Source: Heterodontus francisci (taxonomy: Eukaryota). From it: a stretch of DNA of 64,000 bases. Below are positions 1 to 64,000 of this stretch, one piece after another (within the stretch, counting starts at the first letter, position 1; every line of letters starts with the position of its first letter). Both the position numbers and the translations under genes were made by a program. The stretch is taken from the NCBI RefSeq assembly GCF_036365525.1, contig NC_090385.1:62380170-62444169 (forward strand). The letters are read 5' to 3'. The notes beneath the pieces are model-generated. The model was given only the letters and a program-made list of their open reading frames with translations. It was not told the origin of the DNA and did no database searches.

Positions 1-170
1 ACAATTCATCATTAGCATTTCTGGTACCTGACACATGGTTTTCCTCCCCTGGTGTGACCACACAATGGACCAGGATGTGGAATCCATGTCCATCCATTAA
101 TGTTTGGATGAGTATAATCCTGTTATGATGTGGCTACTTAGCACCTTCTTTGTTTCAGAAGAACCCATTC

Positions 171-617
171 ACAGAATCACAGAATTGATACAGCACAAAA
201 GGAGGCTAGTCAGCCCATCATGTCTGTACCAGCTCTCTGAATGAGCAATTCACCTAGTGCCACTTCCCTGCCTTCTCCCTGTAACCCTGCACATACTTCC
301 TTCCTAGATAACAGTCTATTCCCTATTGAATGCCTTGATTGAATCTGCCTACATGACACTCTTAGGCAGTGCATTCCAGAGCTTGACCACTCGCTGCATG
401 AAAAAGTTTTTCCTCACGTTGCCATTGCTTCGGTTGGCAATTACCTTAAATATGTGCCCTCTTGTTCTTGTTCCTTTTACGAGTGAGAACAGTTTCTCCC
501 TATCTACTCTGTCCAGACCCCTCATGATTTTGAATACCTCTATCAAATCTCCTTCAGCCTTCTCTTCTCCAAGGAAAACAGTCCCAACTTCTCCAATCTA
601 GCTTCATAACAGAATTC
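171..617 (-). mobile_element. CR1 LINE 3' fragment (ORF2 C-terminus and tail)
   Basis: ORF 349..546 IEVFKIMRGLDRVDREKLF...TRGH...FFMQRVVKLWNALP is the CR1 ORF2 C-terminus; short-repeat tail (acagaatc)n at the left end. Confidence 0.85.
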
Positions 618-918
618 AGGAATGTCTCTTGATGTTTTCAGGATGGGTGTAATTGATACCTCCTCGTCTGGAATGTATCCTTTTATTCTTAACAGACAGT
701 GAGGCAGTGTTCGAATACACAGGCCAGGTCGTTTGACCTTCAGCAGCCATCTTTTGCAACATTGTCCACATTTCTTTAAAAGATAAAGTCAATTTTAAAC
801 AGTCCACCTTGAATAAAGATTGCATCTTAAAAGTAGGAATATGATATGTCTTTACTGGGCATAACACGATTTAAATAAATAAAGGCTCACCAGCTACTAA
901 CCAATCAACTGTTTGTCT

Positions 919-1269
919 TAGAGTCAGAGAGAGATACAGCACTGAAACAGGCCCTTCGGCCCACCGATTCTGTGCCGACCAACAACCACCCACTTATACT
1001 AATCCTACATTAAATCCCATATTCCCTACCACATCCCCACCTTCCCTCAATTCTCCTACCACCTACCTACACTAGGGGCAATTTACCATGGCCAATTTAC
1101 CTATCAACCTGCAAGTCTTTAGCCGTGGGAGGAAACCAGAGCACCCGGCGGAAACCCACGCGGTCACAGGGAGAACTTGCAAACTCCGCACAGGCAGTAC
1201 CCAGAACTAAACCCGGGTCGCTGGATATGTGAGGCTGCGGTGCTAACCACTGTGCCACTGTGCTGCCCC
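919..1269 (-). mobile_element. tRNA-derived V-SINE (HE1-like shark SINE)
   Basis: Reverse strand reads GGCACAGTGGTTAGCAC (A box), GGGTT-type B box, central GGTTTCCTCCCAC..AAAGAC domain and CR1-type tail GGGCCGAAGGGCCTGTTTCAGTGCTGTATCTCT; close to the copies at 13.7 kb and 32.4 kb. Confidence 0.85.
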
Positions 1270-2062
1270 ATCTTGTGCTGACTTTATTTTATAAGGAGGT
1301 TAACTGAAATGTTTTTACTGAACTCTTGTTATCTAAATACCTTAGATTCTATTTTATTGAAAAATTCAGAACCCTTTTGTGTTACTATCCTTTGCTATTA
1401 AATTTTAAGTTTATCTCCTAGATTTGATTAATTAATGGAACACTGATTGTAAAGTGTCAATTTGGCCTGCAAAATTTTTGCCTGCTCCTCAAAAACTGAT
1501 GCTTTCTTTTACCCCGAATACTTCCAACCTCCTCCTTTAAAATTTTGGTGCAGAAACTTTAAAACTGGACACCCTGCTGGAACACTCACCCCTAGATTGG
1601 TGAACTGCCTTAAGGAACACATGCTGCACTCGCAGTTATCTGAGTGAATGTAAATGAGGCCTGACCATGATAATGGTATGGACCCTATGCTGACTCCTTT
1701 GGATGGGCGTATCACATAGCCTGCCCACCACATGCCTGACAAGGCCTCAAGCAAAATATTTCCCCCAGATCTCCTCTATGTACATGGTCATGTAATACAT
1801 TATACTAATATGCTGTGCAACAGAGTAGCAGGATACATGTTTTTATCCATAAGTTTTCTCACATGCAAGTTCTCAATGTTGGGCTGGTCATCGGGGCAAA
1901 GACCCAAGTGCTCACTCAAAATGATGTAGGAAAACTGGCAGGCAACTCACTTAGTGCCTCTGTTCTGCACTTGTGACTAGCTCAACAATAGCATTATCAG
2001 AAACCAATCTCTTGACTAGGAAATTCCATCATCTTTGAACTACTTCTTCAGGACAATTCCTG

Positions 2063-3091
2063 TGTTACGACCTCAGTGAGACCATTAACATCACAATACG
2101 AGATAAGAACCCCAGACCAATTTAAAGAATTACACAACAAGATTTCACATTTTTAGACTTTTATTATAACAACTAAACTGAAAGAAATCCCCATTAACCA
2201 GAAAGTACTTTATAAGTAGCTGATACCCCAAATTACAAAGAAAGGTATTTACTTATTAGAATACTTGAAAACTTCACACCACACTTATACGTTACACAGT
2301 CCTTTTTTGATAGAAAAATCCCAAACTCCTCCCAGTAGCAATGGGTTGGATCTCCCAGACTTTTTCAAAAATCAATGTCCTCTTTGCTCGCTTCTCCAAG
2401 CACTTCCGACCTGGACTTCTGTGAATAAGAAAATTCCTGGTGATCCTGTTGGGCTTTTACTTCTCCACAAGCTTCAACCTTCAAAACAGGTTCAAGTCTT
2501 CGCAACTTTTACTGTACCAGGCTTCCAAGAATAGGTGTCCCCTCTCTCTCTCTCTCTTGAGGCTGCCATCACTGCTTGTCTTTCTTACAGCCTACTCTGA
2601 GGCTGCAATCGCTGGGTTCCCTTTTTATAGCCTGCCTTGAGGCTGCAAATGCTGGTTTTCTCTTACAGCCTGTCTGCCTTCAGAAAATCTGTGAAATTTA
2701 CTTGGACTCAAAAGTCAACAGCTTATTGTCCAGTATCCTATATGCAAAGTCCAGAAGTCTGGTTTCACAGAGCCATCTAGGCCTCCCATTGTTCCCAGGT
2801 GTTAACAGCTGCCTGGTACATTTGCATCTTCAGAATCACTGACTGTTTGCTTTACGACCCAAACGTCTGAGAGGGTGAAACCCATTGTTCTTCAGGTGTT
2901 ATCCCTGCAGTCTCTTTTTTTTAAAAAAGTATTTGATCTGTATTCTCTGTTGTCCTGGTAACCAAGACTTCTGTCTTGTCCTTTCACAGAGTGGATGTGA
3001 GGTCACCTGACTTTCCAAACTCCATCTTAAACTTTTGAAAATCACAATTTTTAAAAACATAATCATGTTACAAAATCTAGCGTTCGTAACA
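2063..3091 (-). mobile_element. Solo LTR (~1.03 kb) with 4-bp TSD CCTG
   Basis: TGTTACGA...TCGTAACA inverted termini; CCTG at 2059-2062 and 3092-3095. Strand inferred only from an AATAAA near 2160. Confidence 0.85.
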
Positions 3092-3509
3092 CCTGTAAAA
3101 ATCTCGTCTGAGATTTTCTCACAGGCCTGCGGAATTGTTTAAAACAAAACATTGAGGAAAAAATGTCATATTTGTGGCATATCGCATCTCATCAGAAACC
3201 TGATTAACCTTGGATTATTCTAGCCCAAGAAACATCTTGTTCTTAATTTCATTTAGGATACTCCACATATATTCTGTCGCAACTTGTACAATAAATCAAG
3301 CCGGTTCTTTTTAGAAATAATCTTGGCTATACTCAAAGATCAGAAAGTCATAACATTTTATCTCTCTGTTCCCCACATCAAGATTATATCCTGTTCTACA
3401 TTATAATTAAAGAAGCAAAGGTAGTAAATTAGTGAGATATTTTGACAAATTCTTTATCTTTGTTACATATACAATAAAGCTATGAATTGTAAATCTATCT
3501 ATCCACAGT

Positions 3510-5315
3510 GGCCCAGTACAACGTCCCATAGCGCTTCACAGGAGCATTATCAAAGAAAATATGACACTGAGTCACAGAAGGAGATATTAGGTCAAAGATA
3601 TAGGTTTTAAGGAGTGTCTTAAAGGAAGAAAGCAAGTAGAGTGGCTGAGAGATGTAGGGATGGAAATTCGAGCTTAGGGCTGAGGCAATTGGAGGCGCGA
3701 CTACCAATGGTGGAGCGATTAAAGTCGGGGATGCTCAAGAGGCCAGAAAAAGATAAGCACAGATATCTCGAAGGATTATGGGCTGGAGGGGAGAACAGAG
3801 ATAGGGAGGGGCGAGGCCATGGAGGGATTTGAAAACATGGATGAATATTTTAAAAGCAAGATGTCGCTTGTCTGGGAGCCAATGCAGGTCAGCAAGCACA
3901 GGGATAGGTGAACAGGACTTGGTGCAAACTAAATCACAGTCAGCAGAGTTCTGGAAGACTTCAAGTTTACGGAGGGTAGAATGTGGGAGACCAGCCAGGA
4001 GTGCATTGGAATAGTCAAGTCTCGAGGTAACAAAGGCATGAGTGAGGGTGTCAGAAGCTGATAAGCTTAGACAGGGATGAAGTCGGGTGATGTTACGGAG
4101 GTTGAAATAGGCAATCATAGTGATGGCACGATCATGTGGTTGGAAGCTCATCTCGGGGTCAAATATGATAATAAGGCTGTGAACAGACTGGTTTAGTCTC
4201 AGACTGTTGCTAGGGAGACGGATGGAGTCGGTAGCTGGAGAACAGAGATTGCAGACTGAAAACAAAGGCGTCAGTCTTTTTGTTTGGAGGATATTTCTGC
4301 ACATCCAGTATTGAATGTCGGATAAGCAATCTGATAATTTAGCAACAGTGGAAGAGTCAAGAGAGGTGGTGGTAAGGTGCAGCTGGGTGTCGTCAGTGTA
4401 TATGTGAAAAGTGTGCTATCAGATGATGTCGTTGAGGGCAGCATGTCGATGTGAAATAGGAGGGGGCCAAGGTTAGATCTTTGGGAGACACCAGAGGTAA
4501 TGATGTGGAAGAAGGAAGGGAAGTCATTGAAGTAATACTCTGGATACGATAGAGAAGAAAGGAAGCAGGTGAGAGCAGTCCCACTTAACTGGATGACAGT
4601 GGAGAGGCGTTGGAGGAGAAAAATGTGATCAACTGTGTCACAGGCTGCATACAGGTTGAGAAGGACAAGGATGGATAGTTTACTTTTGTCACAATCACAT
4701 AATATGTCATTTGTGACTTTGGTAAGAGCTGTGTCAGTATAGTGGAAGGGCGGAAACCTGATTGGAGGGATTCAAACATGGAGTTCCGGGAAAGATGGGC
4801 ACAGATTTGGGAGGCGACAACAGGTTCAAGGACTTTGAAGAGGAAAGGGAGGTTGAAAATGGGGCAGTAGCTTGCAAGGATAGTGATATCAAGGGTTTTT
4901 TGTGAGAGGGGTGATGATGGCAGATTTAAAGGAGAGAGGGAAACACCTGAAGACAAAGAACCATTAACAATACCAGCTAACATGGGAAGGTGGAAGGGAA
5001 GTTGGATGGTCTGCAGTTTAGAGGGAATAGGGTCGAGGGAGCTGGAGGTGGGTCTTAAGGACAAGATGAGCCCGGAGAGGACAAGAGCGGAGATTGAAAA
5101 AAAACTAGAGAAAGATGCAAGTTCAGGGCTAGGGCAAGGGGGAGCTTTAGAAGAAGTTTGGCTGGTGTGCTAGTGGAAGGGAGGGACTTAGTAGTGGCAA
5201 CTGATCGGATGATCTCTACCATACTGGCAAAGAAATCTATGGGCTCCCCACACTTATTGTTGGAGATGAGGGTGGAGGAGACAGGGGATAGGGGTTTAAG
5301 GAGATAGTTTGCGGT
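3510..5315 (-). mobile_element. L2-clade LINE, degraded ORF2 (RT) and 3' end
   Basis: Frameshifted L2 motifs SSLDPIPSKL, NSMFESLQSGFRP, HAFVTSRLDYSNALLAGLP, LADLHWLP. Confidence 0.85.
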
Positions 5316-5665
5316 TTACAAATAGAATAGAAACAGAATACAAAACCTCACCAACCTCACAAAGCCCTGTGACTAATAAATATAACTAACATTTTGTACT
5401 TTTAAAGGTGAGTTTAAAAGGTTCATTGCTATGATTTTTTTTTGTTACTGGCATTTTCCCATTTAAGTCTAGGGAGGTCTGAAAATTATTTCCATCTATG
5501 GTACATACGAGCATATGAATTTAGGAGTAGGAGTAGGCCACTCGGCCCCTCGAGCCTGCTCCAACATTCAACAAGATCATGGCTGATCTGATTGTAACCT
5601 CAACTCCACATTCATGGTTTGTCATTTAATGACATAATGGCAGACCAATCATAAGGAAAGATATT

Positions 5666-6200
5666 GGCCTGGATTTTGCAGTAGTAATTATGGTGAAACT
5701 GGCAGCGTTTGCTGTCATTACCCTTCTGAAACTGACAGCAATTACTGGAGTCAGTTCGTGCGCAGTAAAACGCGGAAATCCAGAAGTTGCTTCTCCATAG
5801 GGTGCACTGTTGAAGGTTCCCTCAGACTGCAATCAAGCAGAAATCACTGAACTGATGAGAACTTGCCCTTTTACATGTCTACTCTTGCTGGAAAAATCCT
5901 TGAAAAAGTTACACCTTGTTAAATGAGGTACAATTTGGTTTTTAACAGTGTACTTACTAAGTTCATAATTACTACTGAAAACCTCTCTGGCCCTGGAAAA
6001 CTAATTTTATATTTGTGGAATGCCATATTTCTTCATTATGATAAATTTCACATATTTTAAAAATATTTCAGTTCCTACCTTAATCCCATGTGTATATCCC
6101 AATCATTTATTTTACTGTCTGTAAAATGTAATTAAAAGTGAAGGATAATCAGTGTATTTTGCTCCATGGCATGCTGTCTGTGAAAATACTTCAATGTGAT
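5666..6200. mobile_element. Non-autonomous DNA transposon (MITE-like, GGCCTGGATTTT terminus), truncated
   Basis: Homologous in reverse orientation to 10388-11980 (shared GCTGTCATTAC, CCAGAAxTTGC and GGTGCACTGTTGAAG blocks); cut by a CR1 fragment at ~6200. Confidence 0.6.
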
Positions 6201-6705
6201 TCCCTTTTAGAAACTACCACTGAATCTGCTTCCACCACCCTTCAAGACAGTGAATTCCAGATCTCATCACTCACTAGGCAAAAGAAAACTTCTCATTTCC
6301 TCCCTGGTTCTTTGGCAATTATCTTAAATCTGTACCCTGTGGTTACCAACCCTCCTGCCAGTGCAAATGGTTTCTATCTGTATTGAAACCCGAACTAATT
6401 TTGACCACCTACCTCTATTAAATGTCTCCTTATCCTTTGCTCCTCTCAGGAAATCAACTCCTCCTTCTCTAGTCTCTCCTAAAGTTCCTCATCCTTGGTA
6501 CCATTCTAGTAAATCTTCTCAAAGGCTTTTACATCTTTCCTGAAATGTGCTGCCCAAATATGGACACCATATGCCAGCTGAGGCCAAGGATTGATTTCTA
6601 AAGCTTTACAATAAATTCCTTGCTTTTGTACTCAATGCCTCTGTTTATAAACCTAAGGATCCTGCATGCATTTTTAACAGCTTTATCAACTTAGCCTACC
6701 TCTAA
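6200..6705 (-). mobile_element. Old CR1 LINE 3' fragment
   Basis: CR1 hallmark stretches gaatctgcttccaccacccttc, tgcccaaa..tggacac..ta..ccagctgagg, ccttgcttttgtactc. Confidence 0.7.
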
Positions 6706-7002
6706 ATATCAGGCCTGAGATGAGCGTGCATCGCATTTGTGATGTTGGCATGGTGAGGATTCAGCAAGTCTCATTTTGGGATGTTTACATAACATCTCAT
6801 GTATCAAGTGAGTGGAGGTGTACCAGTCTCCACAATGGCATACGTGCTCACCACCCAAGACCCTAGTGTCATCCGTGCCAGGCAGGCAATTTGGACAGGT
6901 ACTCATGCTCAAAGGATCACAAAATTAGTTCTATAATCTCTAAACAAATTTTAAACAACAATGGAATACATTTAAAAAATTAACCCATTATTAAAACACA
7001 TT

Positions 7003-7705
7003 GGGCCAAATTTTCATGGAAGAATATCATGGAAGAATTAATGGCATGCCATTATTAATGTGCACATCAGCAAGCATGTTCAGAGGATGAACAAATATGG
7101 TATGAGTTGCACATCTTCATAATTTGCTGGTTGATTTACACTGCTCTGCTGTTTGCCTCCTAGAAACAGCATCTCACGCTGAGCCTCCCCATTAGTTTTA
7201 AGAAATAACTGCATTTGCACGTTAATTGCCCTTTAAACTCACTGCAAAAAGTTAGGGTTCATAGTTAACAGTGTAAGCACCCTTTCGATAGCATGATAAT
7301 TGTTAATACAATGCCAATTCATCTCTCAGGCCCGGAAAGGAGCGATTTAAATTGTTGAGTCCTTCTGCATGTGGTAAACTCTTCCTAGCCATTTTAAAAA
7401 ATTTCAAATGTTGCTTTTTTTTTCTTTTCAGTCTTATTTCTCTTTCTCTCTTCGTCCAATCTTTCTTTCCCTCTTATTATTTCTCTTTCTGTACATGATT
7501 TGACTCTAATTCACCATCATATTCTTTTCTTTGTGTTTCTTTCTCATTGGCCACTAAGGTCTTGGATGCCCCATTGCCATCAACACTCTGTTATCAGCCT
7601 GCACTTTCAGAAACTTATGGGGCAAAAATTTGAGCTCAAGGCTGCAGCAAAACATCTAACTAACGTGCATGTTGCAAGATGCCCGACTCTGGCAAGATTT
7701 GGCTC
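7003..7705. mobile_element. MITE-like element with imperfect TIRs
   Basis: GGGCCAAATTTTC at left versus GCAAGATTTGGCTC at right; no coding capacity. Confidence 0.55.
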
Positions 7706-8360
7706 TTGATGTTTTACATCCCTTTGTTTATTTCCAGTCATCTGTTGAGTTAATCAAAACAATGTCTGTTTGAACAGCAAGAGCTGATTGCCTTGCTGGT
7801 GGAAGGGGGAACTGGCTTAGAGGGATTAGTCTGACAGTCTGTATACACAGTGAAAATACACATTGTTAATGATATCATGAATAATAAAGCAACTATATAG
7901 AATGCCTGCTCTAAAAAGTGCCCATTATTATAACATACTCTGATATCACACAAATCATTTGTGGCTCTGCTTTTAACAGACATGTAACAGATAGCTCACT
8001 TCAATGAGGCGTGCAGCTCCCCAGACATGAAGTCTGTATTTTGAACAAGAACTAAAGTTCATTGAAAACTAAAACATTTGCTGCTTTAATATTTTTAAGA
8101 TAAACTGGACAAAATTACATCTTTCAGAAATGAATAAATTATCATATTCAAAAAAGTATTAAACCCCATCACCCACAAATATGAGATGACAGCAATCCAG
8201 ATTATTTCTTCCTGAATTATTGTCCTAAAGCATAATACCATTCATTCATAAAGCATAAGCTGCTTTCCATTTGAATGATTCCGGCTCTGAGTCCAGTTGT
8301 GCTGGACTATGTAGGGAAAGAAGCGTGATACTGAAAAGGAAGCACAGCAAAGAAACTCAC

Positions 8361-8418
8361 CCGACAAGCCCCCGCCAATGATAATCACATCTTGCTTTCC
8401 ACTGGACATTTTCACCAT
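8361..8418 (-). CDS. First coding exon of a flavin monoamine oxidase (MAO)-like gene; remaining exons not found, probably left of the window
   Basis: ATG GTG AAA ATG TCC AGT GGA AAG CAA GAT GTG ATT ATC ATT GGC GGG GGC TTG TCG G|GTGAGT = MVKMSSGKQDVIIIGGGLS(G). GxGxxG FAD motif; in-frame TAA three codons upstream of the ATG; consensus donor; phase-1 intron at the same glycine as vertebrate MAO exon 1 (DVVVIGGGISG). Confidence 0.75.
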
Positions 8419-9009
8419 GTCTGTTTACACCTGTCTTTTTCTGCAAACGGTCTTGAATGTGGCTGTTTGATGACTTCTGTGGTCTTTGTACAATTTGTTG
8501 GTGTTTGGTTCCAGACTGCAGATAAATCAATCAGTGTTCACTTGTGTGCTCTGGGTTGCACCTGTTCATCCCTTAGACTGCCTGACACAGATGTACTTCT
8601 TTTGTCTCCGTGTGTGAAGTCTCCTGCTCAAGAGGAGGGACCATTGACAGGATTGTTATAGGTTATGCATTTAATGCTTCAAGTGAAGAATCAAAGATGG
8701 GAATCTAATGGGGAAAAACACATAATAACATTACACATAAAAACAGAGAAAGGGATAAAACCAAACACTAAACAGAAATATTAAATTACCTTGCTCAGAG
8801 CTGCCAATTAAGCCATATCCTAAAGTTCTTTAGAGGACTGCATTTCAGATCACAGTGTTGAGCACATTAATTTGTTATTACTATTTAAGCTAAATGTTCC
8901 AATATAGAGACAGAATCCAGACAGATTTATGTTTTACTGGTGAGAATCAGTATATGCCTCAAAAGTTGCATGATCGAGAGCTTATAATAGCTGAATTCAG
9001 GCAACACTG

Positions 9010-9745
9010 AATCACAGAATGGTTACAGCGCAGAAGGAGGCCATTCGGCCCATCGTGTCCACACCGGCTCTCTGAAAGAGCAACTCTCTCAGTTCCATTT
9101 CCCTGCCTTCTCCCCATAACCCTGCACATTCTTCCTTTTCATATAACTGTCTAATTCCCTTTTGAATGCTTCAATTGAATCTGCCTCCAACACGTTCTCA
9201 GGCAGCGCATTCCAGAATTAACCACTGGCTGCGTGACAAGGTTTTTCCTCATGTCACTTTTGCTTCTCTTACCAAATACTTTAAATCTGTGCCCTCTCGT
9301 TCTGGATCCTTTCATGAGTAGAAACAGGTTCTCTCTAGCTACTCTGTCCAGACCCCTCATGATTTTGAATACCTCTATTAAATCACCTCACAGCCTTCTC
9401 TTCTCCAAGAAAAACAGTCCTAACTTCTCCAATCTATCTTCATAACTGAAGTTCCTCATCCCTGGAAACATGCTTGTGAATATTTTCTGTACTCTCTCCA
9501 ACACCCTCACGTCTTTCCTCAAGTGCGGTGCCCAGAATTGGACACAATACTCCAGCTGAGGCTGAACTAGTCTCTTATACAAGTTCAACATAACTTCCTT
9601 GTTCTTGAACTCTATGTCCCTAATAATTAAGCCCAGTATACTGTATGCTTTATTAACCGCGCTCTCAACCTGTCCTGCCACCTTTAATGACTTATGCACA
9701 TATACACCTAGGTCCCTCTGCTCCTGCAACCCCTTTAGAATTGCT
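9010..9745 (-). mobile_element. CR1 LINE 3' fragment
   Basis: ORFs 9388..9729 (QRDLGVYVHKSLK...[16 protein letters not shown]) and 9151..9360. Confidence 0.9.
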
Positions 9746-10134
9746 TAGACCATGTATAATAAAAGTACAGTTTTAACTTCTCAGGAGCTTGACCAGTTAC
9801 CCCAGGATGAATCTATCTTTTCTGGGGATAAGGAATTAGTTATTATAAAATACTTCCGTTTTCTAGCCAGAGGGAACCTGTTAGTAGACCCAACAAGGTA
9901 TTATGGTGTAGCTTTACCAATTCATATTATGATTTGAGACAGCTAATAATATATAAGTAGAACCTCAGAGATCAGCAATATTTGGCATAGGAAGATAGGG
10001 CAATGTAAAGCATTCATAGACACCGAGAGTTTCAAAATTATGCCTTGCATTTTTTAATTGTTGTGTCCAATTGGGAATCAGAAATACTCTTGATAGGAGC
10101 ATAGAGATGGAAAAGAAGGTAAAAAAATGAATGA

Positions 10135-10305
10135 ATGAATTAGTTCATAGTACCTTGTCATGCCCTCATGTCATCCCAAAATACTTTACAACCAACTGAT
10201 TACTTTTTAAGTGCAGTCACTGTTGTGCTGTAGGCAAACATAGCAGCCAACTTTCACATAGCAAGGTCCTACAAACAGCAAATGTGATAAATGACCAAAC
10301 AATCT
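10135..10305 (-). mobile_element. DeuSINE/SacSINE1-like SINE 3' part
   Basis: Reverse complement of the cttcaaaagtacttcattggctgtaaa-type tail seen at 12270-12350. Confidence 0.55.
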
Positions 10306-10387
10306 GGGTCCGATTTTAATTCTGTGTTTGTAAATGGGTTTTGAGTGAGTTAAAATAAGGCCCAGAGGCATACTCCAGAGACATATT

Positions 10388-11980
10388 GAGCTGGATTTTA
10401 GTCAATGGCAAAGCAATGACATTCACCGCTGACCTTGAGAAAAGCCACTTACAAAGATCTAGCAATCTCTGTGGTATGGTCTTCCCCTTTCACAACGTCA
10501 GTTTGAATTTTGCGCCAGGTCAAGGGGATCTCCAGATGTCCAGCAACAATGATGTTATCAAGCAGGGTAATCAATCAAGTATTCTCACAGACAGCAAACC
10601 AGGAAATAAAAGCCACGGAATCCCTTCACTTTTAATGTTTAAATTTTACAGAGTGAAATTAAAAATTGGGACACACATGGGATTAAGGTAGAAGCTAAAA
10701 TATAAGAAATAGACTTTTAAAAAAACATTTTAGAAATAGAATTTATCATAATTTGACATTCAACAAATATAAAATTATACTTTCAGTGCCAGTGAGGCTG
10801 TTTAGCGATAATTCTGAACTTAGTATGCCATTACAAACCTAGGTACACCTCATTCAAAAAGATGTAACTTTTTCAAGGGTTTTACAGTGAGCTTAAGAAC
10901 TTAAGAGTGGAATTTCAGGTCAGGTCAATGATATCTAATTAATTGCATGTTGGAGGTGTTACGACATGACCGCTCAAGACAAAGCCCCAATCAAAATATA
11001 TGATTCTGATTGCAGTGGGAGCAATGCACTGTCAATTCAGTCCCATCACTCCACAGATCGCATAACATAGCACTTTAAAATTTCCAAATTAAAGAAAGCG
11101 ACAGCTGAATTGAACAATCTATTAATCCCTGAATGAGGCAAACCAAACCAGGTATATTTAGATCAACAAATTAACTGTTTATTAGAAAAACTAACTTCTT
11201 AAACACTAAGATAAAAACATTTTTTTAAAAATAGGAAAAATTGGAGTCCTTGCAGATTTACACTTCCTAATGAACAATCCTCTGATTAAAGACCACTTGC
11301 AATCTTCCAGGGTCCGATGAGGAAAGGAAAACAGTCCGACATCCGAAGCCTGAAACTTCTCGTTCTTCCATCGATGACCACAGCAGATCAACAACTCACA
11401 ACCACTTTCAATAGAATCAATCTGACTTTAGAATTTTGAGGGATGAACAATAGTCACAGTTTAAATTCTTCCTTCAGTTTAAATTAACAGAGATCTGTGT
11501 TCAGTTCATGCTGGCCCAGCCGTTTGTCTGTTAGAACAGTCTGTCTTAACAAAAAGCCAGTTTAAATGTTAGTTACAACATTGTATATTGACCCTCAATC
11601 TCTGAGCAGCTTTATCCAAGGCAACCAGGATGCACCTTCTGCAGCTGGCTGGTTACCCCTCTCTGTGTGGTTGTATCCAACAGCAACCCAAATACACCTT
11701 CTCTGTAACTCCTGAGGCTTGCTTGTTCTTAAAGCAGTACTGAGCCTTTTCTGTCTTAAAGACACATTGCATACATCCCCCCGCCAAAAAAAAACAGGAT
11801 CATGATGGATGGACTTCAACAGTGCACCCTCTGGACAAGTGTAGAATCAGTGACAGCAAGGTCTGGATTTCCACATTTAACTACACATCTGCAGACTCCA
11901 GAAATTGCTGTCAGTTTCAGAGACGTAATGACAGCAAATGCTGACAGTTTTGTTGTCATTACTGCTGCAAAATTGAGGCC
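10388..11980. mobile_element. Non-autonomous DNA transposon (MITE-like) interrupted by a solo LTR
   Basis: TIR-like ends GAGCTGGATTTT / AAAATTGAGGCC; colinear with 5666-6200 on both sides of the LTR. Confidence 0.6.
10957..11807. mobile_element. Solo LTR (~850 bp), degraded right end
   Basis: Starts TGTTACGAC like the LTR at 2063; ends ATCATGATG; imperfect TSD GAGG/GATG; splits the host MITE. Confidence 0.6.
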
Positions 11981-12007
11981 AAAATCTAGGCAGATATTTC
12001 AATGAGG

Positions 12008-12352
12008 CAGTGAGGGAATGCTGGAAGTGCTGTCTTTTAGATGAGACATTAAATCATGGCCCAGTCTCTGCTCTCAGCTTGATATTAAGACCTCATGGCG
12101 CTATTTAAGAAGAGCAAGGGTGTACTCCTGGTGTCCTGGTCAACTTTTATCTCTGAGTCAACACTATGAAAAAGAACAGATTACTTGGTCATTAATCTCA
12201 TTGTTGTTTGTGGTATAATGCTGTGCATAAATTACTTACTGTGTTCACCTATACTATAACTATGACAACACTTCAAAAGTACTTCATTGACTGTAAAACC
12301 CTTTGGGACATCCTGAGGTTGTGGAAGGCAAAATATAAATTCTTGTTCTTTC
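12008..12352 (+). mobile_element. DeuSINE/SacSINE1-like SINE
   Basis: gtgctgtctttt.gatgagac.ttaaa, gaagagca.ggg..tcctggtgtcctgg, and an L2-type tail cttcaaaagtacttcattg.ctgtaaa..ctttgggacatcctgagg. Confidence 0.7.
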
Positions 12353-13025
12353 TAAATTTAGACATAAGCCAATGCCCCCTGCCTCCTCACACGGTTATAA
12401 ATGATTCTAGTCAAAGAAGAGCAAGGAGTTATCATTGTGTCCTGACATTCCCCCTCAACTAACACTGCCAAAAGTAACTATCGTGTCATGCATTAATATG
12501 CTGATTGTGGGGCCTTGCTTTGCACAAATTGGCTGACACATTCTGCTTCATAATATTTATTGAACTTCAATAGCAATTAGTTGGTTGTGAAGTCCTTTGC
12601 AAAGTGGTAAACTATGTAAACATAAGTTTTTTTGGTTTCCCTTACATACTGCAGTTGCAAAAATGATTTAATTCAATGTATGCATATATGATGTAGTTGC
12701 ACGAACAATTCCTCACACATAGTTAATTCATTGTTTTTCCAGGCAGTTACTTCCATAAAGTACAAAAGTTCATGTTTTGCTTTATTTTCAGTTACCTTCA
12801 CTGGTCCAGATGATGGAGTTCTAGTTTTTTTGTATGCTTTTATTCCCTTTCCATTGCTTCACCAGGGAAGATGGGGAGGGGGAGGAAGAACAGATGGGGA
12901 TTACAAACAGCGATTCTTGACACATCCTACAAATAACTAGTCTTGCTATCAATTATAGCAACATAGTGTGATATGCCTCCACATTCCAAAACATCATAGC
13001 GTTAATTACATTCAAAGGAGAGATA

Positions 13026-13647
13026 GTCTGGAATTTAACATCAGGCAAGAGGTCTGGCCACTGGCTGAAAAATCAGGACGAGCCTGCCTCCAACAGGTCT
13101 GGGGAGCCACACCGGGATTTTTCACTCCCTAGACCCTGGGTCTCGGGCGGGACTTCCACCCCCTTGAGGCAGGAAGTCCTGCCTAATGGAGCTGCTGGAC
13201 AATCAGCAGGCCTGAAGATCTTAGTCCCAGTAGCGCCACAGGGAGCGCTGGCCACTGTTTGGACTATACCTAGACATCACAAGCAACGTAAAGGACGGCA
13301 CCGGAACTCAGTTAAGTTTTTGGGGCCTCGCCAGGCCCTGGCAAGCCAAAGGGGGTCGGTTGGGAGGAGTGTTGTGCAGTGAGGATGGTGGGGGCTTTGG
13401 GGGCAGCCCTCTGTGGGGCACAGGGTGACCGATCAGGTGGGCCCCTCCCCAGCCCACAAGAAGGCTGCCAGGTTTTACCTTGCGGTGTTCTTGGGACCTT
13501 AGCCGTCTGCCCGCCTTTAATTGGCCACCTAAGGACCTTGATTAGCCTGGGGCGGGCAGGCTGTTTCTCGCTGCCGCCACCCCAATTAAAATTACAGCGG
13601 GGGCAGGAGGGGGTCCCCGCTCATTGGGGGACCGTAAAATTCTAGCC
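13026..13647. mobile_element. MITE (PIF/Harbinger-like) with 3-bp TSD ATA
   Basis: GTCTGGAATTT ... AAAATTCTAGCC termini; ATA at 13023-13025 and 13648-13650; GC-rich body. Confidence 0.65.
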
Positions 13648-13664
13648 ATAGTCTTAAAGTGCAT

Positions 13665-14012
13665 GCAGAGACACAGTGGCGCAGTGGTTAGCACCGCAGC
13701 CTCACAGCTCCAGCGACCCGAGTTCAATTCTGGGTACTGCCTGGGTGGAGTTTGCAAGTTCTCCCTGTGTCTGCGTGGGTTTTATCCGGGTGCTCCGGTT
13801 TCCTCCCACAAGCCAAAAGACTTGCAGGTTGGTAGGTAAATTGGCCATTATAAATTGCCCCTAGTATAGGTAGGTGGTAGGGAAACAGGTGGGGATGTGG
13901 TAAGAATATGGGATTAGTGTAGGATTAGTATAAATGGGTGGTTGATGGTCGGCACAGACTCGGTGGGCCGAAGGGCCTGTTTCAGTGCTGTATCTCTAAA
14001 CTAAAAACTAAA
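13665..14012 (+). mobile_element. tRNA-derived V-SINE (HE1-like)
   Basis: GGCGCAGTGGTTAGCACC A box, GAGTTCAATTC B box, V-domain, CR1-type tail with (ctaaa)n. Confidence 0.85.
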
Positions 14013-15156
14013 CATAATGCACATATTACTTACACAGCAACACTGAAACTTATCAACAGCATTGTTCAAAGCACTTGCAGAGAGTAACACTGGTGCATTG
14101 TGGAAACTAGTCTGTTGAGAAATTAGAGCTTGGGAAGTCCCATGAAATTAAGGTCTAAGCTTCTCAAAGATGGACAAGGTAGGAAAATACAGAAATGTCT
14201 CAAATATCCTCTATCAAAGAACATTGTTACACACACACTGACAACTGTCCTGGCATTATTTAACTATCTTACTTATTTTGTAACTTATGTCTTTATTATG
14301 TTAAATATCTTATTTCCAATACCAAGTGCTCAGTTTAATTTTTTAAAAAAATGACAGGCAACACCATTTTGAACTATTGATTGGTTCCTGTTCCCATCCA
14401 CCTCCTTGCTATTGTTTATTGCTAGGTTTGAAATCTACTAATTAAAATGAGTAGGCCCTTTGTAGTGCTTAATTTGTAGTTTTCATTCCTGCTTTTGATT
14501 GGTATTTTCCTTATTTAATCTGTGCAATTTCTTGTCTTCATGATTAAATCTAAGCCAATTGGCTGCAAATGTCATACAAAGGTTTGCACACATTAGATAA
14601 TTTCTGAATTACTAGCATCGCTCCCCAGGTTATGTCAGTGGATTTGCTGCTTGATAAAGACAGGTACATACCAAACAAAAACACAACATATTATTCATCT
14701 ACTAAAGTTTAAATGTGCATGTGTCCCTTTCAGGCTACAGGCTAAGAAAACAAAGGTTAATGGTGATTTGGGCTGGAAATCAGAAACTTGGTCAATCAGG
14801 AGTCTTCAGCCTCTGCTATTTTCTGTTCCTGGAGGGATTTTCTTTTCTTTACCAATTATTGTTCTTGCATGTATATGTAACATAAATCTGATGTGTGGTG
14901 AATAGGAAGTGTGTGCATAGTTTTTTTTTATATCATATAGATAGATCTTTAGTGTTAGTGCTCACAATGAATCCGTTACAATTTGTCAGAAATAACATCA
15001 AGGCAAGTGATTTATGATGAACAAGTCAAATTTTGATTTTTTTAAAAACACGCCTTAGACATAAGTCTTTTTAGGATTCAACAAACATGTATAAATGTAA
15101 AATAAATAAGGCAGAAAATGCTTTGATATCTTATTCCACATCAGTAGAAGGCAGAT

Positions 15157-15162
15157 TTTATT
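15157..15162 (-). promoter_or_regulatory. Candidate BRCC3 polyadenylation signal AATAAA
   Basis: TTTATT on the plus strand ~1.6 kb past the BRCC3 stop; a second candidate lies at 15341-15346. Confidence 0.35.
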
Positions 15163-15742
15163 CTTAATACTGTTTAATTACAAATTACATTTTAAATACA
15201 AATATCCAATTTAACCAATACCCACATCAGTGCATATCTAGGCTGAAGGCTACAAAGCTGTTTCGGTTTATCTGCAGAGGCCAGTGCACCAGAAGTCACA
15301 AATGGGCAGTTAGTACAATAGTATTATGCAAACCAAAATTTTTATTATCCTTAGAAACTAAAATCTGGCAAGATGTGCTGCACATGTCATTACGGGTTGT
15401 GGTTGAACTATTTCTACAAAGTATTAATTCAAACCCATACAGACTCCCAGTACATTTCAGACTGGATTGTGGCTGTTGTTCCTGTACCAGTTTAACAGCT
15501 CACCAGATGTATATTAATAATTAAATGTATTCAGATCTAGCTCAGATACCAATAAACACAGCTGAATGAAAATGGTAATTCAAATTGTGCTTTAGACTGA
15601 AAAAATCAAAGGCGTGCTCAAGGTTGTTTAAGCAGTCGAATAGACAACATAGTAGATTGTAAAGTGGGGCTGTCATGTGTATTCAATTAAATCAAACTAT
15701 GTAGCTTGGCTGCAGTTCAAGAGTTCCCCTTCACATCTGTAA

Positions 15743-15905
15743 AAGAGTCATCTGTGTGCAATTTCCTATCCCTCTTCTCACAGCTCCTATAATTCTTTTC
15801 CCTTTAGAGCTGCTAGTTCCCGATAAAAGCTGGTCCTTCTCTTGTTGACGTTCCAGGATTTGCTGTTTGTTTAATGATTCACTCAGATGCCACAGAAAGG
15901 GTCTG
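15743..15905 (-). pseudogene. Diverged duplicate of the end of BRCC3 exon 8 and proximal 3'UTR
   Basis: AACAAACAGCAAATCCTGGAACGTCAACAAGAGAAGGACCAGCT...GAAGAGGGATAGGAAATTGCACACAGAT aligns to ~16680-16806; 1-nt insertion and TGA->GGA. Confidence 0.8.
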
Positions 15906-16733
15906 AAGTGCTGAAATTAGTCAATATAATGCAGAATGGTAATGTGCTGACACTCTGCTCTTGATGTCAAAGCATCCTAAATATATCTGAAGTTGAGAAG
16001 AAAATTGTTTACGCACAGAATTATCTCCACTTTACTCACCAATTCCATTCACAGGGAGAATAGCGAGAAATAAACAGTCTAACCTCTCTATATATAGCTG
16101 ATGTTTTGTGATATCTTATGGCATTGAAAGATATGTTCTCCAGTATATGCCAGTTCTTAATTTTCCATCTGGCATGTACAAAAAACAAACAGAACATCTA
16201 GTGGCTAAGAGCTATCTCAAATTTCCAGTTTCCATTAGGCAGACCACAAATAAAAACACAAGCAGCCATTGTTTTGTTGACAAATTTATCAAATAGTCAA
16301 CAACTTCCCCAGTCCTGATAAGTAATGTTAATTAAATCAACTTCTACCACCACATTGTGAAACTAAAAGAATGATTAGTTAAAACATTGATAGAAATTTC
16401 GTCTACGCAACAACTTCATGTAAATAGAGCCACCAATTCCAGTGCTCGACTCCTGAAATGTGGACTCCGAGATCCAGCAATGACTAGAACAATCCCCCTT
16501 TGACACAAAATCCAACCAAAGCTGCAATGTGCCTGCTTCCATTTGTTTGGGCATAAGATTGGCTTGATAGGCAAGAAAGATCAAGGACACAAAAGGAAGG
16601 TGGGTCTTAAACATGACATTAAAGTATTGCTAATAGCTTTGTTGCAGTCCAACAGCTTCCTTGCTCATCAGTAACAGAAGAATAATCTGTGTGCAATTTT
16701 CTGTCCCTCTTCCCTCAGCTCCTACAATTCCTT

Positions 16734-16885
16734 TCACTTTAAGGCCGCTAGTTCCTGCAGCAGCTGTTCCTTCTCCCGCTGAAGTTCCAGGATGTGCTGT
16801 TTGTTCTGATCTAGACGATCCTCCAGCCACTGTAGCAGAGGACCGCTAATGGACGACATCTGGCTACACAGATTCTTCGTGAAAA
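16734..16885 (-). CDS. BRCC3: BRCC3 coding exon 8 (last): (V)FTKNLCSQMSSISGPLLQWLEDRLDQNKQHILELQREKEQLLQELAALK*
   Basis: ctctag acceptor, phase 1; C-terminal coiled coil of BRCC36; TGA at 16734-16736. Confidence 0.95.
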
Positions 16886-17599
16886 CTAGAGAAATAGAAG
16901 ACAAAAAGGGAAATATTTCCAGTCAAGGCATTTAACAACTTTTCAAACCATATTGGGTACATTCCACGTGGTGGATATTTTTGTTCTCAAAACATAAAAC
17001 AGTTGAATCCTAAAAAATGCGTAACTAATTTAGAGCAAATAAGCACTACAAATGAAACTCTAAGTACACCAAACCCTGAATCTAGCCCACCCTTACTACA
17101 AATATTCAGAATTACACCTACTTAGTGATTTGCTCTCATCTAGGCAAATATCAAGTCAAAATGCTCATTCACAGTGATGCCTTGTACCCAATTATCTATT
17201 TTTAATTGGATCAATAATTTTACATATTCAAGAAGAATATTACTGTAGGGTAGAATATAAATTGTCTCTATTTTTGATTAGACATTTCCTCCCGATCCTT
17301 TCATTCTCTTAATTCAAGCGTTGGGATTTATTTAATAATAGGCCTGCTTTTGAGCAGGTGAATTCCCAGTTTCAGATGCATTATAGCATTTATCCAACAG
17401 CAGAGAGTGAGAAAGTTAGCTAGATGTCAGATTTCTCTAACAGATTTGGCAACTTTTTTTTGTTTTAAACTAACTTAAAGCTAACTTCTGTAATGTTGCC
17501 CTTTGAAAGCAAATAATCTACTGAATCAATTTGTTTGTGGAAAAAAAACATATGTTTCACATCGCACAGGTCGTACACCCTTTGGTGCACAATCTCAGA

Positions 17600-17740
17600 A
17601 CTCTCTCACATTCCACATCTCATCCATCACCAAAAGCACCTATTTTCATCGAGGTAGTATCGTCTACCTCATCACCCCCGATCGTCAATGAAACCCTCAT
17701 CCATGCCTTTGCTACCTCTAGGCTCAACTTCTCCAACACT
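17600..17740 (+). mobile_element. Short L2 LINE fragment
   Basis: ETLIHAFATSRLNFSN motif in ORF 17531..17881. Confidence 0.6.
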
Positions 17741-18883
17741 ACACAAGTTCTACAAATTCCAACTCACCCAGGGCTGTATACAGAAAATTTAGAGTTGTAC
17801 ATACTGCTTCCGCTTGTTGACCTCACCTCTCCAGCAGCTATTGGCACATGCATTTCTGGGCAGGGGTGTGGTGTGGTGTAGGGCGGTGGGGGTGCGGTGG
17901 AGGCTGGAGTCCAGGCGGCCAATACCCTAGTCAATTTTGAACTTTTGAAATGACCTCAACAATAATTATCCTTTCTCTTCCACTCAGAGATCCTATTTCC
18001 TACAGTATGCTGGAACTTTTTTCCAACTCCCCCAGTACAACAGCACTCTTCCCCTTCCCCCCATTTAGAAAGACTGAGCACTCAAAGAAAGGATTAGCTT
18101 TGTTCACTATAATCAATCTGCATCATCAACAACAATATTCGGATAAGACATTAATCAATTGTAAAAGCATATCCAATAATGGGGAACAGGAAAACACTCA
18201 GTTAACAATAAGCTCTAATTCGGGGTGGCAATTACCACAGAACATGGGTTCTTTCACAATATACTCCACATTTTAACTTACAGCTGTCAGTTCTACCTAA
18301 CAACTAAAATTCTACAACCGTAATGTGATTTACACTGCCTGTGTATCTGTGGCATAGCTCCCAACATATCGCAAACACTATAAAACTTACAATGTCACAG
18401 AAAATCAGGCAGCCTCACAGCAGTATCTTAGAAGTTTCCTCAATTCAAAAAGCCTGTCTGTTTATGGCAGCAGTAATTCTTCAAGGTGCACTTGAACATA
18501 GCGCTGAACATTTTTGTTAAGGCTATGCATAAGTACTCAAAGAATACCAATCGCAAAGCTTCAAACATCACCTCTTTCACAGCTGCTTTCTGTAATTTTG
18601 TATCTTCTGTATAGAAGTTTAAGCACATAGCTAATCTTTCTCCCTGCAGAAAACCTTTGTAAATTGCGAGGAAGAGGAAAAAAGGGCTCATCTGTGAAAT
18701 GGATATTTTTGACTTCCACATAGTTCCCTCCATCCTACTATTATTTCTCCAACTCTTTATGTTTTTCCAGTAATCATCAGGATCAAAGGTGTAAGTCTCC
18801 TGCTGTACTCTTCTATTATGTCACTTAATATGCCATTTTGTTTTGCAAAAATAGGGTTATGGAGGCATTGAGCCATCATCTAC

Positions 18884-18927
18884 CTGATCCATTGTGAATC
18901 TTGGTTATAGGGTCCAGATGTGTCAGA
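18884..18927 (-). CDS. BRCC3: BRCC3 coding exon 7: (S)LTHLDPITKIHNGS
   Basis: 44 nt, tttcag acceptor and GTAGAT donor; phases match the neighbouring exons. Confidence 0.93.
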
Positions 18928-19215
18928 CTGAAATAAATGATAAAAAGTTACAGTTTATGGAGAAATCTTCTATTGGATACAAAAATCCACTGGCAGCAAG
19001 AAAGTGAACTAGATTAGTAAACTTTAACCATACCAAAAAAAGAGGCAAAATCCACATTAACATATACTAAGCCACTAGAATATGATTATTCTGTTTCCAA
19101 TAATATGAACACTAATAAAGTAAAAGTAAATTTAAGGTGGGATGGGAGGAAGCATACTAACTGAAATGCCTGCTCCAGGGAGGAGGAACGTCTCATGATT
19201 GTGTGTATAGGAGAT

Positions 19216-22200
19216 TGTCATGCAGAACACCACCTGCCAAGAATGAGGCACATTAATTTTGTGATATGAACATTGATTTGAAAACTGTTGCTGAAGTGAA
19301 GAAAGGACTTGTTTAAAAGAAGAATCACCAGGCTCTTGGTTGGAAAGACATTTGCATATTAACAGACAGTGCTTGTAGAGACTTCCCTTATCCAGTTTAA
19401 CCCACAATGGACTTTGAGCATCAGACATTGAAGGTGAGGGAGCTCAAATTTCAGGATGACTTCTTGGATGGCCAGTGAAGTAACTTGGGATAAGTTAAAA
19501 GCACTGTCTATGGAGGAGTTGAGGAAAATGGCTGAGCGGTGTGGGATCGCTGTACGTGGCAAGCCTAGGAAGTCTGAACTCCTAAGGCTAGCGACCAACC
19601 ATTTTTCCCTTGAATCTGAAGAAGTAGAAACAGGGTTGGAAGTAGACTCCGACAGGGTATTGTTAGCAAAGATACAACTGGAACAGAGGAAATGTGAATT
19701 AGAGAAGGAGAGGGAGAAAGAAAGAGCCTTCTAGAAGGAATGTGAAAAGGAAAGACAGAAAAAGGAACGAGACAGAGGAAGGGGGGGGGGAAGAGAGAGA
19801 GAGAGCGAGAATATTCCAGAAGGAATGCAAAGAGAGAGAGCTGAAGCAGCTTGAGTTAACTTGGGGGAGCGACAGAGTGACCCCACTGAAAGCATGATCA
19901 ATATGGAGAAGTGTAATTCAGGGCTGGGTACAGAATTGTTAAAACTAGCTCAACTAATCCCGAAATTCAATGAGGATAATGTAGAAACATTTTTTGTGTC
20001 CTTTGAGAAACTGGTAAGGCAGCTAAAATGGCTAGCTGAGACCTGACTCTTTTATTACAAAGCAAACTAACCTGAAAAGCCCATGAGGTTTATTCCCTGT
20101 TGCCAGATGAGAGTTCATCAAATTATGAACTGACAAAAAATGCTGTCCTCGGGGCATATGAATTAGTACCCGAAGCCTATTGCCAAAAGTTTAGAACCCT
20201 CAAGAAGCAAATCAATCAAACTTATCTGGAGTTTGAAAGTAAGCAGCTGGCTTTTGACCGGTGGCTGAGGGCTCTTAAAGTACAGCTCAGATATACTCCC
20301 ACTCTCCATAAAGACCCATAGAGAGGAGGAGCAGGTTCAGAGAGCCCGGCAAGCAGCCGTTCTGGCTGATGAGTTTGCTTTAATTTATAAGTCGGTTTCC
20401 CGGGGAAAACCTTTCCTAATTACCCCACAAATCCAAAAATGTCAGAGGGCGGGAAGGTGATAGAAGCCAAAGCAGTCCTGGGAGAGAAGGAAAAGCAGGA
20501 GACACAGGGGACCCTCCTCTAGCAAAAGGGAAAATGTTGTCAGCAGGAATGAGACCCGGAGACCTATCTGCTTCCATTGCAATAAGGCAGGTCATCTAAA
20601 AGCTGACTGCTGGAAACTAAAGGGAAAACCTGTAGGGTTAATCGGGGCACATCCGCTCAGTGAAGAAGGAATCCTGAAGGAAAGCACAACAGAGCAAGCT
20701 GTAGCTTTAACTACAGTAAGAGTGTAACACAGGAAGCTTACTATAGCAAATGCAGGAAAAGTTAATAGGATTTCTGAAGGTTATCCAGGTTTTGTGTTTG
20801 AAGGGAAAGTAACCCCATACCCCTTGAGTGGGGCAAACAAGCCCATAGTAATTCTCAGTGACACAGGGGCCACTAGATCCCTTTTACTGGGAAAAGGCCT
20901 GACCTTTCCCCCAGAGAGTGCAGTGAACACCAGAATGGTGGTGAATGGTATTGGAAGGCAGTGTATGCCTGTACCTGTACACCAGGTGCACTTGGAGTAT
21001 GACCTAGTTTCAGGACTGGTGACCGTAGGGATTGTCCCTAGTTTGCTTGTGGACGGGGTTGACCTGCTCCTAGGTAATGATCTGGCGGGGGTGAAGGCGG
21101 TGGTCCCCCCAGTGGTGAAAGAAAGACCGCAGGAGGTCAGAGAGACAGGGCAGTGGCAGGTGACGGTTCCCTGCAGTCTCCCTGAATGTGTAATGAGTAA
21201 GGCCATGATCAAACCAGCTCCCCCAGAGGAGACTGAATTGGCACTGCAGGCAGATGAATATGAGGTCTGTCTATCCGAGACTTTCTTTAGAGAATTAGAA
21301 GACCCAGGGAATGAGTCAAATGGATTTTCCCTAGCTGAGTCTCAGCAAGCTGACCCAGTATTGCAAGAGTTAGCACAGGCTGCCCAGTCTGAAAGTGAAG
21401 CAGAGGGAGTCCCTGATTGCTACTATTTAAAGAATGAGGTACTGATGAGGAAATTGAGTTCTCCTCACAGACCAGAAAGCAAGGAGTGGACAGTTGTTCA
21501 CCAGTTAGTGGTGCCGCAGAGGTACCGGAGAGAAATATTAAGATGGGCCCATGAGACTACAGTAGCTGTACATGCGAAAAACCAAAGCCCGCATAAGACA
21601 GCAGTTTGACTGGCCAAATCTCCACAAAGAAGTGGTGGAGTACAGCAAGAGTTGTCACATGTGCCAGGTTGAGAGGAAACCCCAACCTACAGTGAAAACT
21701 GCATCCCTTAAGTCCTGTACTGGTGTTAGGAGGACCCACCAGCAGAGGGCTGGTGAACTGTAAGGGACCCCCACCGAGAACAAAAGGGGACAGGCAGGCA
21801 CAAGGCTGGCAAAAGGTTAGAAAGGGAAGGGGAAAAAGCGACCGAGGGCAGGTTAAAGGAAGTCTGGGAGGAATCCCGGATGAAAACCTCTACTGTCCGG
21901 TCAGCCAACCCCGAAAAATTTGAAAAGTTAGACCCCAAATCCTCTTGTGTAAATGCAGACACTAGAAGCACCCCAGCAGAGCTGCTAACAGCATTTACAG
22001 GAACCTGCAGGAACAAAGAAAGACCTCTAGGGGGCAGAGAAACCGTGAGTCTGATGCCTCACCTAGTTGAAGTGCCACAGGAGAGTGTTGTAGAGTCTGT
22101 ACAAAAACCTGCAGGTAGGAGTGTTCCAGAGGACAAAGGGGAGATTAGCAAAGAATCCTCCCCCACAGTCAGAAAAAAAAGAGAACCATCCATCCCCTGA

Positions 22201-23115
22201 AGTCAAACGCCTTTGCATGACTCAGCAAAGCAATGAAGGAGAGTTCAGGATAGACCCGCCCACTACTGACTCTCCTGGAAAAAAAATCCAATTTAGGGCT
22301 AATGAAATCTAACTGGAAAATCTTGACTGGAAAGACATTTGCATATTAACAGACCATGCTTGTGGAGACAAAGGGGTCACCTCCCTATCCGATTTAACCC
22401 ACAATGGACTTTGAGCATCAGACATTGAAGGTGAGGAAGCTCAAATTTCAGGATGACTGCTGGGATGGCCGAATCCACAAACAGATGTGGCCAGCTGGTC
22501 ACATGTCTAGCCAGCTTGGCAACCTGGTTTTTCTGAATTGTACTAAGAGTTTGAACTCAGAGACTGCAGTATGCTCCTGGACTCAAAAAGACCTCTTCTG
22601 TCTGGCTCTTCCTCTCTTTCTCACGGAACTCCAAATCCATTGAAGACACATGAACCCCAAGAGAGAAAGGTCTCCTACAGCAAACAAGGTTTAAGAAGAA
22701 TACTGGGCCCCAACGAAGAGCAAGATCTACCTACAATCAAGGACTCTACAGTGAGCTCGAAGAACCGTAACAAAAACCCTCTTCAGAGATTGCCTCAAAC
22801 TTCTCCACTTTTTTTTCTTCTGCTCTTTTCTGTCTCTATCTGCATGTATGTAGCACGTATGCATGCTAGCGTGGGCGTGTCGTGTATCCGTAGGTGTTAA
22901 GTGAATTAGTTTAAGTTTAAATAAAGTTCAACCTTTTTTCTTTAAACCTAAGAAAACTTGTTTGGCTAGTTTCTTTGCCTTATAATTGGAAGTTATTGAA
23001 CAAGGATTCACTAAGGGGGAGTTAAAAACAGTGTGTTAAAAAAAAACCCTGTTACAGTAAGACCAGGTGAAGACTGAGAGGGAACCCTAGACCCCTTTCT
23101 TACCTGGTCATAACA
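19216..23115 (+). mobile_element. Gmr1-type Gypsy LTR retrotransposon, internally deleted, 4-bp TSD AGAT
   Basis: TGTCA...TAACA ends; AGAT at 19212-19215 and 23116-23119; LTR segment repeated at ~19340-19473 and ~22328-22470; gag (IPKFNEDNVETFFVSFEK, AYELVPEAYCQKFR), CCHC knuckle CFHCNKAGHLKADC (~20568), protease ILSDTGATRSL, integrase Zn finger (AHET..VH..C..C); no RT. Confidence 0.9.
20794..21609 (+). pseudogene. Retrotransposon aspartic protease and integrase N-terminal remnant
   Basis: DTGA active site, GVDLLLGNDLAG, QLVVPQRYRREILRWAHE. Confidence 0.85.
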
Positions 23116-24094
23116 AGATATGAATAAAACTGATGCTTGTGCCAGTTACAGTGGTGTTACTCTATTCAAATGCACTTGTAAGAACAAGGGCAGCTTCTAA
23201 ATAATGGCTTCAACAGAAGTATTCTGTTCAAAGATGTAGGAATTTCAAAGTGAAAAAAGCTTTATTAATGTGGACAGCACCAAGCTAGTTAGCTTCATGT
23301 AGTACCTATGGAATATATACTGGCTTCAATTACATCAATTAAGAAAAAAATAGATGTAACTGAACCAGGATCACAGCATTTGACCATTGTGAAGAAGGGG
23401 AAGATTGGATGGTCCATTGGATTGATTGCTGTTCTTTCGCCTCTATGAAGGAGTCAAAGTTCACTCTCTCTGAAGGCCATCAAAAGTCTTAAATAAAGTG
23501 GGTTTGACTGTCTCAATCTCATACCTGTGAGCTTGTATTTGTAGAAAAAAATATTTAGCTCAGGTTCTAACATTCAAATTTAAATCTGATGCAGATTTAA
23601 GTTTCACCCAGCATTAACGTCAGTCTAAAATAGATCACATAGATGGCTGATGTAAGCAAATGTCACACAGGGTGCTCTTTGAAGGCTTGGATTGTTGGGG
23701 TAAAGTATCTGTATCTGACCCATGTCGTATTTAATTTTGTTGCACTTGATGATGGCACTAGGTGCCCAAAGGGCACTAACATTCCAGCATTAGCACCCCG
23801 TTTTGCTAAGCACAACAATAGTTTAAAAAGGAAAACAAAACCATTAATACAAATGTTTATATTAAAAAAAAATTCAACAGAACCATAATGTGACTGACAA
23901 AACCATAACATAATTCATTTTTATGACATGGGGAGAGAATATAGTATAGTTCTTTAGTCTGCACTGTAATGCAGATTCAGTACAGCACTGACCTCAGTGC
24001 TTTCTCTCCATAGTGATCACATATCCACTCAAAGGATTAAATGGTTGCAACTGAACTCCTGGACTTCATGGACAATAGATCATATATACAACAT

Positions 24095-24830
24095 AAACAT
24101 AGGAACACAAGGACAGGAGTAGCTTATTTAGCCCTCGAGCCTGTTCCGCCATTCAAAGGGATCATGGCTGATCTGTGACCTAACTCCATATACCTGCCTT
24201 TGTCCCATATCCCTAATTCCTTCGGTTAATAAAAATCTATCAAGCGCAATTCAAAATTAATAACTGATCTAGCAAAAATTGCCATTTACAGAAGTTCCAA
24301 ATTTCTACTACCCTTTGCATGAAGAAGTGTTTCCTAATTTCCATCCTGAAAGGTCTGTCTCTAATTTTTTTGACTATGGCCCCTAGTTCTAGACTTCCTA
24401 AGCAGCGGAAATTTTTTCTCCCAATCTACCGTATCTATTCCCCTTGTTAACCTAAAAACTTCAATCAAATCAGCCTTTAACCTTCTAAGTTCCAGGGAAT
24501 ACAATGCCAGTTTGTGTACTCTCTCCTCATAATTTAACCCTTGCAGTCCAGGTTATCATTCTAATAAATCTATGCTCCTCCCTTCTTCCTAAGGTGTAGT
24601 GCCCAGAACTGCTCACAGTACACCAAATGTGGTCTAACCAGGGCTTTGAATAGCTGAAGCATGACTTTTATCCCCTTATAGTCTATTCCTCTCAATATAA
24701 AAGCCAGCATTTCATTAGCTATTTTGATCATTTTCTGTACCTGTTCATGACATTTTAATGATCTGTGTACCTGGAATCATAAATCACTTTGGATCTCGTA
24801 CTGTTTCTAGCTTTTCACCATTTAAATAAT
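24095..24830 (-). mobile_element. Old CR1 LINE 3' fragment
   Basis: (acatagaa)n-like tail, gagcctgttccgccattcaa, tgcccagaactgctcacagtac. Confidence 0.75.
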
Positions 24831-24868
24831 GCCTGATACACAAAGCTACATCTCATTTTTTACTGTAC

Positions 24869-25000
24869 CTGTGAATTCTTCTATAAGCATCCTGCTCCTC
24901 CTGACAAAGAATTTTTGGAAGTTCCACAGCAGACTCCAGGCACACTTTACCAATGGTTTCATGGGGAACTACGTGGATAGGAATTTCTATTCGTTCATAC
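24869..25000 (-). CDS. BRCC3: BRCC3 coding exon 6: (E)YERIEIPIHVVPHETIGKVCLESAVELPKILCQEEQDAYRRIH(S)
   Basis: 132 nt, ttacag acceptor and GTACAG donor; near identical to vertebrate BRCC36. Confidence 0.96.
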
Positions 25001-26107
25001 CTGTAACCAAATTATCAAAGGTTAATGCCATTCAGGTGACATCCTATCCCAGGGGTCTGCAACATTTTTTCCTTACCCGAAAAGCCTTTTTAAAAAAAAA
25101 AATGCCTAAAATTAAAACTATTGGGCGCCACAAGACGTAAATTAGGCATTTCTAAACCAAAATACTTGACAAACTGTAAAGTCTCTGGTACAATGCATAC
25201 TTTCATTATATAATAAAAAGTGTTGAATTTATGTATCAATAGAAAGAAAAATCAAAATTAAAATAGCCCCAACTCTGAATTATTGCAGTTTTTGACTTTT
25301 TTAAAAAAACTATAATTTTGTCAGTAAATTTATTTTTAAAATAAACATTAGGTTAAATTAAGACAATTTTTTGGCTATTGATTCTCATGATCAAAAAAAT
25401 AGTTTCTAATAGCATATTTAGAAAGATTTATCATCTCAGATATAATAGAAACAATAATGGCCGCAACCATAAATCCTGTTCCTTGAACCAAAGACAATAT
25501 CTAGAACTATGGTGTAGCTATACCACTCAAACAGATTTATTTAGAGAATTATGTTGTTTCTTGTTAAAATAATCATTTGAAACTGTAAAGTGTAGCATAA
25601 TGATTAGCCTTTTATCCCTACAATACAAACATGGCTCTTACTTTTCTTGACCTCATTTTTTTTAGGCTTTTTCACGTTTCTGCGATCCAACTGAAAAAAG
25701 TTGGGAACTGCAAACAGTTCCGGAGCCGTAGGTTGCAGATCCCTGTCCTAGCCTATAAGCTTAGTTCAAGTACTTTACGATGTTTGTATGACCCCAGAGA
25801 TTAGATTACAGCCCTACCAACTTTTACATATTTTATGCACAAGTCTCAAACTTGAAATTGTTTTTGTCCACCAACTGGTTATCTCACACAGAGTTCAACC
25901 CCTGACAGAGAAGGCAAGCAATCAGCTCTTGTGAAAAGTACCCTAAAATTAAAGTGAAGACATATGCATGGATGAGCCAACTCTCCAATTTGTCCATTCC
26001 TTTCTATTGACGTTTCCCCATAATAAGATTAAACACCTCACATTAAAAACCAAGATCCTTGGTATATATTATTTTCACTAGAATAACATAGACTGCATTA
26101 TACTTAC

Positions 26108-26163
26108 TCAGAACCTTTCTGCGCTTGAATTGACTGGAAACAGGTATAGAGAACTCGGCCGGT
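26108..26163 (-). CDS. BRCC3: BRCC3 coding exon 5: TGRVLYTCFQSIQAQKGS(E)
   Basis: 56 nt, ctacag acceptor and GTAAGT donor. Confidence 0.95.
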
Positions 26164-26659
26164 CTGTAGGAAACATGTAAAAAGGCAAAATATATTGATT
26201 AATCCGGCCATCTAAATTTTTTATGTCTTCTCAACAAGCTAATTAAACTGGTAAGAGCTACCACAAAATCTGGATGGAATTTAATCATTAACTGTTCACA
26301 TAAACATGCTGCTTCTTGGAATTGTAATAATTTTGCAGGAAAGCACTGAGACCTTAGCTAACCTTGCTCTGGAAGCGATTTAGTAAATCATCCTTTCTCT
26401 TTATGGTCATGTATTCAAATCTAAGCCAGATTGAAGAAATAAGCGTGATTTATCTCTCTGATGGATGTTTACATCATGGATATAAAATGAGTTTGGAGCA
26501 GTATCAACCTAAGCCAGAGCACAAAACTATTGATAAGTCAATACAAATTGGCAATCACACTCTTCAAGGAAACAAGGAGGGTTTATCTGGGAAATGAAGA
26601 TGTTAGAGAAGTGCAGAAGATAGTACTCTCTTTAGTTTGGATTTTTAACTCATTCATAG

Positions 26660-26915
26660 TATGTGGTCATCACCGGCAAGGACTGTATTTCTTGCCCATC
26701 TCTAACTGCCCTTGAGAAGATGATGGTGATCTGCCTTCTTAAATCACTGCAGTCCGTGTGGTGAAGGTGCTCCCATACTGCTGTTAGGTAGGGGGTTCCA
26801 GGATTTTGTTCCACCAATGATAAAGGAATGGCAATCTGTTTCCAAGTCAGGATGGTGTGTGACTTGGCAGGGAACTCAGAAGTGCTGGTATTTCCATGCG
26901 CCTGCTGCCCTTGAC
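26660..26915 (-). mobile_element. LINE 3' tail fragment (family of 45310-47750)
   Basis: ttgcccatc.ctaa.tgcccttgagaag, ttccaggatttt, ttccaagtcaggatggtgtgtgacttgg. Confidence 0.7.
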
Positions 26916-27059
26916 CTAATTAAGGCTGCCATGTTGGAGCAATAGCTGCCACTTGAGCACTTGTTGACAGTGATTGCAAAAATATTCTCCTGCGCAGCTC
27001 TGATGCCCTTCAAATAAAAAAATGGAAAATGCACTACAGGTCAATTGACATCTGAAAAG

Positions 27060-27395
27060 GAAAGACAGAAAAGAACTTGGTTTTAGATGGTGCTTTTCAT
27101 GTTCTTAGGTCATTCCAAAATGCTTCACAGCCAATGAATTACTTTTGAAGTGAAGTCATGGTAGTTTTGTGAGAAAACATAGCAGAAAACTTGTACGCAG
27201 TAAGATCCAAATGAGATGAATGAACAATTAATCTGTTTTTGGAGGTGTTGTTTAGCAGCTATGTGTTGGCCAGGAAACCAGCAGAACTCCCTGATCTTCT
27301 TCAAATGGTGCTGAAGTCGTTTACATCCACCTGAAAAGGACTGTTTAATGTCTCCTCCAAAAGATGGCACCTCCAATAATGCAGAAATCCCTCAG
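27060..27395 (-). mobile_element. DeuSINE/SacSINE1-like SINE
   Basis: Reverse complement of the element at 12008-12352. Confidence 0.6.
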
Positions 27396-27686
27396 AATTG
27401 ATGCTAACGGATCTGCAGTGCATTCTCAGCATTTTCTACATTTTTATTTCAGATTTTCAGTTTGTTTTAAGATCACAACAAAAGGATAACTTACCAAGAA
27501 AATGACAAGTTATCCTTTTGTTCTGTCTGACATCAGCAAAGGGTGCACTAATGTCGCTTGTTAAAAGCCACTAAAGGGCAACAAAAGGCCCAGTGATTTT
27601 CTCTCACACCTTTTGAGGAAGCAGTAAACCACTGCTGACTTCCACCAAAGGAACGAACGCACAAAAGAACAGAGAGCAATATAGAC

Positions 27687-27775
27687 CTTGGTGTTCTTGT
27701 CCTCAATGAAACAGGAGAAGATCAGCCCTACGAAGCCCTGGTCCATCATCTGGTACATGGCCTGAGTACGGACAT
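27687..27775 (-). CDS. BRCC3: BRCC3 coding exon 4: (D)VRTQAMYQMMDQGFVGLIFSCFIEDKNTK
   Basis: 89 nt, tgtcag acceptor and GTCTAT donor; completes the JAMM Asp codon. Confidence 0.96.
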
Positions 27776-27981
27776 CTGACAGAGATAACAGAGAAATTAC
27801 ATAGAAATTGATCATGCTTTACTTCTTGAACAGATTACTTATGTGCAAACTGAACTGGCAAGGAAACGAAATGGACTCCAAACTATTCCAACAAAAAGAC
27901 TTTAACATAGTTTGGATCTGAATTGGCATATTAGGGGCGAAACAGATTTTATTGGCAAGATACAACCTTATTGTGACCTAT

Positions 27982-28180
27982 TGTTCGTGGGATGTGGGCG
28001 TCGCTGGCTAGACCATCCCTAATTGCCCTTGAGAAGGTGGTGGTGAGCCACCTTCTTGAACCGCTGCAGTACTTGGAGTGCTGCTACACCAACAGTGCTG
28101 TTCGGAAAGGAGTTCCAGGATTTTGACCCAGAGACAGTGAAGAAATGGAAATATAGTTCCAAGTCAGGATGGTATGTGGT
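27982..28180 (-). mobile_element. LINE 3' tail fragment (family of 45310-47750)
   Basis: tgggatgtgggcgtcgctggctag...gcccttgagaaggtggtggtgagc. Confidence 0.75.
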
Positions 28181-29221
28181 ATGGTGTAGGATGGTAATGC
28201 ATAACATCCCAATAGCCAACATAATAAGAAGATAGCCCTCCTGCAGATTTACTAGAAAAACCTTCAAGTGAAAATATCTACTGCCCAAATAGTGAACAGG
28301 AAAGAATCATTTTTTCTCTTTTTTAACAGATACAAACAAAACATTGAGAAGTCACAATGCTGCATGTTATATTACAAAATTTCTCACAAATTAAAAACAC
28401 TGGGTAAGCTCACTGATGGCTTAGGAGCAAATGCAAAACCATGCAAAATGATAAGTACAAACGTGAAAGGCCTTTTGGTCTATTTAGTTCATCTTTAAAT
28501 GCAAGTCTATGGTCGTCTGTCGAAGCATCCAAATGTCTCTTTAGTAACTTGAATCCATTAGACTCAGATTCCAGGTTCCAGATTCTGTGCTAAGTTCGCC
28601 AGTCTAGGAAATCAACAAAGATACTCCAACTGGGTTCTAAAATGCAAAGCTAGGCAGGAGGGAGGGGGGGGGGGGGGGGGGGGGAGAAAAAAAAAAATCA
28701 ACAAAAAAAAAAAATCGGCCTGAGTTCCTATGTCAGTTCATCATCCAGTGAACCCTGCTGGTAGGTGCACGTGCTGTGGACAACCAGTTAAAATACAAAT
28801 CAGGTCAGATATGATGCCTTTAACAATCAAATGGCCAGAAAAATACATGTGATAGATTTTAAAATGCGATCTGGGCAGTAAAGTTGGCGTATTGGATTGG
28901 TCACTCGTTCCGCACATGGCCGATTTTTCTTTTCCATCGGAGTTGGTGGGCAGGAAGATCGGGCGGAGTGTATAATGAACAGCCAATCTGCAACGCCAAC
29001 CTCAACATCCAGCAGTGCAAGTTAAAATCTATCTCAGTGTCTTGGCTCATACATTAAAAAAAATCTAGTTGAGCAAGGTACCAGAGGCCTGTCAAAACTG
29101 TGGCAGAAAGGAGCAAAGGCGAAAAAGATCACTGCTAACAAGGAATACCTACTCTCTAAACTGCTCACACAGGAGATGTTGGTTCCACTGTTACTTGATG
29201 CCCAGTTAAGTAATGACTTAC

Positions 29222-29309
29222 CTACGTGTGAAGGCCATACGGTGATATGAGGGTGAGAATGGTACCATCCCACCACTCTCATTGGGCGGCCAGTCATTTC
29301 AGCTAACCT
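29222..29309 (-). CDS. BRCC3: BRCC3 coding exon 3: RLAEMTGRPMRVVGWYHSHPHITVWPSHV (JAMM HxH motif)
   Basis: 88 nt; preceded by an AC acceptor of a U12 intron; GTAAGT donor. Confidence 0.96.
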
Positions 29310-30517
29310 GTGCGAGTTGTCAAAGATTATATATAAAACCTCTACTACCAAAAGGTAATGCATCTGCCCCTGAATTCTGCAAACCCACAAGTTCTATATA
29401 ATGCAATCCTCCCTAGAACCCAGTGATATCAAAGTCTTACAGCACACCAAAAGTGAACTTCTAATCTAAATAGAAATACAGAAAAATAAGGTTGTGAAGG
29501 AATATTCAGTTTAAAAAAAAAATTCCTTCTTATCCCAGTATCTCCCAGTTGAATAGGCAAAAAGTTTACATTTGTCCGTTTCATATTTTGATATAGTACA
29601 GAGACATACTCTACATCTCCTAAGAAGTTTTATTCTGCATCTAACTTATAAACTCACATATAAGACTAACATTGATATGTCTTTATATAGAACCAAGAAT
29701 TAGAGGTTGGGGGGTGGGGGGGGGGGGGGGGGGTAAGGGGTGGCCCATTTTGTAAGTAGATCACATCCTTCCTTGGGTTTCTTTCTAGTGGAGAAATTTC
29801 TCTAAAGACAGTGGACTCAGCAACAGTATACCAATGTATTCCTATTCGCTAAATGTCAGCTGTTGCTAAGCTGCTCCAGTGCTGTGATATTTAAATGACA
29901 ACTTTCCCTTCTGACTCGTGTGTCCAGGCTTCTGTTTCTGATTTTCTGACAGCCCAGCAGGATAGATGCAGGGAAAAAATACAAAATCAGCAACAGAAGC
30001 CAGGACTAAAATCAAAATTGCCACTGAAATATGACAACAATAGCGTACTGGAGAAATAAGCTAATGGGAATGCACTGCACGAAATGAAAGTGTATTTGTG
30101 GATCTGTCTACCTATACAAAAGGGAGAATTTAGGTTATTAGAAGTCATTTTGGCCTTCAATTTATGTGGAGGTTATGGATTTTTTTGGGTGGATATTGTG
30201 GGTTGCCTTGTACACGAGTAAATATGGTAACAAATGCTGTATCTGACCAGGGTCTGCTTCACAAGGTGATGGAGGAGGAAACTTTACTCTCCATCTAACC
30301 CATGTTATGTTCAATCTGGAACTGCCTAATGAGGACACTGGGTGCAAAGATCCTTATTCCCCAGCATTTAGATACCTCAATCTTGATAAAATATGAAAAA
30401 AATCTGACAACATTTGCAATAGGTAATGTTGCATCTGCTGGCCAAAAATGTGATTGTTTGTGAATCCCAGTGTCTATCGTAATCGTAATCTCTATTTTGG
30501 CATCACTGAAAGGATAT
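29310..30517 (-). other. BRCC3: U12-type (minor spliceosome) AT-AC intron, BRCC3 intron 2
   Basis: 5' splice site GAA|ATATCCTTTC; branch site TCTTTGAC ~10 nt upstream of ...CTCGCAC|AGG; gives the in-frame junction STEAE|RLAE. Confidence 0.92.
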
Positions 30518-30637
30518 TTCAGCTTCAGTTGAGGCTGCAGAAAGTTGCTCTGGAGAAATTTCCACCCGATCCTTGCGCTTGTCTGAGCGGCGTAGAATGA
30601 TGACAGAATGAATGTGAACTATCCTACTTGTGTCAAC
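30518..30637 (-). CDS. BRCC3: BRCC3 coding exon 2: VDTSRIVHIHSVIILRRSDKRKDRVEISPEQLSAASTEAE
   Basis: 120 nt, ttccttag acceptor and AT donor. Confidence 0.96.
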
Positions 30638-30699
30638 CTAAGGAAAAAAAATGAAGAAGTTTATTATCTTCCATTTCTTTCCTAGCCGATCAAAGGGAA

Positions 30700-31055
30700 T
30701 TGGTGACACACTGGATTAGAACATCATCTCTCATCCCTGGAACCTGGTCTCGCATCCAGCCAGATACAGATGAAAATCTCCACTCTCTCTGCTGACTGTG
30801 AACATCCTAACTGAAGTGAGCTTGTGCAGTTTCAAACAAACTGAGACCAGTGTGAGAAATAGAAATGTTACACTGGTGCAGTACAGCTTGATCTATTGAG
30901 AATCCAATTGAGACACATTATTGGAGTAGAATAGAGCGAACTCTGCATCTCATTGATGTTATATCTGACCTAGGAGTACTTAATGCTGACACTGGATAAC
31001 TAAAATTTAAAGTGTTCTATTCCCCCACTGGTAACATCCTTCACTGACTAAAATA
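30700..31055 (+). repeat. Ancient SINE-like interspersed repeat (related pieces at ~30240-30390 and ~58250-58530)
   Basis: Shared tail acctgggaxtgcttgatgctgacactgg...tgttc.attccc.agcact..catcct; family not identified. Confidence 0.4.
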
Positions 31056-31299
31056 AAACTGAATAAAACAAAACACAAAAATACTGAGGAATGCTGGGAA
31101 TTTTCATGGTAGTTCTCCAATCAACCTTCATAACTTTCGTGAAAACACTGTTTATGTGGTGAAATCTGGGTTTCCACCAATCTTGAAGTGGAGACGGTCA
31201 ATTGAGAGAATCTCCGAGGAAACTCCCGAGATAGTCTGTTCTTTTTAGATTGAATCTACATACTACATACTGCCTTGCAATGCCTGGAAATATTTATAC

Positions 31300-34160
31300 A
31301 GCAGAGACCAGGAGGAGTGGGAGCTGAGCATTAGCAAAGTGGGATAAAAGGCATGTGGCAGAGCAAGCATGTGGCCGGAAGCCACATCAGAATGAGGTTG
31401 GACTCAGTATGGAGAGGAAGGAACGGCAGAACCTGAGGGAACTAAGACCAGTATCAAGGGTAAGTATTGAGGTAAGGATCTAAGATAATAAACTAAAATA
31501 ATTAAATAGAGTTTTTATTCTTAAGTTTGTTTTTAAAGTCTTAAGTTTTACTTCTGATACATTTAGTTCGTAGTCCGATTAACAGAGGTATGGCAGGGCA
31601 TCTCATCTAATTAGGTGCACATCCGGCTCCATGTGGGAACTCCAAAAAGCTTTGTGTCCTGGACAACCACATGTGCAGTAAGTGTCATTAACTGGAGGAG
31701 TTTGAGCTCCAGGTTTTGGAGCCTGAGCAGCAGCAGAAATCACAGTGGTGCATCCACGAAATTGAGAGTTTTGTGGATGGCATTTTTCTAAAGGTGGTCA
31801 TCTGCAGCTTAAGGGCATGCAGGCAGAAAGGAATGGATGGCTGTCAGATAGTCAAGCAGGACCAGGTAGGTAGTGCAGGAGATCCCTGAGTGCATCTTGC
31901 TCTCCAACCAGTATTCAGTTCTGGTTTCTCTGGGGAATGCAGCCAGAGCCAAGTCCACGGGTAGCTCAGCTGTACAAGGAGGCAGGAACAAGATTGGGAA
32001 AGCAATAGCGATAGAGGAATATAGAAGATATATTTATTCAGAGAAGTGAAAAAGGAAAGAGGTAAAGAGAGAGTATGAGAAGAGACTGACAGCTAACATA
32101 AAAGGGACTCCAAAGGTCATCTATAGGTATATAAATAGCAAAAGGATAGCATGAGGGTGTGCCAATTAGGGACTAAATAGGGGATTTACGCATGGAGGCA
32201 GGGGGCAGGGCTGAGGTACTAAATGAGTACTTTGCAGCTGTCTTTACCAAGGAAGAAGATACTGCCAAAGACACAGTAAAAGAGGAGGTGTTTGAGTTAC
32301 TGCTTGGCTAAAAATTGATAAAGACCAGGTATTAAAAAAGGTTGGCTGTACTAAAGGTTCATAAGTCACCAGGACCAGATCAGATGCCTCCGAGGATATT
32401 GAGGGAAGTATGGGTGGAAATTGCGAAGCGCAGTGGTTAGCACCGCAGCCTCACAGCTCCAGCGACCCGGGTTCGATTCTGGGTACTGCCTGTGCGGAGT
32501 TTGCAAGTTCTGCCTGTGACCGCGTGGATTTTCGCCGGGTGCTCCGGTTTCCTCCCACAGCCTAAGACTTGCAGGTTGATAGGTAAATTGGCCATTATAA
32601 ATTGCCCCTAGTATAGGTAGGTGGTAGGGGAATGGGGGGAAGGTGGGGATGTGGTAGGAATATGGGATTAATAGTATAAATGGGTGGTTGATGGTCGGCA
32701 CAGACTCGGTGGGCCGAAGGACCCGTTTCAGTGCTGTATCTCTAAATAAAAAAATAAATAATCTCCCAAATCTCCTTAGGTTCGGGGGCGGTTCCAGAAT
32801 ACTGGAGAATTGCAAATGTTAAACCCTTGTTCAGAAACGATAAGGTCAAACCCAGCAACTGCAGGCCAGTCAGTTTAACCTTGATGGTGGAAAAGATTTT
32901 AGAAATGATAATCTGGGACAAAATTAACAGTCACTTGGACAAGCGTGGATTAACTAAGGAACACCAGCACGGATCTGTTAAAGGCAAATCGTGTTTTAAC
33001 TAACTTGATTGAAGTAACAGAAAGGGTTGATGAAGGTATTGCGATTGAAGTGGCATACATGGACTTGCAAAAGGCATTTCATAAAGTGACACATAATACA
33101 CTTGCCAGCAAAGTTGGAATAAAAGGGAAAGTGGCAGCATGGATATGAAATTGGTTGAATGACAGGAAACAGAGAGTAGTGGTGAACGGTCGGTTTGTGG
33201 ACTGGGGGTAGGTACACAGTGGGGTTCCCCATTGATCGGTATTAGGACCACTAATTTTCTTGATATATGTTAATGACCTAGACTTGGGTGTACAGGGCAC
33301 AATTTCAAAATTTGCAGATGACACATAACTTGGAAGTATTATGAACTGTGAGGAGGAGAGTGATAGACTTCAAGAGGATATAGACAGAATGGTGGAATGG
33401 ATGGACACATGACAGATGAAATTTAATGCAATGGAGTGTGAAGTGATACATTTAGGTAGGAAAAACGATGAGAGGCAATATAAGATAAAGGATACAATTC
33501 TAAAGGGGGTGCAGGAACAGAGAGACATGGGGGTATATGTACACAAATCATTGAAGATGCCAGTGCAGGTTGAGAGAGAAGTTTAAAAACATGCAGGATA
33601 TAAATAGGGGCATAGAGTACAAAAGCAAGGAAGTATTGTGTTTAATTCTGCGCACCACATTTTAGGAAGAATGTGAAGGCTTTAGAGAGGGTACAGAAGA
33701 GATTTACCACAATGGCTCCAGGGTGAGGAACTTCAGTTACTTGGATAGATTGGAGAAGCTGGGGTTGTTCTCCTTTGAACAGAAGGTTGAAAGGAGATTT
33801 GACAGAAGTATTCAAAATCATGAGTGGTATAGACAGAGTTGATAGAGAGAAATTGATCCCATTGGTGGAAAAATCGAGAACCAGAGGACACAGATATAAG
33901 GTGATTGGCAAAAGAACTAATAGTGACATGAGGAAAATCTTTTCAAAGCAGCGACTGGTTAAGATGTGGAATGCACTGCCTGAGAGTGTGGTAGAGGCAG
34001 ATTCAAACGGGAAATGAATAAGCACCTGAAGAGAAAATATTTGCAGAGCTACGGGGAAAGGGTAGGGGAGTGTGCATAGCTGAGTTGGTCTTGCAGAGAG
34101 CTGGCATGGACATGATGAGTTGATTGCCCTCCTTCGGTGCTGTAATCATTCAGTGATTCG
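31300..34160 (+). mobile_element. Long degraded CR1 LINE (5' region, ORF1 remnant, deleted ORF2, tail), interrupted by a SINE
   Basis: ORF1-like start at ~31590; LNEYFAAVFT, YMDLQKAF, KFADDT, EVFKIMSGIDRVDREKL motifs with stops and frameshifts. Confidence 0.85.
32428..32760 (+). mobile_element. tRNA-derived V-SINE (HE1-like) inserted in CR1
   Basis: GCGCAGTGGTTAGCACC / GGGTTCGATTCT boxes, V-domain, (aaat)n tail. Confidence 0.88.
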
Positions 34161-34724
34161 ATGAGCAGTTGGTTTCCATGCATTTTCTCCAGTTAAGTAC
34201 TACTTCTCTCAGGAAAGCAGCAACTGCAAATAAATTATTTACAATTTCATACGGAGGTAAATTATTGTAGCGCTTGGACATATTTTGAATAATTTAAATC
34301 TTCACTATCAGTAGTCCATTAATAATATCTGATAATTGTCATCAATTGTTTTGAAAAAGTGCATTTGTATTTAATTCAACCAAAATTCCCTTTGCCTGAA
34401 AATCCTAGTAGGTCAAATATCACATGAATAATTAGTGTGCAGCTAAATAAAATTTTTCACATTTATATAAGAATCCTGAAATGTTTTGAGACTTCAGTTA
34501 TAATCTTAGACAAATATCTGAATGCTTTTATAAATGAAACTACCAACACAAGTACAGAATTGCAAGCTGCTAAGGAGCACTGAAACCTAGGTGATTCAAG
34601 GAACAGAAAGAACAGAAATTGAAGCTTGGTTGCTATTGGGTGACTGAACTTGTTGTATCCTCCCCCAGATATGAACAATGATAACTAATAGCTAGTTTCT
34701 GGGCTGAGTTACACAGTTGTTGAG

Positions 34725-34850
34725 TTCAGTCAGTAATGGACTAAACACCTTGGACTGTTGCGGAGATGGTGGTGGACCAAATCCCCTTTGCTGGAGGTAA
34801 TGCTATATCAAGACATTTCTCAGAATTTTAATACTATAAATCACTATTGA
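34725..34850. repeat. ~125-bp direct repeat, copy 1 (copy 2 at 35334-35458)
   Basis: TTCAGTCAGTAATGGACTAAACACCTTGG...ATAAATCACTATTGA occurs twice with only a few differences. Confidence 0.9.
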
Positions 34851-35333
34851 GGGGAATAGTATAGATGCATTTAAGGGGAAGCCAGATAAGCATATCAGGG
34901 AGAAGGAAATAGAGGGTTATGCTGATAGAGTTAGATGAGGAAGGACGGGAGGAGGCTTGAATGGAACATAAACACCATCTTGAACTGGCTAGGCTGAACC
35001 TATAGTCTATGTAATTCTAGGTCTATGCACAATAGTGGGGCTCCCAGATACCACAGGGATTTCCCCATGCACAGAAAAAAACTATTTAAATGTTTCTCCT
35101 ACCCTTAACTACAGCCTAAATGAATACTTTTTAAGCAGACACAATCTAAACCGGACAACCGGTTGGGCAGGGAACATAGGAATTACTTGACGAAGAAAGG
35201 CAAAAGGTCCATCTAGTTCACCTTTTACCATTCTGGTAGATGTATGATACAATTATAGTGGAGTCATTGACTAGAATCATAGCAATCACTCTCCATCAAT
35301 TACTCTTAAAAAAAAATGTGAGCAAAACCCAAT

Positions 35334-35458
35334 TTCAGTCAGTAATGGACTAAACACCTTGGACTGTTGCTGAGATGATGGTGGACCAAATCCCTTTGCT
35401 AGAGGTAATGCTATATCAAGACATTTCTCAGAACTTTAATGCTATAAATCACTATTGA
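35334..35458. repeat. ~125-bp direct repeat, copy 2
   Basis: Matches 34725-34850. Confidence 0.9.
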
Positions 35459-35904
35459 ACCATAGGTCCAAAGTCACTTGTTCTTCCCAAGCATGCTACA
35501 CTTACCACATGTCAGGTCTCAAAATAACTCATATATGGTATCCCAAATATTATTTCCTGAAAGAAACCTATCAATTTGCATTTGAATTAAACAATAACAA
35601 CAACTTCCACCATCTCTACAGTGAGCCTATTGGAATATTGTTTCCACACAGGGCTGGGCTCACAGCTTGAGTTCCAAGATTTGCTCTGAAATAACCTTAG
35701 TAATTAATCCTGTACATTAATTGGGGGGACTAATTGGATTAGCTCTTTCAAAACCCCAGAACAAGCAGCATGGGGCGAATGACCTCCTGCTGCGCTCTAC
35801 GATTCTGTAAGAAGCATCCCATTGACGGTCCAGTAGAAAATCAGGCAGTGCCAGTAGGCTTGTCCTGGTTATAGGATGGAGCAGCCATTATAATGATGGC
35901 CACA

Positions 35905-36110
35905 GGCCTGATTCCTAGGGCAATGCCCCAGTTTGTAGCGGGCGGCAGACACCAGGCCTCCCTCCTTACTAAAGTTCTGAGGAGGGGACGGGGAGGCCGG
36001 GTAGCGAAGGTAACAGTCCCCAGTCCCATTGCTAAGATGAGGCCCTGGTTGTCGGGAAGGGGGCGGTTGCTAGGGTGACGGTCTCCCAGTCCGGTTGCTA
36101 AGGAAAGGCT
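35905..36110. promoter_or_regulatory. Cluster of RFX X-box-like motifs at the start of BRCC3 intron 1
   Basis: GTTGCTAGGGTGAC (36066-36079), GTTGCTAAGGAAAG, GTAGCGAAGGTAAC, ATTCCTAGGGCAAT. Confidence 0.45.
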
Positions 36111-36120
36111 CGAGAGGTAC

Positions 36121-36225
36121 CTCTCCAATACAGAGTCCCATCACTTCCTCTTTTTCTGTGGACAGGGCGTGATTCAAACATACGAGGAATGCGTCCGAGT
36201 CCAGATGAACCCCGCACACCGCCAT
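36121..36225 (-). CDS. BRCC3: BRCC3 (Lys63-specific deubiquitinase BRCC36) coding exon 1: MAVCGVHLDSDAFLVCLNHALSTEKEEVMGLCIGE
   Basis: gacATGG Kozak context; 105 nt; GAG|GTACCT donor. The 8 exons total 786 nt = 261 aa plus stop. Confidence 0.96.
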
Positions 36226-36600
36226 GTCCGCTTGGCCGATGCTGGGAATCAAATCTCAACTCGATTTAACCAAACCGGATCCTCCGCCTTCCCGACAACA
36301 GAAAGAACAGTCGACGCCGGATGAAAAACGCGCGTCGCAACTGGGTTCCGGGGCATTCGTCGAGTGACATTGTACCAATAGCCCAAAAAGATGAGTGATA
36401 ATAGTGTATTTAAAGTTCAAGGTTGGGGGAATTTGCATTATTCACATCGGTGGCTATAACGCAGGTTTGAGGAAATGTTAATATTTGCTTCTCATCGGTT
36501 CATTCTGCAGCGAGGTCTGAGCTGAACCCGAACAGGTTATGAGGTGACACCGACGCTTCACTGCAGGTAAAGGGCGGGGGGGCGGTGTCTGGAAACAGGG
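36226..36600. promoter_or_regulatory. CpG-rich bidirectional promoter BRCC3/CMC4 with a candidate non-coding CMC4 exon 1 (donor CAG|GTAAAG at 36567)
   Basis: Local CpG enrichment, CCAAT at ~36376, head-to-head arrangement as in human. Confidence 0.6.
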
Positions 36601-37022
36601 TGAAGGCAACTTGGTGAGAAAACACATCACTCTTAAAATGGCAAGTTATTATAGTTCACGGCAGTTTCTTTAAATCGACTCCTAAAGAGAACGTATTAAC
36701 TTTTGTATTTTGAGATTCATAAGCATCCCCCAGCCAGGAGTACAAATAAAGTAGAACAAACACATCAATCTTGGCGATTGTAGATCTGTCGATGTTAAAG
36801 CAAGTTTGCGACTAAAGAGAGAAACTGGGTGCAAACACACGGAGATTTTTTTTTTACATAGATGAGATACACCACATTAGTTATCTTTAAACCAAAATCT
36901 TTAAGACTTGATAGGTTTGTGTTTGGGAGTACGATATGTCTTGGGTTGGGGCGGGGTGTGGGGAGGTGGTGGTAGTTGATTGTGGAGGTAATTACAATAT
37001 ATCGAAGTATCAGCATAGATGT

Positions 37023-37671
37023 CCCTGCTCTCATGCTCACATCTCTGTCCTGGGATTGCTGCAGTGTTCCAGTGAACATCAACGCAAGCTCGAGGAACAG
37101 CATCTCATCTACCGATTAGGCACACTACAGCCTGCCGGACTGAACATTGAGTTCAATAATTTCAGAGCATGACAGCCCCCCACTTTACTTTCATTTTTAG
37201 TCATTTTTAGTTATTTTTTCTTTTTTTTTGCATTCCTTTTTACATTTTTTGCATTTATTTCATTTCATCTTAGTTTGTTCAGTTTGCTTACCCACTGTTT
37301 TTTTCAGGTTGTTTTTCTTCAGGTTTGCACTTGCTGATGTTCTATATTCAGTATATTCACACCTAATCTGTACTAATGCTTTGTCTTTCAAAACACCATT
37401 AACATATTGTTTGCCTTTGCTCTGTGACCTTTTGGTCAGCTATGTGGCCTGGTCCAATCTGCACCTTCTCCTTTGTTATCTCTTGCCCAACCCCCACCTC
37501 ACTTGTTTATAATCTGTGACTTTTCTAATATTTGTCAGTTCCGAAGAAGGGTCACTGACCCGAAACGTTAACTCTGCTTCTCTTTCCACAGATGCTGCCA
37601 GACCTGCTGAGTGAATCCAGCATTTCTTGTTTTTGTTTCAGATTTCCAGCATCCGCAGTATTTTGCTTTTA
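37023..37671 (+). mobile_element. Penelope-like element 3' end (GIY-YIG C-terminus and pLTR/3'UTR)
   Basis: SHAHISVLGLLQCSSEHQRKLEEQHLIYRLGTLQPAGLNIEFNNFRA*; tail cagatgctgccagacctgctgagt...tccagcatt. Confidence 0.85.
37537..37573 (+). ncRNA. Minimal type I hammerhead ribozyme-like motif in Penelope pLTR
   Basis: Stem I AGTT/AACT, core CCGAAGA (U4->C variant of CUGANGA), extra A, stem II GGGTC-ACT-GACCC, GAAA, palindromic AACGTT stem III. Confidence 0.6.
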
Positions 37672-37761
37672 TATGAGAAGTAGGGGAGTTCTATTTTAAG
37701 AAATGGACTTTGGGTACCTAATTTATATGTTCAAAATTTCTGGACAATTTTGTCTCAACTT

Positions 37762-38887
37762 AGGAACATAGGAACAGGAATAAGCCATTCGGTCCTTTGA
37801 GCCTGCTCTGCCATTCAATAAGCTGATCTGGTTGTGGTCTCAACTCCACTTTCCTGTCTCACCCATGACCCTTAACTCCCTTGTCTATGAACAAACTGTT
37901 TAACCCAGCCTTGAATAAATTCAATGACCCAGCCTCCATTGCTTTCTGGGGAAGAGAATTCCACAGACTAACGACCCTCTGAGCAAAAAAAATTCTCATC
38001 TCTGTCGTAAAAAGCAGATCTCTTATTCTTAAACTGTGTTCCCTAGTACTAGTCTCCTCCACAAGAGGAAACATCCTCCCGGTATCCACCCTATCAAGTC
38101 CCCTCAGGAGCTTATAAGTGTCAATAAGATCACCTCTCATTCTTCTAAACTCCAATGGATTTAGACACAACCTGTTCAACCTTTGTTCATAAGATCCCCG
38201 GAATGAGCCCGAGTGAAACTTCTCTGAACTGCTTCTAAAATGCAATTATATCCTTTTTCAAAAAGGGAGACCAAAACTGTACACAGTACTCCAGATGTGG
38301 TCTCACCAAGGTCCTGTACAGTTGCAGTAAAACTTGCCTACTTTTATACTCTATTTTCCCTAGCAATATATGCCAACATTCCATTTGCCTTCCTAATCAC
38401 TCGCTGTACCTGCATGCTAACCTTTTGTGATTCATTTATCGGGACATCCAGATCCCTCTGTACCACCAAGTTCTGCAGTTTCCCTCCGTTTAAATAATAT
38501 ACAGCTTTTCCATTCTTCCTGCCAAAGTAGACAAGTTCACATTTTCCCACATTATATCCCATCTGCCAAATTTTTGCCCACTCACTAAACCTATCTATAT
38601 CCTTTTGTAGACTCTTAACCTTCTCTTGACAACTTACTTTCCTTCCTATCTTGGTGTCATTAGCAAATTTAGCTACCATTAATGTGGTCCCTTCATCCAA
38701 GTCACTGATATAAATTGTAAATAGTTGAGGCCTCAGCACTGATCCCTGTGGCACTCCACGAGTTACAGCTTGCCAACCTGAAAAATACCCATTTATCCCT
38801 ACTCTCTGCTTCCTGTTAGCTAACCAGGCCTTTATCCATGCTAATATGTTATCCCCTACACCATGTACTTTTACTTTGTGTAGTAAA
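37762..38887 (-). mobile_element. Older CR1 LINE 3' part (resumes at ~40890-41090)
   Basis: ORFs 38344..38754 (PQGSVLRPQLFTIYISDL..KFANDTK) and 37859..38245; (aggaacat)n tail. Confidence 0.88.
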
Positions 38888-40613
38888 TTAGAATTAGAAC
38901 ATTACAGCGCAGTACAGGCCCTTCGGCCCTCGATGTTGCGCCGAACTGTGAAACCATCTGACCTACACTATTCCATTTTCATCCACATGTCTATCCAATG
39001 ACCACTTAAATGCCCTTAAAGTTGGCGAGTCTACTACTGCTGCAGGCAGGGCGTTCCACGCCCCTACTACTCTCTGAGTAAAGAAACTACCTCTGACATC
39101 TGTCCTATATCTATCACCCCTCAACTTAAAGCTATGTCCCCTCGTGTTTGCCATCACCATCCGAGGAAAAAGACTCTCACTATCCACCCTATCTAACCCT
39201 CTGATTATCTTATATGTCTCTATTAAGTCACCTCTCCTCCTCCTCCTCTCCAACGAAAACAACCTCAAGTCCCTCAGCCTTTCCTCGTAAGACCTTCCCT
39301 CCATACCAGGCAACATCCTAGTAAATCTCCTCTGCACCCTTTCCATAGCTTCCACATTCTTCCTATAATGCGGTGACCAGAACTGTACGCAATACTCCAG
39401 GTGCGGTCTCACCAGAGTTTTGTACAGCTGCAGCATGACCTTGTGGCTCCGAAACTCGATCCCCCTACTAATAAAAGCTAACACACCATATGCCTTCTTA
39501 ACAGCCCTATTAACCTGGGTAGCAACCTTCAGGGATTTGTGCACCTGGACACCAAGATCTCTCTGTTCATCTACACTACCAAGCATCTTCCCATTAGCCC
39601 AGTACTCTGCATTCCTGTTACTCCTTCCAAAGTGAATCACCTCGCACTTTTCTGCATTAAACTCCATTTGCCATCTCTCAGCCCAGCTCTGCAGCCTATC
39701 TATGTCCCTCTGTACCCTACAACATCCTTCGGCACTATCCACAACTCCACCGACCTTAGTGTCATCCGCAAATTTACTAACCCACCCTTCTACACCCTCT
39801 TCCAGGTCATTTATAAAAATGACAAACAGCAGTGGCCCCAAAACAGATCCTTGCGGTACACCACTAGTAACTAAACTCCAGGATGAACATTTGCCATCAA
39901 CCACCACCCTCTGTCTTCTTTCAGCTAGCCAATTTCTGATCCAAAGCTCTAAATCACCTTCAACCCCATACTTCCGTATTTTCTGCAATAGCCTACCGTG
40001 GGGAACCTTATCAAACGCCTTACTGAAATCCATATACACCACATCCACTGCTTTACCCTCATCCACCTGTTTGGTCACCTTCTTGAAAAACTCAATAAGG
40101 TTTGTGAGGCACGACCTACCCGTCACAAAACCGTGCTGACTATCGCTAATGAACTTATTCTTTTCAAGATGATTATAAATCCTGTCTCTTATAACCTTTT
40201 CCAACATTTTACCCACAACCGAAGTAAGGCTCACAGGTCTATAATTACCAGGGCTGTCTCTACTCCCCTTCTTGAACAAGGGGACAACATTTGCTATCCT
40301 CCAGTCTTCCGGCACTATTCCTGTCGACAATGACGACATAAAGATCAAGGACAAAGGCTCTGCAATCTCCTCCCTAGCTTCCCAGAGAATCCTGGGATAT
40401 ATCCCATCTGGCCCAGGGGACCTATCTATTTTCACACTTTCCAAAATTGATAATACCTCCTCCTTGTGAACCTCAATCCCATCTAGCCTAGTAGCCTGAA
40501 TCTCAGTATTCTCCTCGACAACATTTTCTTTCTCTACTGTAAATACTGACGCAAAATATTCATTTAACACTTCCCCTACCTCCTCTGATTCCACACACAA
40601 CTTCCCACTACTA
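38888..40613 (-). mobile_element. Young 5'-truncated CR1 LINE with uninterrupted RT frame; probable TSD AGTAAA
   Basis: ORF 38963..40600 (545 aa): SPGPDGIYP, NYRPVSLTS, YMDFSKAFD, GVPQGSVLGP, FADD; (TTCTAA)n tail; AGTAAA at 38882-38887 and 40614-40619. Confidence 0.95.
38963..40600 (-). CDS. CR1 ORF2 reverse transcriptase (5'-truncated, no endonuclease domain)
   Basis: Complete RT motifs and native C-terminus without stops. Confidence 0.85.
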   Translation of the reverse strand: MCVESEEVGEVLNEYFASVFTVEKENVVEENTEIQATRLDGIEVHKEEVLSILESVKIDRSPGPDGIYPRILWEAREEIAEPLSLIFMSSLSTGIVPEDWRIANVVPLFKKGSRDSPGNYRPVSLTSVVGKMLEKVIRDRIYNHLEKNKFISDSQHGFVTGRSCLTNLIEFFKKVTKQVDEGKAVDVVYMDFSKAFDKVPHGRLLQKIRKYGVEGDLELWIRNWLAERRQRVVVDGKCSSWSLVTSGVPQGSVLGPLLFVIFINDLEEGVEGWVSKFADDTKVGGVVDSAEGCCRVQRDIDRLQSWAERWQMEFNAEKCEVIHFGRSNRNAEYWANGKMLGSVDEQRDLGVQVHKSLKVATQVNRAVKKAYGVLAFISRGIEFRSHKVMLQLYKTLVRPHLEYCVQFWSPHYRKNVEAMERVQRRFTRMLPGMEGRSYEERLRDLRLFSLERRRRRGDLIETYKIIRGLDRVDSESLFPRMVMANTRGHSFKLRGDRYRTDVRGSFFTQRVVGAWNALPAAVVDSPTLRAFKWSLDRHVDENGIV

Positions 40614-40890
40614 AGTAAAGCAGAGGTGGGGCAAGAGATAACAAAGTGGAAGGTGTAGATTGGACAAGGCCACAGAGGTCAGCTATTCTGTGGCCTTGTC
40701 CAATCTACACCTCCTTTGTTATCTCTTGCCCCACCCCTGCTTTACTTGCTTATAACCTTTGACATTTCCAATATTTGCTAGTTCCGAAGAAGGATCACTG
40801 ACCCGAAACGTTAACTCCGCTTCTCTCTCCACAGATGCTGCCAAACCTGCTGAGTATTTCCAGCAGCCGCAGTATTTTGCTTTTATTTTA
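40613..40890 (+). mobile_element. Penelope pLTR fragment with inverted 5' segment (hairpin) and second hammerhead-like motif (40780-40816)
   Basis: 40613-40676 is the reverse complement of 40687-40747; homologous to 37435-37671. Confidence 0.8.
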
Positions 40891-42114
40891 GTGTTTGACT
40901 CTGTCTAATCCCATTATGATTCTCTAAGTATCCTGCTATAACCTCCTTAGTAATGGGTTCTAGTAATTTCCCTGTAACAGATGTTAGGCTAACTGGCCTA
41001 TAGTTTCCTCCTTTCTTGAATAAAGCTGTTACATTTGCTATTTTCCAATCTGCTGGGACCCTTTCAGAATCTAAGGAATTTTGGATGAATTTTGACTTGT
41101 TGACAATGAAAAACTATAGTTAATTGTAGCTACCAGTTCCAGTCAGTCCTGTGCACACTGCCTGGCAGGAACTTCAGTTCTCTTTGCTGCCAGTAGTTAA
41201 AATATTTAAATTAGCTGTACACAGCTTTAAAAAATGTCACACTGGGGAGTCTCATATTATTTCAGAGTCAGTTTATGTCTCATATCTGAAATGATATTGA
41301 AACTTTAGCATTACTGTGAAGTTGCAGTATAAATGCACCTAGGTTTTTGGGATTTAAACAGAATATGGAAATGACAAAACCAACTGTTAGATGTAACTCT
41401 TATTTTTAATGTAAACATGGGAATCTGGCTCGAGCTCTGATGGTTATTGTGTCCCTAATTATGTAGATACTTAACAGTCTTGCATTTTGCATGAGATCAT
41501 TGCAACTCAAAGATATCACATGTGAAAATGTTACACACGCAAAATATGTGTCACATTTGCCACTGATTAGCTCAAATATCATACAGCAGGGTATTTTATT
41601 CTTTGGGGATCAATGCTTGCAATTGTAAAAATTAAAAGAGGATAATATTTCCACTTTTATTACTCAGACTAGGCATTCACAGGTTTGCTGTAGAATAGAG
41701 TTCTTTCTATTCTTTTCCAACAATGTATCTTTACTGTGAGCACAGAAAAATACCCTCTAATACATAAATTATCACCTCCCTTCAACTGTCCTTGTAAGCT
41801 CTCATTAAGATTGTCAGTTCAGTCCTAAAGGTGCCAGCATCCTGTCTGTCAACGGAGGAGAGTTTTCTCTCAGTTTGGGCTGGCTTCAAAAGCATGTTCC
41901 ATTGATGGATTGATCAGTTATTAGACTAGTTTAATAAGCTGGACACATTGGTATCTCTAATTGTGTGTGATTGCTGCCCGATATAGTTTTGATAAACAAA
42001 TACTTTCCATAAGGATCAACTTCTGCATTTAGAGGAACCAGAGGAAGTGAAACAATTGTATAAAAATGGAGAAAATGCCATATATGCCCTTTTTATTTTT
42101 TCAGGCACACTACA

Positions 42115-42172
42115 ATGTCTACCAAAGACCCCTGCCAGAAACAGGCCTGTGAAATACAGAAGTGTTTACAAG
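42115..42172 (+). CDS. CMC4: CMC4 (Cx9C motif protein 4, p8MTCP1) first coding exon: MSTKDPCQKQACEIQKCLQ
   Basis: tttttcag acceptor at 42103-42104, acaATG, 58 coding nt, AAG|GTGAAA donor; matches human MPQKDPCQKQACEIQKCLQ. Confidence 0.94.
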
Positions 42173-42713
42173 GTGAAATTTAGGATTTTTCCCATTTCCT
42201 TTAGTGTGCTTAGTTTGAAGCATCTCAATCTGACACTCATCCTATATCCTGTATCATAAATTAGTTTTAATCTTAGAGACAATAAGGTAATAGAGCTTGT
42301 TTTTTTTACTATTATTAAACAGCTTCACGTGATGTTTGAGATCTTATCACTACAACATGTAGATGATAGATTATAAAATAAATTCAGTTGTGCACTAGAA
42401 CATTGGGCTGATGTGAAGTTCAGCTTCCAACACTGAAACACAATTTCATACTTTTGTGCATTAATTACTGTTACAAAAAAACTGACTAAAAAAGGATGAT
42501 TATCAGCTTCCAAAAAGTTAATGAGACAAAGCACTTTTACACTTCATAATAGGAATTTGAATTTAGAAAAAGAAAGTGACCTTTGGAGTTTCCATAAACC
42601 AAGCAGACCATCACTTGCCTGAAAGTTACTTCAATAGGTACTCTAACATCCAATTCCCTTTCAGAGACACTACACCCAATTCAACTCCCCACCCATTCAA
42701 AGGCATTGCACCA

Positions 42714-43125
42714 GTAGCACAGTGGTAATGTTACTGGACTAGCAATCCAGAGGCCTGGACTAATGCTCTGGAGAGATGAGTTCAAATCGCACCACAGCAC
42801 AATTGAATTTAAATTCAATTAATTAATAAATCTTTATAAAATAATCATGAAACTATTGGATTGCTGTAATGTCCTTTAGGGGACAAAATCATTCTTATCT
42901 GGTCTAGCCTACATGTGACTCCAGATCCATAAGACTCTTAACTGCTCTGTGAAATGGCGTAGCAATTAACAGTTATATCAGATCATTACAGAGACACTGT
43001 GGATGTACCTACACCACATGAACTGCAGCAGTTCAACAAGGCGGCTCATCACCACCTTCTCAAGGCAATTGGGGATAGTTAATAAATGCTGGTGTTGCCT
43101 GCAATGCTCACATCCCAAGCATTAA
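42714..43125 (+). mobile_element. tRNA-derived SINE sharing its tail with the LINE at 45310-47750
   Basis: TAGCACAGTGGTAATG A box, GAGTTCAAATC B box; tail ggctca.caccaccttctcaagg.caatt.gggat..aataaatgctgg. Confidence 0.7.
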
Positions 43126-44419
43126 TGAAATATATATTTTTTTAATTCTCACTTGTTCAGATGCACACTTCTCCCTCTCCCCATCAGTTAAACCTGGCAC
43201 TCTTCCTCCCCAACCCAGTTGACCCAGTACTTTTCTTCCATTTCCCCAGTTAAAGATGTCACACCCCCACACCTCTCAACCCACGTTCATCTGACACTCT
43301 ATCCCATCCCCCAGTTCATGCTGGCACTCTATCCTAGCTCCCTGTCTGTTATTTCTGGCTATTTCCTTCCTTTCCTACCCCAAAGCACTAGTCTCAGTTG
43401 CTTCCCCTTTTCCTCTAGTAACATTCCCTGTCCCTTTCTATTCCACCTGCTCCTACCAGCATTGGTTAACTAATTCCTGCCTACTGTGTACAAAGGCTGC
43501 AACCTCAGAGTGATGGGAATGGAACAAGGAGAAGGCATGAACTTGTTCAGATGCATTTGCTACAGTTCTCGGGAGGGGAGAGAAAAGAGCCTAGTTGTGC
43601 TGATTTTTGTCAGCAAGCACTGATGGTTGGCATGTATGAGATACATTGGGAGAGATGATTCATTAGTCACCCATTATACTTTCTATTTGGCATATCCTAT
43701 ATTGCTTAGTATAACTCATAATTTTATGTCCTCTAGGGTGTTATCTTTATTTTTCCTCCAAATTCCAGCCACTTTTCTCCCCTTTCATGTCTTTATCAGG
43801 CTGTGAATCTCCTGCAACTTAGACCTGCTTCCAGGTCAGTAGCTTGGAGAAGTTATGGGCCGGATAAGTTAAGTAGACTGTTATTATCAGGATAGAGTGC
43901 CTTAATTGAGGCAGTATTTGGGACAGTATGATCAATCTGAGTAGCCATAGCTTACGAATGGGAAGGAAAAGTAAAATCAAGCACAGTTCTTGTTCCTAAT
44001 CTTTTCCTGCCCTCAACCAATATGCACATGCACACTTTCCAGGATCAGGCTTTGCTGTGATACTTCCCACAATTCAGAAGCTTGTCACAGAATATCTAGA
44101 CTCACAAACAAAGGCTGGCCACTTGAATCCATAGAACCATGAATAGTTGCCTTTAGAAGAGGAAAAAGAAACAAACGGCAAAAAGCACAAATGGTGCTGC
44201 AGTTTCAGGTCCATCAAGTTGTTCAGCACAGTAATTCTACTCCCCGAGAAGTTCCACCAATAATCAGCAGTAATTCCTGGAGGAAAGAGGTTTTCCCCTC
44301 TGTTTCTTGTCACCAAAGAGGACCAGCTGAGGTCAGTGGTAGAAGCTCGTATGAGAGCTGAACTGGTTGAACATCTCTGATAATGGAATGCTTCATACTT
44401 TTTCATGTTTCCTTTACAG

Positions 44420-44568
44420 CTCATCATTATCAGGAAAGCAAATGTCAGCATGTGATCCAAGAAATGCATAAGTGCTGTAGAACATATGCAAAGACATCAG
44501 TTTGCTGTTCAGGCTTTTTGAAAGAAGAAGAAAAGAAAAGCCTACAGATATCCACTCATTGCCAGTGA
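44420..44568 (+). CDS. CMC4: CMC4 last coding exon: (A)HHYQESKCQHVIQEMHKCCRTYAKTSVCCSGFLKEEEKKSLQISTHCQ*
   Basis: cctttacag acceptor, phase 1; twin CX9C pattern; 68 aa in total. Confidence 0.94.
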
Positions 44569-45309
44569 GTGAAAACCATTTGCTCATGCTTCACCTTTTC
44601 AGATTGCTAAGGTATTGCATAAGACTTTGACTCTTTAAGCCATGTCACTACTGACCACTTAGGATTGACAAGAAGATGTAACAAGTGCAGTGCTGTTCTG
44701 AAATCTACTTGCAGTCAAATATTAAACAAGAAGTGTACAGAATACCACAAAAATTGAATTGAATAATGTATTAAAATTTTAAACTTGACAATTTTCTGGC
44801 CATCAAATGTACATTATTTCTTTGTAAAATGTCATTAATAGTATCACAGTTATTTAATCCTATATTTTTTTAACAAGAGCATCCTAATGTTGGAAGCAAA
44901 CTCACTGTGTAGGATTTAGACCATTTAATTTATTGATTATAAAAGTGGGCAGGAATGCAGTACAAACCACCCTTCCGAATATACAAGAACATCTAAACCC
45001 TCAATTAATTAATGTTATTTGCTCCCTGTTAATTGGTCAGAAAGCCGAGATAAGCATTTACTAGCAGGAAACGTACTTGCCTCTTGTCTCCCTCCAGAGG
45101 CATTAAAGTACTTCACCAGCCCTCTAGTAAGATAGCCATCCAAAGTCACCAGCTAGTATGAAGTAATTATAGCAAGATGTTGAAGCAAGCATATTAACTG
45201 ATCTGTATCAGGACATTCAGTCCTGTTGAGAGTTTCCAGTTATCATAGAGTCATAACAGCACAAAAAGAGGCTATTTGGCACGTTGAGTCATTCATTCCT
45301 TAATTTCTT

Positions 45310-47750
45310 TTTTTATTTGTTCATGGGATACGGGCGTTATTGGCTAGGCCAGCATTTATTGCCCATCCCTATTTGCCTTTGAGAAGGTGGTGGTGAGCTA
45401 CCTTCTTGAACTGCTGCAGTCCGTGTAGGGTAGGTATACCAACAGTGCTGTGAGGAAAAGAGTTCCAGGATTTTGACCTAGTGACAGTGAAGGAACGGCG
45501 ATATAGTTCCGAGTCAGGATGGTGTGTGGCTTGGAGGGGAACTTGCAGGTGATGGTGTTCCCATGCATCTGCTGCCCTTGTCCTTCTAGGTGGTAGAGGT
45601 CACGGATTTAGAAGGTGCTATTGAAAGGGCCTTGGCGCATTGCTGCTGTAAACCGTGGCGCGGAGTCAACTCCCCCTTGGCCCCTTTATTCCCTTCACCC
45701 ACTTGATCCTGGCCGTCACGTGGGACTAAGTCTTCTTAATTCAGGCTCAGGCTGGGTGTTTGAGATATTGGGGTTACATGAGAGCCACCCTCCACCTAAT
45801 CCACCGGCTACGGTTAATGGCTTAGTACAAAGAGGAGGAAACTCAGTCCTTTCTTTAACTATCAATTTACTTTATTCACGTTGTTGTACAATGCAAGAAT
45901 AAGGCTTATACACTTGGTTAGACAAAAGCATGCAGCTCAAACTGGGGGTTATACAGTTAATAACAAAGCTAGCTAGAATCAATAAGCACACCCACTAGGT
46001 TCCTCTGACCTTGTCACAGAAAACAAAAGAGTAATACCCGAAAAAGGGGAGAGCTGACGCTGGCCAGGCGTTCCGTCCTCTCTCTCTCTTACGCCGTTGC
46101 CGTGTTGCTCACGCAGGGTCTTCCACTTCCGCGATGGTTGGTCTCCGGAGTTTCTTGCTGGTTCTATGCCTGAGATTCTCCATACTTATTCTCTTTATTA
46201 TCTCTTCAAACCTGTGCTGTCTCTTTCCTGTTGGTTTAGGCCTGCTCACCTCGTTCGTATCTTCTCCTTATTGGCCCAGGCCCAAAGACCCCAGTATCAG
46301 TGTCCAAATAAGGCTCTATTCCTGTGATCTCTCCTTTGTCTTTCACATAAATTAATTAGTTCAAACTGGTTTTTACCAGCACAGGCCAGTGTCTGAGCTC
46401 AGGTTACTTTAGTTCACAAGCAATCCAACAGTGTCTGAGCTCAGGTTACTTTAGTTCATGAGCTATGCAACAGTTTGTAACAGACTCTGTACTTGTTGCA
46501 GCCCCTGGCCAACACTGCAGTGCATCTTGTAGATGGTACACACTATGCGTCAGTGGTGGAGGGAGTGAATGTTTGTGGATGGGGTGCCAATGAAGCAGGC
46601 TGCTTTGTCCTGGATGGTGTCGAGCTTCTTGAGTGTCATTAGAGCTGCACCCATCCAGGCAAGTGGAGAATATTCCATCACACACTTGACTGTGCCTTGT
46701 AGATGGTGGACAGGCTTTGGGGAGCCATGAGGCGAGTTACCCGCTGCAGGATTCCTAGCCTCTGACCTGCTTTTATAGCCACGGTATTTATATGGCTACT
46801 CCAGTTCAGTTTCTGGTCAATGGTATCCCCCAGGATTCCATGATGGTAATGCCATTGAATGTCAAGGGGAGATGGTTAGATTCTCTCTTGTTGGAGATGG
46901 TCTTTGCCTGGATCTTGCCACTTATCAGCCCAAGCCTGGATATTGTCCAGGGCTTGCTGCACTTCTACACTTCAGTGGCTGAGGAGTCGTGAATGCTGCT
47001 CAACATTGTGCAATTATCTGCGAATATCACCACTTCTGACCTTATGATTGAAGGAAGGTCATTGATGAAGCAGCTGAAGATGGTTGAGCCGAGGACAGTA
47101 CCCTGAGGAATTTCTGGAGCTGAGTTGATTGATCTCCAACAACCACAACCATCTTCCTTTGCGCTAGGTATGACTCCAACTAGTGGAGAGTTTTCTCCGA
47201 TTCCCATTGACTCCAGTTTTGCTAGGGGTCCTTGATGTCAAGGGCAGTCACTCTAACCTCACCTCTTGAGTACAGCTCTTTTGTCTATGTTTGAACCAAG
47301 GCTGTAATGAGGTCAGCAGGAGCTGAGTGGCCTTGGTGAACCCAAACTGAGTGTCACTGAGCAGGTTATTGCTGAGTAAGTAGCACTTCATAGCACTGTC
47401 AATAACACCTTCAATCACTTTATTGATGATTGAAAGTAGACTGATGGGGTGGTAATTGGCCTTCTCCTGCTTTTTGTGTACAGGACATACCTGGGCGATT
47501 TTCCACATTGCCAGGTAGGTGCCAGTGTTGTAGCTGTACTGAAACAGCTTGGCTAGGGGTGCGGCAAGTTCTGAAGCACAGGTCTTCAGTACTATTGCTG
47601 GAATGTTGTCAGGATCCATAGCCTTTGCAGTATCCTGTGCCTTCAGTCATTTCTTGATATCACGCAGAGTGAATTGAAATGGTTGAAGACTGGCATCTGT
47701 GATGCTGGAGACTTCAGGAGGAGGCCGAGATGGATCATCCACTCTACTCT
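45310..47750 (-). mobile_element. CR1/L2-group LINE (ORF2 RT remnant and tail), interrupted by a solo LTR
   Basis: PDNIPAIVLKTCASELAAPLAKLFQYSYNTG, NYHPISLLS, PQGTVLGSTIFSCFINDL..IFADNCT. Confidence 0.85.
45647..46514. mobile_element. Solo LTR (868 bp) with 4-bp TSD CTGC
   Basis: TGT...ACA ends; CTGC at 45643-45646 and 46515-46518; removing it restores the LINE sequence ttgctgcagtgcatcttgtag. Confidence 0.85.
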
Positions 47751-50700
47751 TCAGCCTCATCTTCAGTGTAAATTCAAGTGATGCTGAGTAAAAACACTCT
47801 TATTGTACAAGATTGCTTTCTTGCAAGGAATTCTCCATAGGAATCATCTTCACCCTGCCTAAGAAATCACCATGTTAGAAGTGACATGACCTCTAACCTT
47901 CAATGCTGGATCGCACCTTTCCAGAGATTAACAAAGTATATCTCGATATTGCAAAGTATCCTGCGCACTCCAACGTTGATTTCCTGGACTCTAAATTTGT
48001 ATGCCTAAACCCAACTAGACATGAGTGTTTAGATGTGCCTTGATTCCTGTACCAGTCTCTTGTTCCCAACCCACCATACAGAACAGTAAGCATTATTGTT
48101 ATGCTGATAAGTTTATAAGATTGAATTTGGTGGGGTCAGCCTATAGAAAACATCTGTGCAGTGCTGCTCCCTCTATTGTGGATAAAATCCTAAACTGACG
48201 GAGTCAGAGGGGAGACTGGTATTGGCAACCTTAATATTTATGTTAAACTAAGTTTAGGAATGTATCAAATACAGGCAGTGGTGCTGTAGAGTCAAGGTGA
48301 GTAGGACTGAGCTTTTGCATAAATCAGTTTTGCCAGGGCCCTTAATTTATAAAACTAAGTTTTAATTGTCCCTTTTTATAAAGGGTTTAGGAATGTTCTT
48401 AAATTGAGAATATTCAGAATATTTAACAAAATGTATTAAAATACGCTAATTTAGTGGTGTCAGAAAAACTCGACTTCATGACATTGCCAGTACCCGCTTT
48501 GCTGGTGCCACCTCTCTATGTGCAAAAGTAATCATCAAATGCACTGGGACACTGTGATCAGCTTCACTATGGAATGTTTTTGCATGGGACTTAGTATGAA
48601 ATGAGAGTGGAAGCATTCCATGAACATCTTGATGTGCATTCAAACATTAAATAAGGCTCTGTAGTGAAGCAAAAAGGAACAGAGTTTAAGATTCTTGATT
48701 ATGGAGGCTTAATGTGTCTGATTAGCGATGCGACAATTGAGAGAAGCTATATCCGACGCTACATGCACAAACTACCTGTTGGGCTGTGTTTTGTAGAACA
48801 GGGTCCATCTTAGCATTAACCTGTTCTAGGGACAGGTTTTCTTTATCTTTTTCTTGAAAGAGGCACAAGATATGAGGAAGGCTATTTGGCTCATCTTATC
48901 TATCCTTGCTTATCACAGAATCCAGCTGCTTCTCACTATTGTATCCAGAAGCCCACCGCATGTGCTGCTTATTCTGTGTGAATTTCCTGACAGCAGACTA
49001 CAATACCACAGTCAGACAACAGATTCTCCCCACAAGGAAACAGCTGCTTTGGAGCACATTATTTTCATCTATTTCGATTCAAACTACATTTCCAGACCCC
49101 TTTCCACTAAGGATGAATGCCATTAGCAGAGAAGACAAATATTGCAAGAATTACATCTTGTTCAAGAGGCTGCAACTCACTAAGGTTTCTTCAGACATAC
49201 CTCTCAAACCCAAAACCTCTACCATCGAAAGACAAGTGCAGAAGGTGCATGGAACACCACTATCTTCAAGTTATACACCAGACACAGTTGGATATGTATT
49301 GCTGTTCCTTGTCACTGGGTCAAAATCCTGGATTTCCCTACCCAACAGCATTTTCAGAGCACTTCCATCATCTATTGTACTTCAAGCAAGCTGACAATCA
49401 CCTTAGGTTAACAAATGGCAGCAACGCCTAAATCCCCAAAACAAATTCGGGACCTGCCTGTAAATCCTATGTAATAGTTTTATCTAAATATCCTTTCCAA
49501 AGAAAATCTAAGAATTGCCAATTGTCAAAACTTTATCCCATCAACATAAGCCTTGTGCACCAGTGCTTTGATTAAAGATTCTCTAGGCCTGATCAAACCT
49601 CTTCAACAGCCACAATGACCAATGTCTAGTTGCACAGTAGATCCTATGAGTTCTCCTCGGCCAGAGAAAGCAACAAGTGAAATCTTACTGTGAGGAGGTT
49701 GGAATAGTGAGTCAAGAAGCAGGAGGCATCAGGGAAAAGTGCCCCTGCCAGTTTCTCACACGAGGATGTTTGGATCCCTGAGCCCATTAAGTATTTATCC
49801 AAAAGGGAAAAAAAAATAATGGGGAAAGAGACTATTTGGATAGCTCTACCAAAGAGCCAGCACAGGCACTATCAGCCGAATGGCTGCCTTTTGTGCTGTA
49901 CTATTCTGATTTTCTCCACCCCTTCCCAGAGGAGGGAAGTACGATTGTGTTTTTACTGTACTTGATTTTGGCTTTGTTTAGGCCACCTGTTACCATCCCA
50001 GGGACTACCTCCAAGATCTACTGGTACTTCTTATAGCTCACTGGGGTCACATGTAAAAGGAGGCTATAATAAGGTCTCCTGCCAGCCCAGTGGCAACCCT
50101 ATCAGAATATCATATTTACCACAGTCCAAAAACTTCATACAGGACTGCAGCAATAACTTCACAGCTTGGCTATTGTCTACATCAGGTATTAGGTAGCACC
50201 TGATTAAATGCAGGACCCACATTTGTGAAGCTTGGCACGAGATTGTCTTTATGCATGGATATGGGCTCTTGCCATGATTGGGATATTGATAAATACAAAA
50301 GGCAATGAGATACACATTTACTAAAACTGCTTTATGGAGCATTTTCTCCATACCAAGTTATCAGAGTAGTGCATTCTTTTTCAAGAAACAATACAATTCC
50401 TAAAGTACAATCATAAGGTGAACATAATGTAAATAGGAGGCACAAGATGGCAAAACATTCAGTAATGCAGATATTTATATTAAGTGAGAGAACTTGGTGT
50501 ACATTTAAAAATAAATCTATACATACATGAGATTTTAATGTAAATTATCAATAGTTTCTCAAATACATCAGATGGCAGGCCACAGCACTGCCTTCACCTT
50601 GGGAGACATATAAATGCATTACAATACCATATACTATTGCAACATACTAAGATGCCCTCCAGCTGCATTTTAACTTCAAATCCGGGAAATAAATCTAACA

Positions 50701-51845
50701 AAATCACTAATGCATTAATTTTTCCAACAAGCAAACTGCTTCTTAAAAAATATTACCTTTTAGATATAAAGACAAGCAAATACCAGTTTAAAGTGAAAAA
50801 AAAACTGAATTGTACTTCCACTGAATGAATATACAGTTTGCAGTTGTAGCAGCCCCCACCCACCCCCAATCACATCCCATTATATTTACTTGTGAACAGG
50901 ACAGAAACGTAACTGTAGTGGTGGGGTAGAAGAAAATAAAATTTACACAAATTTTTAACACTTAATTTGAAAGGCTTTAGATTTTTTAGAATCAGTGATT
51001 GAAGACTAGGACACATTCTGTACACTTACTGTAGTGATCCTTCCCCTTCACGCAGAGGTTTTGCCAAAGAATCAGGAGAAAAGGGCACATCAATTTTTGA
51101 AGGAAGATTCCCCATTTCAGGTCATGTATTGCTATGACTAAATAACAAGCGTCTTCAAAAATATGCTGGTAAACTTTCTTATTCTATGGTAGGTTACGGT
51201 CTTCAACTTAGGAATTGTAATTAGAGTTTAGTGGGCAGATGGAGGTGCAGATATAGCTGTCCTGTGGACTTAAATGTTACTTCATTTTCTCAAATTGAAA
51301 CCAATTCCCAGACAGGTAATAAATTAGCAATGCAAACATTTAAGCTCCCCATAACAGAACTTACATTTCAATCCAAGTTCAAAATGGAGATTTCTTTTGG
51401 GGGGAGGGGGACGGACAAACAACCGACCAAGGACATAAAATGCACTATGCCCACTATGATGAAAGTGGCAATATTTATATTTTTATCAATTAGTAAATGA
51501 GAAGTTAAGTACTAGAAACTCACCGATGTTCAGTAAAACAAATCTGAAGAATTTAGGTCAGTGAAGAATTATTTTTGAAGTCCATCCTGAGTAGTGCAGG
51601 CAAAAAATACCATTTGCTCTAAGTGAATAGCAGGTTTTGTTCTTTTAAAAAGAGCAAATTCACTGGTTCATTCAGAAAGCTGGTGTGTAAATGTATAAAA
51701 GGAGTACGGGTTTTATAAGCATTCACCAAAAATACATGTTACTGTCCAACCTTCCATTCTCAAGTAGCAAATGGAAATTTTTAACTTAACCTGCTTAGTG
51801 ACTAGGTAGCTTACTTATAAAGTTACATTTGTTTTTTTTTTAAAA

Positions 51846-52235
51846 AGACAAACTTGCATTTACGTAGCACCTTTCATGCTGTCAGAAGCCCCAAGCACTT
51901 CACATCCAATGAAGTACTTTTGAAGTGTAGTCAAACACAACAGCAAAATTTGCACATAGCAAGGTCCCATAGTCATCAGATAATCTGTTTTAGTTATTCT
52001 GGTTGAGGGATAAATACAGGCCAGGCCACCAGAACTCCCTTGCTCTTTTTTGAATAGTACCACAGGTCTTTGATGTTTACCTGGGAAGGAATACAGGGCC
52101 TTGGTTTAATACCTCATCTGAAAGACGCCATCTCCACCAGTGCAGCACTCCCTCAGAACCGCATTAGTGTCAACCTAGATTTTATGCTGAAGGCCCTGGA
52201 GTGGGACATAAACACATGGGCTTCTGACTCAAAAG
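51846..52235 (-). mobile_element. DeuSINE/SacSINE1-like SINE, near full length
   Basis: tRNA-like head (ttctgactc), Deu-like body, L2-type tail ccaatgaagtacttttgaagtgtagtc. Confidence 0.7.
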
Positions 52236-53330
52236 CGAGTCTTAGTTTTAGAAGCGGTGGTATAACAGTGCAAGTGTGTAAAAGGCAAGGCATCATTAAA
52301 GCCAGTAATATGACAAACACAGCTCCACAGCAAATACATTGAATCAGAAATACATACAGTGCTTTTCCTTTTACCATGAGAACAGGGTCTTTAGGTCCCA
52401 GTGTTATGACTCCTTTATGCCTACTGCTGAAGCATAAGTAGTTATAACCCCTAGGTGTGCTGCAGCAATTGAACCATAAACATCAGGCTTTGGAAAGGCA
52501 TATGATGATTTGGTTTTGCTTATGAGCGACATGATCTGAAAACACTTATGGCAAAGCAATTAATAAGACAGAGAAGATACCCGAGAGTGACTTCAAAAGC
52601 TAGAACATAATCAAGATGCTCAAAAGACAAAAGCAAAACAAAAAAAAGTGTTCATAAAAAATCATCTTAGGCAGTCATTGAAACTCAACATCACATTGAA
52701 TTTGTCGATATATCCGTGTCATGCTGCCAATTGCAGCATGTGGTGTAGCACAAACACGCAGCATATGTTCCAGTCCTTCCAAAGTATCATTATGGGGAGT
52801 GCCCAGTCTTCATAAACATCTCAACATTTAGCAAATACATATTGTTAGAATTGTGTAGCATATAGCTCAACAAGCATGCAAACACAAAGGCAATGTCAGT
52901 TCAGAAGTAACACGTGGTGATAAAATATTCAACATGTCAAGTACTAGGTGTCAAGATTTTTATTCGATAGGGAAAGACCACTAGAATGTGAGATTATATT
53001 ATGAAGCAAGTCAATTTAAAATGCAAGTCCCACTCCTCAATCAGTGCAACCAACCATGCTATAATATTGTACCACCAATTTGATTACGGTTATTAACCAG
53101 GGCAAAAGCAAATGTTGATATTCTTCTGAGTCACATATTAAGAACAGTGAGGCCACGGAGTCAATTCAATAATGCAAATCCCCACCAGTACAGTATACTG
53201 AAACAGCACTGGCTGTGGGGTGCTCATACCCTACATACAAGCACATAAAATCTATCAGCGGTTTCAAGGCCAGGGAGGGAAGTAATAATGGAGTGTGGTT
53301 CTTAATCGAAATAACATCTTCAACTAATCC

Positions 53331-53408
53331 TCATGATGCAAGTCCAATTAGGAATCCACCAACAAACCCCCCAGTGAGGACGATATTCTTCTTCACAAAC
53401 ACAGTCAC
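53331..53408 (-). CDS. FUNDC2: FUNDC2 last coding exon: [25 protein letters not shown]
   Basis: cacag acceptor, 78 nt, TGA at 53331-53333; FUN14 C-terminus. Confidence 0.92.
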
Positions 53409-53699
53409 CTGTGTGGAGGAGAAAGAAAGGATAGAATAGTTAGCATTTAACATTTCACAGCATCAATGGAGGAGCAAATGATACCCTAACTTGGAACAGG
53501 ACTCCGTGTTAAAGTTGTTCCTAAAACAGTGATTTCTAACAGGGTACAAACCATAAATTTATCTGATAGACATTGTAGGCAGCTGTAACAAGTACATACT
53601 TCATTTATTTTTGCATGCCAAACTTAATTTTTGGTTTGGCAGCATTTAATTAAACATAGCTTAACAATCAACTTTCAAATAAAAAAATAAACTCCTCAA

Positions 53700-54760
53700 A
53701 TATCATTAGGTTTACAGTAGTTTTGGAAAAGGACAAGGAACAATCAAAAGTGAAGATACTTAACTGGAAGAGGGCTAATTTCAATGGATTAAAAAAGGAT
53801 CTGGCCCAGGTGGATTGGAAACAAAATTGAACAGGTAAAACACTAATTGAGCAATGGCAGGCCTTCAAAGAGGAGATTGTTCATGTACAGATGAGACATA
53901 TTCTTTCAAGGGGAAAAGGAAGGTAGATGGCAAGGCTGAGGTACTAAATGAGTACTTTGCACCTGTCTTCACAAAGTAAGAGAATGCTGACGATGTCACA
54001 GTAAAGAAGGAGGTAGGATAAAAATTGGATAGGATAAAAATAAAAAGGTACTTAAAAGGTTGGCAGAGCTCAAAGAAGTAATCACTCAGTCCAAATGGGA
54101 TGCATCCTAGGATGCTGAGGGAAATAAAGGGGGAAATTGCAGAGGCTCTGGCCACAATCTTTCAATCTTCCTTGGATGTGAGACAGGTGCCAAAAGACTT
54201 TATGATTGCAAATGTTACACCTATTAAAAAGAGAGATGGATAAACCGGCACCTGGCAACTATAGGCCAGTTAGGCCACTTGTTCGTGGTGAGGAAACATT
54301 TAGAGACAGTATTCCAGGACAAAACTGTCACTTGGAAAGACGTGGGTTGATAAATGGCAGCCAGTATGGATTTGTTAAAGGAAAATCATGTCTGACAAAC
54401 TTGATTGAGTCCTTTGATGAATTAAGAGAATGTTGAGGAGAGCAGTGTTGTTGATGTGTATCTGGACTTTCAAAAAGGCATTTGATAAAATTTCACATAA
54501 TAGATTTGTTAGCAAATTTGAAATCCATGGTGCTAAAGGAGCAGTGACAGTGTGGATACAAAATTATCTAATGGGACAGAAAGCATAGTAGTGGTGAACA
54601 GTTGTATTTCAGTTTAGAGCGAAGTATATAGTGGTGTCCCCTAGGGACTGCTCTTTTTCATGTATATTAATCACCTAGACTTGGGTATACAGCAGCATAA
54701 TTTCAAAGTTTGCTAATGGAACTCAAATGTAAACAGCGAGGATAGTAGCAGACTTTAGGA
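53700..54760 (+). mobile_element. Degraded CR1 LINE ORF2 fragment
   Basis: LNEYFAPVFT, PGNYRPV, QYGFVKGKSCLTNLIESFDE. Confidence 0.8.
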
Positions 54761-55952
54761 AGTGGAAACTTCGGGACTGCTAAAAAGTGAGTCTGCACAC
54801 TTTCACAATCAGGATTGGGCTCAACTGTGATGCCCATCACAGTGAAATGGCATGCCAGCATACAGTGCCAAACATGGAAAATGAATGCCTGGACAAGTTA
54901 CTGGAAGATTAGCAATGCATATGCAACAATTATTCTGGCATGAAATCAGTGTGGTCAAGAGAAAAGGAGAGAAATTGGAAAGAAGAGATAAAATTAAATC
55001 TCTAGTGTCCTCAATTACTGCGGTAGGAGGGAGCCTTTTGAAGAATTAACTTGAATTAGTGTTTACTAATTCAGTCAACATGATGTCATCAAGTTTAAAA
55101 CAAAAGCTACTATAAATCTATAATGGCAAACATATTGCTCCCATCAGTACTCAGACCTTAAGTACTCCTGTTCTAGATCTTTGAATTTAAAACAGATTCA
55201 AAACCTTACAGCAATCTAATCAAGTCTGCCCATGGGATAAATATCCTCACTGTGCCTTATGTACCCATATTGTACATCAAACACAGATATATTTATAGCT
55301 CTCTTCCCCTCCACACTGACTGTGACTGAATCCAATTACACCACAATTATGGCATCATATTTTCCACGGCCTTTCTCTACAGAAAAAATGTGACCATATA
55401 ACAGTAACAGTTTATTTTTATATAATTGCTTCTTGTATGCAAGAAAACATCTCGGAGTACTTAATGTGGTGGGAATGACACTAGACAGAAGAGATTAAAA
55501 AAGTCAGGAACTGGTGGAACGGAACTCGACCGACACAGATCACTGACGATTTTTAGCAAGGTTGTGAGGACAGAGAGTTAACAGATTACACAATTAAAGC
55601 AACTTAAAGTTGAAACGAAAACTTGGATATTCCGGTCATAACTTTAAGAATGTTACTGTTCTTACAGAAACAAAAAACTAGTTGCCCAGCTTTATCAAAG
55701 CTACCATTTTGGAATCAGGAATCTAAACAAGGCTATTCCTGCTTTAGGTATAGTACACAGCTACAGTAACATATAATTTTTCTTATTTTTAGTTTAAAAG
55801 TCTTACTTATACCAAAATTAAAGCATGCAGCTCCATTAATACGATGCAACTGAAAAAACAAATACCAAGAGGGATTTGTTTTCACCACCTTAACTTTTAT
55901 TTAATGAAACTGTACTGCAATAAGTACACCACTCTTGTCATCATCTCCCTAC

Positions 55953-56081
55953 CTCATCAATTACACCATGTACTTCTGGAGTGACCTTATTCTTGCCAAT
56001 TTTCAACTGTTTCTTTGCCTTGTTCACATCTCTCTCCACTCGCTTCCAGTCAACAGTGATGTACCCTGTGTGATTGGCAAT
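55953..56081 (-). CDS. FUNDC2: FUNDC2 exon 4: IANHTGYITVDWKRVERDVNKAKKQLKIGKNKVTPEVHGVIDE
   Basis: 129 nt, ttccag acceptor and GTAGGG donor; the ANHTGYI and QLKI residues are FUNDC2-like. Confidence 0.92.
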
Positions 56082-56464
56082 CTGGAAGAAACAAAATAGA
56101 CCATGCCCACTTTTGAGGAGGCTCTAACAATCACAGTGTTCAGTGTTAAGATTCGCAGTACATTCTCCTAATGATAAGTGTATTATTTGGAAGGTGGCTG
56201 TATGCCTGTTTCTTGCCATACACTATCAATATAGTTTTTCTCTTCCTCACAATACCAAGTGGAAACAAGAATATGTTATGAGTAAGTTGGTTATCACAGT
56301 TTCCACAGCAGAAGTGAAAGTGGGCACCTTTTTACTTGTATTCTGGAAATTGGATTAATTTCTGTGCTCAACAGCACTCATTCTGCTCTCTCTAATGTAT
56401 ACGTGATGCCCTAATTGGTGCAAGTGTTTTACATTTGCATGTTTGTTGACTATCAGTCTAAATC

Positions 56465-57750
56465 TGGGCAGGTCATGCTTGACAAATCTTTTGGAATTCT
56501 ATGATGACATTACGAGCAAGGTGGACAATGGGGACCCAGTGGATGTGGTGTACCTAGATTTCCAAAAGGCCTTCGACAAGGTGCCGCACAAGAGGCTGCT
56601 GCATAAGATAAGGATGCATGGCGTCAGGGGTAAAGTATTAGCATGGATAGAGGATTGGTTGACGAACAGGAAGCAGAGAGTGGGGATAAATGAGTGCTAT
56701 TCTGGTTGGCAATCAGTCACTAGTGGTGTGCCTCAGGGATCGGTGTTGGGACCGCAATTATTTACAATTTATATAGATTATTTGGAGTTGGGGACCACGT
56801 GTAGGGTGTCAAAGTTTGCAGATGACACCAAGATGAGTGGCAGAGCAAAGTGTGCAGATGACTGTGAAACTTTGCAGAGGAACATAGATACATTGAGTGA
56901 GTGGGCAAAGGTCTGGCAGATGGAATACAATGTTAGTAAATGTGAAGTCATTCATTTCGGTAGGAGTAACAGGAAAAAGGATTATTACTTGAATGGTAAA
57001 AAGTTGCAGCATGCTGCTATGCAGAGGGACCTGGGTGTCCTTGTGCATGAATCGCAGAAGGTTGGTCTGCAGGTACAGCAAGTAATTAGGAAGGCAAATG
57101 GAATTTTGTCCTTCATTGCTAAAGGGATTGAGTTTAAAAGCAGAGAGGTTATGTTGCAGCTGTATAAGGTACTGGTGAGGCCGCACCTGGAGTACTGTAT
57201 GCAGTTTTGGTCTCCTCACTTGAGAAAGGATATACTGGCACTGGAGAGGGTGCAGAGGAGGTTCACTAGGTTGATTCCAGAGTTGAGGGGGTTGGCTTAT
57301 GAGGAGAGACTGAGTAGATTGGGATTATATTCATTGGAGTTCAGAAGAATGAGGGGGGATCTTATAGAAACATATAAAATCATGAAGGGAATAGATAAGA
57401 TACAAGTAGAGAGGATGTTTCCACTGGCAGGTGAAGCTAGGACAAGAGGGCATAGCCTCAAGATTAGAGGGAGCAGATTTAGGACTGAATTAAGAAGGAA
57501 CTTCTTCACCCAGAGGGTTGTTAATCTATGGAATTCCTTGCCCAGTGAAGTAGTTGACGCTTCTTCAGTAAACGTCTTTAAAGCTAAGGTAGATATCTTT
57601 TTGAACAATAAAGGAATTAAGGGATACTGTGGGAGCGCGGGTAAGTGAATCTGAGTCCACGAAAAGATCAGACATGATCTTATTTAATGGCGGAGCAGGC
57701 TCGAGGGGCCGGACAGCCTACTCCTGATCCTAGTTCTTATGATCTTATGA
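56465..57750 (+). mobile_element. Young 5'-truncated CR1 LINE, open RT frame, TSD TAAATC
   Basis: ORF 56443..57648 (YLDFQKAFD, GVPQGSVLGP, FADD); (tcttatga)n tail; TAAATC at 56459-56464 and 57751-57756. Confidence 0.93.
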
Positions 57751-58024
57751 TAAATCCAACTTGGAACCCTCAAAACTATCAACGATATTATTATTTATTT
57801 TTCTACAGGATTGAATTCTTAGACCAACAAATACATATATAAGCCCAAAAATATACATGCATTTGGTGCATGGGTTATGACGGACCACCACCAGTTTAAG
57901 TATTGACTCAGCTTTTCAGCCCTCCCCACAGTTGTTTGCTCTTCCTGAAGTTCCTCAGCTTGAGATATAAAGTAAATCACTCACAGAAGATTCTTGATTT
58001 ACCAACTCAATGACTGAGTCTCAC

Positions 58025-58100
58025 CTGGAGCAGGAAGAAGCCTCCACCAACTGCTGTTGCAGCTAATTTTCCAACCTTCTGAAACAGGAACCCCGCACAC
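58025..58100 (-). CDS. FUNDC2: FUNDC2 exon 3: (W)[25 protein letters not shown]
   Basis: 76 nt, ttttgcag acceptor and GTGAGA donor. Confidence 0.94.
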
Positions 58101-59161
58101 CTGCAAAAGAGAAGTGACATACGTTTAATATCATTTAGAAATTTACGCATCACAGCAGGAGTGTAACTAACACAGAAACCAAGGGAATACAGGTCTCTGT
58201 GTTGCAGAGGGATACAAAAATCGTAAATGTGTCTGAATGCAGTTTAGACCAATAGTATGAAAGAGTTAACTGACAGCATTAAGGACCCCAAGTGAAATGA
58301 ATTGAGCGTAATTACCCTAGTTCCTGTTGATCACATGAATCCACACCAACTATCCAAAGTTTGACACAAATTCGAAGCCTTATTCAGAGGTCACAAGGAT
58401 GGCTGGTATAGGAGGCGACTGAGGTTGAAATTATTCCACATTATTGGGCACTTTACCTGGGAATGCTTGATGCTGACACTAAATACAAAAAGTGGGAAGT
58501 GTTCCATTGTCAGTACTAAAATCCCTAGTCTTGAAACCACTCCTCTTCAGCTAGAGATTTGGAATGTTTTAAATACTTACACTAATGGAAACTGCTAAGA
58601 GCACACCAGGACAAAAATTAAAAGATATTTTGTGTATTAAAAGTGATTTAAGGAATAGCCAGGGACACTCAAATAGGAATGAAGAGTCACAGTTTTATTA
58701 AATACTCGTTCCATTTTATTCAGGCAGCCTAAAACTGTTTGAACTGCCTTGATCTTCATTTCTTTGGTGCAGATCACAATGGAGGTGATACACCAGTCGC
58801 TTTCTTCAATGTTATGTAGACTTACTTAAAGGCATGTTACTGCATTACACTGAGAATTCATTCACTAGCATACTGCAGTCAAAAGGAAATTCTCCCATTT
58901 CACTTTGCAGTTAGAATGAATTTATGTGGGTTCTGTCTCAATGTTTCTTAAAAAGTAAGTAACCTCATCTGGCAACAATGATACTTCTTTAGAATTTGCT
59001 TGTGTTAATCTACTACCAGAGGATAACATGAGCTTTCCAATACAATGTGCAGCATCGCATCCTCTGTCCACTCTCTCTTCTCAAATTTTTTTAATGTGAT
59101 ACACAATGAGCAAAAAATAAAACCCTCTACTTAAGGTCAATATTAAAAGTGTAAAGCTTAC

Positions 59162-59318
59162 CAACCACTGGCTCCTCCAATCATCAGCTGTGTTGCTACT
59201 GTATATTTCTCAGCAATTGGCCCAGAATTTCTTCCAAAGAATCGATTCCACCATCTTTGTCGTTTGGCATATTCAGCCAAATCTAACACCTCAAACTGGC
59301 CATTCTCATTGCCCTGTT
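59162..59318 (-). CDS. FUNDC2: FUNDC2 exon 2: [51 protein letters not shown](W)
   Basis: 157 nt, tttctag acceptor and GTAAGC donor. Assigned to FUNDC2 rather than FUNDC1 by synteny with CMC4/BRCC3 and diagnostic residues; exon 1 not found in the window. Confidence 0.9.
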
Positions 59319-61279
59319 CTAGAAAGAAACAATAAGATTTCAGTTTTTTTTTGTAGAGCACATCCAGATATGTCATCCTCTATCTGTGTTATATTCTTCC
59401 ATTAGAATGATGGATGAACAGGTAGCAACTCTTGATAGCTGCTGTCCTCCCATATGCATGTTATTGGATGGAAGTCATTGGTGCAGATACCAACATTGCA
59501 CATTCTACCAATCATTCTGAACAATGGAAGCGAGTGCCACATGATGTTACTCCTCAGATCAACAGGTATATCCTTGCATGGTGTTCAGATTTAATACTTC
59601 CAGAAAATCACTATATTAGTGTGTAAATTTACAACATGCCCGTAAGATAATTTGACCTAGTGATTCAGACATCTTGGTAGGGTACAAGAATGCTGCAACA
59701 GTGCATTGCTCTCTCCTTTTTTTCTTCCCTTTTAATATTGCCTGGCTTTCTCTCCATCATGGTGCATTGTACAAAGACTCTTACAAATGGGCCTAAAGGC
59801 ACACTTGCTCCTGGACCCAAAAATATTGGGAACATTTGAAGGCGCAGTATCCCAACATATACATTTGGAAAAGCTAAAACCAACTCGGAGGTACAAAAAC
59901 CATATTTTTTAACTTCCAATAATGCTAAAACAATGCACATTACTTAACAATTGATTTGAGAAGTGTTTGCATAGCAGAACATGGTTGAGTCACAGTTCAG
60001 TCCTCACTGGAACACCTGACAGAACCTCACTGTGGCAGTTACAGGCACAGCAAACCAGTTTTCTTTTTAAATAGGAGGTATGCTAATTGACAGCCAACAA
60101 AACCCAAACCTTAGTGGGTACTCTTGCTCTGAATAAATTCCCCATGATAAGTTATAAATAGTAATATATTGCACTGTGCATCATAGTGATTGCAAAAGAG
60201 CCACTGGTTATTGAATCCAGGACAGCACATCACTGAATACAACCAGGGATAATGTGAACATGCCTATCAAATACACTATGCAAGAATTTATTTTCAGTTG
60301 CATATTTTTAACTCTGATCTTTTCAAAGTTTTCAAACCAAAACACAAAATGATATCACTAGAGAAACACAAAGAGCCACAAAGGACAACTCGGAGACAGT
60401 CACATTTTAGATCTCAGTTCAGAAATGCTGATGGGTTATCAGCTGGGATATTTGCAGCTAATTTTTCTTAAATTGTTCTTGCAGTTTGAGGACACAGACA
60501 CAGCTAGGGTATCATGATATGTCACTATTTCACTTTGCCACTGAATGGTAGGACAACAAAAATAATTGAGGTCACTAACACAAAACAGAGATGTGGAAGA
60601 TTGTTATTCAGTAAAACGGCTGAACAAGCAAAACAAAAATAATGATGCAATTATACTTATTGGTCAGCTGGTAATATTTATATTTTAGATAGGATACCAC
60701 TAAAACTAAGTGAGCCTGAGGTGCAGTGACCCTATAATCTGCATGTAGTCCATTCCATTTTTAAGAGTTCACAAACAAAACTTCTGTCTCAAATCATTTC
60801 AGCCTTCTGAAGCGAAAGATCATACATCAGGATCCAAGAAGATCTGATGATCCTGCTTTTAAATCCTAAACACCCACATCAGCTGTCACTTTTCAACAAG
60901 CTCAAACCATGAAAGGAATGCTTACAGGATTTCAATTCAGCAACTGTAAAGTGACAGACATTAACAGCTGCTTTTTGTACTATCACACAAAGTGTATGTT
61001 ATCAAATGAGGGAAGGGTGAAAAAGTTTCTTGGGACATTCTTGTGTCAGCTCCAGAATTCCTTCCAAAAAAAGTACAGTGCTCCTTTTATCCCCAAACCA
61101 ATCCTCCCTTTATCCTAGTAGTACCCAGTATTTCCCCATGTGCCCATTTTAAAGCAGATGAGGAAAACAAGTGTTGGAAACAAGACAACAAGGAGATGAT
61201 TAAAACCAATTCCAATCCTTTGCTCTTTAAAATACAGGTCATCCAGCAGCCATCAAGATCAGTAACCCTGGCCGACTTT

Positions 61280-61450
61280 TCGCCCTTAACCAGAGCACTA
61301 AAATTGTAATCAGACAAAAATGGATGCTGAGCCAAACTAGGACATGTTAGAAGGATGATTAAATGCTTGATGAAAGAGTGAGGGGTTTAAGGGAGGAATT
61401 CCAGAGTGTGGGGCCTACATAACTGAAGGCACAGGTCGACAAGAGGTCGA
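61280..61450 (-). mobile_element. L2 LINE 3' fragment
   Basis: AFSYVGPTLWNSSLKPL in ORF 61359..61592; similar to the 3560-3720 region. Confidence 0.6.
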
Positions 61451-61568
61451 GGGGAGGGGGGGGGGGGGGGAGGGAAGGGCGCGAGGGGGGGGGGGGGTGT
61501 ACTGTCAATGTGCATTGTAGTGCTTGATGTACTGTAAGTGTCCGTGTACCTATATATAGTGCCTGACC

Positions 61569-64000
61569 TACACTGACACTATTACAGTACACCAGGCACT
61601 ATGACGTATACTGACACTATTACAGTACACCAGGCACTATAATGTACATTGACATTATTACAGTACACCAGGCATGATGACGTACACTGACACTATTACA
61701 GTACACCAACACTATTACAGTACACCAGGCACTATGACGTATACTGTCACTATTACGTGCACTGACACTATTACAGTACACCAGGCACTATAATGTACAC
61801 TGACACTATTACAGTACACCAGGCACTATAATGTACATTGACATTATTACAGTACACCAGGCATGATGACGTACACTGACACTATTACAGTACACCAGGC
61901 ACTATGACGTATACTGTCACTATTACGTGCACTGACACTATTACAGTACACCAGGCACTATAATGTACACTGACATTATTACAGTACACCAGGCACTATG
62001 ACGTACACTGACACTATTACAATACACCAGGCACTATAATGTACACTGACACTATTACAGTACACCAGGCACTATGACGTACAGTCACTATTACAGTACA
62101 CCAGGCACGATGACGTACACTGACACGATTACAGAAGTCACTATTACAGAACACCAGGCACTATAATGTACACTGACACTATTACAGTACATCAGGCACT
62201 ATAATGTACATTGACATTATTACAGTACACCAGGCATGATGACGTACACTGACACTATTACAGTACACCAACACTATTACAGTACATCAGGCACTATGAC
62301 GTACACTGACACTATTACAGTATACCAGGCACTATGATGTATACTGTCACTATTACGTGCACTGACACTATTACAGTATACCAGGCACTATGATGTATAC
62401 TGACACTATTACGTGCACTGACACTATTACAGTACACCAGGCACTATAATGTACAGACATTATTACAGTACACCAGGCACTATGACGTACAGTCACTATT
62501 ACAGTACACCAGGCACTATTACAGAACACTGACACTATTACAGTACACCAGGCACTATAATGTACATTGACATTATTACAGTACACCAGGCACTATGACG
62601 TACAGTCATTACAGTACACCAGGCACTATTACAGAACACCAGGCACTATAATGTTCACTGGCACTATTACAGTACACCAGGCACTATGACGTACACTGAC
62701 ACTATTACAGTACACCAGGCACTATGACGTATGCTATCACTATTACAGTAGTCACTATTACAGTACACAGTCACTACTACAGTACACCAGGCACTCTAAT
62801 GTACATTGACATTATTACAGTACACCAGGAACTATGATATACAGTCACTATTACAGTACACCAGGCACAATGACATACAGTCACTATTACAGTACACCAG
62901 GCACTATGACGTATACTGTCACTATTACGTGCACTGACACTATTACAGTACACCAGGCACTATAATGTACAGACATTACAGTACACCAGGCACTATGACG
63001 TACAGTCACTATTACAGTACACCAGGCACTATTACAGAACACTGACACTATTACAGTACACCAGGCACTATAATGAACATTGACATTATTACAGTACACC
63101 AGGCACTATGACGTACAGTCATTACAGTACACCAGGCACTATTACAGAACACCAGGCACTATAATGTTCACTGGCACTATTACAGTACACCAGGCACTAT
63201 GACGTACACTGACACTATTACAGTACACCAGGCACTATGACGTATACTGTCACTATTACAGTAGTCACTATTACAGTACACAGTCACTACTACAGTACAC
63301 CAGGCACTCTAATGTACATTGACATTATTACAGTACACCAGGAACTATGATATACAGTCACTATTACAGTACACAAGGCACAATGACATACAGTCACTAT
63401 TACAGTACACCAGGCACTATAATGTACACTGGCACTATTACAGTACACTGGCACTATTACAGTACACCAGGCACTATAATGTACACTGGCACTATTACAG
63501 TACACCAGACACTATAATGTACACTGACACTATTACAGTACACCAGGCACTATGATTTACAGACACTATTACAGTACACCAGGCACTATGATGTATACTA
63601 TCACTATTACAGTGCACCAGGCACTGACGTACACTGTCACTATTACAGTAGTCACTATTACAGTATACTGTCACTACTACAGTACACCAGGCACTATAAT
63701 GGACATTGACATTATTACAGTACACCAAGAACTATGATATAGTCACTATTACAGTACACCAGGCACAATGACATACAGTCACTATTACAGTATACCAGGC
63801 ACTATAATGTACACTGGCACTATTACAGTACACCAGGCACTATAATGTACACTGACATTATTACAGTACACCAGGCACTATGATTTTCAGACACTATTAC
63901 AGTACATCAGGCATTATAATGTACATTGCCACTATTATATTACCACAAGTACTATAATGTACATTGACACTATTACAGTACACCAGGCACTATAATGTAT
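61569..64000. repeat. Minisatellite, ~36-38 bp unit CACTATTACAGTACACCAGGCACTATAATGTACACTGA, runs off the window
   Basis: Dozens of variant units visible directly; the repetitive ORFs in this region are artefacts. Confidence 0.95.

What the first reader, a model, noticed from the sequence alone, without database searches (positions are those of the whole stretch)
8361..8418. Hidden monoamine-oxidase-like gene next to BRCC3-CMC4-FUNDC2: candidate retained MAO ohnolog
Seen: a 58-nt coding exon MVKMSSGKQDVIIIGGGLS(G) with an upstream in-frame stop and a GTGAGT donor, too short for the ORF track. Established: vertebrate MAO exon 1 ends in phase 1 at this same GGGISG glycine. Human MAOA/MAOB lie near FUNDC1 (Xp11.3, MAOB downstream on the same strand), whereas FUNDC2-CMC4-BRCC3 (Xq28) is followed by VBP1 with no MAO. 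Inference: this is the sister-paralogon MAO copy from genome duplication, lost in mammals, i.e. an amine oxidase distinct from MAO A/B. I recall a third MAO lineage (called MAO C or MAO F) being reported in non-tetrapod jawed vertebrates, but cannot verify that here or show that this is it.
Basis: partly seen in the sequence, partly recalled or inferred. Interest (0 to 1): 0.8.

Follow-up and report, generated by a model that had tools for sequence, protein, structure and literature searches.

The report
First exon of shark MAO F
This short exon is the start of monoamine oxidase F, a fish-type enzyme for breaking down neurotransmitter amines that was described in 2025 at this same genomic address, so it is a real but already known gene.

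Summary
On the minus strand, 8418..8361 is a 58-nt coding exon (MVKMSSGKQDVIIIGGGLS plus one G) with an upstream in-frame TAA and a GTGAGT donor. It matches the N-terminus of a full-length sawshark monoamine oxidase at 19 of 19 residues. That protein groups with tarpon, gar, sturgeon, bichir and lungfish proteins in a clade apart from MAO A, B and A/B (100/100). The neighbours are BRCC3, CMC4 and FUNDC2, the 5' synteny published for MAO F (PMC11833248). So this is exon 1 of the known MAO F gene in a shark or ray; exons 2 onward lie outside the window and were not seen. Corrections: the gene is not hidden, and the paper places its loss in the tetrapod ancestor. One modest addition: MAO F and MAO A/B lie on chromosomes of sister quarters C and D of a published paralogon, pointing to the second, jawed-vertebrate genome duplication. 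The MAO F paper does not say this. Low interest.

The parts
8361..8418 (-). MAO F first coding exon (58 nt, phase-1 end): N-terminus and first strand plus glycine loop of the FAD-binding Rossmann fold
8355..8360 (-). splice donor GTGAGT of intron 1
8425..8427 (-). in-frame TAA three codons upstream of the first ATG
8407..8409 (-). second in-frame ATG; aligns with the annotated start of sawfish and stingray MAO F (the 8418 ATG aligns with the zebra shark start)
1..8360 (-). intron 1, runs off the window; holds repeat copies, no MAO exon
16734..36225 (-). BRCC3, 8 coding exons, 261 codons plus stop; 5' neighbour on the same strand, stop about 8.3 kb upstream of the MAO ATG (synteny marker)
36001..37000 (.). 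CpG island (o/e 0.70-1.03), probable shared BRCC3/CMC4 promoter; no island at the MAO exon (o/e 0.27-0.35)
42115..44568 (+). CMC4, two coding exons (synteny marker)
53331..59318 (-). FUNDC2-like gene, four coding exons; first exon not located (paralogon marker)

Best explanation
This is exon 1 of the monoamine oxidase F gene of a shark or ray. Shown: exon, start codons, donor, neighbours, and the match to full-length MAO F relatives. Inferred: a long first intron joins it to an exon 2 left of position 1, completing the glycine codon and the FAD-binding motif of a protein of about 520 residues. By homology the enzyme is anchored in the outer mitochondrial membrane by a C-terminal helix, binds FAD covalently through the cysteine of SGGCY, oxidises monoamines to imines in a Tyr-Tyr aromatic cage and reoxidises the flavin with O2, releasing H2O2. 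Tarpon MAO F does this with serotonin, dopamine, tyramine, phenethylamine and kynuramine and is clorgyline-sensitive and deprenyl-resistant (PMC11833248). Origin (inferred, about 0.85): sister copy of MAO A/B from the second, jawed-vertebrate genome duplication, kept beside BRCC3-CMC4-FUNDC2 and lost in tetrapods.
For: 19 of 19 identity to sawshark P0001, a full-length MAO (852 bits to PDB MAO A; PF01593). P0001 falls in a 12-member clade of 111 named proteins (FastTree 1.0; 100/100 in a 24-protein tree; SH-aLRT 100 in a 51-protein quick tree). The clade includes the 528-aa Megalops cyprinoides protein with the Phe/Met gate the paper gives for tarpon MAO F. Hemitrygon, lungfish, gar and eel each have one protein in each clade. 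Leu before SG, as in the window: 11 of 11 F against 3 of 91 others. Relatives keep K305, C406, Y407, Y444 and F208 (human MAO A numbering) in all 12 F proteins. Synteny as published. Bichir MAO F, FUNDC2 and BRCC3 records list the same longest-contig length, 181,559,541. Four database models lacking the usual N-terminus resume at this same glycine, which fits an exon boundary there. Origin: FUNDC1/FUNDC2 are strict ohnologs. MAO F is on gar LG7 and reedfish 12, MAO A/B on LG17 and reedfish 4. GABRB4 (quarter C) and GABRB3 (quarter D) of paralogon 15 are on those same chromosomes, and C/D split at the second duplication, which postdates the lamprey split.
Against: Only 19 codons of the gene are in the window; no catalytic residue, transcript or splice junction was seen. 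The database hit that led to P0001 has E 2.7 and was 1 of 4 candidates. Short N-termini discriminate modestly: bowfin MAO A/B also scores 13 of 17 and has the Leu. My trees have no outgroup. P0009 is equated with the paper's tarpon MAO F by species, length and gate residues, not accession. FUNDC2 against FUNDC1 rests on best hits (93% to Callorhinchus FUNDC2; 79% to a teleost protein named FUNDC1), with no shark FUNDC1 to compare. Shared contig length is weak: a Conger MAO A/B and a Conger FUNDC protein of unresolved type also share one. MAO genes were not found in the held part of the paralogon tables, so that placement is mine.
Confidence: 0.95

Rival explanations
1. It is exon 1 of the ordinary MAO A/B gene, moved next to BRCC3, and possibly the genome's only MAO.
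For: The exon matches shark and ray MAO A/B at 12-13 of 17 residues; this genome's other MAO locus could not be inspected.
Against: All three chondrichthyan A/B proteins begin MTS-x-KCDV and have GGISG; the window reads MSSGKQDV and GGLSG like the chondrichthyan F proteins. Published A/B neighbours are GPR34/GPR82/NDP/EFHC2, not BRCC3/CMC4.
Confidence: 0.01
2. It is MAO F sequence, but a relic: an orphan or pseudogene exon whose downstream exons are lost or broken in this species.
For: No other MAO exon in 8.36 kb downstream; no CpG island; MAO F has been lost in other lineages.
Against: Frame, start context and donor are intact and 19 of 19 residues equal a full-length sawshark protein. Full-length MAO F models exist in 4 chondrichthyan clusters. 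Human MAO first introns are tens of kb (recalled).
Confidence: 0.03
3. It is the GxGxxG exon of another Rossmann flavoprotein (protoporphyrinogen oxidase, FSP1/AIFM2, thioredoxin reductase, LAAO) or a chance match.
For: The peptide's best PDB matches are such proteins, none a MAO.
Against: Those matches have E 0.7-4.3. The exon is identical to two MAO F N-termini over 17 of 17 residues, ends at the expected glycine and sits at the MAO F address.
Confidence: 0.01
4. Origin only: MAO F arose by a small segmental or single-gene duplication, or at the first genome duplication with hidden paralogy in lamprey, rather than at the second duplication.
For: The paper says only 'a duplication event' in the jawed-vertebrate ancestor; lungfish and coelacanth MAO F lack conserved synteny; gar LG7 and LG17 are composite chromosomes.
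Against: FUNDC1/2 ohnology; the C/D chromosome match; a single lamprey gene sister to all jawed-vertebrate copies.
Confidence: 0.12

Closest known systems
MAO F (MAO C in the preprint) of non-tetrapod jawed vertebrates; PMC11833248, bioRxiv 10.1101/2024.08.20.608864
   Same: 5' neighbours CMC4 and BRCC3; N-terminus identical to sawshark and sawfish members; present in cartilaginous fish (five accessions in Table S1).
   Different: Nothing in the window differs in kind. Chondrichthyan (4 of 4) and lungfish relatives have Leu where ray-finned MAO F (7 of 7) has Met at the gate equivalent to MAO A Ile335, so tarpon kinetics may not transfer; this gene's own residue is outside the window.
MAO A/B of non-tetrapod jawed vertebrates
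   Same: Same family and catalytic residues; P0001 is 68-69% identical to shark and ray A/B.
   Different: Separate clade, different exon-1 sequence, different neighbours and chromosome.
Tetrapod MAO A and MAO B (PDB 2BXR, 2Z5X, 1GOS)
   Same: Fold and active-site residues by alignment; P0001 is 66-67% identical.
   Different: A tetrapod duplication of the A/B lineage; not orthologous to this gene.

Membership tests
MAO F | CMC4 and BRCC3 on the 5' side | tested here: met
MAO F | GABRA3/GABRB4 on the 3' side (partly conserved in cartilaginous fish) | not testable with these tools
   lies left of the window
MAO F | Groups in the MAO F clade | tested here: met
   Indirect: exon is 19/19 with P0001 and 17/17 with P0003, both in the F clade at 100/100; the window's own full protein was not available
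MAO F | Host is a non-tetrapod jawed vertebrate | tested here: met
   Closest named relatives of the MAO and FUNDC2 exons are cartilaginous fish; species not determined
MAO F | A separate MAO A/B gene in the same genome | not testable with these tools
   No access to the rest of the genome; seen in stingray, lungfish, gar and eel
MAO F | Phe/Met gate as in tarpon | tested here: inconclusive
   Site is outside the window; chondrichthyan F relatives have Phe/Leu, so Met is not clade-wide
Vertebrate MAO family (PF01593) | N-terminal dinucleotide-binding glycine motif, exon ending in phase 1 at its last glycine | tested here: met
   Motif and phase seen; boundary in other vertebrates supported indirectly by four truncated models, otherwise recalled
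Vertebrate MAO family (PF01593) | Flavinylation Cys, Tyr-Tyr cage, O2-binding Lys, C-terminal membrane helix | not testable with these tools
   Exons outside the window; Cys, both Tyr and Lys present in 12 of 12 F relatives, hydrophobic C-termini seen by eye
Vertebrate MAO family (PF01593) | Amine oxidase activity at the outer mitochondrial membrane | not testable with these tools
   Shown for tarpon MAO F in PMC11833248
MAO A/B | Exon-1 signature and GPR82/NDP/EFHC2 neighbourhood | tested here: not met
2R ohnolog pair (MAO F with MAO A/B) | Copies on sister paralogon segments with other ohnolog pairs | tested here: met
   From literature, at chromosome level; MAO itself not found in those tables
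2R ohnolog pair (MAO F with MAO A/B) | Duplication node after an unduplicated outgroup | not tested
   My trees lack an outgroup; the paper places lamprey as sister to both

The most novel reading that the evidence does not exclude
MAO F and MAO A/B are the two parental homeologs of the jawed-vertebrate allotetraploidy (paralogon 15, quarters C and D; about 0.85 on its own). This would explain the timing of the duplication and, if MAO F lies on the loss-prone subgenome (recalled, not checked), its loss in tetrapods. In addition, shark MAO F keeps a Phe/Leu gate rather than tarpon's Phe/Met and lacks a CpG-island promoter, so it may be a tissue-restricted enzyme whose substrate and inhibitor profile differs from the only MAO F assayed so far.
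Probability: 0.45. Interest if true: 0.3.

Novelty: already known. Interest (0 to 1): 0.15.

Why it matters
Little as a discovery: the lineage, its synteny and its enzymology were published in 2025, and shark orthologs are already in protein databases as 'amine oxidase [flavin-containing]-like'. The residual value is a mechanism for the duplication (second genome doubling) that the MAO F paper leaves unstated, and a caution that the tarpon gate residue is not shared by shark, ray and lungfish MAO F. That matters to anyone inferring ancestral MAO specificity.

Tried and rejected
The peptide alone gave nothing diagnostic against PDB or Pfam. Motif scans and tblastn with 10 MAO proteins found no exon 2 or later exon in the window; other hits had E of 0.3 or more. 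Rfam: 0 matches in the window. An upstream non-coding exon was considered: the AG sites within 100 nt of the ATG have at most 11 pyrimidines in 20 nt, and there is no ATG between 8568 and 8419, so a true first exon is favoured but not shown. Capture of the exon inside an inverted-repeat element was considered because two 70%-identical inverted copies (5828-6191, 10577-10947) are centred on it; rejected as the explanation because the exon is unique in the window and sits at the expected locus. The members and accessions of the P0001 cluster stayed unlisted, so the species is not pinned down. The careful 51-protein tree did not finish (quick tree given); a 24-protein careful tree was run instead. 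Nine unnamed MAO records of 120 and two unnamed FUNDC records of 14 were left out of all counts and trees; 9 of 111 named proteins lacked the exon-1 motif and were dropped. The hagfish paper gave nothing usable. No structure was predicted, since only 19 residues belong to the window. Contig collections were not searched.

Full report
Observation. On the minus strand an ATG at 8418 opens 19 codons plus one G (to 8361), followed by GTGAGT; an in-frame TAA lies three codons upstream. A second in-frame ATG is at 8409, and there is no ATG between 8568 and 8419. The peptide alone is a generic glycine-rich dinucleotide-binding motif: 6 PDB matches at E 0.7-4.3, none a MAO, and no Pfam family. It is nevertheless far above chance. 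A profile from 91 MAO A/B exon-1 ends finds only this site above 8 bits in the window (33.4 bits, ending on the donor), and 0 of 20 shuffles reach 8 bits. A profile from 7 non-chondrichthyan MAO F proteins gives 42.9 bits, against 13.4 for the next site and 18.4 for the best shuffle.

What it is. A 40-codon read-through query returned 1 hit among 4 candidates, E 2.7: P0001, a 524-aa sawshark (Pristiophorus japonicus) 'amine oxidase-like', identical at 19 of 19 residues. P0001 is a complete MAO. Of its best 120 relatives, 111 carry names. In a FastTree of these, 12 form one clade (support 1.0): four sharks and rays, lungfish, sturgeon, gar, bichir, tarpon, eel, mormyrid and arowana; 99 lie outside. 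The split has 100/100 support in a 24-protein IQ-TREE run and SH-aLRT 100 in a 51-protein quick tree; none of the trees has an outgroup. Among the 102 named proteins with the exon-1 motif, the four best matches are the four chondrichthyan members of that clade (17, 17, 15, 15 of 17 residues). Chondrichthyan MAO A/B reach 12-13 of 17 and bowfin A/B 13 of 17. The Leu before SG is in 11 of 11 clade members and 3 of 91 others. Proteins not selected by the peptide hit the same exon by tblastn (E 9e-5 sawfish, 1e-4 zebra shark), and none of 10 MAO queries finds another exon, so the gene continues left of the window.

Surroundings. Upstream on the same strand is an intact 8-exon BRCC3 (36225..16734, 261 codons), then a CpG island at about 36.0-37.0 kb, CMC4 on the plus strand (42115..44568) and a FUNDC gene on the minus strand whose best named hits are FUNDC2 (93% Callorhinchus, 84% coelacanth; 14 hits among 22 candidates). 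No shark FUNDC1 was available for a like-for-like test. The MAO exon has no CpG island and lies in DNA that is unique within the window.

Comparison with what is known. PMC11833248 (read: parts 1-4 of 7, term searches, part 1 of 2 of the supplement as text; Fig. S1 seen only as labels) describes MAO F in lungfish, coelacanth, bony and cartilaginous fish. It is flanked 5' by CMC4 and BRCC3 and 3' by GABRA3/GABRB4, keeps the 5' synteny in cartilaginous fish, and was lost in the tetrapod ancestor. The tarpon protein in my clade has the paper's length (528 aa) and Phe/Met gate; accessions could not be compared. The preprint (passages only; its supplement was not seen) calls the gene MAO C. The window's exon is therefore exon 1 of MAO F.

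How it works. Inferred from homology: splicing completes the glycine codon and the FAD-binding motif. The protein of about 520 residues is tail-anchored in the outer mitochondrial membrane, carries FAD on the SGGCY cysteine, oxidises amines in a Tyr-Tyr cage and yields aldehyde and H2O2. The Lys, Cys, Tyr, Tyr and Phe at human MAO A positions 305, 406, 407, 444 and 208 are kept in 12 of 12 clade members. Tarpon MAO F localises to mitochondria, oxidises serotonin, dopamine, tyramine, phenethylamine and kynuramine, and is inactivated by clorgyline but not deprenyl. At the gate equivalent to Ile335, 7 of 7 ray-finned MAO F have Met, while 4 of 4 chondrichthyan and the lungfish protein have Leu. 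The tarpon profile may thus not carry over; this gene's own residue was not seen.

Origin. The paper and preprint contain no 'ohnolog' or 'FUNDC', and 'whole-genome' only in a reference title. A library search for monoamine oxidase + ohnolog + cartilaginous fish found 0 papers. A search for MAO F since 2024 listed only that paper as relevant among the 15 shown of 4,650 mostly author-name matches. Subscription journals were not searched. Published data point to the second genome duplication. FUNDC1 and FUNDC2 are strict ohnologs (PMC5526904, passages and part 1 of section 12). MAO A/B is on gar LG17, reedfish 4, chicken 1 and Xenopus 2, and MAO F on gar LG7 and reedfish 12. In PMC8040251 (passages, sections 8-9, supplement rows) GABRB3, quarter D of paralogon 15, is on LG17, reedfish 4, chicken 1 and Xenopus 2, and GABRB4, quarter C, on LG7 and reedfish 12 (species read from the column order), with topology ((A,B),(C,D)). 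The second duplication was an allotetraploidy after the lamprey split (PMC7269912, passages), which matches the single lamprey MAO. Against: this is chromosome-level evidence, MAO was not found in the held part of those tables, and lungfish and coelacanth MAO F lack the synteny. PMC10244343 (passages) and PMC10972751 (term search) added nothing on this point. Human gene order around MAOB/FUNDC1 and BRCC3/VBP1 is recalled, not tested.

Verdict. Real exon, correctly guessed family, already described. Confidence in MAO F exon 1: 0.95. Novelty: already known. Interest 0.15; the untested additions (2R homeolog origin, Leu gate in sharks) would merit about 0.3.

Noticed in passing
window 30517..29310, minus strand: BRCC3 intron 2 is a U12-type AT-AC intron (donor ATATCCTTTC, branch-like TCTTTGAC at 29326, ends in AC); the frame is intact only with this junction as drawn. 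A U12 intron in BRCC3 is known and shared between human and Arabidopsis (PMC2831892, one passage).
   Followed up: yes
window 5828-6191 and 10577-10947; also 5659-5791 and 11855-11987: Two old inverted copies (70% over 389 nt; no third copy in the window) are centred at 8387, inside the MAO exon; a second pair (79%) extends them. One of 12 inverted pairs under 20 kb span, so probably coincidence.
   Followed up: partly
window 15702-15871 and 16634-16805: Direct duplicate (79% over 173 nt) of the end of BRCC3's last coding exon and the start of its 3' UTR, about 935 nt downstream.
   Followed up: no
window about 19334-22470, plus strand, in the last BRCC3 intron: Decayed LTR-retrotransposon-like insertion: direct repeats about 3 kb apart, a zinc knuckle and a weak aspartyl-protease match in broken frames.
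   Followed up: partly
window 38963-40678 (-), 56407-57648 (+), 47248-47646 (-): LINE reverse-transcriptase ORFs (RVT_1), the longest 571 codons; about 23% of the window is self-repeated.
   Followed up: partly
window 8425-8407, minus strand: Start-codon turnover among relatives: the sawshark model starts two codons upstream of the 8418 ATG, zebra shark at it, sawfish and stingray at the 8409 ATG.
   Followed up: partly
protein set (P0001-P0120): None of the listed carp, tetra, salmon or perch-like fish proteins fell in the MAO F clade, hinting at a second loss within teleosts; only the best 120 cluster representatives were seen.
   Followed up: no
window 59319-64000: FUNDC2's first coding exon was not found by a simple ATG-to-donor scan; it may be atypical or beyond the window.
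   Followed up: partly
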